Shown piece by piece: positions 1-64,000 of a DNA stretch of 64,000 bases; within the stretch, counting starts at the first letter, position 1, and every line of letters starts with the position of its first letter. The stretch is from Haliotis rufescens (Eukaryota), in contig NW_025964372.1 of the NCBI RefSeq assembly GCF_023055435.1, positions 23,250,001 to 23,314,000 on the forward strand, written 5' to 3'. The notes below the pieces were generated by a model. The model searched no databases. It was not told the origin of the DNA and saw nothing but the letters and a program-made list of their open reading frames with translations. The position numbers and the translations under genes were made by a program.

Positions 1-660
1 TGGTTGAACTCGAGAGAAAAAAAAGTTCTTGTTCGAGGTTATTTAAGTTGCAAAATAAAGCGGCTAAAACGAAAACCGACATATAAAACGTATGCCGCAA
101 ACATTCAGTTTCAAATGTGACAGTTGATCCAAACAGAGCTTAAATATTTATAACCTCAAGAAATTATGGATAATTATAAGATCTTTGTTAAATTATATGT
201 AGTGACTTGTCCCATGTAGTTTGCATTCATAACAATCCCCATTTAACCTTGACTACGAAATGAAAAGTAACAATGATATTCAAATGACTAGACAGTGCAC
301 TGTGTGGCACTGTATGTGCTTTATTTTCACTCGTTAAATAACGCAAAGGTCCTGATAGTCTTGGGCTGCTCAACAATGAGGTCGATGGTTCCAAGGGAAA
401 TAGGACATATAAATGTTCAGTACGGAGAGTGGTGGCATGGGGTCTCCCCAGTTTGTCTAGCCTCACTCGCGGAACAGGGGCCAGGGATTGCCCATTAGTC
501 TCTTAACATTGATCATTGGATTTTCTGAACGAGCCTCGATTAATTACAGATCGCCGTCAAATAGCTGAAATAATGTTTGAGTTATGTATGTATGTATGTA
601 TGTGCACCTAGAAATTATGATACAGGCAGAAGAGGTAGACTTAAGGATCATGAAGGAAAG

Positions 661-774
661 ATGATGGAGATGATGGTGATGATGGTGATGATGATGGTGA
701 TGATGATGATGGTGGTGGTGGTGGTAGCGATGATGGTGATGATGACAGTGGTAGTTGTAGTAGTAGTAGTAGTG

Positions 775-816
<42 letters not shown>
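661..816. repeat. Compound trinucleotide microsatellite (GAT/GGT/AGT)n
   Basis: Directly visible; explains the poly-M/V and poly-L ORFs. Confidence 0.95.
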
Positions 817-1553
817 TCATTGCCATTGTTTCAAAAATGATCGTTATTATCATAATTGGTATAAATATATTGTGATAACTGTTAAACTACTGCTATTTTG
901 TCTTTGACCAGGCATTAACTAACTGCATTATTAAATTAACATTTAATTGGCAATGAAGGAATTTCTTTTCTACCATTGCCTTCTATCATAATCTATCATG
1001 TGACCCCGCGGTAAGACCGAAATACGTCTTGGGTACAAGATGACGATGAAAGATAACAATAAGCAACTGACATTAAATAGCCAAAGAGTTATCCCAGTGG
1101 TTCTGCTGTGTGTAATCTCAGGGTGGTAATTACGTCAATCCGCCTCCCTCAGACCAAATGCTCCAGCTGCTTGTGACGAGACCAGTCTGCCAACGGTATA
1201 TATAGACACAGACAGATTTGAACGTGTTTAATTGGCAATCGTCTGTTTCCCCAGTAGTGGGATAGAAAGCTGCACACTTGTTGTCAACTGGGCGACTGTC
1301 TTGGTGAACTATAGGTCGCAATTATTTCCCACTCAAACTGAACGTATCACCGTCTAACCCTTCTCAACACCCGGGCTCTCCTGGAATGCGAGGCTGTCAG
1401 TTGGTTGGACGAAGTTAAATCATTGTTCCTGACACGTGTAGCCGACATGTGTCAGGAATGTGTGATGATTGGTTTGTTGCAGAATGATTATTACATAAAT
1501 GAGTATACTTTGGAATGAGGTTGAATGATGGTACTGTCGAATAATTCGTACCC

Positions 1554-1682
1554 NNNNNNNNNNNNNNNNNNNNNNNNNNNNNNNNNNNNNNNNNNNNNNN
1601 NNNNNNNNNNNNNNNNNNNNNNNNNNNNNNNNNNNNNNNNNNNNNNNNNNNNNNNNNNNNNNNNNNNNNNNNNNNNNNNNNN
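1554..1682. other. Assembly gap (129 N) abutting a tandem repeat
   Basis: The N run is followed by 3 copies of caggt..caattactgtcactgtttaa with (CAT)n spacers (1683, 1745, 1834). Confidence 0.95.
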
Positions 1683-1770
1683 CAGGTTACCAATTACTGT
1701 CACTGTTTAATCATCATCACCATCATCACACTAAACAACACCAACAGGTTAGCAATTACTGTCACTGTTT

Positions 1771-1803
<33 letters not shown>

Positions 1804-1997
1804 CATCACCACCATAACACTAAAAAACACCAACAGGTGACCATTTACTGTTACTGTTTAAACCAGATACGTTTTAATCCGAACATATGTACGGAGAACG
1901 GTCTGATCCGTAATAAGGATTTGATACGCAGACAGTGTACTGTTGAACCTCGTTAATCTATGTTCTTTACTGAGGGTACTAAGTGTGAAATGTTTGT

Positions 1998-2186
1998 CTG
2001 GATGTTGTTCTTAGCAGGAGTCAAGCTATATGGCGGCGGCCTGTAAATAATCGAGTCTGGACCAGACAATCAAGTGATCGAGGCATCAACCAAGTCACTG
2101 AGCCTGACCACCGGATCCATTTGGCCACCTCGCACGACCAGCATAGATTGCTGGGGACCAATTCTAACGTGGAATCACCATGGGGG
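1998..2186 (-). mobile_element. Family B element, old diverged copy
   Basis: Contains ctgtaaataatcgagtctggaccagacaatc plus a decayed head, which on the minus strand reads cccatggtgattcc..ttagaattggtccccagcaa. Confidence 0.7.
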
Positions 2187-3561
2187 ATCACTCACTCGAT
2201 TGGGAACTATCGCTCATACTCTCAACATGTGTCGCTGTTCACATAAATTATTTTGGTCATTTCAATTTTTTTTTTTATCAGGTCGTACGGTCTAAACACA
2301 TTTGCATCAGGAAAAAACGAGTTTTTAGTGAAAAAAGATTATCCATAGGGTATTTCAAAAGATTTATTTACTCTGGGTTTATACACTTTTTGTGTAAGCC
2401 TTTTTATGCGATTTCTTGGTCCTTTTTTCCGCATATTGTTTGAAAGATACAGAGGTGCGGACAAGTTCTTTGAAGAACATCTCTTTCCAACGCTGATAAT
2501 AGTAAGGGTGCTTCGTTCCCACGCAAGACGTCGACAGAAAAAAATATATGTTTTTCACCAACAACAAGCGATAGTTCAGAAAACTAATGCAATTGAAAAT
2601 CCATCGATCCAAGGCTTAATTGTGTTTAATGTTCCTGATGTAGCGACAACAAGATCTCATTTTGTATTCCTCCGCCGAATGGCGCAAAGCTACGGGGGAA
2701 ATGAGGGCTTAAGCGGGTCGCACCGTGCCTGCCCTGGCATGCGACAATTTTCAAGGGATAACTCCAATTTCCAAGAACAAGTTTTTCTCAATTCTAGTTA
2801 GCCTCATTCTTTTAGTTTTTGTAGTTTTTCTTTCCTAGAATAGGAACAAAGTAATGACGTGATGCGTTATTTTCTTGCGATGGATGCTATTTACAAGGTC
2901 GAACTATACAACCGCGAGGAGGGGACTGTACGTCACGTTCAAGGACTTCGCGGAAGGTCATAAGTGGTCAGTTGTTTTGTATGTTCGATTGAACTCGGGT
3001 TCAGAAGTATATGCGCCTGAATGAGTACTACAGTTGGCTTTAGAGTGTTTCAGGTATTTGTGAAGGAGTTCATCAACAAATACAGACACTGAAGCGAATT
3101 ATAAACTAGAAAAGAGTGTCTTGCGTCGATATCTCTGTCTTTAGGATTGCTACAGGATTAAGCATTGCCATTTCATGCATATTATTTGAATGGCGGGTGC
3201 TACTGGTATGTCAGGACATGCTTACCCTTTTCGCGAATATCTTGTGTCATCACTGATTTTCATGGATCCGTTCATAGAATTTTCACTGTTTTGCCTTTTG
3301 TGGAATCTGTGTCGTCGGATAATCGAGAGTGACGGTTCTCTGACGTAGACGTTTTATATTTTGTGGATATATATACAATGATGACTTTGTTCATAAGTGG
3401 ATTAAATTATTAGTATTTTGAAAGATTTGGAATAAATTTGATGTCCTCAGTCAGATGATCTAAAATATGTATAATAGCTTAAAGTATTTTACTATATAAT
3501 TTTTAAAGTTGATGCGACGTGGTGATTTATTTTAAGACAGCAAAGGGAACAAGGTATTGTG

Positions 3562-4010
3562 CTATGTACAGAACGATGGATTCCGGGAAAGAATCTTTGA
3601 AATTCACGGGTGATTCCGGAATTATTTCCGAGCAAATCTGGGAGTGTATGAATAAGTGGATGTGTGGATGAAGGAGGGAGCTTTACGCGGCATACATCAA
3701 TATTCACGTGGCATTAAACTATGTACAGAACGATGGATTCCGGGACAGAATCTTGGAAATTCCGGGGTAATTCCGCGATGATTTCCGGCGAAAATTTGGG
3801 CGTGTATGAGTGGATGGCTGAGTGAGCTTTACGCGACATACATCAATATTCAAGTGGTATCATACTATATACAGAACGGTGGATTCCGAGATCTAATTTT
3901 GGAAATTCCGGGGTAATTCCGCGATGATTTCCGAGAAATTTTGAGAGTTATGAATGAGTGGATGAGTGGATGGTTGAGTGAATTTTACGCGAATACAGCA
4001 ATATTCTAGT
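3562..4010. repeat. Three tandem copies of a ~150-bp unit
   Basis: ctat(g/a)tacagaacg recurs at 3562, 3719 and 3865; each unit ends in a SINE-tail-like gag..tttacgcg..caatatt. Confidence 0.85.
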
Positions 4011-4099
4011 AGTATCCTGGGGTGGGGTAATCGAACCCTATTTTGTGTGACGAACTATAGCTTTAACACCAAGGTTACCCGTCGACGCGGGTCCTCTTC

Positions 4100-4915
4100 A
4101 GAATCAAGTCAAGTCCCGTTAATCCGACATGGTGAGTTGCATATGATTGTGTCGGATTAACGAGTATGTCGGATAAACAAAATTAGGTAGTATCAACGTT
4201 CGTGATCGACAATCGGACAACTACACGATAGATAACAATGCAAACACGTTGTAATACAAAGGAAACAGGAAATATTCATATTGTTATGTTTCATTGTCAG
4301 CGGAATATGTTTTCTAATCATGCAACCTCTAAAGTTTAACACAAAACTACTTTTACGGACTGTATGACTGATCAAAAATACTTTTTAAAGTCTGGAACGG
4401 AAGTCGCCAATGCTCAAGAAAGCGGCTTTCTTAGTGGCTATTGTCGACTTCCTGTTAGTCATTTCATTGGTCGGCCAAAGTTCGCGAAAGGGCGTTCTGA
4501 CGTGACCTGTAATGGGATGTCCTCAGCGGTAGCGAGAACTTGTATCCGATTTTAATGAGACTGAGGTAATCTAAGCATGTGATTAATCCTGTTTTGTTCA
4601 TTTAAAACAGTAATTGTTTATTGTTAAGCAAGTTTATCTCACCAGCCATTGTAATATGCAGCTACCAGCCGACTCATCTCGCATAAAAAAACGGGCTTTG
4701 TACTCACTGGCAGATGACCACGGAGTACGCTGATCACTGTGTCGGATTAACGAGACTGAATGATAAGTGGTTTCAGCAATTCGTTGCATATTAGGTGTGT
4801 CGGAGTCGGAGTGCGAGACTGTCGAATTAACGGGTCTAAATAGCACTCATTTAATCGGTTCCCATCATTGGTGTCAGATAAAGCCGATTGTCGGATTAAC
4901 GAGTGTCGGATTTAA
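4100..4915. mobile_element. Decayed Tc1/mariner/pogo-type MITE
   Basis: cgttaatccgaca at the left end with repeated inverse tgtcggattaacgag motifs internally and at the right end. Confidence 0.55.
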
Positions 4916-5390
4916 CTATTTTCTGTGATGAATAAATATAGTAAAAATGAAACTGTCGAAATAGAAACAGATGGATTTATTGGGTATGTTATTGTGCTAG
5001 GTGACAAATGTTAGTTTGCCATTATTTCGCAAATTTATATAGCGCATAGCAAATTTATAAAGCGCGCATGTACGTATTTCACTAAAATTCTAACGTGCAG
5101 GGACATATATTCCATTGCACGCCTTACAGTGCTATTTGTACACCTGGTGTCATCACTGATTTTGTGTTTGATCTATTCATATGATTCTCATCACTATTTT
5201 GCCATTTTCGCCAAATAGTAACGGTTTCGTGAGGTGATCGAGATCGATTGTTCTCTGATGTTGACCTTTCATGTATAAAACGAAGTGAGGTCATAGTTTA
5301 ATGAACGATGCGATACCGTTCCCATCCTCCTTTGCCGTAAGCAGTACGTGACGTGTAAACAGGACTGATTCCTTTCATGTCTGATCTAAC

Positions 5391-5647
5391 CGGGGCATGG
5401 GTGGCCCAGTTGTCTAAGGCGCCGCGATTCGCTGTGCAGGGCACGTTCGAAACCTATGATTGTGGGTTCGAATCCTGGTTTGCCCCGATTATGTTTCTAG
5501 GTTTGTCAGCACCATACCCGTGCTCGTAGGTTTCACCGAAGCGGTAAACGTCTAACACCTGCGGGCGTTCCTCCCACATTAAGCTGACACGCCGCGATAT
5601 AACTGGAATACTGTTAAAAGTGACGTTAAACCCAACTCATCCACTCA
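5391..5647 (+). mobile_element. SINE family C (tRNA-Leu-like head)
   Basis: A box tggcccagttgtctaagg, B box ggttcgaatcc, (ACTC)-type tail, TSD ctgatctaac (5381-5390/5648-5657). Confidence 0.9.
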
Positions 5648-6523
5648 CTGATCTAACGCCGTATCTGTGGCGATTTGACTCTCACCTTCACCGCTTTTTG
5701 TAACTCCCCAAATCACGATAGTTCAAATTGCACATTGATAACAAAATCCTTCAGCATACCTCGGTAATACCGGACCCAATTTTCTTCCCTTTTCCGTGAT
5801 GATACTTCCTTAAACTCCCACACACAAAGAGCACTGGTTGTAGCTTCAATAACGACCTTTATTGCCACAAGTCGTGTAGGAGTACATAATGCTATTAACT
5901 TCAGTGGTACAATGGATTCCTGATCTACTTATCTGAAAGTAGTCATACGGCTCCGTCTTAGTCATAATGACATTGTCGATATGTAGAGCAACGTTAGATG
6001 TCGTAAAATCTCGAAGCGACTCCTTACAACATTCTTTCTATTGGCCGGACGCCGTGTGTCATTGCATATCTGTGCATGGTCAGCCCTCAAACACATCTCA
6101 TGAGCATAACGTAATTAAGATCAGGTTTTTAATGCATAAGTCGCCCGCTTTGCGTATCAACTCCACGAAATTAAGAGTATTGACCAAATACTATCAGTCC
6201 GATTACGGCTCTTGAATGTGATTTAGGCAGAGTAAACAATAATCAACGTTGTGCTGTTGACAATATCGGGATCCTTCTGAAGAGGGGATCAACGCCATCT
6301 ATGGATAGTCGACTACAAATAATCTTACATGCATAATATAACAACATTTCCATGCTGTTTCGCCACAAATAATCCTCGATTCGGCCAGTGGTCAAAGGCG
6401 CCACTATTCTCTGAGTAAAACCAGTATCTTGGTTTCGAGTCCCAGATTTGTACTGAATATGATCCTTGGTTTCTTTGCACCATACCCGTTCTCGTTGAAG
6501 ACACCTGCGTCACCTTGGATTTC

Positions 6524-6694
6524 AGACCGCCTCCGTGGTCCAGTGGTAGAGCGTCCGCCCGGAGAGCGCAGGGTCCGGGATTCGATCCCCGGCCTCGTCA
6601 TACCAAAAGACTTTAAAAGATGGTACTTGTTGTTACCTGTTAAAACAAGGACTGGTCGGCTCGGACGCGACGTTAAGTCCAATTTCACCTCACC
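6524..6694 (+). mobile_element. SINE family A, internally deleted, nested in an old family C copy (~6375-6745)
   Basis: tRNA head, (TCACC)n tail, 14-bp TSD tcaccttggatttc (6510-6523/6695-6708). Confidence 0.9.
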
Positions 6695-7932
6695 TCACCT
6701 TGGATTTCCCTCCCACATGAAACTGACACGCTGTGATATAACGTGATGTATAAACCAAAAACACGAACACATGTCAAAGACATATTCATAAAAATAATAG
6801 GAATCGGTGACAAAACTGTTGACGATAACAAGAGTTGACAGATTTGATGGATACTTGCACATCAAAACACTAGATTCATTATTTGTGCGGGTGACCTTTG
6901 GAAGACTTAAAAACTAATACATTTTCGCGGACTGATATTATCAAAGCACGAACATAAAATTTACATTAGTGTAAAATTCAATATTCACACGAAACGTGTA
7001 TTAAACTGACTTTGAAGACAGATCGGGAAACGTGGATGGATACTTCTATTTAAATCTGTGATTTGCCCATCTGATCTTCCCATGTTCGACTGAAAGCGAA
7101 AACTTAGTGAGGGCCTCTTTTTGTGCGCAAATATTACTGGCAGCTGATCCCAATCAGCGATCCGTCAAGTGCTAATTTCTAATCAATTTCATTGCATGAT
7201 ATCTACGCTTAATCCTGGGAGAAAGATTTAACGAACCGCTCCTCAAATATGTTCCAGGTGAAGAATTAAAAGTAGATCGGTCACTGTTCGCGGGGTAGTA
7301 CATTTGAGAACGTGACCGAAGCTCATTCATCATTTAGTAACCTTCCGTGCTCATTTCTCAACATCCTTTGTGTCTGTTCCGTGACAGTATATGTTTCAAA
7401 CGAATGTTGCGTATCACTCAGCCCAGCACCTGGGACAGCAACGTCGCCACCTTCAAAGCAATTCCGTTATAGAAATTCAATTCATTGAGAGTGATGGGAT
7501 GATTTCGTGTTGTGCAATACGCCGATGTCGAATTCACGGCGTTATGTATTACGTTCGGTACATGTACCTGCTAGTCTAGTTCTATTTTATGTTATTGTGC
7601 TGCTACAGCAATCTGCATTTAGAGACGTATTTTCCGATTTCTATTATAAACCATTGGCAGGTTTGATTTGGACAGTACTCCAAATGTCAGTTTAGACGTT
7701 GTAATTCTGTTTTATGCGTAGTGTAAAGCCACTTTAACACTGACAACTGAAGTTTGCAAACCAAAGTTGGCAACTTTAGAAAGTTTTCAGGACAAATATG
7801 AACAGTCGTCTCAAGTGCTGCAATTTGTTGTGCAGAAATTCGCCCTCCTATGCATGCAATGAACCGGTGATCGTTAATCAATCCCGATTCGCAATGATTA
7901 TGTCTTGGTTGGAATTGAACTCCAGCTTGTGC

Positions 7933-8008
7933 GGTGAAATGGGGTTTAACGTCTCGTCCAAGATTATTGCACTTATATATAGCCACGTGAATGCACGTGT
8001 GTGTGTAT

Positions 8009-8039
<31 letters not shown>

Positions 8040-8254
8040 GGGGGGGGGGCTGCTTGTACTAGTCCGGACTCAGACACAGTATACTGACTCCAAGCTGACC
8101 AATCCTTGTTTTAGCCCCTTAATGCCGAGCACCAGACAGGGTAACAAACAAGTACCATCTTTTAACGTCTTTTGGTGTGACGAGGCCGGGGATCCAACCC
8201 CGGACCTTCCGCTCTCCGGGTGGACGCTCTACCACAAGACCACGGAGGCGGTCT
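7933..8254 (-). mobile_element. SINE family A with expanded internal (GT)n/poly-G tract
   Basis: Reverse complement of the copies at 9003 and 19188. Confidence 0.9.
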
Positions 8255-8264
8255 CCAGCCTGCA

Positions 8265-8880
8265 AGAGAGAGCATAGCAGTCACAGATGCAAGTATCAAT
8301 ATATCTGACTCTGTCAAAGGTCTTAGTGTCGATATTGATGCCAGCTTATCCATGGAGACTCAAGTGAATCGTCTATGTCAAACCTGCCACTTCCACATCC
8401 GTGCTTTCCGTAAAATCCGTCAGTATCTTACTACCAAATCCACACATGAACGTGTTACATCCAGACTCGATTATTGCAACTGTATCTAGGCTCAGTCTTG
8501 GCCTCATTGACTCGCTTCAGAAAGTACATAAAACAGCTGCACGCATCGTCAGCAGGTCATCAAGACCTGAGCATATAACACCTGGGCTTAGGGCCCTCCA
8601 CAGGCTGCAGGTCAGGGCCTGGAAAGACTTTAAGATTATTTCTTTGACATGTAAATCTCTTCATGGACTGACACCCTCTTACATGCGTCTTTCTAAACTG
8701 ATCATCCACTGAGGAAATAACGTGACTAAATCATCAACATCACTTGACCGACAACCTTAGAAACTGAAGTCCTCTGGATTACGATCATTGTCCATTAAAG
8801 CTCCTGTGTCATGGAATGATCTTCCATAAAGCACGCAACACACTGACATAAGGACACACAAATCCATGCTTCAAACACTT
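8265..8880 (+). pseudogene. L2/CR1-group LINE ORF2 C-terminal relic
   Basis: Frameshifted peptides LSMETQVNRLCQTCHFHIRAFRKIRQYLT, VTSRLDYCN, LQKVHKTAARIV, EHITPGLRALH and FKIISLTCKSLHGLTPSY match the L2 post-RT consensus. Confidence 0.85.
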
Positions 8881-9002
8881 TATTTTCTCTGTATTACTTC
8901 CCGTAACTACCATTGTTGCCCAGTTTGTCCTGACTTTTGTATATCAAGTAAAACTATGTATTTTTACGTGTGTTCACACTGTTTGCCTTGAGCATGTCCC
9001 AG

Positions 9003-9338
9003 GGCGTGGAGGTAGAGCATCCACCCGGAGAGCGGAAGGTCCGGGGTTCGATCCCCGGCCGCGTCATACCAAAAGACGTTAAAAGATGGTACTTGTTGTT
9101 ACCCTGTCTGGCTCTCGGCATTAAGGGGCTAAAACAAGGACTGGTCGGCTCGGAGTCAGTATACTGTGTCTGAGTGGGGTATTCATGTTAAACTGCGGCA
9201 TGGTATCTTAGTGGGCTAGCACTATAAATCGGCATCTGTCCGGACTAGTACAAGCAGCCACACAAACACACACACGTACATGCACGTCGCTATATAAGTG
9301 CAATAATCTTGGACGCGACGTTAAACCCAATTTCACCT
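9003..9338 (+). mobile_element. SINE family A (tRNA head plus Meta/MESC-type body)
   Basis: ggtagagc..ggttcgatccc head. The body gtcataccaaaagacgttaaaagatggtacttgttg..gcattaagg..gactggtcggctcggagtcag resembles the molluscan MetaSINE/MESC core as I recall it. Confidence 0.85.
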
Positions 9339-9771
9339 ATATATAAAATAGTGGAAGAGGAAAGGTTCTTTCGAAGCCAAAAAAATATAATAAAATGTTT
9401 TCATTTACTGAGTCTTAGTCTAAACGCACCGGTGTCTTAGTACCTATGCTTGGAGAAAGAAAATAAAACAGTGACGCGTAAAGATAACACCATAAATATT
9501 ATTGTAAACCCGTTTGAGGATTAAACAGTGCTTGTAATGAGTGCTCGATGACTATCTTTTAATGCATGTGCCAAGTGACATTCCTAGCTAGCATGATTAA
9601 GTAGTTATACCTGCTATTTTCTTTTGCCAAATCCGTGTGTTGTAATTTAATATTGCAGTAAAGGCGTCAGCTAAAAAAAGAGAAACAATGTCTCAGTTTA
9701 CAACAATGAGATCTGGACAGGATGTTGGTTATAGATCAGGAACCAAACATAATCCCCTAAATTGAGAAAAT

Positions 9772-10145
9772 TAGTGAGTATGATTTTACGCCGCTTTTAG
9801 CAATATTCAGCAACATCACGAAGGGGGACACCATGTATGAGCTTAACACATTGTAACCATGTGGGGAATCACATTGTAACCATGTGGGAATCACATTGTA
9901 ACCATGTGGGAATCACATTGTAACCATGTGGGAATCACATTGTAACCATGTGGGAATCACATTGTAACCATTCGGGAATCACATTGTAACCATGTGGGGA
10001 ATCACATTGTAACTATGTGGGAATTACATTGTAACCATGTGTGAATCACATTGTAACCATTTGGGAATCACATTGTAACCATGTGGGGAATCACATTGTA
10101 ACCATGTGGGGAAAACGCTTCAATCACTAGGCTATCCCGCCACCC
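9772..10145 (-). mobile_element. SINE family D containing a 12 x 22-bp minisatellite (9847-10112)
   Basis: Flanks match the D copy at 46057-46215; unit CACATTGTAACCATGTGGG(G)AAT. Confidence 0.9.
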
Positions 10146-10440
10146 TATTCTTTTTTAAACCCCGTCATATGACAGCCACAGGATTATCTTGTCGACAAAT
10201 CCCACTCTTAACATTTCTTTGTACAGACCGGCCACGAATATTGCCCGCGGCAAGAAACAGAGTGCATCTCCTTCCACCGTCACTGCCTCCCCGACATCAG
10301 TGTACTTCTACGACTTCTTCCTTAACGACATCGTACCTCATCCACTAACATCGTCAACGTACTTAATTATCATTCAACCCGCGAGACACATCAGCACCAT
10401 CATATCCTATTTCTGTCCCGTGCATACATTGTGTATGCGT

Positions 10441-10698
10441 GTTTGTTTGTTGATTAACGCCGCACTCAGCAATATTTCAACTGTATGAGGGCGGTCTGTA
10501 AATAATCGTGTCTGGACCACACAATCTAGTGATTGATATCATGAGCATCGATCCACGCAATTGGGATAAGATGACATCCACCAAGTCAGCGAGCCTGACC
10601 TCCCGATTCCGGTGGTCGCCTCTTACGACAAGAATAGTCGCCTCTCACGACAAGCATGTGTTGCTGAAGACCTATTCTAACCAGGATCTTCACGGGGG
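10441..10698 (-). mobile_element. Family B element, full length
   Basis: Reverse complement of the 18393 copy; flanked by the imperfect duplication atacattgt(g/t)tatgc(g/c)t. Confidence 0.9.
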
Positions 10699-11282
10699 TA
10701 TACATTGTTTATGCCTGTTTGTAGAAGACTTTGTTTACAACCATGTTTTACTCTCTCTGAATTTGGCGTTCAGAGCTGAACGCTCACAAAAAGGGGGCCG
10801 ATCATTTGAAATTCGGCTTGTACCCTTCCTTTCGTATTCTTGAGGTGTTGATAATTGGAAGAAACAAGAAATTCAGGCTATTGACCCCTTTCACGAAGAA
10901 TCATGTCAGACAATAGATTTCGCCAACCCCGCTCTTCCCTTAATCGCTCACTTTCGCCAATTAAAGTGGGAGGGCGTGGTTGATTTAACGTGGAAGCTCT
11001 TCATGACCGAACTTTATTGTGTATTTTTGCACATATTTATTTGCCTGATGATCCTATTGTAAAGTGTCGTTTTGCATCAATATGTAAACATGAAATGTAG
11101 ATGAATGCAATGAATTAAATGAGACTGTCCAACCCATTGTCAGTGGATGTCCAGCTTTGGCACAAACATAGTATCTTAAGGGAGATGATAGCTTGGGTCG
11201 ATCATTTTATTACCGTCTTTGCCGTGCTTGTACATGTGGTTTTGAGGTCCATTCATGGTACGACCCAGAATATGTAGCGGGC

Positions 11283-11690
11283 GTCATTGAAAATGATAAT
11301 TATATAATTCTTTGGAATTGCCCCGCATACAGCCTGGTTAGGTAACCAGGCCAACAAACCTGATCTTGTCCTGTTCGATAAATCCATTGAAATCATTTAT
11401 ATCATTGAATTCTCTGTTCACTTTTACATTAATGTGATTCACATGATTCAGGAAATACATGGCAAATATGCGGCCCTCGCTTACAAAATGTCACGATTGC
11501 ATCCCAAGTACCAAATTGTCCGACTCCCTATTGTTCTCGGTGCCTTGGGTTTGGTACCTCCCAATCTGTTGACTGACTTTGGGAGAGTATCCGGGTTTTC
11601 TACCAGGAATACAGCCCTTCTGACAATATGGGTAATGCGGAAGGCTGCAGTGTTGGGGAGTCTTCACATTCTCTGAAAAGTTCTCGGTGG
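11283..11690 (+). pseudogene. RLE-type non-LTR retrotransposon (R4/Dong-like) endonuclease relic
   Basis: ENDNYIILWN..ANKPDLVLFDK..IIEFSV..KYAALAY..LPIVLGALGLVP..MRKAAVLGSLHIL fits the PD-(D/E)xK restriction-like endonuclease C-terminus. Confidence 0.8.
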
Positions 11691-12061
11691 GTTTGACTAG
11701 GCAGCACTTCCAGGGAAAAGTTCCATTCGCTGTCTTGGCTGCGTGTAGAGAGAGCAATGGCCCTGAGCTGATGATGAGCCTAACCAGCCTTTATCAAAGG
11801 TCAAGGTTTTCTTTGAGGTCATTATTGCGAAACATTGTTGGTCATTCATTGCCGGTTAGTGTGGTAGTTGACTTATGTTTTGATTAAGGTGAAGGCCAAG
11901 TAGCATTGTGTACTGGAAGAACATGGTGGTAAGTAAAGACATTAGGTGCTTGCAGCACATGACTGTGAAGAGCTGCTTCAGCTTTTGCAAGTCCTTTCAA
12001 ACACCATTCCCACCACGGTAATTTGAGTGCGCCCGAATTCGACAATGAGAAGAAGATGTAG

Positions 12062-12313
12062 AACCGGGAAGACCCGGGGTAGAATAGGTCTTTAGCAACC
12101 CATGCTTGCCGTAAAAGGCGACTACGCTTGTGGTAAGTGGAGACTAACGGGATCAGGTTATAGGGCTCGGTGACTTGGTTGATACATGTCATCGTATCCC
12201 AATTGCGTGGATCGATGTTTATGATGTCAATCACAGTACTGTCTGGTCAAGACTCGATCGATTATTTACAGACCTATAAAGCTGGAATATCGCTGAGTGC
12301 GGCGTTAAACAAC
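12062..12313 (+). mobile_element. Family B element
   Basis: gaagacccggggtagaataggtc...gctgagtgcggcgttaaacaacaa. Confidence 0.9.
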
Positions 12314-12889
12314 AAGTAGTATTACATTATCAACTAACCGTGAATGGATTGTGGATGCTGTGAATTAGAGTCCACGTACAGCCACTCTTCACAGAGACCT
12401 CTGTGAACTGAATCTCTCGATATACTCGTCGATACACTTTATCACAATGACCTCGATATATATTGGGGTTAACATCACTTTGCTCTTCAGGTACGAGATG
12501 TTAGCTTCGTGATTACAGAAATCCAAAATCGTCTCTGGTCGTGGGGGTGTTTCTTTGGTGAAACCCACGAGTACGACCACCATGGAGACAATCGACAGAT
12601 CATATACGAGGCGATAAAGGATATTCGAACCCACGACTCGCGGATCCTGGTCCCTTAGGCCACTGAACCAGCCAACCCCCATAAGTATATCAGACAGAAC
12701 GTTCCTGGCTGTGTACAAAAATAGAACTTTGTGAGTGAAAGAGAGCATGTCATGCAAGTCATTGACGGTGATACGACGTGAACGGACACAGTGTTGAGAA
12801 ACTAGTAAGAATTAACACCACGGTAAAGGTGGAATTCGATTCTGGCACAACTAGAAGAAACCCTGCACACCGACTTCCGGCACCTCAAC

Positions 12890-13740
12890 AGAGATACTAT
12901 ACACCTTATCAGAGGTAATATGCGCCTTATCGGAGATACCATGCGCCCTATCAGAGATACCATGCGCCTTATCAGAGATACCATGCGCCTTATCAGAGAT
13001 ATTATACGCCTTATTAGAGATACCATGCGCCCTATCAGAGAAACCGTGCGCCTTATCAGAGATACCATGCGGCTTATCAGAGATATACGCCTTATCAGAG
13101 ATATTATACGCCTTATCAGAGATATTATACGCCTTATCAGAGATACCTTGCGCCTTATCAGATATACCATGCACCTTATCAGAGATATTATACGCCTTAT
13201 CAGAGATAGTATACGCCTTATCAGTGATACCATGCGCCTTTTCGGATATACCATGCGTCTTATCAGAGATATTATACGCCTTATCAGAAATACCATGCGC
13301 CTTATCAGAGATATTATACGCCTTATCAGGAATACCATCCGCCTTATCAGATATACCATGCGCCTTATCAGATATATCATGCGCCTTATCGGGGATACCA
13401 TGCGCTTTATCAGAGGTATTATACGCCTTATCAGAGATACCATGTGCCTTATCAGAGATATTATACGCCTTATCAGGAATACCATCCGCCTTATCAGATA
13501 TACCATGCGCCTTATCAGATATATCATGCGCCTTATCAGGGATACCATGCGCCTTATCAGATACCATGTGCCTTATCAGAGATATTATACGCCTTATCAG
13601 GGGTACCATCCGCCTTATCAGATACCATGTGCCTTATCTGATATATCATGCGCCTTATCAGAGATATCATGCGCCTTATCAGAGATATTATACGCCTTAT
13701 CAGAGATACTTTGCGCCTTATCGGAGATGATATGCGCCTT
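12890..13740. repeat. ~21-bp minisatellite CGCCTTATCAGAGATA + CCATG/TTATA (about 40 units)
   Basis: Directly visible; generates the LIRDTMR/SDKAHGI ORFs. Confidence 0.95.
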
Positions 13741-13744
13741 TTAT

Positions 13745-14030
13745 TGTTACAGCGTTCAAGGCTTCACTAAAACCTACAAAACGTTTTATGGCAGACATAT
13801 GTTCCCGTGTGTATTTTCAGGTGAACTATTCACTAGCCTTTGCATGTGTTTGTGACGGGTGCCACGGGTGGGACAGGATACGCTCAGCTTTCGCGAACAC
13901 CTGGTAACATCAATATTTGATAGTGATTCATAAACACATGCTCATGGCATACTCGGGATCATACATTCGAATCTGCTTTCGGCAGAGATGTCTTATTAAT
14001 ATGGAAGGGTTTTGTCACTGTTATTGTCAG
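13745..14030 (+). mobile_element. Penelope-like (Naiad-type) 3' fragment with conserved motif E
   Basis: YSVQGFTKTYKTFYGRH (RT C-terminus) followed by gacgggtgccacgggtgggacaggatacgctcagctttcgcgaacacctgg. Confidence 0.7.
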
Positions 14031-16859
14031 TGATATATTGCGCATTATAAGATACATTATGTCGCAGTTAATAGTAGTCAACAGTGCATGGGTGCTATGG
14101 TTAATATTTCCCGATTCCAGACAATTCGACACCAGTGTTTTGTAGTAATCCAGAAGACAGTTAAACACGTATAAGAAATGCTCCCTACGCAAAAGGACAT
14201 TAATGTCAGTGAAGCCATGGTTATGCTTCTCTGTTTAATTCGGCTGGCGTCGCCGTCAGTCCACAGACAGAGCTAGGTATCATTATGTTATATTTGTTGT
14301 CAATGGAAGAATGTCTGCCAGATTCCTGGCAATAATCATATCCTCATGTTTGATCTAGGCGACAAACCACCGGGAGCAAACTGCCAGGAATTATGCAAAT
14401 ACTACACCAGAAAAACCCATACTGTATCTTTAAACAAAAAAAACCCGTGTCAAAAGTACATTCTTTTGGAATACGGATTCCTTTTTTTAAATTGTTTTTT
14501 AAACAGTTTTCAAGATCATTTTCAATGTCTATAATTGTCTGCATAGTATGTAAAACTATTTCATATCAAACTCAATATTGTGTTCTCTTGTGTATAATTT
14601 AAGTTTTTATTGATATTTTGTATGATAATAACATACAATCACGCCTGCTTAACTCTTCATTGCGTCCGGCTATGGTAATTTGCCGGTTCCTTTGTCTGGC
14701 GTTCTGTCTGAGGTGCGTAATCTTGTATGTATTCATCAAACCCTTTCAGGTCGTATGTTGGTATCGTCAATTATGGTTGCTGGAAACAACTGACGTTTTT
14801 CACACGCAGTGATGAATTACTTTATATATTTACGGTATGAAATATTTACGTTTGGAAGGTTTGAGGATTACAGTATTGATTTTCTAACGATATTTATCTA
14901 CAGGGATTGTTGACGTGATAAAAAAAATTACCACCTCCATTGAAACCCCGTTTATCCGTACTGCCCTGTTGTAAGACAATTCGTCCGAATACTCACATTT
15001 CACAAGTTTATCTTTTGAATATGTGTTGACGTTCCTCAAAGCAATCGTCCGAAATGTGGGGTTTCCAGACTAACGACGGCTTACTGTAACGAAATATGCA
15101 AACGAATATATTCCGGCGAATCTATTCGCCCAAAGTTTGTATTGAGGATCGTGGATTAAATACCCTGCCCCGAACCACCGTGACAAGGTCCGGACCTACA
15201 GGCGAGGGTACAACGTTCTTCCGGCCGTGAACCCCTCTCCTTTAACAGAAGCTGATATATTTCTTTCCTTGGTTCCGATGTTGAAGGAAATCAGTCTTGG
15301 AATGGTAAATCGATAATATTCAAAGCTTAGAATTTATCCTTTCACCGTTAAATATTTCAAATTAAATACATACGCTCCAGGAAGGAAGCAGCCGAGCTGA
15401 CGACGCAGTCTATTGATGCAAGGCCGTCCACTCACGGTACCAAGTTGACTCGGTCCGCGATTACGTTTCACGTGACCGACGGCTTATCCCGACACCCGTA
15501 TGGCAGTGAGCTTGCCCTTTCAGGCACAGCCAAATGTTTTCTCGTTGACTTCTTTGATACGTAATACAAATTTAAATAACTACGTAGTCACCTGCCCTTC
15601 CATGTACATGGGTGCTAAGCCCGGCCTTGTAACTGCTATAAAGTCACAAAATATGGCTTGCTTCCACAGACCGATTCCGATCGCAGTTCTGCACTAAATG
15701 ACACTTACTTGAAAACATCCATGAACGCAGTCATCTTAAGTGATGATGGTAAAAAGACAATGGATTAAAGAATGACAGCCATGGTCAGTTTTAATTATTG
15801 GTTGGATATAAATTTAGAAAAGATCCAGAACTTTCAAGGATTATCATCCAATCAGAGCTGCCAGCTTTATCGGTGCACGCGCCATCTGGTTGAGCTGTCC
15901 GCATAGCTGCTTCTGGTTTCTCTAGTGGAACCCTGTGGTTATAGCGTTATCTCGTCCCGTCTAATTCTCGTGTTCGATATCTTGCAGTGGTCTTATGTAT
16001 AAATCCCATTTCTAAAGTTTCCCGGCTTGATATTGCTCTGATATTGCTAATTCCCACGAATCGCCCAATCCATCGCCTTAACACTCACTCCTGACGTCCG
16101 GTATCGTTGCCTTGCTTTTACCAAGATTCTGCCTAGGACACGTGTTGGAAATACGTACACGTATCCTAAATAACCATTAATTAATTAATCAACTGTCCAC
16201 AATAATTTATTCAACGTATTTAGTGTGTGTGGGCAATATAACTAATATGACAATTATAGCATAAAAAACAAACACCCACACATGCAATTTCATACGAGAA
16301 ATGCAAGCATTTACGCGTTCAAGCGACTTGGAAACACACATCTTATCTAAAGTAGCAAAACTCTTCAACGGTATTTGCTACTTTCATGAATATTCATTGA
16401 CCCAAACCGTCAGTATCGAGTCGATAAAGCCTCCTTTTCCTGTTTATTCAGCTCCGTTGTTTGATCTTTGCCCGTCTCCGTATAAGTTAAACGAATGCAT
16501 AGATGCTGTTGAAAGCGCGAGATCTATAAGTGATTTCAAATATCGTTTTCGTGTGTTGTCTTAATCTCTGGTATTGACTGATATTGGCTGGGGTTATGCA
16601 TCTGCATCTTCCCGCCTCCTGAGGACCTGTCACATCCCCAGGCATCTGGACACAGACCTTCTTGCAAGTGTTGACTTTGTTATCTGGGGTTTGCGTCAGC
16701 TGTTAAAGTTTCGTAATTCTTAGTTGGTCTCCGATTGAGATGACCAGTTGAAAGTTCCTGAAGAATGCATAGATTAAATTTCTTGATACGGTTGGCACGC
16801 GAGAAAGCAATGTTGATATAATTTATACATGTTCTTGTACATATGGCGATATAGATAGC

Positions 16860-17415
16860 GATACTGATATTAATACCAGCACCCACTGCCACAGAGATAC
16901 CAGTATTAATACCAGTCCCCACTGCCACAGAGATACCAATATTAATACCAGTACCCATAGCCACAGAGATACCAATATTAATACCAGTACCCATAGCCAC
17001 AGAGATATCGATTCTGATATTAACACCAGTACCAACTGTCACAGAGAAATCGATTTTGATACAAATACCAGTATCCATAGCCACAGAGATATCGATTCTG
17101 ATATTAATACCAGTACCCATAGCAACAGAGATATCGATTCTGATATTAACACCAGTACCCATAGCCACAGAGATATCGATTCTGATATTAATACCAGTAC
17201 CCATAGCCACAGAGATATCGATTCTGATATTAACACCAGTACCCATAGCCACAGAGATATCGATTCTGATATTAATACCAGTACCCATAGCCACAGAGAT
17301 ATCGATTCGGATATTATTACCAGTACCCACTGCGATATAGATACGTATGCGGACATTAATACCAGTAACCACGGCGATATCGATACCAAGTCTGAAATGA
17401 ATACCAGTACCCACG
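16860..17415. repeat. 42-bp minisatellite with 30-bp deletion variants
   Basis: Unit CCACAGAGATATCGATTCTGATATTAATACCAGTACCCATAG, decaying at both edges. Confidence 0.95.
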
Positions 17416-17660
17416 ACGATCTCTATAACGATGTTACTTTAATTAACGAATGTTATATCGATATCGATATCTATACCGAAACTGACGGCATTACTGTTTC
17501 ACTATATATCAATTCAAAACTTCATCGCCAGAGAAAAGTCAGTCTCTAAAAGTCGTAAGAGGCGATATCGTGATTAAAATGATACAAATGATTCACTTAA
17601 AGTCCGCGATGACACCACAAAAGGAGCTACGCATGTCCCGCTCTTCCTATATTACGTTTC

Positions 17661-17921
17661 AAGATCCGGGGTAGAATAGGTCTTCAGCAAACCATGCTTG
17701 CCGTAAAATTCGACTATGCTTGTCGTTAGAGGGGACTAAAGGGATCGTGTGGTCAGGCTCGCTGACTTGGTTGATGCATGTCATCGTATACCAATTGCGT
17801 GGATCGATACTCATGATATCAATCACTAGATTGTCTGATCCAGACTCCAGATTATTTACAGACCGCTGTCATATAGCTGGAATATTGCTGAGTGTGGCGT
17901 TAAACAACAAACAAACAAACA
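17661..17921 (+). mobile_element. Family B element
   Basis: Near-identical to the 18393 copy; (CAAA)n tail. Confidence 0.9.
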
Positions 17922-18392
17922 AATCATATTACCCGCCACTCGCTCAGTTTTCATAAGAAAGAGCCAGTGAGTAAGGGATCGACCGGAGTTTTGTTTGAAA
18001 AAAGATTTTCTTTTAGTCATCGGTCACAAAGAATTATTTTCTCTGACAAGAAGTGCCTAAAACCAATGTTGATGTCCATACTGATATTGGTGCTGAAACG
18101 TATATATTAGACTCTCCAACATGACTTATCATGAGTTACCGTATGTGTAATGTCGGTCTGGTTATCCAACGCACCAACCAACCCTACTCAACAGGATCCT
18201 ATGCTTTGTGTCCTTAACACTAATAATACGGAGGTGATTTCCGGGCAGGAAATACTTGCCACAAAGTCAATTCAAATGGGGATCGAGTGGATTTTTATGA
18301 CCCTGCTAATTGTAGGTCATCGTAGTTCTTGACCCAAATTCAATTTGCTCGTGGCCGCTATGTATTGCAGGACTATTTCCCACTGCGTTTAC

Positions 18393-18657
18393 TCCCCGTG
18401 AAGATTCCGGGGTAGAATAGGTCTTCAGCAACCCATGCTTGCCGTAAAAGGCGACTATGCTTGTCGTAAAAGGCGACTAACGGGATCGGGTGGTCAGGCT
18501 CGCTGACTTGGTTGATGCATGTCATCGATCCCAATTGCGTGGATCGATGCTCATGATATCAATCAGTGGATTGTCTGGTCCAGACTCTATTATTTACAGA
18601 CCGCCGTCATATAGCTGGAACATTGCTGAGTGCGGCGTTAAACAACAAACCAACCAA
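18393..18657 (+). mobile_element. Family B element, full length, no tRNA head
   Basis: 14-bp TSD cccactgcgtttac (18379-18392/18658-18671); tail gctgagtgcggcgttaaacaacaaaccaacc. Confidence 0.92.
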
Positions 18658-19187
18658 CCCACTGCGTTTACAATGTATCACTCCCACACTGTTAGAAAAA
18701 GAATGATAATGAACGACGCATTTACTTGATACAAGATATAAATAATACGTGTTGTACTGCTTATGATAGTTCTCCATTTATAAGCTCTATTGCCACCGAG
18801 GGATACTCCGAGCACGCTACATTTCCAGCTGAAATTATCTGTCGGCGGTTAATGAATGTGGATAATTACAGGAAACTAGAGTAATCCTTTGTCAATATCT
18901 TTTCCCACTTGGCCAATACACGCTAACTCACAAGGGAACTGCTTCAATACAATATTTACTGCACGTTTTATTCGCTGATAATGGGAGTCAAGTCATTATT
19001 AGAATACTGACACTGCAATGTTGTGAGCGCATTCAGGAATGGTAATGTAATTAGTATTTCGGTCAACGGTATCTCTGCCCTTCAACGTAGAACCTGAAAC
19101 TCCCTAACATTAGCATTGATACTTGTTCAAGTGAGTGAACAATATTTCAGTTAACTGAAAAAGAGAAGCCAAAATACCCAGGTCCTG

Positions 19188-19536
19188 GGACCGTCTCCGT
19201 TGTCTAGTGGTAGAGCGTCTGCCCGGAGACCGGAAGGTAGGAGTTCAATCCCCAGCCGCGTCATTCCAAAAAGACGTTAAAACGATGGTACTTGTTGTTA
19301 CCCTGCCTGGCGCTCGGCATTAAGGGAATAAAACAAGGACTGGTCGGTGGGTGTCAGTATACTGTGTCTGAGTGGGGTATTCATGTTAAACTGCGGCATG
19401 GTATCCCAGTGAGCTAGCACTATAAAATCGGCATTAGTCCGGACTAGTACAAGCAGCCACATACACACGCGCATGCACGTCGTTATGTAAGTGCAATAAT
19501 CTTGGACGCGATGTTAAACCCCGTTTCATCTCACCT
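19188..19536 (+). mobile_element. SINE family A, full length
   Basis: A/B boxes, Meta-type body, TSD caggtcct (19179-19186/19537-19544). Confidence 0.9.
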
Positions 19537-21554
19537 CAGGTCCTAGACGTATACCACAAGCACGGGTCTTTATGTGTTCGATCGTTAGTGTGTTGTTGTT
19601 TTACGCCGCACTCACAATATCCCAGCTTTATGGCAGCGGCCTGTAAATAATCGAGCCTGGACCAAACAATCCAGTGATTGACATCATCGTAAATTACAAC
19701 TCTGATACAGTAAATGGCAGGGATCTTCAAGGCGTATACGTAACCAATGACTACGATAACGTAACAAGACTTCACTGGGAACGGTACCCTTCGGTACAGT
19801 GTTTCGCTTAACATGCCTTTCGACTCTCTGTTAGTTTATTCCTTCAGGAAATCATTCCAATATTCTGATTTCTTTTTATAAAAAAACAGTTCCTGAATTT
19901 GAATACTTATTAATTTTAATGACATTCATATACATATAAAACCGTTTGAGATAACCAATGACTTTGAAATTCATTTATCACTTGAACGTCAATAAATATT
20001 GCAACAAAAAACGTAAACTGCATGGTTAGACCCAACATGACTTCAAATTCCTTCTAAATTATAGTCCGGGGGTTATTCTCCAATATCGCATGTAATATAA
20101 TAAAATACAAATAAGCTGATGCATCGGAATTTATGTTCAACGTACCAACACGTTTCGTACTTGCAGGGGAACAGCTCGTATTATTCTATCTATTTGTTAA
20201 TCTATTCCTTCTCGTGTTTATTGAATCGTAGTAACGTGCATACATTCTTAGTAGGGTTTTTTAAATGTTTTAATTGCAGTTTCACTTAAAGACATAAACA
20301 TCCTCCACAATACAGCATTTCATTTCCAATACATTAAGCTAGATTAGCGGCCTGCTCACAACGCGCCTCGTACATCGATGTTTGCACCAGATCTGTAGAT
20401 GAAAGCTAATGTAATCTCAGCTCAGAGCAGCCAGCTATTTCAACATGTTATGACAAGCAAACGCGATAATGCATTTTAATGAAGAAAGTTCCAAAGTTAG
20501 CACACAATCCGAATATTTCATTTTGTCAGGAAATCTTCTAATTCATTCAAATCAGTTACATGACAAGCTAAATGGCAATACTCCGTTTTGGGACATCAAA
20601 GTCGTTTCAAATGTTCTTATTCATGCAAAAACGTGGTGGATTTGAGAAAGCCAAATGAAAGCTTTTTTTTCAATCCTATGTCCTTAGCTGTTGCCGGTAA
20701 AATGAAATATTTCTTTTAGTCTTGCTTTGTGTGTCGGCATGTGTTTAGGATTGGCATATGTCCGTAAGATGTCTATTGATGTTGGGTACGTTGTAGGCGT
20801 TAATCTAGCTCAAATTGGTATTTAGAGTAAAAGTAGGCGGGGTGGGGTGGGGAGGTGTGCAATGGGGGTGGTTGTTATGTTTGTTAGAGACAAGATATTT
20901 TGTCACTGCTTCAAAACACGCAATTTTGTTCTGCGGGGAGTAGGATTCGAAATTGTCTTTATTATTGTTTTTCATGTTTCTTCGACTAGCCTTAAGTTTG
21001 GTATGCGGACGTGCTATCTCAGCTTTCCATCCCTGAAACAACCCCACATCGAGGTGGTCGTCATGTTATGTTGTGAGGCAGCTGACAACAGAACAGCCCC
21101 AATGACGGCGATATATGGGGAGAGGGAGGGTACGTGCCTACTGTAACAGGATGCGGGGAGACGATGAGGATCTCAAACAGCATGCCCTGTTGCCTCTGGT
21201 ATACATGGGTTAATGAAACAAACACCGACATCGTGCGTTACGAGTAGTTCATATTGATATAGGTTCTAAGGACTTATAAAAAATAGACTGGAGTCTCCCA
21301 ACTGACAAACTATTCATTAAGATATAATGTTGCAGTTATATATCAATAATGAGGAAAATACGTTAATGCACATTTTAAAAGCTAGCAAAAACGGAATGGC
21401 CATGTAAAGCTTGGGTACGATTACTGCAGGGAAATGTCTCTAGAATGTTGAATGTACGTGGTATGGTTACTCCTTCCCAAATCATCATTAACGTGATTGT
21501 CATTTTTTTTTTAAAACCCACGTCAAATGGTCAATCCCTAAGTCTGCCTAAGTT

Positions 21555-21945
21555 ATTCATTACTATAAGGGTAACGCTATTTTTCAGGGCATTATCATTT
21601 GCAAAAGCCCGAGGTCTTCCATTAACTGCCCGACGAAGGAGGGCAGTTGAATAGACAGAGGGCTTTGTTTATTTGTTATCAAATAAAAAGAAACAACAAT
21701 ATCGGTTTTGAAACATTTACTGCAATCAACACGACTGTCACTGAAACACTTTTACAAATATGGAAACGTCATAGGACAAACCAGATGACGTCACTATAAT
21801 ACGTGACGTCACTTTCTCTATCCTATGACGTCACCTAACAACGGGCTTGATAATGGCCGGTCGTCAAGCAATATGAGGGCATTATCAAGTTACAGTGGAC
21901 CGCTCATTTCTGTAAACGTGTGGGCGGTTTAATGATAATTCTATC
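21555..21945. mobile_element. Hairpin-bearing non-autonomous DNA element (possibly Crypton-like)
   Basis: Stem-loops aaagccc..aactgccc/gggcagtt..gggcttt (21604-21666) and cttgataatg/cattatcaag (~21847-21888). Boundaries are approximate. Confidence 0.45.
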
Positions 21946-22339
21946 CATTTTAGCTATAAAATGAATTAGAGAGTGAGTGAAGTTAATAAAACCTGGGCCA
22001 TCAGAACTAGAGGCTGATATCAAGGCCATCGGGTACTTTGCCACGCAGTCAGTCGGATCACACTCTGTACCCACCCTATTCTCATTTTATTTGGTACTTG
22101 CGACAACCATTAGGTAATCGGCCAGTCTGCCCCGAAGTCTCCACGGACAATCAGGGCACAAATTGAGAATGTTGAATCTGTTCTGGCCCAGGTCAGAGAG
22201 ACAAGGATGTGGCACGCGAGAACGAATGTCACATATGTCCTGAAGACCTGCCCTGAATGTTGTCCACGAAACCATGTGAGGTATAAGCTACCTGTTTCAA
22301 TTATTAAGTCTGGGTTCGAGGATGTTCTAAAATTACGAG

Positions 22340-22439
22340 TGAGTGAGTGAGTGAATTGGGTTTAACGCCGCTTTTAACAGTATTCCAGTTATAGCGCGAC
22401 GTGTAAACTTAATGTGGGAGGAAGGCCTGAAGTGACCCC
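22340..22439 (-). mobile_element. 5'-truncated SINE family C
   Basis: Tail only, with 13-bp TSD ctaaaattacgag (22327-22339/22440-22452). Confidence 0.9.
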
Positions 22440-25400
22440 CTAAAATTACGAGAAAAATGGAGGTTCATTCGAAGTCAGCGGGAGGCTGAAGGGATACGAT
22501 GGAATAGATTGCTTACATCCCAAATGATCTTAGGGAATATAATTCTGATGTCCCCGTAAAGTTAATTGATTTGCTGAAACTGGCCGTCCTCGTGTCATCC
22601 TTAACACTGGTACCAGGTGTGTCTCTTCATCACATGTGTCTATTCATTGCTTTACCTCCTGTTGGAATTGGTCTTAAGCAACCCATGCTGGTCGTAAAGA
22701 GATTTTCTGATTGGTTGATGCATGTCATCCTATCCCAATTGCATAGATTAAGTTTGATGATCACTGGCTTATTCAGAGACCGCTGTCATATAGCTGGCAC
22801 TACAGCTTAGCAATGATTCGTTAATCCGGACCATTTCACTGAGGTATGAGTAATGTGCGAATATCCTATATTTTAATAAAATAATGTGAGTGGTCCTTGG
22901 TCATCCAATGAGAACATAAGATATATCGTTCACTATTCACACCAATCCTCTAATTCCTCATTTCCCCTCTTATCATCCACATGATCTGGGATCATTCTAC
23001 CGCCAAGACTATTAAAATGTACAGCTTTAGATATAGTCTCTATTCAAGCCTATCTCTCATCTAAGTCTTACCTTATGCACTGCACTAAGATGTCGAGATC
23101 TCATTACACGTTTAATCAATGTTGACGTGCCAAGATAGTGTTATCAATACTGCAATGAATAGTAGCAAGTTCTATCACATAACACACCAAGAATCAGACT
23201 TTACTATCTGGTCAACGTCATCAATGGCAATAAATGCACCAACAGTGCGAGCAACGTCTTTCACGTGAGCGTAATATCGCTCATTATCATAATGTCCATC
23301 ATCTCACCACGAGATCTCCTTGATGACAAAATGCACTGCATCACCATATAGCAATTTGCCATACACTATTCAGTCATTCACAACCACACGTCCTTCACTG
23401 AATGATATTTCGTTTCAAGAAACATTTTACATGTCATTGACTACTTTGCGGATATTTGGAAAATGATTGACATTGTGATTGTGTTTTTTCGAAATAAATG
23501 TTCGGTCTGGTGCACATCAAAGCTACCCGCGTCTATTAATGACAAGGCTTGAGGTTGCAGAGGCTGCCTCTCATCCTTTCGTTGAGATAGCCATCATCAG
23601 CACTGTATTGTGGAAGAAAACTCATTCTTTGCAATCACAACTTAACCGCTACAATTTCGCCAAAGGCATATCGCTTTTCTCATCAAACTCGTCAAAATAT
23701 TCGTTCTGAACTGTGATTCTTCTTTTATCAAGAGTGAGTTTTACTGGAGGGCCCGCTAAACGCACACTCTTCCCATTATAGAGCTGATATTCAGCTGTAA
23801 CTCTCTAGCCTTGTTTTCTGTTTTCTCATTTCGATGTATTTCTATTTGAATTGAACATTTAGGCTTGGTTAAAGATGTTAGAATTAATGTAAACATTTGA
23901 ATATGTTCGTGTCATGTGACAAAGATCCTTGTACAGATGTCCCTAAGCTGCATCATTGTATTAGATACATTTATGGTTGAAGTATTAACGTTGTCACGCT
24001 ATTCGGTTGATTCTGTTGGTTACAAATACCCCGGACAGCTATGGAGTAGAGATTTTGCTTGATTTCACTGTAAACTGTGTAATGACAAATCCCGCGGCTT
24101 AAACGTTGTATGACAAGACGGTCGTGTTTTTAAGACGGGTCATCTTATGTTTAATAGATTCAATCTCACATCTGATTGGCTCAAGAATACAGGTATCTTT
24201 CATTTGGCGGCCAAAATACGCTCAGGATTCAAACGACGCGTATTTCTATGGAGGGGTCATTTTAATGAGATTGAACAGACATTGGGAACGCATTTTGATT
24301 ATTAGACAAAATAAACGGAAACAATTTGATCCCAAGTTATGTAGCCTTCAAGGTTCATTACTCTCGCGATGTTGTGAACCCGTGCGGATTCCGGAAAAGA
24401 ATGTAGGTCCCTACCAACACTTGCTTGTTGTAAGAGGCGAATAAAATTATCAGATTCTACAGACCTTCGTCATATAGGTAGTGTTGAGTGCGGCGTTATA
24501 CATCAACATACGCACATGCACACGATGTGCGCTATACGAGATCGCTAGAGCGCGAGAATGCCTCGTATAAGAATTCCATACGTCGGGGATAGTCAATGTC
24601 AAAGTTCCAATGTAGCTTCCAGTCAGTTCTGGCTGAGATCCTGTTGAACTGAGAGGAGCCAAATAGTTATCACACGTCTAAAGAGAATCTAAACTCGGAT
24701 GACTCTCCCAAAAGTAAACATCATCTTACCCCTTACTGCGTGAAGGCAAGATGATGCGAAGATAAAATAAAAACCACAAAGCACACGCAATAATGGCATC
24801 AAGATGTACCAAATGACCATGTCCTTTGAAAATTCGAAACTATCAAAGGTGCAGGCATATATGGCACATCCGGGTTTCTAGTCACCGGATCTGATTTCCA
24901 CACACGCCCTTCGGAGTCAAGATGCTGTGAGTTGCTTCATTTACCCCTGTTGTTTGTGTACCAAAGGAAAGGACGAGGCGTAGCGCTGCCGGAATATCTC
25001 GAGAGTGCATCACGTCGTGACCTCTATGAAGGTAATAGTATAGCTCCACTTGACACCTGCTGACTTCCAATCTGATCACTTATAGAGAGCAACGTGGCAC
25101 AAGTGGCGTGATTGGTAACACCTACTGTCATCATGTGCCTCTATTTACGCCAACGAAAGTGTTGCCAGTTGGTGAGGAATGCACGACGTTATGCCAGATG
25201 CTGAGGGTGCTTGTTCACCGAGTTTTCCTGCTCAGAAGTGTACCCTTTCTTTGTCCTTCTACTGCCAATTGTAAAACGCAGTGCTCGCAGCCTTGCCAAG
25301 TAGGCGCTGATTGGCTATGAAGTTAGGGGACATGTTATTATTAGTGAGTGAGTGGTTTTCTGCTGTTTAACGCCGAAATCAGCAATATTACATGTGCATG

Positions 25401-26763
25401 ACGACGGTCTGTAAATGTACGAGTCTAGGCCAGAAAATCCTATGCTTGACACCATGAGAATCGCTCCCCTCATTTGGTTTTACGATGATATCCATCAAGC
25501 AAGGCAGGGAGCTTGACCATCTGATCACGTTACCACCTCTTACGACAACTCTGAATTGCAGAAGACGGGGTACGCCTCTTTGAACAGTATTCTATTTATA
25601 TCACTGCGTGTCAGCTGGATACCTAAGTGATGCTGTCTTATACATTTTCGACGATCACAGGTTTGGTGTTGAGAAACCAAGGGTCATAATCAAGGCAAAT
25701 TTGGAATTCGAACCCACTATCTTCGGATCCGCACGCATGCATAAGGGACGCAACTCGACACAGCGAGCTGCAATGAGTAAAGTAGGGAGTGCGGTAAACT
25801 AATTTTGAATGCGTGCGTTGGAGCAATAAACGGCGCCTTAGACGACTGGACTACCTGTACCCCATGCATCATAAAGATTATACTTGGTTCGGGAAAATCC
25901 GTAACTTAACACCGCCAATTTATGCTAAGTTGTCGTCAATAATATTGTCTCAGACAACGTACAAGCATGAAGCTATTCATGGCCATTAGCAATATAAGCC
26001 TTTTCACATGCAGACACAGAGATGCAATTGGAAAGGAACTACAAACTGAAAGTCTCGACAAAATACAGCTGTTCCTTGGCATATCATGTAATATCCTTTC
26101 CAAAATACATGTGCCAACATGTATCAACCTATGACGGTATCTGTCAAATATTTTCTGAATATCCAAATAATTATGCATCCACTACCATATTTATCAAAAA
26201 TTCAATTATAGTGATATGATTCAGGACTCAAATGAAATGGGTGTAGTTTGTGTGTTCACTAACAGAACGTAATCTCTCTCTAATTCCCAGCCATTACCAT
26301 ATCACCCGCCATTAACCATCAGCCAAAGGACAATAGTGTATTAGATATTAGGTATTAGTGTAGTTTATTTTTATCAGAGCAAGCTGAACATGAAGGGCAA
26401 TAATTTGGAGTAATTTACCATTTCTTGACGAGTGCCATGGGTCAGGATATGCTCACGTTTTCGCAAACACATGTATCACCATTATTCAAAAGCGAATCAT
26501 TCATAAACACATTCTTACGGTTTATTTAAAATCGATGAGTGCAATCTGCTTTTGGTAGAGAGTTCTTATAATCATGGAAAGGGTTTTGGGGGCATAAGTA
26601 TTTAAAAAAGATATAGGGATGGAAAGTGTGTACAGTTCCTGAGGGTTTTTCTTTTTTCACAAAAGTTACATATATGCACAAAGTAAAATTATTTTTCATC
26701 TTCTCCATTCTTCAAAGAACAAAGAGATGTTAGGCGTTCCATGACATAAACCGTTATGTCACT

Positions 26764-26915
26764 TTGAGCGGTGGTGGTTAAAGCGCTCTCTCGCCACGCA
26801 TAAATCCCGGGTTCGAATCCCCACAATGGTACAATGTGGGAAGCCCTTTTCTTGTGTCCCCCGCCATGATATTGCTGAAATATTGCTAAAAGTGGCGTAA
26901 AGCCGTACTCACTCA
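26764..26915 (+). mobile_element. SINE family D
   Basis: gtggttaaagcg..ggttcgaatccc head; tail aatattgctaaaagtggcgtaaagccgtactcactcac. Confidence 0.85.
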
Positions 26916-27024
26916 CGAACTTAGGTCACAGTATCCTGATCGAAACTATCATAAGTTCAACAATAACACAAAATTAAAAAATACTGTCTGTTATTATGGA
27001 CAAGAGTTATTACGAACGTGAATC

Positions 27025-27289
27025 GACCCGTGAAGATCCGGGGTAGAATAGGTCTTCAGCAACCCATGTTTGTCGAAAAAGGCGATTATGCTTGTCGTAA
27101 AAGGCGACTAACGGGATCGTGTGGTCAGGCTCGCTGACTTTGTTGGTGCATATCATCGTATCCCAATTGCGTGGATCGATGCTCATGTTATCAATCACTG
27201 GATTGTGTGGTCCAGACTCGATTATTTACAGACCGCCGTCATATAGCTGGAATATTGCTGAGGGCGGCGTAAAACAAACACACGGACAA
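27025..27289 (+). mobile_element. Family B element, full length
   Basis: TSD acgaacgtg(a/g)atc (27012-27024/27290-27302). Confidence 0.92.
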
Positions 27290-30200
27290 ACGAACGTGGA
27301 TCTTTGAAAAGTTGTTGACATACTTAGTCTATCGAAACTAATCCAGATACAGTTCGATAAACATTAACAACCTTTTCTGAATATGATTATTATCATTATT
27401 CTGTTCCTTCAAAAGTCATTCAGCACGCCTGACTTCAGTCTCCGTTGTGCTCTTGAAGTAGGATTATATAAATACGACGATGCCATTGTGAACCTTCACG
27501 ATCGACATATTCGCACAAAATGTCAATTTCTTATAGGGTGCAAATAATAAAATGCGTCAGTTCAATGATTCTATTTTTGCAACATACACGCATTCTCACT
27601 CAGGACTATAGGATTCCCTCGTTCGTATCAACAAAGCATTGGTGGTCGATTTTCTCAAAACGCTTCAGCACAAACAATGTTGTAGTCACGTGCCTGCTGC
27701 CTAAGACAAACCACAACATCTTGAAACAGTAACTGTATGCATTCCTGTGTATTTAACAGCTTTAGTGGGTGTTCCGCAATCAATGAATCAACGGTGTGGC
27801 AGGTTGATGGCCTGTGTACATACAACACCTTCAGGTGCGCGTAAAAGAGGCATGAAAAACACCCATAACTATTTCCGTTTCCGGTTGCACTCTATGACCT
27901 TGATCATGGCACTAGTGCACATGTCTGACATGGTAATTGCCCAGATATAAACACAATATCTGAAAAACTCAAATCAATTTGTATGTTTCAACAGAGCTGG
28001 CGCACTTTCAATGTGCTATGATTCATTGTTGTGTTTTTTGAAAGAGTTCATTAGCTAGAATAGTTACTATAAGAAACTCTGTACGTACGACTATAACAGA
28101 CAGATGTGAGTATGGTTCTCACGGTCCCAATGCTGATAACTTGGTGTGTTTGAAGCTCTGGTAAACATCATTCCTTTGAAAATGTAATTTGTCATACAAT
28201 TTAACACAGGGATTGTGTATGGAGATTAGATGTTGTTTCAGCTGCAGCTGCAAAGCCAGAGAGTTTTCTTAATTAGAATTGTGATCCAAAATATATCTCT
28301 TTAGAAAAACACCAGCCATATATTATTTTGTCTGATAATTTCCTTTTTTTCAGCATTCTGAAGCACAATTATTTTTCTCAAAACTTTTTCCGGGGATAAT
28401 TTATATTTTTCGACAAAACAAGTTTTAGAAACATGTGACCTACGTTACCGTTAACAGTATCTAGTTTACCACATTTATTTAAGTTGTTAAGCTCACGCGA
28501 AATACCAGACAATCTCACGTTTTATTCCAGAGTATTGTTGTTGGCATGTCAATGTATTCAATGACAGTAGAGGTTCAATATGAAAATAATATTTGTCATA
28601 TTGACGTCACACGACGACTCGAGTTCGATTTCCACATTGATACATTGTATCTCATCCTTGGCGTTCCCGTTTTGATATTTCTGAAGAGGCGTTAAACAAT
28701 ACTCCTAATTCCCTTTGCATCGACAGAAGTCTGCCTATCAGTGTATTAATATCTGCTCGACATGTGATCATGATTTTCCCCAGACAAACCAACCACACAC
28801 ACAAGTGATGTCCAATCCTTACATATAACCCGTTAAGCCTCGCCAATCTGATTGGGTATGCTATTAGTGGGAATAAATTCGTGCTTAGCGTAGAGCCTTG
28901 TCTAGTTGATGTCCCTCAGCTCATTGTATATATCTAGCGCTACAATAATCAACATCAGACAGCAAGACAACCCTGAGCCCCGTTCTTTTTATCATGGATC
29001 ACATTTCAACCATGCGCCGAAACATAGTAGACCTACTGACAAGAATTCCTTTCACGACCGTCTGGTGAACTTGCCAGAGCAACATCGATGCAATCGTCTT
29101 ATTCGTGTTCATGATGGTCAAGCTGTTGCAGTAATCTGTCCATTGTGTGTCATTGTGGCAATTGGGGCTATATTTAGCGGTCATCCTAACAGACCACAGA
29201 TTATATTTGTTCAAAATCTCAGAGGATGCCACTTTTGCAAAGAAAGTCCCGAGCAATTGGCTCGGCGGTGTCCAGATCGCTGGCCTTGTTTGTATAGCGG
29301 CCCGATAGCCACCATGGAACATACCTAATTAGACCTGATTTTAGATGTGGATGATGAACCTTGACCGACTCGTGATTTCTACGCGATTGCGCCAGTTACG
29401 AACAGATCGCAAAGCTTTCAGCGGCAAGGACAACCCGTAACTGAATTACACGGGTCCAGGGGTTTCGTGCTCTACTTTTATTTAACGATTATTGTCGCCG
29501 AGCTTTGTTCAGCGAGTTCTGCATGACTCCATTGATTGCATTACAGGCTAAAATAACCGTATGGAATTCAATCAAGGGCTCATGATTTTTCTAAGCAAAT
29601 ACGTTCTTAATTATTCGTCTTAGACTTGCTTTGTAGTCCACTGGCACGGAGGACCACCCTTTCTATTGAAGCTGAATTGTCTTTGCCTTTCAATGTAGCA
29701 GGAGATATATGGTGGTCATTGATATTCGTCCCATGGATTCTCAGCGGCAAGCGTCTCATGCCTTAAAACGTTTAGAAGCGGGCAATAATTGCTTTTCATT
29801 TCGCAGAATTATGTTGCTTGAGCATGCGACAGAGCAATCGGCTGGGGTAACTCAGAGGAAATTGTATGTCTTAAGCCTGCGTTCTTCTGTTAGATTTTTA
29901 ACAATGGTACATGGTCTTGTGAATGTTTCGCATTTCATACACAGTTGATTTTTCCGTTGTTTGGGGAAATACGTTATACGCATTGTGTGGAATATGCATC
30001 CTGCGTGTGTGCTGAGTGTGAAATGCATACAATAAGCAGTATTAAACATTACGTTATTCTGTTCTGAGTTGTCATTACGCTTGAAAAGAGTTTTGTGCAG
30101 GCGTGTGTCATGCACACAATGTCCTTTTCGTTCAGATACTGTGGATGATGGTACCCGTCGTCTTAGGCGTTGCAATTGTCTGTACAGAGATGGGTCGTTT

Positions 30201-30667
30201 AGGCGTGCCAGAAACATATGATCGTGGGTTCGAATCCCAGATTCACACTGATGATGATTCCTCCCAGATTAAACTGACTTTTAATATAATTAAAATACTG
30301 TTCGAAGCGGTGTCTTGGCCATTTCGTTTAGATACTGATGGCGGATAATAACAAATTGGTGCTTTGAGTGTGCACGTTTTGTAAATTTACGTCATGTTTA
30401 GCTCACGTGGGATATGTTTTATGTGAATCTTGACATCATGTACGGGGTGGGCAGAAAGGTTGCGATATCTTTACTTTCTCACTCTACACCAACCCCTACA
30501 GGGCCCCATCCAGATTAAACCTACATTATCTGAACGTGTACTCTCACAGACACAACTGACATTTCATTCGCCCAGCAACGCGCTGAAGCACATCCACAGC
30601 CACGCAGCATCAGTATCAGCCATTCACTGCCACATCCATATTCGAACATCCAAATGATCTCATGTAC

Positions 30668-32120
30668 AACAACAACCACGTCACATCCACATTCACACCA
30701 ACATCCACAACCACATCACATCCACATTCACACCAACATCATCAACCACATCGCATCCTCATTCACACCCACATTAACAACCGTATCACATCCTCATTCT
30801 CATCAACATCCACAACCACATCACATCCACATTCACACCAACATCCACAACCACATCACATCCACATTCACACCAACATCCACAACCACATCACATCCAC
30901 ATTCACACCAACATCCACAACCACATCACATATACATTCACACCAACATCATTAACCACATCGTATCCTCATTCACACCCACATTAACAACCGTATCACA
31001 TCCTCATTCTCATCAACATCCACAACCACATCACATCCACATTCACACCAACATCCACAACCACATCACATCCACATTCACACCAACATCCACAACCACA
31101 TCCACATTCACACCAACATCCACAACCACATCACATCCACATTCACACCAACATCATCAACCACATCGCATCCACATTCACACCCACATTAACAACCGTA
31201 TCACATCCCCATTCTCATCAACATCCACAACCACATCACATTAACATTCACACCTACATCCACAACCACATCACATCCTCATTCACACCCACATTATCAA
31301 ACCACATCACATCCACATTCACACCAACATCCACAACCACATCACATCCACACCAACATCAACAACCACATCACATCCTCATTCTCACAAACATCCACAA
31401 CCACATCACATCCACATTCACACCAACATCCACAACCACATCACATCCACACCAACATCAGCAACCACATCACATCCTCATTCACACCAACATCAACAAC
31501 CACATCACATCAATATTCACACCTACATCCACAACCACATCACATCCACATCCACATTCACACCAACATCATCAACCACATCGCATCCTCCTTCACACCA
31601 ATATCCACAACCACGTCACATCCACATTCACACCAACATCAACAACCACATCACATCCTCATTCACAACAACATCAACAACCACATCACATCCACATTCA
31701 CACCAACATCCACAACCACATCACATCCTCATTCACACCAACATCCACAACCACGTCACAACCACATTCACACCAACATCCACAGCCACATCACATCCAC
31801 ATTCACACCCACATTAACAACCACATCACATCCTAATTCTCATCAACATCCACAACCACATCACATCCACATTCACACCTACATCCACAACCACATCACA
31901 TCCTCATTCACACCCACATTAACAACCACATCACATCCACATTCACACCTACATCCACAACCACATCACATCCACACCAACATCATCAACCACATCACAT
32001 CCTCATTCACACCAACATCAACAACCACATAACATCCTCATTCTCACAAACATCCACAACCACATCACATCCACATTCACACCTACATACACAACCACAT
32101 CACATCCACATTCTCACCAA
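30668..32120. repeat. C/A-rich ~35-bp minisatellite (CACATCCACATTCACACCAACATCCACAACCACAT)
   Basis: Directly visible; almost G-free on the + strand. Confidence 0.95.
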
Positions 32121-33432
32121 TCACTTCCACAACCACGTCCACAACCAGGTCCACACCTACATCAACAACCACGCCCACAACCACGTCAAAACCACATCCA
32201 CAACCACTTCCACAACCACGCCCACAAATAAGTCCAAAACCACATCCACAACCACTTCCACAACCACGTCCATACCCACGTCCATAATCACGTCCATATC
32301 AACGACCATAACCACGTCCACGCCCAATTCCACAACCACGCCCACAACCACGTCTACAGCCACGTCCATACCCACGTCCATACCCACGTCCATACCCACG
32401 TCCACAACCACGTCCATAATCACGTCCATACCCACGTCCACGCCCACTTCCATACCCACGTTCATAACCACGTCCACGTCCACGCCCACTTCCATAACAA
32501 CGTACACGCCCACTTCCATAACCACGTCCATTCCCACGTCAATACCCCCGTCCATAACCACGTCAACGCCCACGTCCACGCCCACTTCCATAACCATGTC
32601 CACGCCCATGTCAATAGCCACGTCCATAACCAATTCCATAACCACGTCCATAACTACATCCACGCCCACTTCCACAACCACGTCCATACCTACGTCCATA
32701 CCCACATCCATTACCACGTCTATACCCACGTCAATACCCACGTCCATAACCACGTCCATAACCACGTCCATAACCACGTCCGTACCCACGTCCATAACCA
32801 CGTCCATAACCACGTCCATAACCACGTCCATAACCACGTCCACGCCAAAGTCCATAACCACGTCCATAACCACGCTCATAGCCACGTCCGTACCCACGTC
32901 CATAACAACGTCCATAACCACGCCCATAGCCACGTCCGTACCCACGTCCATAACCACGTCCATACCCACGTCTGTAACCACGTCTGTAACCACGTCCATA
33001 AACAACGTCCATACCCACGTCCATAACCACGTCCATAACGACGTCCATAACCACGTCCATTACCACGTCCATGCCCACGTCATTAACCACGTCCATAACC
33101 ACGCTCATAGCCACGTCCGTACCCACGTCCATAACAACGTCCATAACCACGCCCATAGCCACGTCCGTACCCACGTCCATAACCACGTCCATAACCACGT
33201 CTGTAACCACGTCTGTAACCACGTCCATAAACAACGTCCATACCCACGTCCATAACCACGTCCATAACCACGTCCATACCCACGTCCATTACCACGTCCA
33301 TGCCCACGTCATTAACCACGTCCATAACCACGTTCATACCCACGTCCATACCCACGTCCATCACAACGTCCATAACCACGTCAATAACCACGTCCATACC
33401 CACGTCCATACCCACGTCCATAACCACTTCCA
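32121..33432. repeat. 12-bp minisatellite CCACGTCCATA(A/C)
   Basis: Directly visible; source of the TTSI/MDVV/GRGY ORFs. Confidence 0.95.
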
Positions 33433-34081
33433 TACATATGTTCCACATCCACATCTTCAAACGTACGTTCTCATCCAGCATCTCACACAACAGTAACCAA
33501 AACGAATACCACACCCAACATCCAGCCATACCACATTTAATTTGTTATCTCATACCTTATTCTTAAATACAACTTCAAAGATGGATCGCGCTTGTCACAA
33601 ATCACTGACAACTTCAGACTTTGCGAAACTCTTTTCAGACACACACTCGTTACTAAATTGCCATCCGAAGCTAAGACGGTCTGACGTTCACTGACTAATT
33701 CCGCCGTTATTCATCTTTGATATCAACTCAGACCCTTTGGTATTTCACTTTTTTCTCAATACTCCTCGTTCTATATCATACAAAACAAGTAATCTGTCCT
33801 GCACTTTCGCGTACGTCCGCCTATGATGGATTGTCCTTCAAACCTGCGCATGCAAGAGGTCAATACTGATTTATCCGACAAAAGAACATGTTGTTTTGAA
33901 CTATTAACATTTTTCAAGAATCGATTGTGCTTTTTGATGCAGTTTGTTGAACAAAGATATGTGTTGGAAAGGGCGGTATTTCACTGTCCCTTTGTCCCCC
34001 TCTGAAATGAAGGCAATTTGTCTGGGGAATCAAAGAAAGGGAAATGGGGAAGAATGTTGATCGAATCCGTTCTGGGAGTTT

Positions 34082-34582
34082 CATCTTCCCGAGGCAAGAG
34101 AGTTAACTGACTATAAAAGTCCAGTTTCCACCCTTGCCGAACTAGGCTGGTATTATGGAGTTAGAATTTGGCTGGACTAACGAGTCTATGCATAGTCCAA
34201 TAAAAATCGCGCAATGATTGCAGGATTTGCAAAGCATGTGCACCGCCAACTCGTTGTCAACCGATATTTTCCAAATCTTTTCATGTTTTTATCAAGGTGC
34301 TCAAGTGGTTTGATGCTCTTCGCGAAAGACCCGTTTGATCACAATATAGATATTGATTATCGATCAGATCGTCTTGACTGGGCGCCGCCATTTTGTTTGA
34401 AGCAAATACAAGTGACACTGAGAGATGGAAACTGATTGGTCCATAGGAGAGGCATAGAAGGGACATACCTCGTTATAACCACCGATGGCGCTACGATCGA
34501 GCCCAGGAATTCCAGTCTAGTTCGGCAAGGGTGGAAACTGGACTTTTAAAAAGTCAGTTAACTCTCTTGCGTCGGGAAGATG
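34082..34582. mobile_element. MITE with ~70-bp TIRs, CAT...ATG termini and 8-bp TSD (P- or hAT-superfamily)
   Basis: catcttcccgaggcaagagagttaactgact..gaactaggctgg is inverse to ccagtctagttcgg..gggaagatg; TSD gggagttt at 34074-34081 and 34583-34590. Confidence 0.9.
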
Positions 34583-34683
34583 GGGAGTTTTGGAACGAGG
34601 TCTCCCAATATTAATTTTCTTTCACCGCTCAAATGTTTGAAGAGTAGATGTGGGCTAAAACACTCAGGTAGGGCCAAGAACTG

Positions 34684-36157
34684 TATTAGTGACAGTGTCG
34701 GTGACAATAGTATTGACAGTATTAGCGACAGTGTCGGTGACAGTATCAGTGACAGTGTCGGTGACAGTATTAGTGACAGTGTCGGTGACAGTATCCGTTA
34801 AAACGTATCGGGGATAGTATTAGTGACAGTATTAGTGACAGTGTCGGTGACAGTATTAGTGACAGTGTTGGTGACAGGGAGATGGGGAGTTTTGGAACGA
34901 GGTCTCCAGATTAGTATTAGTGACAGTATCAGTGACACTATTAGTGACAGTGTCGGTGACAATATCAGTGACAGTGTTGGTGACAGGAAGATGGGGAGTT
35001 TTGGAACGAGGTCTCCCAATTAGTATTAGTGACAGTATCAGTGACACTATTAGTGACAGTGTCGGTGACAGTATCAGTGACAGTGTCGGTGACAGTGTTG
35101 GTGACAGGAAGATGGGGAGTTTTGGAACGAGGTCTCCCAATATTAATTTTCTTTCACCGCTCAAATGTTTGAAGAGTAGATGTGGGCTAAAGGTAGGGCC
35201 ATGAACTGTATTAGTGACAGTGTCGGTGACAATAGTATTGACAGTATTAGCGACAGTGTCGGTGACAGTATTTGTGACAGTGTTAATGACAGTATTGGTG
35301 ACAGTATTTGTAACAGTAATAGTGACATTGTCGGTGACAGTATTAGTGACAGTGACGGTGACAGTATCCGTTAAAACGTATCGGGGATAGTATTAGTGAC
35401 AGTATCAGTGACAGTATTAGTGACAGTGTCGGTGACAGTATTAGTGACAGTGTTGGTGACAGTATCAGTGACAGTTTTAGTGACAGTATCGGTGACAATA
35501 TTGGTGACAGTGTCGGTGACAGTACCAGTGACAGTATTAGTAACAGTGTGAGTAACAGTGTCGGTGACAGTATCAGTGACAGTATTAGTGACAGTGTCGG
35601 TGACAGTATCAGTGACACTATTAGTGACAGTGTCGGTGACAGTATTAGTGACAGTGTCGGTGACAGTATCCGTTAAAACGTATCGGGGATAGTATTAGTG
35701 ACAGTATAAGTGACAGTGTCGGTGACAGTATTAGTGACAGTGTTGGTGACAGTATCAGTGACAGTATCAGTGACAGTATTAGTGACAGTGTCGGTGACAG
35801 TATCAGTGGCACTATTAGTGACAGTGTCGGTGTCAGTATTAGTGACAGTGTCGGTGACAGTATCCGTTTAAACGTATCGGGGATAGTATTAGTGACAGTA
35901 TCAGTTACAGTACTAGTGACAGTGTCGGTGACAGTATTAGTAGCAGTGTTGGTGACAGTATCAGTGACAGTATTAGTGACAGTGTCGGTGACAGTATCAG
36001 TGACACTATTAGTGACAGTGTCGGTGACAATATTGGTGACAGTGACAGTGTCTGTGACAATATTAGTGACAGTATCGGTGACAGTATTAGTGACAGTGTC
36101 GTTGACAGTGTTGGTAAGAGTGTCGGTGACAAGTGTCGGTGATAGTGTTAGTGACAA
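34684..36157. repeat. 12-bp minisatellite GTGACAGT(ATTA/GTCG/ATCA) with captured unique segments
   Basis: Directly visible; interrupted by recurring ccgttaaaacgtatcggggata and ggaagatggggagttttggaacgaggtctcc. Confidence 0.95.
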
Positions 36158-37493
36158 TATCAAGTACATAATACCGGTTTTAGTCACAGTGGTAGAGTTA
36201 GTCATATGACAATATCATTGTCAAGTCGTTTAGCTTCTACAATAGTGAAAAGTGGGTGGAAAGGGCTATATATAGCTGTTTATCGGCTTTTTGTTCACAG
36301 GTATCAGTATTTTCAGTCATACCCAATCTGAACTGTACTGGGCATGGAAATAATATGATCTTGGACTTAATCAAAATAAACTTCGATTGGTTTTTGTGGA
36401 TCATTACGTCAATGTTTGTTTGACTTAATAGATAATAGAATACTTTAGAGTTAGTGAATCTGTCCAAAGTTTCTTTTAACAAGCATTTATATTGCTTTTT
36501 ATACCGTCTAGTTTTGATTTTTGTCAAAAAGAAAACCGTTTGATTTGACGTATTTTGGCTTGTTGACAGACTCACGACATATTGATCTCGACAGCAGCAA
36601 TCTGAAATATATACTTTGAACCCGACTGTGATGTCATTCTTTTATTCTCGGATGTTGACGGGTTGATGAAACATGGGAGGTAGTTCTTTGATGTTGAGTT
36701 TGTGGAGTACTTTTACCATCTGTAATCTCTCTGACATCTCACCGGCTGTAACTAATAGATTAGCCGAAACAACGTCTGTTACCTTGTCAAAACATATTTA
36801 TTTGTCTGTCATGGTGTTTAGAAAAGTAAACGAAATGTACTCTTTCGAACTATCGAAGGTGTTTTTAGAACTAGGAGTTAATAAAAATAGATTACATATT
36901 GTTTTTTTACAAAAAGATCATTGACGTGTATTCTTTTGGTCAAACTGCAATACACTCTATAAACTCCTTATTCCGGAAGTACCGATCTAGTGAAATTCTC
37001 CAGGTTCAGGTTTTCTCGAACCAGTCATAGGTCTGACTAGGGTCCTGTCTACCTGAACGAGTAGACAGACAGTGACCGATGTCTCGTAAGCTGCGATTGG
37101 ATAACACTAAACATGGCATTAGTTGGTCTTCGGTAACTAATGAAGACGAAGAGCCGTCTACGTGAAGTTTGTGTTGTGAAACTGCTTTCGCAAATACTTC
37201 AATACATCAATATGTTCGAAAAAAATAACTCAACAGAACAGTTTGATATAATTATTATCGCCCCAAAACAAACTCGACTCGTAGACTTGTGCACTTGATG
37301 GCGTTCGTAATTAAGGACGTTACGCATGCGGACATTCATGAATAACCGGATTAATTTGTGTATTTAAATTTTCTTCTGTTGATCTTTACACGGCTTGTAG
37401 AGGTCACTGCTTTACAAAGAGGTGATGACAACTTGGCCAAAATTCGGTGAAGTTACTTTTATACCAATGCAATATTTCAAAGTTGCCAGAATG

Positions 37494-37650
37494 TTTTATG
37501 GATAACAACGTCTTTATTTTACTGTAATGCGACGTTTCGGTATATATTCCTATTCCGTTGTCACTCAATTTAAGACTGCCAGTATTACGGTATAAGTTGT
37601 TATCCATAAAAGAGTTTTGTCTACTTTGTCATCCGTCAACTTCTAAGAAA
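37494..37650 (-). mobile_element. Inverted Penelope pLTR-like remnant with a minimal hammerhead-like motif
   Basis: Inverted repeat ttttatggataacaac/gttgttatccataaaa; the minus strand reads gtgacaacggaataggaatatataccgaaacgtcgc..aataaa. Confidence 0.5.
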
Positions 37651-37699
37651 TTCCGATCGTAAAGTATAATAATAAAGTAGCATCTTGTGAGCTTTTTTG

Positions 37700-38015
37700 T
37701 ATCCTGAGAGTATAATGCCCCACTGGTGGCACCTGTCGCATGCACATGCAAAGCCATGTCAATTGATCACATGAAAGAGCCACGGGAACATATGGTTCAA
37801 GTCAAAATAGGGCAAATAGGGACATGATTTTGGTTACCGATGTGTCACATTTCGAAATACCGCCCACGTGTCTACCATAAAACGTTTTGAAACTTTTACT
37901 GAGGCATTGAATATTGTAACTTTGATCAAGCAACTTTTGAGCACGAGTCGAATGACGCTGTGTGAAATCTTTATGAAACACATGAGCACGGGGATGGTGC
38001 TGACCAACAAAGAAC
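37700..38015 (-). mobile_element. Penelope-like (Naiad-type) RT C-terminus plus motif E
   Basis: Minus-strand HKDFTQRHSTRAQKLLDQSYNIQCLSKSFKTFYGRH. Confidence 0.75.
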
Positions 38016-39678
38016 CATGATTAGTGAGAATCTGGGTTCCCCACGATCCCATTTTCATTAAAATCAGATCTCAGTTTTCGCTACCGCTACACAGAGATCT
38101 GAGGACATCCTATTACGGGTCACGACAGTGCGACCTTTCGCGAACTTTGGCCGACCAATGAAATGACTAACAAGAAGTCGACATCAGCCAATCAGAAAGC
38201 AGCTTTCTCGAGCTTTGTGTCCAACTGGCGACTTCCCATTTTAGACTACGCTTGAAAAATATGTTGACAAAGTTCTCGGGTTTAAATGATAACCCCAATT
38301 TGTTAAACTCTCTCTTTGTATCACCCCTGCCATCCTATTCCTGGAATAGATATACCCAATACCCCCTATATCACACATTAAGTCATAGTCGTGTCAATAA
38401 GTAATCCTTTCTTACATTTCTACCCCTGGGTTGGCATAGGTTTGAGGCATGTACTATTGAACTGCTTCTGGTAAATGAAATCCTTTCATAGTCAATATCT
38501 AGTCTGTGAAGAGTTTTTACATAAAACATCAGCGTAATTTCATTTTGCAGATGGACTGTCATAATAAAAATATCAGCATTATTTCTTTTGCAGAAATCTG
38601 TTTCTACTATGACCAAGCTTCGTTACAATGTTTTTTCTTAGCCAAACCACTGCATCTGGAAATAAAGAAAACTCGCGCTGCAACAAAACAATATTCTGAA
38701 GATTTTTTTTTGTGCAGGACGTCGTTTCCAATATGATAGTTTCAAGAACGTTAATATTTTTTCAGTTTTTGTAAAAAAAAATGTGTGCCAAATCTTCAAT
38801 GTTCCACCAACTTTATACAGTCAGAATTATTAAAAGCAAACCACCCTGTCAAACGGTTCATCAATATCTGTGGCAATTTGTAATAAAAATCTTAAATCGT
38901 TCCAATCACTATGCACATAACGAAGAATCCACAAACTCCAGAGGCTTCAGACTGTTAATAATCTTTTCAAGTATTAAACTTGTCCACAGTGACCCGGATG
39001 TCAGAGGGAATAGAAGTCACTCTCAAGTTATTTTCTCTGTTGAGTATAACCCAGCGAGACTGCCTGACTACATGGGGGTTGTTTAAGTGTCCCCGAGACC
39101 GATATTGCCCCCTGTTAGGCAATACTTAAATAAATGTAAATTAATTTTACAACCCTCCATGAACTCACTCGGGGAATATCTTGTTAAATACGTTTCTTTA
39201 CTTGTAAGCTGTCTAATTTAATTTCATTTGTGTTTTGGCAAGATCCCAGAATGTCTTGATGTTAACACAAGTCAGTATTTACAGACCTTCTCTGTCGAGA
39301 GGGGCGGGCGGGAAGCCTGGTGGTTAAAGCGTTTTGCTTGTCACCAAACACGGAAAACATTCGTTACATCCGAAAAAGCCTTATTAAACCCCCTAACACC
39401 CGGTGAGATCATCACTGATTTTCAGTAGTCCATTTATAAAATTGTTTTGTTGTTTACGCCCATTTGAATCGTTTTGGGCGGATAACCGAGGCTGATCATT
39501 CTCTTGGCTTTGACGTTTTGCAGGCGCGTTTTACATTATACCCTTGTTTTAGGATCGAATTTCCGTTCGTTACAATTTCATGTTGTATATCCGGGGACTG
39601 AACTACAGTACATTCCTTCTGCAGAAAACACGTAATGACCAGCCTTGATTAACCTCAATTATATAAATGCATAATGTT

Positions 39679-40100
39679 TATATAACAAATGTCATATTTG
39701 GGATAACACTTCCTTAGTAAAGGCACCTAATCTGGAGAGGCACATAATCGCCAGCACAAAAAGTCAGCTATCTAACCCTCTCAGCGACCGGGTCATCCAC
39801 AAAATGAAAGTCCGACAACTGGTAGTCTAGATCTCGTACTTTGTGTACCCCTCTGACAAGTGTCAATTGGCACGGCTCCCGTGGCCGAAAGCTATGAAAG
39901 CCTCTATAGAAGCCTTTGTGGCTGAGTGCTTTAGATCGCTGACTTTGTGTGCTCGCGATTAGGTGCCTCACTCTGGCAGTGTGGGTTGGAATCCCGGACA
40001 GGACTCCACTCCAAAAGAATTCTAAAATCTCTACTTTACTCAGAAAGCGTTATCCCAAATATAACATTTGTTACATATGACCACTTTCTAAATGGCATTG
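39679..40100. mobile_element. Foldback element containing a tRNA-like Pol III head and its antisense copy
   Basis: ~43-bp outer inverted repeats; 39721-39790 is inverse to 39915-39968; A box tggctgagtg and B box ggttggaatcc. Confidence 0.7.
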
Positions 40101-40279
40101 TGTATACATAATTTTCATGTATGCGACACATTGTCATACATTTTAAAAATATGAATTGTTTGATTCTGTTAGTAATCATTGTTGTCTTCATCTCACAATA
40201 TTCTTTTTAGATAAAATATGTAACTTACCAATAGGAGTTATATCCCTTTGAGTCTGACAGTTGTCTCCCTTTGTTGCAG

Positions 40280-40380
40280 GTGGTGAAGATGCTGATCATT
40301 GTGGTGTGCCTGTTTGTGTTATGCTGGCTTCCTCTTCAAACCTATAATCTCCTAGCAATCACATATCCCCATGTCAATGA
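40280..40380 (+). CDS. Internal exon of a rhodopsin-family neuropeptide GPCR (TM6-ECL3), leucokinin/lymnokinin receptor-like
   Basis: Acceptor tctccctttgttgcag| and donor |gtgagt. The phase-0 open frame reads VVKMLIIVVCLFVLCWLPLQTYNLLAITYPHVN(E/D), containing the class A TM6 CWLP motif. KML..VV..F..CWLPLQTYNLL fits the kinin receptor group better than tachykinin or luqin receptors. No other exon was identified in the window. Confidence 0.9.
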
Positions 40381-42572
40381 GTGAGTATATACACATGTTT
40401 ACGGTTATTGCATTCATTTTATGATGATTTATCGTTTCATGAAGATGTTATTTTAGATGAAGAATGTTTGAATTGTCAACACACCAAGAAATGTGACTGG
40501 GGTCAACCTTCTGTTCTCATGACGTAACGGTTCTAAGCTGTGACGTCATGAACCACCGATGACGGGGCGAAGATTGGTCAGAGACCTGTAACTTATTATC
40601 ATATACCATAGATCCACCATTTTTGTGTAACATTTTTCGCTTCTCCCCTCCTCCCAATAATAAATGACCAGTCCATAAATAATGTTTAGATTCATTACTT
40701 ATATTTGAACCTCCTCCCCTCGCCACCTCGCCACCTCCCACTTTCCCTACCTATAATGCCCTGGGGTCGGGGTCGGTATTCATGGGGTCCGGAATAACGG
40801 GGTTCCACTGTGTGTGATTTTGTAGGTTACATAAAGTGTGATCGTGGGACTCATAACATTTCATTTCCAATAACTTTGCTTGACACCACGGCCGCGTCAG
40901 CAAACGATGCATACTGAAACAAAAGCAAGACAAATACTCTACTCTGGGCTGTTTTAATGAAGGCGCCACTTTCTTATTATCAATATAATTTTAATTTACT
41001 GATGAAGTCCTCAGAATGATCATTGATTGAGCCATATCACGAAGGACGTGAACTTGGAATCACAACACGCATTGTTCATCTTGTTTCCATACACTTACTG
41101 TATTTCCCAGTTTTTTGTAACGTGGAAAGGATTCAGAGATTAGACAGCAGTCATTACAATGCAGGACACGTGGAGGCCTGTGTGTGGTCCTTGTCTTGAG
41201 AAACACGACACTCGCTATGGATCAATAATGATTCTAAACCGTTAAAACCTATTTCAATTTTCAACCTCTAAAAATTACGACAGGCCGTTGATTTTCTTGT
41301 CTAAATTTGCATTTGCCCGTCGGGGCCACTTTCATGTTGAGATTAAAAAAAACAGTATTGCGGTCCAGCCTTAGGAGATGTGTTTCCGTACGCCTGTAGT
41401 TGCAGAAAACGTCATCCGGGACATTGATTTGTCATTGTCTGGGTCACGTGACAGTGAGAACGGCGCTTGATGGAGGAAATCATAAAAGTGTTATCCGTGT
41501 GTTAAATGCTCGACTCCAGTAAATTACCATTCCCATAGCCTGATACCGGATTTTGACACAGCCAAATGAATTCTGTTATAGACTAAGAAATGCCTGTTGA
41601 TTGAAAACTTTAAGAAGAAAATCGTATTTTTTGTAATTATGGAATGGACGTGAATCCGACAGATCAGAGTCAACGCTTCCGCCTAGGCTCCGGAAAACAT
41701 TCACAATAGATTACATGCGCACTGGCATTTCCGGTTACGGGTCCGCAGCTGAAAAATCCCAGCATGTGGTGACGATGCCATTTTCTTAACACCGACACAC
41801 ATTTCGCCCACATATTCACCTTACAACGAACATTTTGTCGAGTTGATCCATGGCCACTACAGCTACATCTATATAAGGCAGTTCATACGGTCTGATAAAT
41901 TTGTCTGTTACGATTCGCTGGTCTTGGGTTCGTGTCGCACGTAACATCTGGATATTTAACCTTGGCCTGTCCTCAGCATTCTACTGTTTATCGTCCGGCG
42001 ACTATATTGGAGCGGGGTAAGACACGGTGACTGCGTGATATCGTAGCCAGATGGTATGAATTGCCTGTTCTTTTAACTACTGGATTCCATTATTTACAGA
42101 CACATATTTGTTAAAATTGAAATATTTGTAAAATATAAAGACACTTGGTTGGGAAAGTTTCCCTGCGTTAATTGGCTTTTCTAGTCCTTCGATAACTTGA
42201 TTACTATCGTCGCATGACAGGAGTGCTGCTGTGCTGCGTCAGGCACCAAACACCTAGGTTTTTTTCAAGCTGTGTGAGTGGCTGGTGCAGCCGGTGGATT
42301 GAGACATGCTTACCCTTTTCTTCTGTTGTTAAAACATATTTTATCATCCCACAGGAGATATCGCTTGGGTGAGATCAAGCGATATCTACACTGTAGATAT
42401 CGCTGCAATGAAATTGCATCACAATCCTTTGCAGACCATTGTGACGCCATTGGTTACCATGACGTCACAATCAAATGACATCACTAATGGCTCTGCTACT
42501 GAAGCTTAAGACACTGCTTATTACTGTCTACAAACTGAAAAAGTTGGAAGAATGATGTTGGATGATAAATAA

Positions 42573-42715
42573 AATCTCACCCTCGTGTCTTTTGATATAA
42601 AATATATCAACTTTGTTGATAAAAGTAGAAAAAATCCTCGGGAAGCCTCGGAGTTTTCCCACCTTTGTCAACTCGTGTTGATATATTTGATATCAAAAGA
42701 CACTCTGGTGAGATT
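42573..42715. mobile_element. ~143-bp palindromic element
   Basis: aatctcacc..gtgtcttttgatat..atatatcaac is inverse to gttgatatat..atatcaaaagacac..ggtgagatt. Confidence 0.75.
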
Positions 42716-44250
42716 CTCTATTTCATTAATCCGTTCACATAATTTTAACCGCTCTTTTGCCCTTTTGCCAAATGGAATTAATATGTTTTCGTGGATTATT
42801 GAAACTGGTTATTCTCTGGCGTTGACGTTTTATATTTAGGTGGTGTATTTCTACATATAAAACCCACAAACAGTAATGAAACTATCCAAGCCGATAGTGT
42901 CCACTAGCATATAGCAAAGCCTAGTTTCCACACGTAAGTAGGGGATATGTTTGGAAGATGGATTAAACCAAATTCACTCGGTGAAATATGACTATCTTTG
43001 CTTCTTCTAAGCTCTCTGTTATTTGTACGTTAAATACAGGTGCATCACTTGCTTATGTGATTTGGAACCTCTGATTGATCAAGTAAGGATAAGCATTTAT
43101 GGATGAACAACTTGTGGGCTTCTTCCCATTACTTAGTACTTCAACTTCTAAATGCCTATCAAAGAAGTTATTCTGATTGATCAATCACTTCTGATCAGCT
43201 CGTTTTAAAATGAACGTTTTACTCTTGTTTACACGTAACACAGAAACGAAATTAACCTGACTTCTAATTTGTATTGATATTTATTATGTTTAACCCTCCT
43301 TGATAGTCACGATATGGCTAAAATATTGCCGATGTGACTCAACTTAACTCACTCACTACTTCAAATTTGAGTAAAGAATGAAATACTTTCATATAAGAGT
43401 AAGTCCAAATATTTCCATTGTATCTTGCGTCAAAGGACAAATATCGTTGAACGTCACAACATACGTTATCAGAAACTCATATTTATTTATTGCATTAAAC
43501 CTGATGGATTAACCCATTACATGTCAGGTACAAATATATACAGCCAATATAATGTTTAATCAGTTTCTAATTATACAAAAGCGTGTACGTACTTAGAACA
43601 AATTTTCAAATCTCAAGTGGAGAAGCCAGTTCCAAATCAGACCCTTTTAAAGTATTCCCTGTTTGCTATCAGACCATTTAATTCCATTTGCGAACGTTAG
43701 AAGTCTATTACTTAACCCCTTCGGAAGCGTCCAACCATTCGGCCCCCATTTACAGCATGTGTATGGAAACTGGTTCGTGCCACTGCGTAATAACAATCAG
43801 ACAGAGTTGCATTTTTTGAAGGTAAAACTTCATATCCTGTTTCGACTCAAAAGGAATATCGTGTTTGGGACTTTATTCTGTCGTACTGGCGTGATATATT
43901 ATGGTCGAGGTAAAAAAAATCCGTCCCTAACTGAAAACGTGATGATCCCGCAAAACGATTACCTCAACTGTTACTGCCGTTATTGAAAAACCTTGCTCAA
44001 TAAAACAAAACTCTGGTTGTTATTGCCGAGACATATCTTCAAAAGGCCAAAAATCGATGAAACAGCTAAGGTCAAAGAGCCCTAACTTCTATCAAGAGTT
44101 AGTTAAAGTGGACTAAAGGATTACCTCTGTGGCAGAGTTGGGCGAGCATGCTGAGATACTGAGATTGCAGACACTCGAGAAAGGCTGCTGATGGCGGACT
44201 GAGAGCTTTGATGAAGTAGCTGCAAATGCTGGTCTCGCACTCGTAATACA

Positions 44251-44530
44251 AGGTCTGCTGTTGTCCGTGATGGTTAATTGGTAAAATGTAGACTGCTGTT
44301 GTCCAAGATGGTCAGTTGCTAACACGCTGACTTCTCATGTCCAAGATGGTCAGTTGTAACACTTGGTCTGCTGTTGTCCAAGATGGTGAGTTGTAACACC
44401 TAATCTGGTGTTGTCCGTGATGGTCATTTGAAACACGTGGTTTGCTGCCGTTGTCCGTGATGATCAGTGGGTAACACGTAATCTCATATTGTCCATGATA
44501 GTCAGCTGGTGACGTAATCTGATATTGTCC
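44251..44530. repeat. Degenerate ~37-bp tandem repeat (about 8 copies)
   Basis: ctgctgttgtcc(aa/gt)gatggtcagttgtaacac recurs. Confidence 0.85.
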
Positions 44531-44744
44531 AATTAATTAGAAAAACGCGGACACATTCCGTCTTAGTCAAAATGTATTGTGCAAGATGACCTTTTATGCC
44601 TAGGCTTTGATACAAACAAAGGAAGAAACTGATGCTGAGCTGGGATATCTAAGAAAACCATCCGGCGGATCCTGGAAAAATGAATTTATGACTATTCTTG
44701 ACAATTTTTGGGGTTTTCCCTCAAGATAGCCTCGGCGTGTTTGT

Positions 44745-45103
44745 GGGATTCGTGACAGATTCATAGCCGATTCGTCGTAACGCCACGAATTCACGAATCC
44801 CCGAATGAGTTAAGAATACCTACGAATGCCTACGAATCGATTACGATTCAGTTACGATGCCTAAGAATGCATCACGAATTTGTTACGAATTAACTACGAT
44901 ATTTTTTTAATCAGGAGTTCGTGGCCAAAACTTTGAACAGCTCAAAACTTTTGCCACGAATTCCCGATAGCTCAAGAATTGTAAGAACTAACTACGAATA
45001 TATGCGAATCAGTTAAGAATTTCACGAACTGATTACGATTCAACTACGAATCCTAAAATGTATCAATTCGTGGGATTCGTGGTCTGTTTGGAATAGTAGC
45101 ATA
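44745..45103. repeat. Clusters of YACGAAT motifs, probably a DNA-transposon subterminal region
   Basis: tacgaat/cacgaat/taagaat spaced about 11 bp apart, with inverse attcgtg copies. Confidence 0.6.
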
Positions 45104-45721
45104 AGGAAACACGTTCCTCGTCCGCTCTGATACTCTCGTTAAAACAGGCCTGGGATTAATCGGCAACCCCAGATCAATCCCCAGCTTCAATAAAGCAATC
45201 TCGTGGCTGCAAAAATATGTTTTGATTGGAAACAGTTTGCAAATATGCGCTAAACACTAAGCTATCTCCCAAAAGCCGGTGCCAATACATGTATTTTCTT
45301 TTAATCAGAGAAGTATTTTCTGTTCTGTTTAGGTAATAATTCTTTCTGTTTCACAGCATGAGATTGCTGTAGTGTTATTGTATGACTTGACTGGCGGCCT
45401 CCTTTCCCAGCGTCTGTGTCTTAGGCTGAGTAATAGCCGTGATTGTTCAGAATGGTCGTCCACTGCTTCTGAATAATAGATAAAAGCGAAAAAGACCAGT
45501 TCCATAATCATTAGAAATCTCTATTGAAGAAGAGCCCATCATTCTCCTGTTTATCGTAAGGAGGCTATATTGGAGTGAGGTACGGCTCGGTGACTGCGTG
45601 GTCTCGTAGCCTGACGGTATGGATCGTTGCTTACATTTTAACTACCGGTTTGTCTGTCCGGACTACGCCGAAATATTATGGCGTAAATAACAAACAAGTA
45701 AAAAATCTTTGCTTTGGTGAG

Positions 45722-45977
45722 TTTGTTTTGTTTGTTTGTTGTTTAGCAATATTCCAGCTATATGAGGGCGGTCTGTAAAGAATAGAGTCAGGACCAAACA
45801 ATTCAGTGGTTGACATCATGAGCATCGATCCACGCCATTGGGATCGATGACATGCATCAACCAAGTCAGCGAGCCTGACAACACGATCCCGTTAGTCGCC
45901 TCTTACGATAAGCATAGTCGCCTTTTACGGCAAGTATGGGTTGCTGAAGACCTATTCTACCCCGGGTCTTCACAGGT
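45722..45977 (-). mobile_element. Family B element, full length
   Basis: Reverse complement of the 18393 copy. Confidence 0.9.
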
Positions 45978-46056
45978 CTGCCGAAATATGAAAATAGAAG
46001 CGACAGAAATCTTTTTCATTATCATAAGAAAGCCAGAGTCCACTGTACGAATCTGA

Positions 46057-46215
46057 GTGAGTGAGTATGGTTTTACGCCGCTTTTAGCAATATTCCAGCA
46101 ATATCACGGCGGGGGACACCAGAAATGGGCTTCACACATTGTACCCATGTCGGGAATCGAGCCCGGGTCTTCGGCGTGACGAGCGAACGCTTTAACCACT
46201 AGGCTACCCGACCCC
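46057..46215 (-). mobile_element. SINE family D, full length
   Basis: tRNA head, (ACTC)n tail, 14-bp TSD ctgtacgaatctga (46043-46056/46216-46229). Confidence 0.92.
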
Positions 46216-46234
46216 CTGTACGAATCTGAATATG

Positions 46235-46570
46235 TCATGAACATGTGTTTATTAATCACTCTCAAATAGTGATGACACCAGGTGTTCTCCATGGTTTGAG
46301 AGTATCCTGCCCACCGGTGGCACCTGCCGCAAAGTCAAGTCAATTGATCACCTAAAACAGCACAGGAACGTTTGGCACAAGTCAAAATAGGGATTATCAT
46401 CGGACATTATGTTGAAAATTGCGCAAAATTAGAATTGTCCTCCACACGCTACCAAATACTTTCTTGAAAGATTTACAGAGGCCTTGAATGTTCTTACCCT
46501 GATCAAATAGCTTTTGAGCAAGAATCCCATGGCGTTCTTTGAAATCTTCCTAGAAAGAGCAGACCAGGGG
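46235..46570 (-). mobile_element. Penelope-like (Naiad-type) 3' fragment plus motif E
   Basis: Minus-strand EDFKERHGILAQKLFDQGKNIQGLCKSFKKVFG, then ggtgccaccggtgggcaggatac..aacacctggtgtcatcact. Confidence 0.75.
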
Positions 46571-47589
46571 ATATCTTTGCATTACGGGGATATCTTTGTG
46601 GAGTGTCCGTGATTATGTCATCTTAGCATGACTGGATTTTGTAGCCTCATGTGTTATATGTGTGACATAGAGTGTGAACTTATTCTTAGCGACGTTTACC
46701 ACGTTGGTCAAACCGGAATGTGGCATTGAGTGCGTGTGTCTGGGGACACCCAAAATGGCTTCGCACGATGTACCCATGTACCCATGTACCCATGTACTCT
46801 TTGGCATGCCTCATCATTTTAACCTCGGGGCCATCCAACACCAAATATCCAACATATGAGAAGAAAGTCTTGATTCATAACTATATAGGTTTCTGTATAT
46901 ATGTTTCTGGTTCAAAGTGGAGTTTAATACTGTGTTCAAAACTGAAGTTAACACTTTATGTTCGTCCACTATTGATCTAACAGAAATAAAATGAAACTTC
47001 CTTAACTCGAAGTGATGGGGAAAATAAAAAAATATATCGAGTTATCACTACTTCGAGGCAAACGGAGCGCAGACAGAGACTATAATTCCGATACGGATAC
47101 CACACTGACAAACATTCCTCGCCTCAATCCCATAACCTTTATTAGATGAAAAGGCAACTCGGATGCTTTAGTGATGGTGAAAGTGAGAAGTAACTGTCAT
47201 GACGGGACCGTTTAAGCTTAACGTAAAAATTATTTCTAACTTTACCCTTTTTTCCGGATGATACATGATTATCTTTTTCCCGATGCCAAACATGTACTTT
47301 TGTGCTAAATTTGTCATTTCCTTCCGATAAATTTGATCGAGATTTTATGGATTTTTACATAATTACATTTCATAACATGGTCTCGATTTCAATTTTATTT
47401 CCTATCAAATCAGTGATCGAAGTGGACGTAACGAAGCGTTCACTTGGGATTACCGATGGGGCAGGATACGCTCACGTTTTCGCAAACACCTGGTATCATC
47501 ACAGTTTGATAGTGATTGATGGACACATGCTCATGATTCCATCGATTTTGGTGGTTATTTCTTATAAGTATTGAAAGGGTTTTGTCGCT

Positions 47590-47900
47590 TTTCAAATGTT
47601 GGGTAACATAAAGTATGTTATGTTGGCTCTGTTGTATCGAAATCACCGCTGTATCAAACATCATACGAACAGAGCATTTCAAACGCAGACCCATCGATTG
47701 ACTTCAAGAAACATCAATAGTTGTCCAGTCCGCCCAGTCTTATTTGAACGACCACACACCGTCCTAATTGACCGTTCATCAATCTCAAGAAAAGTATTTT
47801 TATCTACATATATTCATATCAAATTGTCTCGCCGTCCGTTTCTCAGACCGTCGCATGTTTTAAATGAAACCAGTCAAACGCGCATCTGTCATATTCAGTA
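47590..47900 (-). pseudogene. Possible GIY-YIG endonuclease relic of a Penelope-like element
   Basis: Minus-strand LVSFKTCDG and IYVDRKILFLRLMNGQ loosely match VYLITC..C..QYVG....RMNGH. Confidence 0.35.
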
Positions 47901-49073
47901 TTGCTGCTGGCGAACGACTGCTGTTTTGAGCAGTGCCAACGGCCCCTCCTTCTACGCTCCCTTTCTAGCCTCGCGGGTGTTGTCAAGTCACACGGAAACC
48001 ATATACGTGCTTAGTGGGTGTCTATAGAGGAGAGCGCGCCCGGAACATCCTCAGGGCAAGGATCTACGTATCCTAACGTATTTATTTGTATTGCGCTATA
48101 GCCTTTAGATCGCCAGTTTGAGCGCTGGAGCACGTATACCGGTCGGCCATAGTAGGCTTTTGTCAGTGTGAAATATCTGTTCTTCAGGAAGAAGGTTGCA
48201 GGGAACGCTGGCCTCGGCAGATTCAGAATCTTACTGAGTTGAAAGGCTATATTACTTCTAAGTCTAGTCTGAGATTGGGCTTTGGGCACAGCCTGTGTTG
48301 TTGGCGTTCACTTTGTGTGTTTCTTTTTGACTGATTGAATAATTGTAATTTACAAATTTCTTGATAAAGATGCTAATTGTAACATTGCAGTCACGTGGTC
48401 GTGATTAACCCCCTTTGAAAAAGAACGCCAATGCGAATGTATGATTTCCCTCGTGGCACGCCACTTTCACTATAAATGACCTTGACATTGAGGCGAATGT
48501 CCCTATGAGGTCATTTCGAGGTCACTCGGAGGTTCCTCTGATTATTGTTCCAGACGGCTGTTTTCGATTGGAATACAATCTGACGATATACTATCGATTT
48601 GTAAGAAAACAAATGTCTGATGAGCGACCCCCTGATTATGACTTTGGACCACAAACAGCCTGAAGAACTGATCAATACCTATCGACAAATACATGTATGC
48701 CTGTCTTGTCGAACTTGAATAGGATATTCCAAAACTCGACCTGATATTCAACTAATTAGTGTAGTATGACTTGACTGGTAAAAACACGGTTTTCGTGAGG
48801 TAAAGGGGCACGAGGTACCAGACCAGAAGTCAATGCAGCTGAAATTCGCTGTGCAGAGTTGTGTCTCATACCTGTGTCAGGATCCTACGACCGGGTTCAA
48901 ATCGAACATTTACCCTGATTGTGTTTCTTAGTGTCTCAACACGTGCACCATACCAATGTGTGTTTCATCAAAGTGGTATACCTATCAACCATGTACCATG
49001 TCGACTGTCCTCCAACATCAAGCACATGTTTTTTTGTGATAAGAGCTTGTTTGTTGACTTGTTAACCTTTGAA

Positions 49074-49317
49074 AGGGGACACAGTAGGCCAAGTCGTCAA
49101 AGGCTCCGCAATTTGCTGTGCAGAGTTGCGTACCTTGGGCACGCCAGAAACCGACTATTTGGGTTCGAATTCCGGTTCCTCCCGAATATGTTTCTAGGTT
49201 CAACATAATATAACCCTTGCTCGTGGATTTCACTAAAGTGGTAAACGTTAAGCTGACACGCCGTGATATAACTGGAATATTTTTCAAAGTGGCGTTAAAC
49301 CGAACTCACTCACTCAC
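49074..49317 (+). mobile_element. SINE family C
   Basis: ggccaagtcgtcaaagg..gggttcgaattcc..gctgacacgccgtgatataactggaata..(ACTC)n. Confidence 0.85.
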
Positions 49318-50744
49318 TGACCTGTGTATGTTGATTTTTGCTCATATTGATCGAATCGACTTATTTCTATAATAAGTTAGGACCTAGCGATCAGAACACA
49401 TAAAATACTTGTTCCATTAACTACAAGGGTAAAATGCAACTATGACACTGGTACACTAGTACTCATAACCACACTGATACCCAACATATCCAACATATCA
49501 AAATACCCATGTGCCAACATACAGAACCGGACGTCAAACACTGACAGGTCAGCTTCAGTGATCTGAAAACCTACGTGTTCGATTCACCAAGAAAAAAATA
49601 AATTGTTCTAGATACCCACACATTGTTCAGCCAAACCATCTTCCTGTGAAAATCAGAGGATTGGTCTTGAAGTTACGAGTAAGAATGTTTCCAAGTGGGA
49701 AGAAAATGTGACAAAAAATGAAAGCAGACTACTAGGTACAGGTCAACTGCTACTGGATGTCAGATATCTCCTTTCATTCTCAGAGCAAAGCAACGCTCTG
49801 CCCGCGGCTGCCACTCCAATGCATCAACCCCACCTTGAGCACAATTGACGCACTAATAGCCTTCTCAATTTAAGACGCATGTCGATGCTTCCGAGAAATA
49901 CCCCGATTGCTCCTCAGTCAGAGGAAGATGTCTGACAACATGCTTGTAATTCTAGCAATATGGTTCCTGTTAAAACCTCGGGGCAATCTCTAACTTGGAT
50001 GTCTCTGCAATGCCTTTCGCCCCAGTACAGCTTGTAATACTCATCATACAGAGCGGAAAAGATCTCAGATTTGCAAATTAGCAGTCGGTGTCAATCTTGA
50101 AGAAAGTTGTCTAATTAGTAATTGTAAGGTCATGTAACGTTTCTCCTCACGCTCGTCATTACAAACGTTTAAAACGATCATTTTTCATGCGGATCAATAA
50201 TTTGGGATTTTGTCCGGTATAAAATACGGATGTTGTTAATGAAAAGATTGTCCGGTTTCTAAAGGAAGCATTATGTTTCCTTGTCTGAACTATGAACTTC
50301 CGTGGTTGGCTTAACTTAATCCCAAAAGTCCTGTTGCTAACGGAAGAACCAGAGTGGACCTGAATGTAGTTGATTTGATGATTGTCAAAGGAAGAGTTAT
50401 CGCCCTTTGTCTAGCACTGCCTCCATGGTTTGTGAGTTTGGATTACTGCTTTGAGATATAAAGAAAAAGGTCTGCTGGTGCTCTGGTCATTTTGAATACA
50501 AACTTCTGATGAGCTACATTTATATTGCCTGAAAGTGAATAATACAGGTCAATGTTGGATATGATCCTTCTGTGGTCGACATTTTGATTTATCCATGGTT
50601 TGACCGATGTACTCGTATCTGACATCATCAACTTTTGTTAAATGAAAGTTTTTGATCATATTTTGTAAGAAACACGTTTGAAAATGTGTACGCAGGATTT
50701 ATAAACGTCATTCAGTCCCCTGCAATCGATTCCGTGTTGCTTGA

Positions 50745-51026
50745 GAGTGAGTGAGTGAGTTATGTTTAACGCCGTTTTAAACAGTATACCAGTAATATCG
50801 CGGCGTGTCGACTTAACGTGGGAGGAAAGTCCGAAGTGATGCAGGTCTCAGACGTTTACCACTTCTGTGAAACCCACGAGCACGGGTATGGTGCTGACAA
50901 ACCTAGAAACATAATTTGGGCGAACCGGGATTCGAACCCACAATCATTGGTTTCTGGCGTGCCCAAGGGACGCAACTCTGCACAGCGAATCGCGGCACCT
51001 TAGACGACTGGGTCACCCGTGCCCCC
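50745..51026 (-). mobile_element. SINE family C, full length
   Basis: TSD tg(t/c)tgcttga. Confidence 0.9.
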
Positions 51027-53500
51027 TGCTGCTTGACGAAAACAAGCAAGAGAACTTTACACAGAATAATGCTTTGTAGGTTTTCCTTGCGCCTAACAAC
51101 GATGTTAACTGTGGTTGTAGATGTACGACAGTAATTTTAGGTTCATTCTGAAGTGGCGCTGTACAAATTTTGGTAACACAGACGTAAAAGAACAGTTTGG
51201 ATGCGGTGAGTGTGAAGGATTTGAATTTGATCTCATGGAACAATTTATGTTCAACAAATACAGGAATGTTTTCTACCTAGTTGGAGAAGTCTGAAGAAGA
51301 GTTACCACTCGCTTCAAATGCTGAGCCAAGATTTTCAGACGGGTTGGTAAATTGTTATGCAAAAAATAAACATAGGCTCAAAACGGCAAAAACATATTTT
51401 GTTTTCTAAACAAATGGGATGTCAGCCATGATCAGAAACAAATCAAAATACACACTCAATCAGCTAGTAATATTACAAGGATTCGCAATTATATTTTGTA
51501 CACACATACAAAACGACTTTGTCCCAGACTAAGACGATAAGATTTAATTTGCCAACTCGAAATGAACATGCCACATTTATTCTACGTCGAATCAAGCACT
51601 CATCTGAACAGCGTCTTGGGGAAACAAAGTTTTCTTGAAGCGCCCCAAATGGCTTGCCATCGTGCGGCACAGACTTAATCTAGTATACTGAAGAAATCAG
51701 ATTTTCTTCAAAGCAACCCGAGACATGTAATATAAAAATCTGTCATGTTGAAAGAAACTTGCAAACTGTTTGTGACCTCTCATGACCTTTGGCGAGTACG
51801 TCAGAATCAATGAAAGCCCTTGTAACGATACATGCTAAATGAGCGAAAAGAGTAGTTCCACTTCAGTACGGCGACAGGAACCAGTGCGTGAGGTCAGACG
51901 GAAATCTTCGATGTTGAGATGCTTTAATTGACCAACTTAAAGTACTGTAAGTCCATATGTTGAAGAAAATGACACACTACACTGTTAAAACCGGCGTTGT
52001 TTATTCATATGACAGAAGTACAAGTAGAATATTGAGATTTGAAACAACCTTTTATTGATCATCCAGATGTGAGTATTCTCATGTTACAATAGAGTTTAAA
52101 AGATTTGTCATCTAGCTGATGATGAATTGATGAATGTGTACGTAGGTGGTAGCTGGGGTCAATAATATGTGTTCCAGGGTCTATGGTTTTGACATTACTT
52201 TCGTTACATATTTGTTATTGATGTTCCTGCCCGTGTAATGACATGGCAAATAGATTTTACATTACTTTTATATTGTTCAATATGTTAAGGGATTTATTAG
52301 AAGTATCCGCGAGCAGTAACAACTATGATTTCATCAATTCCAATTAATCAATAATAAATTAAAACAATAAATGCCATTTAGCATGACTCCAGGCGATTCA
52401 GATCGCCAACATATCACTCAATCTATATATTTTTGTGTGATTATCATCTTTCACTGTCCTTAATTAGCGCCCCGCAGGAAATTTAAGTTTTATATATTGC
52501 TCCATTCGCCCAATCGAACATAAATTCAGTTTTTTCATGTAATTGAAAGATGAAAGAACTATTTATAAAATTGAGTATGTCTTTTTAACCATCACTCATA
52601 CATGCAAACGTTTGTAAAACATAAACATTTTTGCCTGGGTAATTTTGTGTAAAAATAAGCTGGTTCAATAAAGAGATGAAGTTGCAACCACATGTTTGAA
52701 ATGTAAATGTGTGCAAATTTGTTGATTTTCAAACATAAGATTCTAAGAATTTAAATGCTTTTAAAGTTTAAAATACAAAACACGCTGTATTCTGTTGAAA
52801 GCAATATTGAAGAATGAAGACAGTACTGGTTGTGTAATTGCACAACACTAACTTCGACACTAAAACCGTGTAATGCACCCGACCCCAGCAGACACAGACT
52901 ACTCAAACTTAAAATATATAAGAACAATTTCTGAAGTAACTGTTTCCATGTTGCTGTCGGATCGGGAAATGTCTGAACAGGTTTGAACTCTCAGACCCAT
53001 GATCCAGACACGGGAGTTCTCTCCTCGAAGTCAATGTAATTACGACCCGATCATATTGAGATGCGTATGTCAGCATTAAGTACTTACACTGGCGTGGTTA
53101 AGTGCAGTGATAAGCGTTAACGCTGACAATAAGTAGCTCTCTGGCGCGTTGTCTGGACTGTGTGAACGCAGGTTTCCCAAGAGGTGGGACGATAGAGCGA
53201 GACATCCACACAATAAAAGCTTAATAATAGAAACCAGAGAGCAGATGTAAACAGCTTGTGTTAAGTATTTCATGTTTTGTATGAGTGAATAGATTAACAT
53301 CATATCTGCAACGATCAGCCTCAAGTTCAAGACTGTCTCATGATATAAGCAGCAGATAGAAACTTTATCCAGAATACCGTATGGATTTAAACTAATTAGA
53401 AAAAAATGTACGTGGTACGTCTTGAGAGGAATTACATTCATGATAGAATTATCGAACTTAAGCTTTGTCTTTAGGTTCAAACAACAAACATATTCCTTAA

Positions 53501-54151
53501 AGGGGAAGTGTACACGCAAAAATCACTTTCTTTCTTTTTCTAAACAAAACGCAATTTTAGAATTAGTTAGTATCTGTGTTTGAAAATATACGCTCATTTT
53601 TTTTCACAGTGAAAGTAGGAAGCTCACAATAGTGTTAAAATGATATGTCGTTATGAGGCCTTCGTTTTACGAGCGAAATAGGCCTGAGTTATCCCCCTTA
53701 GATTATGACGTAATTGGTGCCAATTCAACTGGGTCCCTGTCTATTCTCAACGCAAAAAGATATCAAGGACCAGTTTGCGGTAAAACAACATGGTCTACGA
53801 CACACTGCGCAGTGGTGACTCAGCATAACACAATTCTGGCTGGCATCTGAGACGCTAGAATCACAAAACTGTACCTACACCACGTGAAGCGGCTCTAACA
53901 AAGCATGATGACGTCATAATGTTTATCAATTGGCACCAATGACGTCATATTGCAAGGGGCATAAGCCATGGTGTTTTTGTTATGGAAATAGAACACTTGG
54001 TAAATGTGAAAAATATAAATCGTTTTAATGCAAAAAATGTGTTAATTAAATATGATGTTTTTATATTTTTGTCTATGACACTTCTATGTTAACACTTTTA
54101 ATGTGGAAAAAGTACAAGAAAAATTGGTTCATTTCCGTGTGAACTTGCCCT
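53501..54151. mobile_element. Kolobok-like MITE
   Basis: TTAA on both sides, imperfect TIR aggggaagtgtacacg / cgtgtgaacttgccct, internal inverted repeat (53706-53725 vs 53928-53947). Confidence 0.75.
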
Positions 54152-54239
54152 TTAACGTAGTGTCGGTAGCGTAGTTTTTTCAAACTGGTCATTTGTGAAG
54201 AGTTCTTGGTGTTTCTCCTGAAAGTCCAAGAATATTAAG

Positions 54240-54519
54240 TGAGTGAGTGAGTGAGTTGGGTTCAACACCGCTTTTAACAGTATTCCAGTTATATCACGGC
54301 GTGTCAGCTTAATGTGGGAGGAAAGCCCGAAGGGATGAAGGTCTCAGACGTTTACCACTTCGGTAAAACCCACGAGCACAGGTATGGTGCTGACCTGGAA
54401 ACATAATTGGGGCGAACCGGGATTCGAACTCACAATCATAGATTTCTGGCGTGCCCAAGGGACGCAACTCTGCACAGCGAATCGCGGCGTCTCACACGAC
54501 TGGGACACCCGTGCCCCCC
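54240..54519 (-). mobile_element. SINE family C, full length
   Basis: 12-bp TSD aagaatattaag (54228-54239/54521-54532). Confidence 0.92.
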
Positions 54520-57181
54520 AAAGAATATTAAGACCACATGCGTAAGACCACATCCACTCAATTAAAATGGCAAATATAAATTAAAAGGAACATATATTTT
54601 ATGTTTAGACGAGATCAAGGATTGCCACTTTTACAGTTTGTCCCTGGTCTTAAACTTTGAAACACTACAGTTTAACATTAGTCACCTGAATACGATAGTT
54701 GACGAGCGTGTTGACTGTTGTCGAAGATAGCGCAGTCTTCTATATCGAACACATACGTCACGATTGTCATGCGTATCTCGAAGTGATTCCTGCTATCGAC
54801 ACAACACTAAACACACGACACAGGACTTCGAGACAACCCATGCATGTTAGGGTACACGTGAAGTGAATACTGTTGTGTCCTCGACGTATACGAATGTTTG
54901 TGAATGGTTTAGCAATGCAATGACAAAAATTGAAATGTCCAATGTTATCAGTTTATTACATATAACTGATGCATGCAACCCTATCCCAATTACGAAGATC
55001 GATTTTCATGATGTCAATTACTGGATTGTCTGGTCCAAACTAGATTATTTACAGACCACGGTCATATAACTGGGATATTGCAGAGTGCGGCGTTAATCAA
55101 CAACAAATAAGTAACACATAATAACCCAGTTTCCATACTTACAAATATCTGTGCAAATACCTAGTAGTAAACTGATGGGTAGGTACATGTAGCTCCTTTT
55201 TCATAAATGTTTGTTCATCCCGACCATTATATGATGAGGGACTTTTCTGGATGACCAGATAAGCAGACAGATAAGGTGGGCGTACATATATTAATTCATG
55301 TTTTGTTTTATTCGGAGCTGTTGGGCAATTTCACGTAAAAATGATATTAATTGTGAACTATGTTCTTCAAAGTTTTGCATACCAATGTTTAAGGTGTAAT
55401 ATCTTTGTTAGAGCCTATACTCTTTGATTTTCCAGGGTGATAACCGTCCATTTTGAATGATCTATTGTGCCTGAACAGTCGGTAAGACCCATTGGGTATT
55501 GGATGTCAGTGACCCGATTCATCATTAATAATGATTGCGTGAAGTCTGTGAACATGCTAGATTTGATCCTATTTATTTCATGTAATCATATCATTCACAC
55601 GGAGGACTCTTCCTATACGTGTGGCTTTGTCTCCTGGGTTTCGATTTAATCCTGCAACTATTGTTGACCAACTCGTAGGTCCCTCCAGACGGCGCATTAA
55701 CACGAGGTCCGAACGCTTTTCATTCTATTCTATCCAACTCTATCCCCTTGAGGGTTTAACACAACGAGCAAACCCTTCTCCCCGTCTAAGTGCTTCTGTC
55801 TTATTCGGCTGCGAAAACACATACCGGAAGCGGTTCTAAAAACACAGAGTTGTCTGGGATTTGCTTGACCTCCGATACCAGGTCAAAGTTGCTACAAACC
55901 GGAAGTCCACGGAACATTCGGAAATGCTCGGCGCCCGCCATCCTGCTTAAAGTGTTAGTGAGTGGAGCGGCCGGTTCATTTGTTATGTAGAGGTCTAAAG
56001 TTAAAACCCATTGATCCCTCTTGGTCCGCATTTAGACTTACTTTGCGGCCCCCTTATTGAATTCGTTGTACGTCTCAATGCCCCCGGCGTGTATATTATA
56101 TCAATACTAGTCTTTGACTTGAAAATACTTAAATCTCGGGAAGTAACAGAGACTGTTCCCTGGTCGCTTAGAACAAGTCAATCATTTAAGGAGTAACTTC
56201 AAAGTGGGACTTTACAAGACTTTTCTGACCTTTCCATGCTTGCACTGGGCCAGGGTAAACACGAACTACAATTTCAATCTATCGGTTTTTACGAATATGT
56301 CGCCAACGGCGACTAAAATCTTATAAACCCCAGATACCCAATACAGCCTAGCGACATCACATACGTTGCCAAGATCGGCGGTGCTTGCTGTTTCTTTGAA
56401 TGGTGTCAAGGGTGGTCTATGTCGTTTCTCTGTCCTTTCATCACTACATGAAATGTGAAAAGTTATTCTGTGTTCTACGTTTTCAAGCAAGATAGTTGCT
56501 TCATTTCTTTTTTTCCCGTCGCTTGCTTCAACGTTTTGATGATGTCAAATTGATATGTTAGAGCTATTCCTGAAACACAAAAAAATATGCTTTGCGACAT
56601 TGAAGAAACTTCAGATGAAGCAAAACGCCAATCGTATGACAATTTATTTCATAAAATAAGATACAAGAAAGGAATAGGATATTGGTAAACTTGACTCTGG
56701 TCTATTCCACTATCATAGCAGGATAAATTTGACTAAAATGGTTTTAGGTTACACTTTCTCAAAACCTATTAATGCATCTATCTTAACCTTAGTCTAAACC
56801 TTCTTCAGCATTGGATCTGATCATGAAAGGATCTGGCCAAAGATCAAGCTCAACGTTTCTGAAGGATAGACAGCTCTACAGCCATGAAACTTGATATTTC
56901 TTTGTATCTTTACAAATCCTACCACATAAAACGTTGGGGCGTGTATATGAAAGGTCAAGGTCCCTGTGGGGCTATTGGGAAAGATAGTTGCATCATTCAC
57001 GTTTGTACAATCCTGACCCTTGGGTAATTGTTGGATCTTGTCTTGATTAAGGGCAAGACAGGAAAGTAAATATTTTCGTACTGGAAGTACATGGCAAATT
57101 AAAAGTTAAGAAGGTTTGAGCGTCTAACCCGTGATTAGCTTTTATAAGCTTTAAGGAGTCCGGCAGGGATTTTGTATTGAG

Positions 57182-57868
57182 ACCAGATATTTTTTCAGCT
57201 AAAGTTGCAAAACCAGATATTTTTCAGCTAAAGTTGCCAATCCAGATATATTTCAGCTAAAGTTGCAAAACCAGATATATTTCAGCTAAAGTTGCAAAAC
57301 CAGATATATTTCAGCTAAAGTTGCAAAACCAGATATTTTTTCAGCTTAAGTTGCAAAACCAGATATATTTCAGCTAAAGTTGCAAAACCAGATATATTTC
57401 AGCTAAAGTTGCAAAACCAGATATTTTTTCAGCTTAAGTTGCAAAACCAGATATATTTCAGCTAAAGTTGCAAAACCAGATATTTTTCAGCTAAAGTTGC
57501 AAAACCAGATATATTTCAACTAAAGTTGCAAAACCAGATATTTTTTCAGCTTAAGTTGCAAAACCAGATATATTTCAGCTAAAGTTGCAAAACCAGATAT
57601 ACTTCAGCTGAAGTTGCAAAACCAGATATTTTTTCAGCTTAAGTTGCAAAACCAGATATTTTTTCAGCTTAAGTTGCAAAACCAGATATATTTCAGCTAA
57701 AGTTGCAAAACCAGATATTTCTTCAGCTTAAGTTGCAAAACCAGATATATTTCAGCTAAAGTTGCAAAACCAGATATTTCTTCAGCTTAAGTTGCAAAAC
57801 CAGATATATTTCAGCTAAAGTTGCAAAACCAGATATATTTTCAGCTAAAGTTGCAAAACCAGATATTC
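57182..57868. repeat. 28-30-bp minisatellite ACCAGATATATTTCAGCTAAAGTTGCAAA (about 23 units)
   Basis: Directly visible; lies upstream of a MITE-like end atcaaatggtcggcccct (58040). Confidence 0.95.
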
Positions 57869-58823
57869 TTTTCAATTAAAACTATAAGCCAAATTATTTT
57901 TTTGGTAAAAAACACACTTCAACCGTGTAACTTTTGTGTTATTTGTTCCCCACAACATTTTAAAAAACACTTTCGGAGACAATTGATTGTTTTCAAAAAA
58001 AAAACCAGGTGCCCACCGGGATATCAAATGGTCGGCCCCTTTACTTCAAAATCGAGGCGTACCTGTGATTCAAACCGACCAACTTTGGATTCTTGGACAG
58101 AAAAGGCGAGCAAATCTTCCCATCGAACTGTCGAATCATGGACCTCTTGGCAATCCCTTTCTCCTCTGACTTTCGAATGAGTTCAACAGCACAACCAAGA
58201 GCACAATATGGTTATCAAGAAGTCTATGGAGAACATAGACTGAGAGAAACATATATTTAGCCTCCTATAAGTGTATAAAAACGGAAGCATCGAACAAGGC
58301 CTACTTTTGTAACATCGAGCTTGATCAACGCAAACTAACCAAGTTAAATCACATTTGTTCTCCATCTTGCTGCAGACAACACGGTGAGCGCATAACCTCA
58401 TACATTTAGCTGAGAGTCAGTCGGCTACGCACTCAGTACGTCACACGTGACCTTTTCTCTAGCTATGTTCACAATTGACGTTTTCATTGCATCACTGCCT
58501 TGCTGACTTAATTATGAAATAGAAAGAAAAAAATGATAAATTACCTGATAGATATTTCATTTTCAAATCTAATCGCATCATATATGATGCAAAACGAGGA
58601 TGTGCTTTAGGTCAGTGAACCCGCCTATCAGTAAGTAGGTCAGTTGAGATGGTTGAGTCTCTTAGGGGCAACTGACTATCACCGCGGTCCATTAATGCTT
58701 GATTTGATAATGACCAATCTTGTTTAATAAACGACTGACGCACACTTCTATATACCGAGTCACTTCCTTCCTTGTCTCTGAAATTGATCTTGGCACTATT
58801 ACAACCGAAACTGATATGACGTT

Positions 58824-58990
58824 CGACAATCGTAACTCGCATAACTTACGACAATCGTAACCCTAATAACTTACGACAATCGTAAGTATCATAACTTACG
58901 ACAATCGTAACTCGCATAACTTACGACAATCGTAAGTATCATAACTTACGACAATCGTAACTCGCATAACTTACGACAATCGTAACTCTC
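58824..58990. repeat. 25-bp-period array: invariant 20-bp hairpin repeat plus 5-nt variable spacer
   Basis: ATAACTTACGACAATCGTAA at 58841, 58866, 58891, 58916, 58941 and 58966. Confidence 0.95.
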
Positions 58991-59737
58991 AAAAATATGT
59001 GCCAAGCTGTCATTGTTTCTACTGCGGAATCTATCACGCCTCTAGATATCCCGAACTAGTGGTTATGGTTAATTTGAAAACAAACTATTTCACAAACTAA
59101 AATACAGGATGGGTAGTCTTTTTCCGTCCATTTTGGAGTGAACATTTTAACACTTGAATCATATCCTCAAGTCCGACCTATTTCAGTAAGACTTTAATGG
59201 GATACATCCCCCGCCTCAATCCTGGTAATTTATCAGCGTTCCGCAATCAGTTTAATGAACGTTTAACATCCCACTCCAAGTCCAGGAGATTTCAAATAAA
59301 GTAATTACCTAAATGGGCTTTTCAGTATGGCATCATTAATCTCAACCGAGATTCCATTTCTATACAAGACAAATGAGGACCACATCCACAGTAATTACGT
59401 CACTCAATCCTAATCCGGTATGATATGATGCGGATCAGTGTGACTGATACGTTTTCAAAGAAATTGAGGTTGTGCAGCATCAGCTAGAATTAAGTAATCA
59501 AGTGATTTCGTTGTCGAAAGAGTAGAGATTATAGATTCGGCTGTTTATGTTTGATGCTGTCTGTTTTCAAACGATGACTGAAACGTTTACTTCCGTATCA
59601 AACGTTGTTTGCAATTACTCCAAATACATTTCCCAGGCTTTCAGATGTATTTTCCTCGAGTTCATGACCGTTTCTGTTCAAATGAGATCACTGGTGAACA
59701 TTTTGTGTTTCTGGTGCCGGATTTTTCTTCGATAAAT

Positions 59738-59895
59738 GGGGCTGTGGGATAGCCTAGTGTTTAAAGCGTTCGATTGTCACGTCGAGCGTACGGATTCGAT
59801 TCCCCACAGGGTATGGAAAGCTGATTCGGGTGTACCCCGCAGTGATAGTGCTGGGTTATTGCTAAAAGCGACGAAAAGCCATACTCACTCACTCA
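59738..59895 (+). mobile_element. SINE family D, diverged
   Basis: tagcctagtgtttaaagcgttcg..ggattcgattccc..attgctaaaagcgacg..actcactcactc. Confidence 0.8.
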
Positions 59896-60519
59896 TTCAA
59901 CAAATTGAAAAATACAAACTTTGATCACGACTTGACATCACATGACTGCCGTGACGTGATGTAACATGGGGTTAATTGTTGTTGCGTGACTTGAATCGAC
60001 GACGAGTACCGTGACGTGACATGACGTGACGCAAGAGGTTTAAATTGTGACAAGACATAACATGTTGTTCCGATTACATTTCAGAACCATCGGATCTTTG
60101 ACGCTGAGCGTTATGTAAATCTGAACGCTTCTTTTTAAAGTGAGTGTGTGTGAGTGTGGCGGGACAAAATATGTCCATTCTTATCGCAAACGATGACGGG
60201 TTGAACATACTTCCTGATTGAATTTTCTCCCACATATACAAACCTATACAACAGAAGTACGAAACGTAATAAGCATTGGCGTTGATGGTGGTTTTGATTT
60301 ATGCCGCGTTTAGCAAATAATATTCAAGTCATATCACGTTTGTGGACTCCAAGTCGCATGTATACCCATTATCGAGGAATCGAACCCGGGTCAATATGAG
60401 CAAAATATAAAAAATATATATTAAAAATTAATAAAGTTACTCTAATGTCCAGAAATTGATATCAATTAAAGGTTGTAAAAACCCTTTCCATAATCACAAG
60501 AAATCTCACAAATAGATTC

Positions 60520-62380
60520 CGATAATATCTAATATTACTACCAAATAGTGATGATATGAAGTGTTCCGCGAAAAGGTGAGCGTATCCTGCCCCACCGGTG
60601 GCACCCGTCACAAACACATGTAACGTTATTATTCACCCGAGAAACGCGGGAACAAATGGTACAAGTCAAAATAGGGAATTGCTTCGGGCCTGACTTGACT
60701 ACAATGAGCCTGATTGAACAACGTCTAAGCAAGAGTCGTATGATGCTCTTTGAAATCTTCTGGGAAAGAGCGTGCTGGACTCAAAAGTTGTTGGAACCAA
60801 GGGCAGAAGCTGCTGAAATATCGCTCGATATAAAGGGAAAGTTGACTATTGGAGACTTGAAGCTATTCATAGATCTATATATAAAACAAATCAGGTTCAC
60901 TGGTCCGTTTTTTTTCTTGTTCAGATGGGTACATCAGTGGAAGGGAATTGGCTATTTGACCAATATTGAACTATATCAGATCAATGATGTACCTGAAGCT
61001 TACGTTAAAGGCCTTGGCCAAATTACCTTGTTTTGACGTTGCCAATCTGAGCAGAAATCCCGATTCGTACGCATACAGAAACAGTTCAGGAAGGAGGAGA
61101 ACTCAATAAGTGCCTATGGGGATGTCACCTTTTACTTAATTGTCTTATTCCAATATATCAAATTGATGCCATTTCATCAGTCACATATTGTTTTCTCATT
61201 AAACTTCAAGATGACATTTTGCTCTCATTATTGACAATTGTCCTGAACTTCTGAAAATAGACATGTGACTATATCTAGTATTGTCATCACGTTTCGTAAC
61301 AAATGCCCATAGATCAAGGAATAAACTATTTCCTTAAGTTTGTCAAATGGAATTGTAGTGTGCATAGTTGTTCCTTTCTGAAATTGCACATATTTAAGGA
61401 AATCATTTGAGCTTTTGAGAATCCCAATGATATTAATTCCCCTTGTCTCAAGTGCTTTCTGTGAATGTAAAGAAAGTCCTTCCTTGATAGAATTAATCAT
61501 TACGGTTAATCTTCGAGACAGGAATTGGGTGATACATTAACTGGACCCTGCAGTATAGCTCCTTGTGTATGTTTTTTTTTATGGAGCTACAAAAAACAAC
61601 GGATATTTCAGGTATTAGAGTCAGGTTATAAACTGTTGGTACTGTTGCCTGTTTTTGTTTGCAGATTGGGACAGAATGGGTTCATTTTGTTTCCTTTCTT
61701 TTCAGTTTGTGCTTTCTATACCAATGACAAAATTACGCACTGACCTAATTTTGAAAGACATTCACCAGGTTCATTTTTTCGACAACATCCATAATGATTT
61801 TAAAGTTGTGATCCTGATTGGTAGGAATCTGCCATACCTTTAAAGATATTCATGAAGTTCGACTTCACTGATGGTCCATTGTTATGCACACTTGGACAGA
61901 ATTCATAAGGGGCGGGCGATTTGATATTTATGAGGTGGTGGGGGTACAAAATGGATGAGAATCAATCGCCAAAACATAATCAAAATAATCTGCTGAGCAA
62001 TGCACGTGCTACCATTGTGATTAATAATTACAACAAATATCGATAATATATTCCGACTATATCACTACCAAATAATGATGATATGAGGTGTAAAAGGTCA
62101 TCGTATCATGCCCCATCGGTGGCACCCGTCACAAACACGTGCAACGTAAGTATTTACCTGAAAAAAAGCGGTAACAAATGGTACAAGTCACAATAGGGAA
62201 TTGAATCAGGGACATTTTTATCACTGATTCTTCAAACTTGTCCTCCACATAAAACCGTTTGAGACATGGACAGCTGACACCCTAATCATATATCAAATTG
62301 ATGCCATCATAGCAGTCACATATTGTTTTCCCATTATCCTCAGATAATATTTGCTTTCATTATTGACAGATTGACCTGAA
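60520..62380 (-). pseudogene. Decayed Penelope-like (Naiad-type) reverse transcriptase with duplicated pLTR-like segments
   Basis: Minus-strand RT motifs GILKSSNDFL, TMHTTIPFDKLKE, IPIGT..LLPELFLYAYE, MYPSE and PIVNFPFISSDI. Segment 60520-60680 is repeated at 62042-62203. Confidence 0.8.
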
Positions 62381-62559
62381 CAAAATGGTCCGGATACAAA
62401 ATGTCGGCGAATTAATCGCCGAAACACAACCAAAACAATTTACATGCATAAATGATACTATATGAGGAACGATATTATCACTGTGACATCATCAGCTTAG
62501 GCAGTCATCGTGACAGTCGCTGGAGCTTGCAGACCACTGCGAGACGTAACGCTGACACT

Positions 62560-63450
62560 GCAATACTGGTAGAACAGAAATTGGAAAAGAGTAATGTTCA
62601 CAGGAGAAAGCAGATTCAGGTTTTTCCTAATAGGTGTAAGAATTTGTGTCAACCTCCGACAATGACAATATTGTTGCCTTCAGGATGTCGAACTGTCTGG
62701 ACGTGACAGCATATGTAGCCCGGCCAGTGCGGCATCATCATCCCTGTCAAGGCGGCATCTGTAGCCAAATCAAAGTGGCATCATTATTCCTGGAATGCAG
62801 CATCTGTGACACTGTCAATGCTGCATCATTGGCCCTGTCAATTCAGCACCTGTAACCAAGTTAAGAAAGATCTTTTGATTTTGGAAGGACTCACCACTGG
62901 ACAGCATTACATTGACCAGTCTCCCTATCCTGTTGTACTACCGTTCTTGCAACAGAACGTTTCAACAAGATAACACAAGACGTCATGTGACTTGCCTTGG
63001 TCAGCACGATAACGAGACTAATCACCTTTGGAGTGAGTGAGTGAGTTGGGTTTAACGCTGCTTTTAACAGTATTCCAGTTATATCACGGCGTGTCAGCTT
63101 AATGTGGGAGGAAAGCCCGAGGGGATGCAGGTCTCAGACGTTTACCATTTCGGTGAAACCCACGAGCACGGGTATGGTGCTGACAAATCTCGAAACATAA
63201 TCGGGGCGAACCGTGATTCGAACCCACAATCATAGGTTTCTGGCGTGCCCAAGGGACGTAACTCTGCACAGCGAATCACGGCGCCTTAGACGACTTGGCC
63301 ACCCTTGCCCCCTATCACCTTTGAGATTTGAAACAGTTCCGAGATTTGGAAAAGTTGTGGGATCACCTTGACCGTCAAATTAGTTCACGACCAGGTCGCC
63401 CTTATAACAAAGATCATTTAGCAGAAGAATGGTGTTGAATCCCATTTTTA
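62560..63450 (+). pseudogene. Tc1-family transposase relic interrupted by a SINE
   Basis: WKRVMFTGESRF, LEGLTTGQHYID..VVLPFL, FQQDNTRRH, LEKLWDHLDRQI..EEW. Confidence 0.8.
63031..63313 (-). mobile_element. SINE family C, full length
   Basis: TSD atcacctttg (63021-63030/63314-63323). Confidence 0.92.
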
Positions 63451-64000
63451 TGATCAGACGTATCACATCTTCTTCTCATCGTCGAAGTTCTGGCGCACGT
63501 TGATTACACAATACTGACTGACAATGGTGACATTCTAAAGGATTTAAGGGAGTTCATGTGTTGATTTCAGTCTTGATGGTTGATCGAATACTGAACAACT
63601 GACTCCATTCTCCAAACTGGACACAATACTGTCTTTGTTGTTGTTGTTGTTGGCATGACTTGTAATGATGTTGATATATAACTCATGTTCTTTGACAATA
63701 CAAGTATGTTTCAGTCATATCACAAGTAGAATCAATAACCTTGTCCAAGGATATAACACAGTGACTTAGTGTTACAGGCATACTGTTTATCACGCCCATG
63801 TATCGATGTAATAAAATATGGCTTTGCTCACGAAATACTCTGTATTGATGAGGATGGCCATATCGTGGTCGAGACTTATTTTGAAGGGTTAGATTGTGTT
63901 TTTCAAGCAGATGGAGGCTGAATGTTTTATTTACACAGAATTATAAGCTGCGTCCGACCCTCTATATTTATGTTTGCGATTGGTAGGAAGCTGTCTTGCT

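Follow-up and report, generated by a model that had tools for sequence, protein, structure and literature searches.

The window, a 64,000-nt stretch of Haliotis rufescens DNA, carries at 60796..61578 on the minus strand the decayed reverse transcriptase (RT) remnant of a Naiad Penelope-like element (PLE), broken by stops and frameshifts (tblastn E 1e-17 and 1e-9; HMM E 5.5e-8). Downstream of it, on the same strand, lies a copy of a short element, motif E, with its core at 60552..60608 (covariance model (CM) 39.7 bits, E 1e-10; also detected by nhmmer). Read on the minus strand, the core opens with the 5' strand of a closing stem, P1, CGGGTG at 60602..60607, whose partner at 60558-60563 is CACCYG in intact homologues. 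Next come a 10-nt palindrome (palindrome 1, 60592..60601), predicted from covariation in homologues to form an intermolecular duplex, a purine linker with a conserved CAG (60587..60591), the five variable nucleotides of a pseudoknot 5' strand (60582..60586), and a conserved GCTYAC segment (60576..60581), a candidate core that, like the CAG, is recognised by homologue comparison. Palindrome 2 (60564..60572), a predicted second intermolecular contact, measures 6-8 nt in intact homologues and has one extra base here. Directly after P1 stands the pseudoknot 3' strand (60553..60557), the partner of 60582..60586 by covariation, and directly after that a hairpin, P5 (60534..60552), seen in homologues and decayed in this copy. 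The 5' strand of an outer stem, P0, occupies 60608..60621; its partner is disrupted here, while all 14 bp are intact in the copy at 13855. The studied copy is itself decayed, with changes in the P1 3' strand and in palindrome 2. The enclosing GGGTG/CACCT stem and the two palindromes that a first-pass annotation of this DNA had described are present, and the 5-bp covarying pseudoknot, outer stem and hairpin go beyond it.

Nine recurring sites had been proposed for the window, and an nhmmer search with the 60552-60608 copy as query returned nine places that are exactly those sites (E 8e-22 to 0.019). A CM built from 34 outside homologues only recovered 7/9 of them at E<0.01. The best preserved, 13855..13909 (+; CM E 4e-12), follows a KFYGRH-type remnant at 13748-13798, and 3193..3249 (+; CM E 1.4e-9) represents a second subfamily in which 5/5 pseudoknot pairs are formed and compensated relative to the other copies. 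The copy at 46273..46327 (-; CM E 2.3e-5) comes after the RT remnant 46451-46591, that at 47460..47497 (+; CM E 3.6e-5) is truncated or decayed at its 5' side, and those at 26428..26478 (+; CM E 9e-4) and 62079..62129 (-; CM E 0.009) are decayed. A half copy at 37713..37736 (-), after the RT remnant 37823-37996, reached CM E 0.064 and nhmmer E 6e-5; the last copy, 42271..42348 (+; nhmmer E 0.019), listed earlier at 42280, is weak and doubtful and gave no match to this CM in the window scan. Seven window copies are clear and two weak, and all are decayed fossils of a motif-bearing Naiad element. RT C-terminal remnants stand upstream of 4/9 copies (13748-13798+, 37823-37996-, 46451-46591- and 60796-61578-), which supports the Naiad context suggested at the outset. 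Each half of the earlier consensus has only one matching place in the window at ≤3 mismatches.

Other repeats share the window. Two families of 250-280-nt dispersed repeats are SINE-like, the first at 5392-5649, 49070-49323, 50745-51027, 54241-54518 and 63031-63313, the second at 10440-10697, 12060-12315, 17661-17923, 18395-18654, 27025-27294 and 45722-45979; a SINE-like repeat interrupts the Naiad tail near 46054-46212. Long tandem arrays occupy 12889-13740, 16853-17413, 30672-33434, 34683-36162 and 57182-57866, and the 21-nt array among them stops some 10 nt short of the RT remnant belonging to copy 13855. At 11308-11676 (+), a 122-residue open stretch resembles the restriction-like endonuclease end of a non-LTR retrotransposon.

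Homologues were collected with a pattern that fixed only CGGGTG, CAG, GCTYAC-Y and CACCYG and left both palindromes unspecified. It yielded 122 metagenome loci (25/64 parts scanned), one viral locus and 87 prokaryote-genome loci (GTDB); viral contigs gave one match per pattern, neither with the structure. The 123 non-GTDB matches were split by locus GC into 110 below 50% and 13 above, and the 87 GTDB matches served as a negative control. Greedy clustering of the 110 gave 34 groups (sizes 65, 11, 2 and 2, plus 30 singletons), the four larger ones being represented by their best-paired member; the 34 are not independent lineages, about a dozen being decayed singletons of large families. Because CGGGTG, CAG, GCTYAC and CACCYG were fixed by the pattern, finding them invariant among the metagenome loci is no independent evidence, a limit partly offset by a search for CGGGTG alone in the available Naiad part of the PMC8557442 consensus file, which found the whole motif at 11/15 places.

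A text search of the accessible portion of the same supplement found motif E in at least 12 of the 54 published Naiad consensi, a lower bound since line breaks in the file hide some matches. Two are cnidarian, five bivalve, four hemichordate and one from a fish, some names being inferred from file order. By eye, palindrome 1 is fully paired in 12/12 of these excerpts (purely Watson-Crick in 9), the first four pseudoknot pairs are kept in 12/12, and a perfect palindrome 2 of 6-8 nt is found in 11/12. One crustacean Naiad consensus in this portion carries a diverged version of the motif. In two Chlamys consensi (PMC8557442 File S6, near parts 29 and 31 of the excerpt) a P1-like stem closes a hairpin around a near-palindrome.

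Palindrome 1 has at least four of its five Watson-Crick pairs in 94/110 low-GC metagenome matches, against 1/13 high-GC and 1/87 GTDB matches, and the 110 hold 18 distinct perfect 10-mers. The single GTDB match that pairs, L158, comes from a bacterial assembly, in which a 407-nt scaffold bears an intact Naiad-type copy; it is likely animal DNA contamination. The pseudoknot joins the five bases after CAG to the five directly after CACCYG. Its first four pairs are all formed in 73/110 low-GC, 0/13 high-GC and 1/87 GTDB matches (L158 again), and in 0/110 when the strands are slid by 1-3. Scored on majority-letter clusters, the pseudoknot is kept in 25/34, against a permutation mean of 4.4 and maximum of 12. 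In the 34-cluster alignment, double changes occur at all five pseudoknot pairs and all five palindrome 1 pairs, and 93% of cells pair as against 32-44% in slid registers; this slid control weighs more than the shuffle of the alignment tool, since the shuffle ignores relatedness. A mutual-information scan with no assumed structure put pseudoknot and palindrome 1 pairs in 9 of the top 10 places. Among the 13 RT-linked clusters, the pseudoknot is kept in 12, in 10 sequence types, and palindrome 1 is perfect in 10. Palindrome 2 reaches at least 6 nt in 20/34 clusters (shuffles: mean 4.4, maximum 12). Both segments thus stay palindromic while their sequence changes, the check that had been suggested for them. 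The outer stem abuts the motif in 24/32 (shuffled mean 11.4, maximum 16), usually with a hairpin right after the pseudoknot; the GTDB controls were weak for this stem (45/85, GC-rich), so the shuffled control was used.

P1 is less informative in this set, since all but one of its pairs are pattern-fixed; that pair alternates between G-U (29) and G-C (5) over the 34 clusters. The one double change in P1 comes from the second of two oppositely oriented, GC-rich copies in L015, at 1266-1321 (-) and 2717-2767 (+), which was found by CM. It is possible that GGGTG pairs with YACY of GCTYAC instead of CACCYG, but this is disfavoured by that single double change, which favours CACCYG, the columns being otherwise fixed. 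The second L015 copy, with its compensated P1, has a 9-nt palindrome and a 4-bp pseudoknot. Close to both L015 copies is a GIY-YIG match of low significance (Pfam E 5e-4), missed by the Naiad profile, and the host element of these copies may be a more distant relative. The short AGG:CCT stem with loop of the first-pass annotation was rejected, as it holds in only 3/34 clusters.

Read on the sense strand, G-U combinations number 18 and A-C 7 (p 0.04), a modest sign of a sense-strand RNA. Conservation above the flanking sequence, a point raised with the original description, is seen in seven RT-linked loci whose RT ends are 34-69% identical: flanks lie at the shuffled level (upstream 0.43 vs 0.41, downstream 0.50 vs 0.52), while motif identity averages 0.68, partly through selection by pattern. 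Taken together, these sequence comparisons indicate that motif E is a real, deeply conserved, covarying RNA pseudoknot of Naiad elements.

An RT lies upstream of the motif in 30/110 low-GC metagenome matches by tblastn and 25/110 by HMM, and in 0/100 control matches. At the level of clusters, the HMM shows a Naiad origin by RT for 13/34 and no RT upstream in 21/34, as expected for 5'-truncated copies and short flanks. In L009:278-953 the motif follows a broken zinc-finger ORF (Pfam E 0.05), with no Naiad RT, and is likely a truncated copy inserted into another element. The motif-linked RT of locus L053 has 395 relatives, of which the best 120 were examined. DKA replaces DKG in 120/120 of these, all outside the window remnants, and a GIY-YIG pattern (regex) is found in 93/120, always before the RT and never after. 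Pfam places GIY-YIG at residue 108 in proteins P0001 and P0007, and the domain is not preserved in the window's own Naiad copies. By eye, four of these proteins show a stretch resembling the CxC linker motif. DKA and an N-terminal GIY-YIG are hallmarks of Naiads in the available text of Craig et al. 2021 (PMC8557442), and the host of motif E, with its C-terminal RT, relatives with N-terminal GIY-YIG and DKA, 5'-truncated copies and tandem layout, corresponds to the clade as described there. The same portion of that paper reports that Naiads lack canonical hammerheads; it does not describe motif E as an RNA, though the motif is present in its consensus file. The host element is already known, and any novelty lies in the RNA fold.

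Within the element, 15-95 nt separate the RT stop from the motif start in 8/9 loci checked, and about 240-260 nt in L053. Copies of the largest family have ragged 5' ends and a fixed 3' boundary about 210-235 nt from the motif start (52/65 copies at +200 to +239). This mapping puts the motif inside the 3' UTR and not at the element's 3' end, where it had been placed before. A slight surplus of 5' ends within 20 nt upstream of the motif (16/65) is confounded, because the copies had themselves been selected by the motif. L034 shows a tandem layout, with the GIY-YIG region of the next unit coming after the motif. At least 10 Naiad consensi in the accessible part of PMC8557442 File S5, some of them with no motif E found, carry a second conserved motif at their 5' start; it also lies downstream of motif E in L034 (about 1835, +) and L086 (about 504, motif strand). 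In these excerpts it is enclosed by a variable stem and followed by a TATA-like box; corals have related forms. It is absent from the window, had no Rfam match in L034, and is a candidate protein-binding or initiation RNA. By eye, the TATA-like box comes after the upstream repeat, so a normal transcript may contain just one copy of motif E. Four RNA runs from two studies, chosen by species label, gave 13,343 reads in both orientations on L017:560-1060 with no pile-up of ends. Short reads from many diverged copies carry no information on cleavage here, and the approach found no ends at an active PLE hammerhead either. Joints at position 886 of L017, seen in 3-4 reads, were set aside.

How would such a fold be used? 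In 31/34 clusters the two neighbouring bases at the centre of palindrome 1 are complementary, and they covary strongly. Two neighbours cannot pair with each other in a hairpin, so palindrome 1 likely pairs between two copies. For 19 of 20 examples the hairpin is predicted at 0 to -2.6 kcal/mol and the self-duplex at -9 to -21 kcal/mol. The length of palindrome 1 is nearly fixed at 10 nt (9 nt in two copies, L069 and the second L015 copy), which on geometric grounds would match an 11-bp stack of P1 and pseudoknot. Dimer formation through the palindromes is therefore strongly suggested by sequence, and the dimerisation put forward in the first-pass annotation is likely.

Dimerisation recalls the hammerheads of other PLEs, which carry dimer-type ribozymes with palindromic loops in their terminal repeat, according to the available portions of PMC4209133 and PMC6765202. 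Motif E resembles these in host class and element region, and in having a self-complementary segment proposed to pair between tandem copies; the hammerhead segment is too short to fold alone, and so is the palindrome of motif E. A palindromic segment implying a dimer is thus found in the terminal-repeat region, as for the hammerheads. Motif E differs in having two palindromes instead of one, a 5-bp covarying pseudoknot and no CUGANGA/GAAA core, and it is known here from sequence alone. A hammerhead was rejected directly: CUGANGA plus GAAA boxes occur in 0/34 clusters on either strand, CUGANGA alone in 1/34, and there is no Rfam match. Some Naiad consensi in the excerpts show hammerhead-like cores by eye or HHR_core labels; two of them (PMC8557442 File S5, near parts 13-14, one a nematode by its header) have such cores with a long stem II insert, which canonical descriptors may miss. 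Mutual exclusion of motif E and hammerheads is not established, since two motif-bearing consensi in the available file come from a species with HHR_core in 3/4 families.

Other known classes were compared as well. Rfam 15 gave no match at gathering score in the window and none over motif E in L034; with the threshold relaxed to E 10, 18 loci yielded a single hit overlapping the motif, a lncRNA fragment (17.5 of 50 bits). Twister was rejected, with TAA anywhere in the core in 8/34 clusters, a loose regex matching 2/34, only one covarying pseudoknot and no Rfam match. The palindromes of motif E presumably map to the positions of twister's optional stems. Judged by the parts of PMC8495972 and PMC10085705 at hand, the two share a variable covarying pseudoknot, whereas motif E lacks a conserved U^AA, a G-A ahead of the pseudoknot strand and a second pseudoknot. 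With respect to twister sister, the equivalent of G36 is G in 26/34 clusters and not invariant, and the top 22 covarying pairs include none that joins the sequence beside CAG to that beside GCUYAC, where the flanking stems would be. The order of the GCUYA and CAG strands we take to be the same in both. Loop L1 of twister-sister/TS-like ('lantern') RNAs, in the accessible part of PMC11620745, sets G7-C8-U9-C10^A11 opposite C37/U38-A39-G40, which resembles GCUYA opposite CAG. Compared with the 5+6-nt TS-like loop GCUC^AA / GCNAG, however, the bulged base is absent from motif E or the register is shifted, there is no Rfam match, and A12 is C, a change that the same portion reports as nearly inactive in LINE-1. 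The likeness is a lead only, because the flanking stems are missing and many classes were compared; were it genuine, cleavage would be expected at the Y^A step of GCUYAC. The hatchet segments C20-A22, U28-G31, G63-G66 and A73-A75 (positions from PMC6561176) occur in 0/34, only RCAG being shared. An HDV-like fold (P1, P1.1, P2, P3, P4 and a catalytic C in J4/2) was rejected, with one pseudoknot only and no Rfam match; the absence of bases between P1 and the pseudoknot 3' strand leaves no room for P4 or J4/2. The SECIS RUGA / AA / GA spacing occurs in 0/34 on the sense strand.

The reading we prefer is that motif E is a dimer-dependent self-cleaving ribozyme in the 3' UTR of some Naiads, which we regard as having about an even chance of being correct. 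P1 would stack on the pseudoknot to give an 11-bp stack, and palindrome 1 would form a duplex of similar length between two copies, the partner being a tandem unit in a read-through transcript or a second transcript. CAG and GCUYAC, which the covarying helices do not explain, would then form the core, and the dimer would cut its own RNA like the dimer-dependent hammerheads of other PLEs. The catalytic claim draws on position and design, as a positional argument, and not on a recognised active site. In a fuller form, to which we give tentative credence falling a little short of even, motif E would be a new structural class of ribozyme whose activity requires a dimer, held together by two palindromes of unconstrained sequence placed around a pseudoknot, found in Naiads of at least four animal phyla and filling the place of the hammerhead in other PLEs. 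The second motif at the 5' start of the same Naiads could hold any processing role, which counts against a ribozyme. In an anole PLE, according to the accessible part of PMC11167929, hammerhead cleavage is dispensable for insertion in vitro and reverse transcription starts internally.

Possible, though on the whole unlikely, is a non-catalytic RNA dimerisation module, in which the palindromes join two transcripts or tandem repeats, the pseudoknot only presents them, and the outcome would be help with template switching or the building of partial-tandem insertions. It accounts for both palindromes and for the covariation of the central pair, and it sits well with the tandem layout of L034, in which GIY-YIG of the following unit comes after the motif, and with the predicted dimer of another PLE's protein in the available part of PMC11167929. 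It leaves unexplained why unpaired CAG and GCUYAC are conserved across phyla, and most Naiad consensi showed no motif in the text searches of the accessible file, yet are described with the same tandem structure.

We find it improbable that motif E is a binding or initiation signal for the Naiad RT/endonuclease. Such a role would suit conserved bases held on a fixed scaffold in the most-copied region, and the ragged 5' and fixed 3' ends of the largest family. Against this, a 3' boundary about 210-235 nt from the motif start implies that reverse transcription starts well downstream, and in the studied PLE the inferred protein-binding RNA falls within the ORF's first 172 nt, away from the terminal repeat (accessible part of PMC11167929). 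The RT-recognition signal offered as an alternative in the first-pass annotation has become less likely, given that motif E was seen by text search of the available file in only 12/54 consensi and that the more widely shared motif at Naiad 5' starts fits the role better.

Quite improbable is a nuclease-blocking or stability element in the 3' UTR, for which we take viral exoribonuclease-resistant RNAs as the likeness. The motif does come just after the stop codon, and its loop pairs with bases directly 3' of the closing stem, but this explains neither palindrome, and no such match arose at E up to 10 over the motif in the 18 loci searched with Rfam. A DNA-level element, either a protein site or a fold of single-stranded cDNA, is very improbable: the palindromes are symmetric on both strands, but a sequence-specific site would not allow 18 perfect palindrome types, the pseudoknot covaries, and it is the sense strand that favours G-U pairs, among them those of the G-U/G-C alternation in P1.

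No description of motif E was found in the openly accessible literature searched, nor in the available portions of the retrozyme preprint 10.64898/2026.07.22.740005 and the Craig preprint. About ten classes of small self-cleaving ribozyme are known, by the part of PMC10085705 at hand, and if motif E is a ribozyme it would add a new class to those of animal genomes. Should it not be catalytic, a dimerising pseudoknot with two palindromes, extending from cnidarians to fish, would still be an RNA family undescribed in the literature searched. At 55-100 nt, with a fold defined by covariation and many natural variants, motif E provides a handle on Penelope-like transposition.
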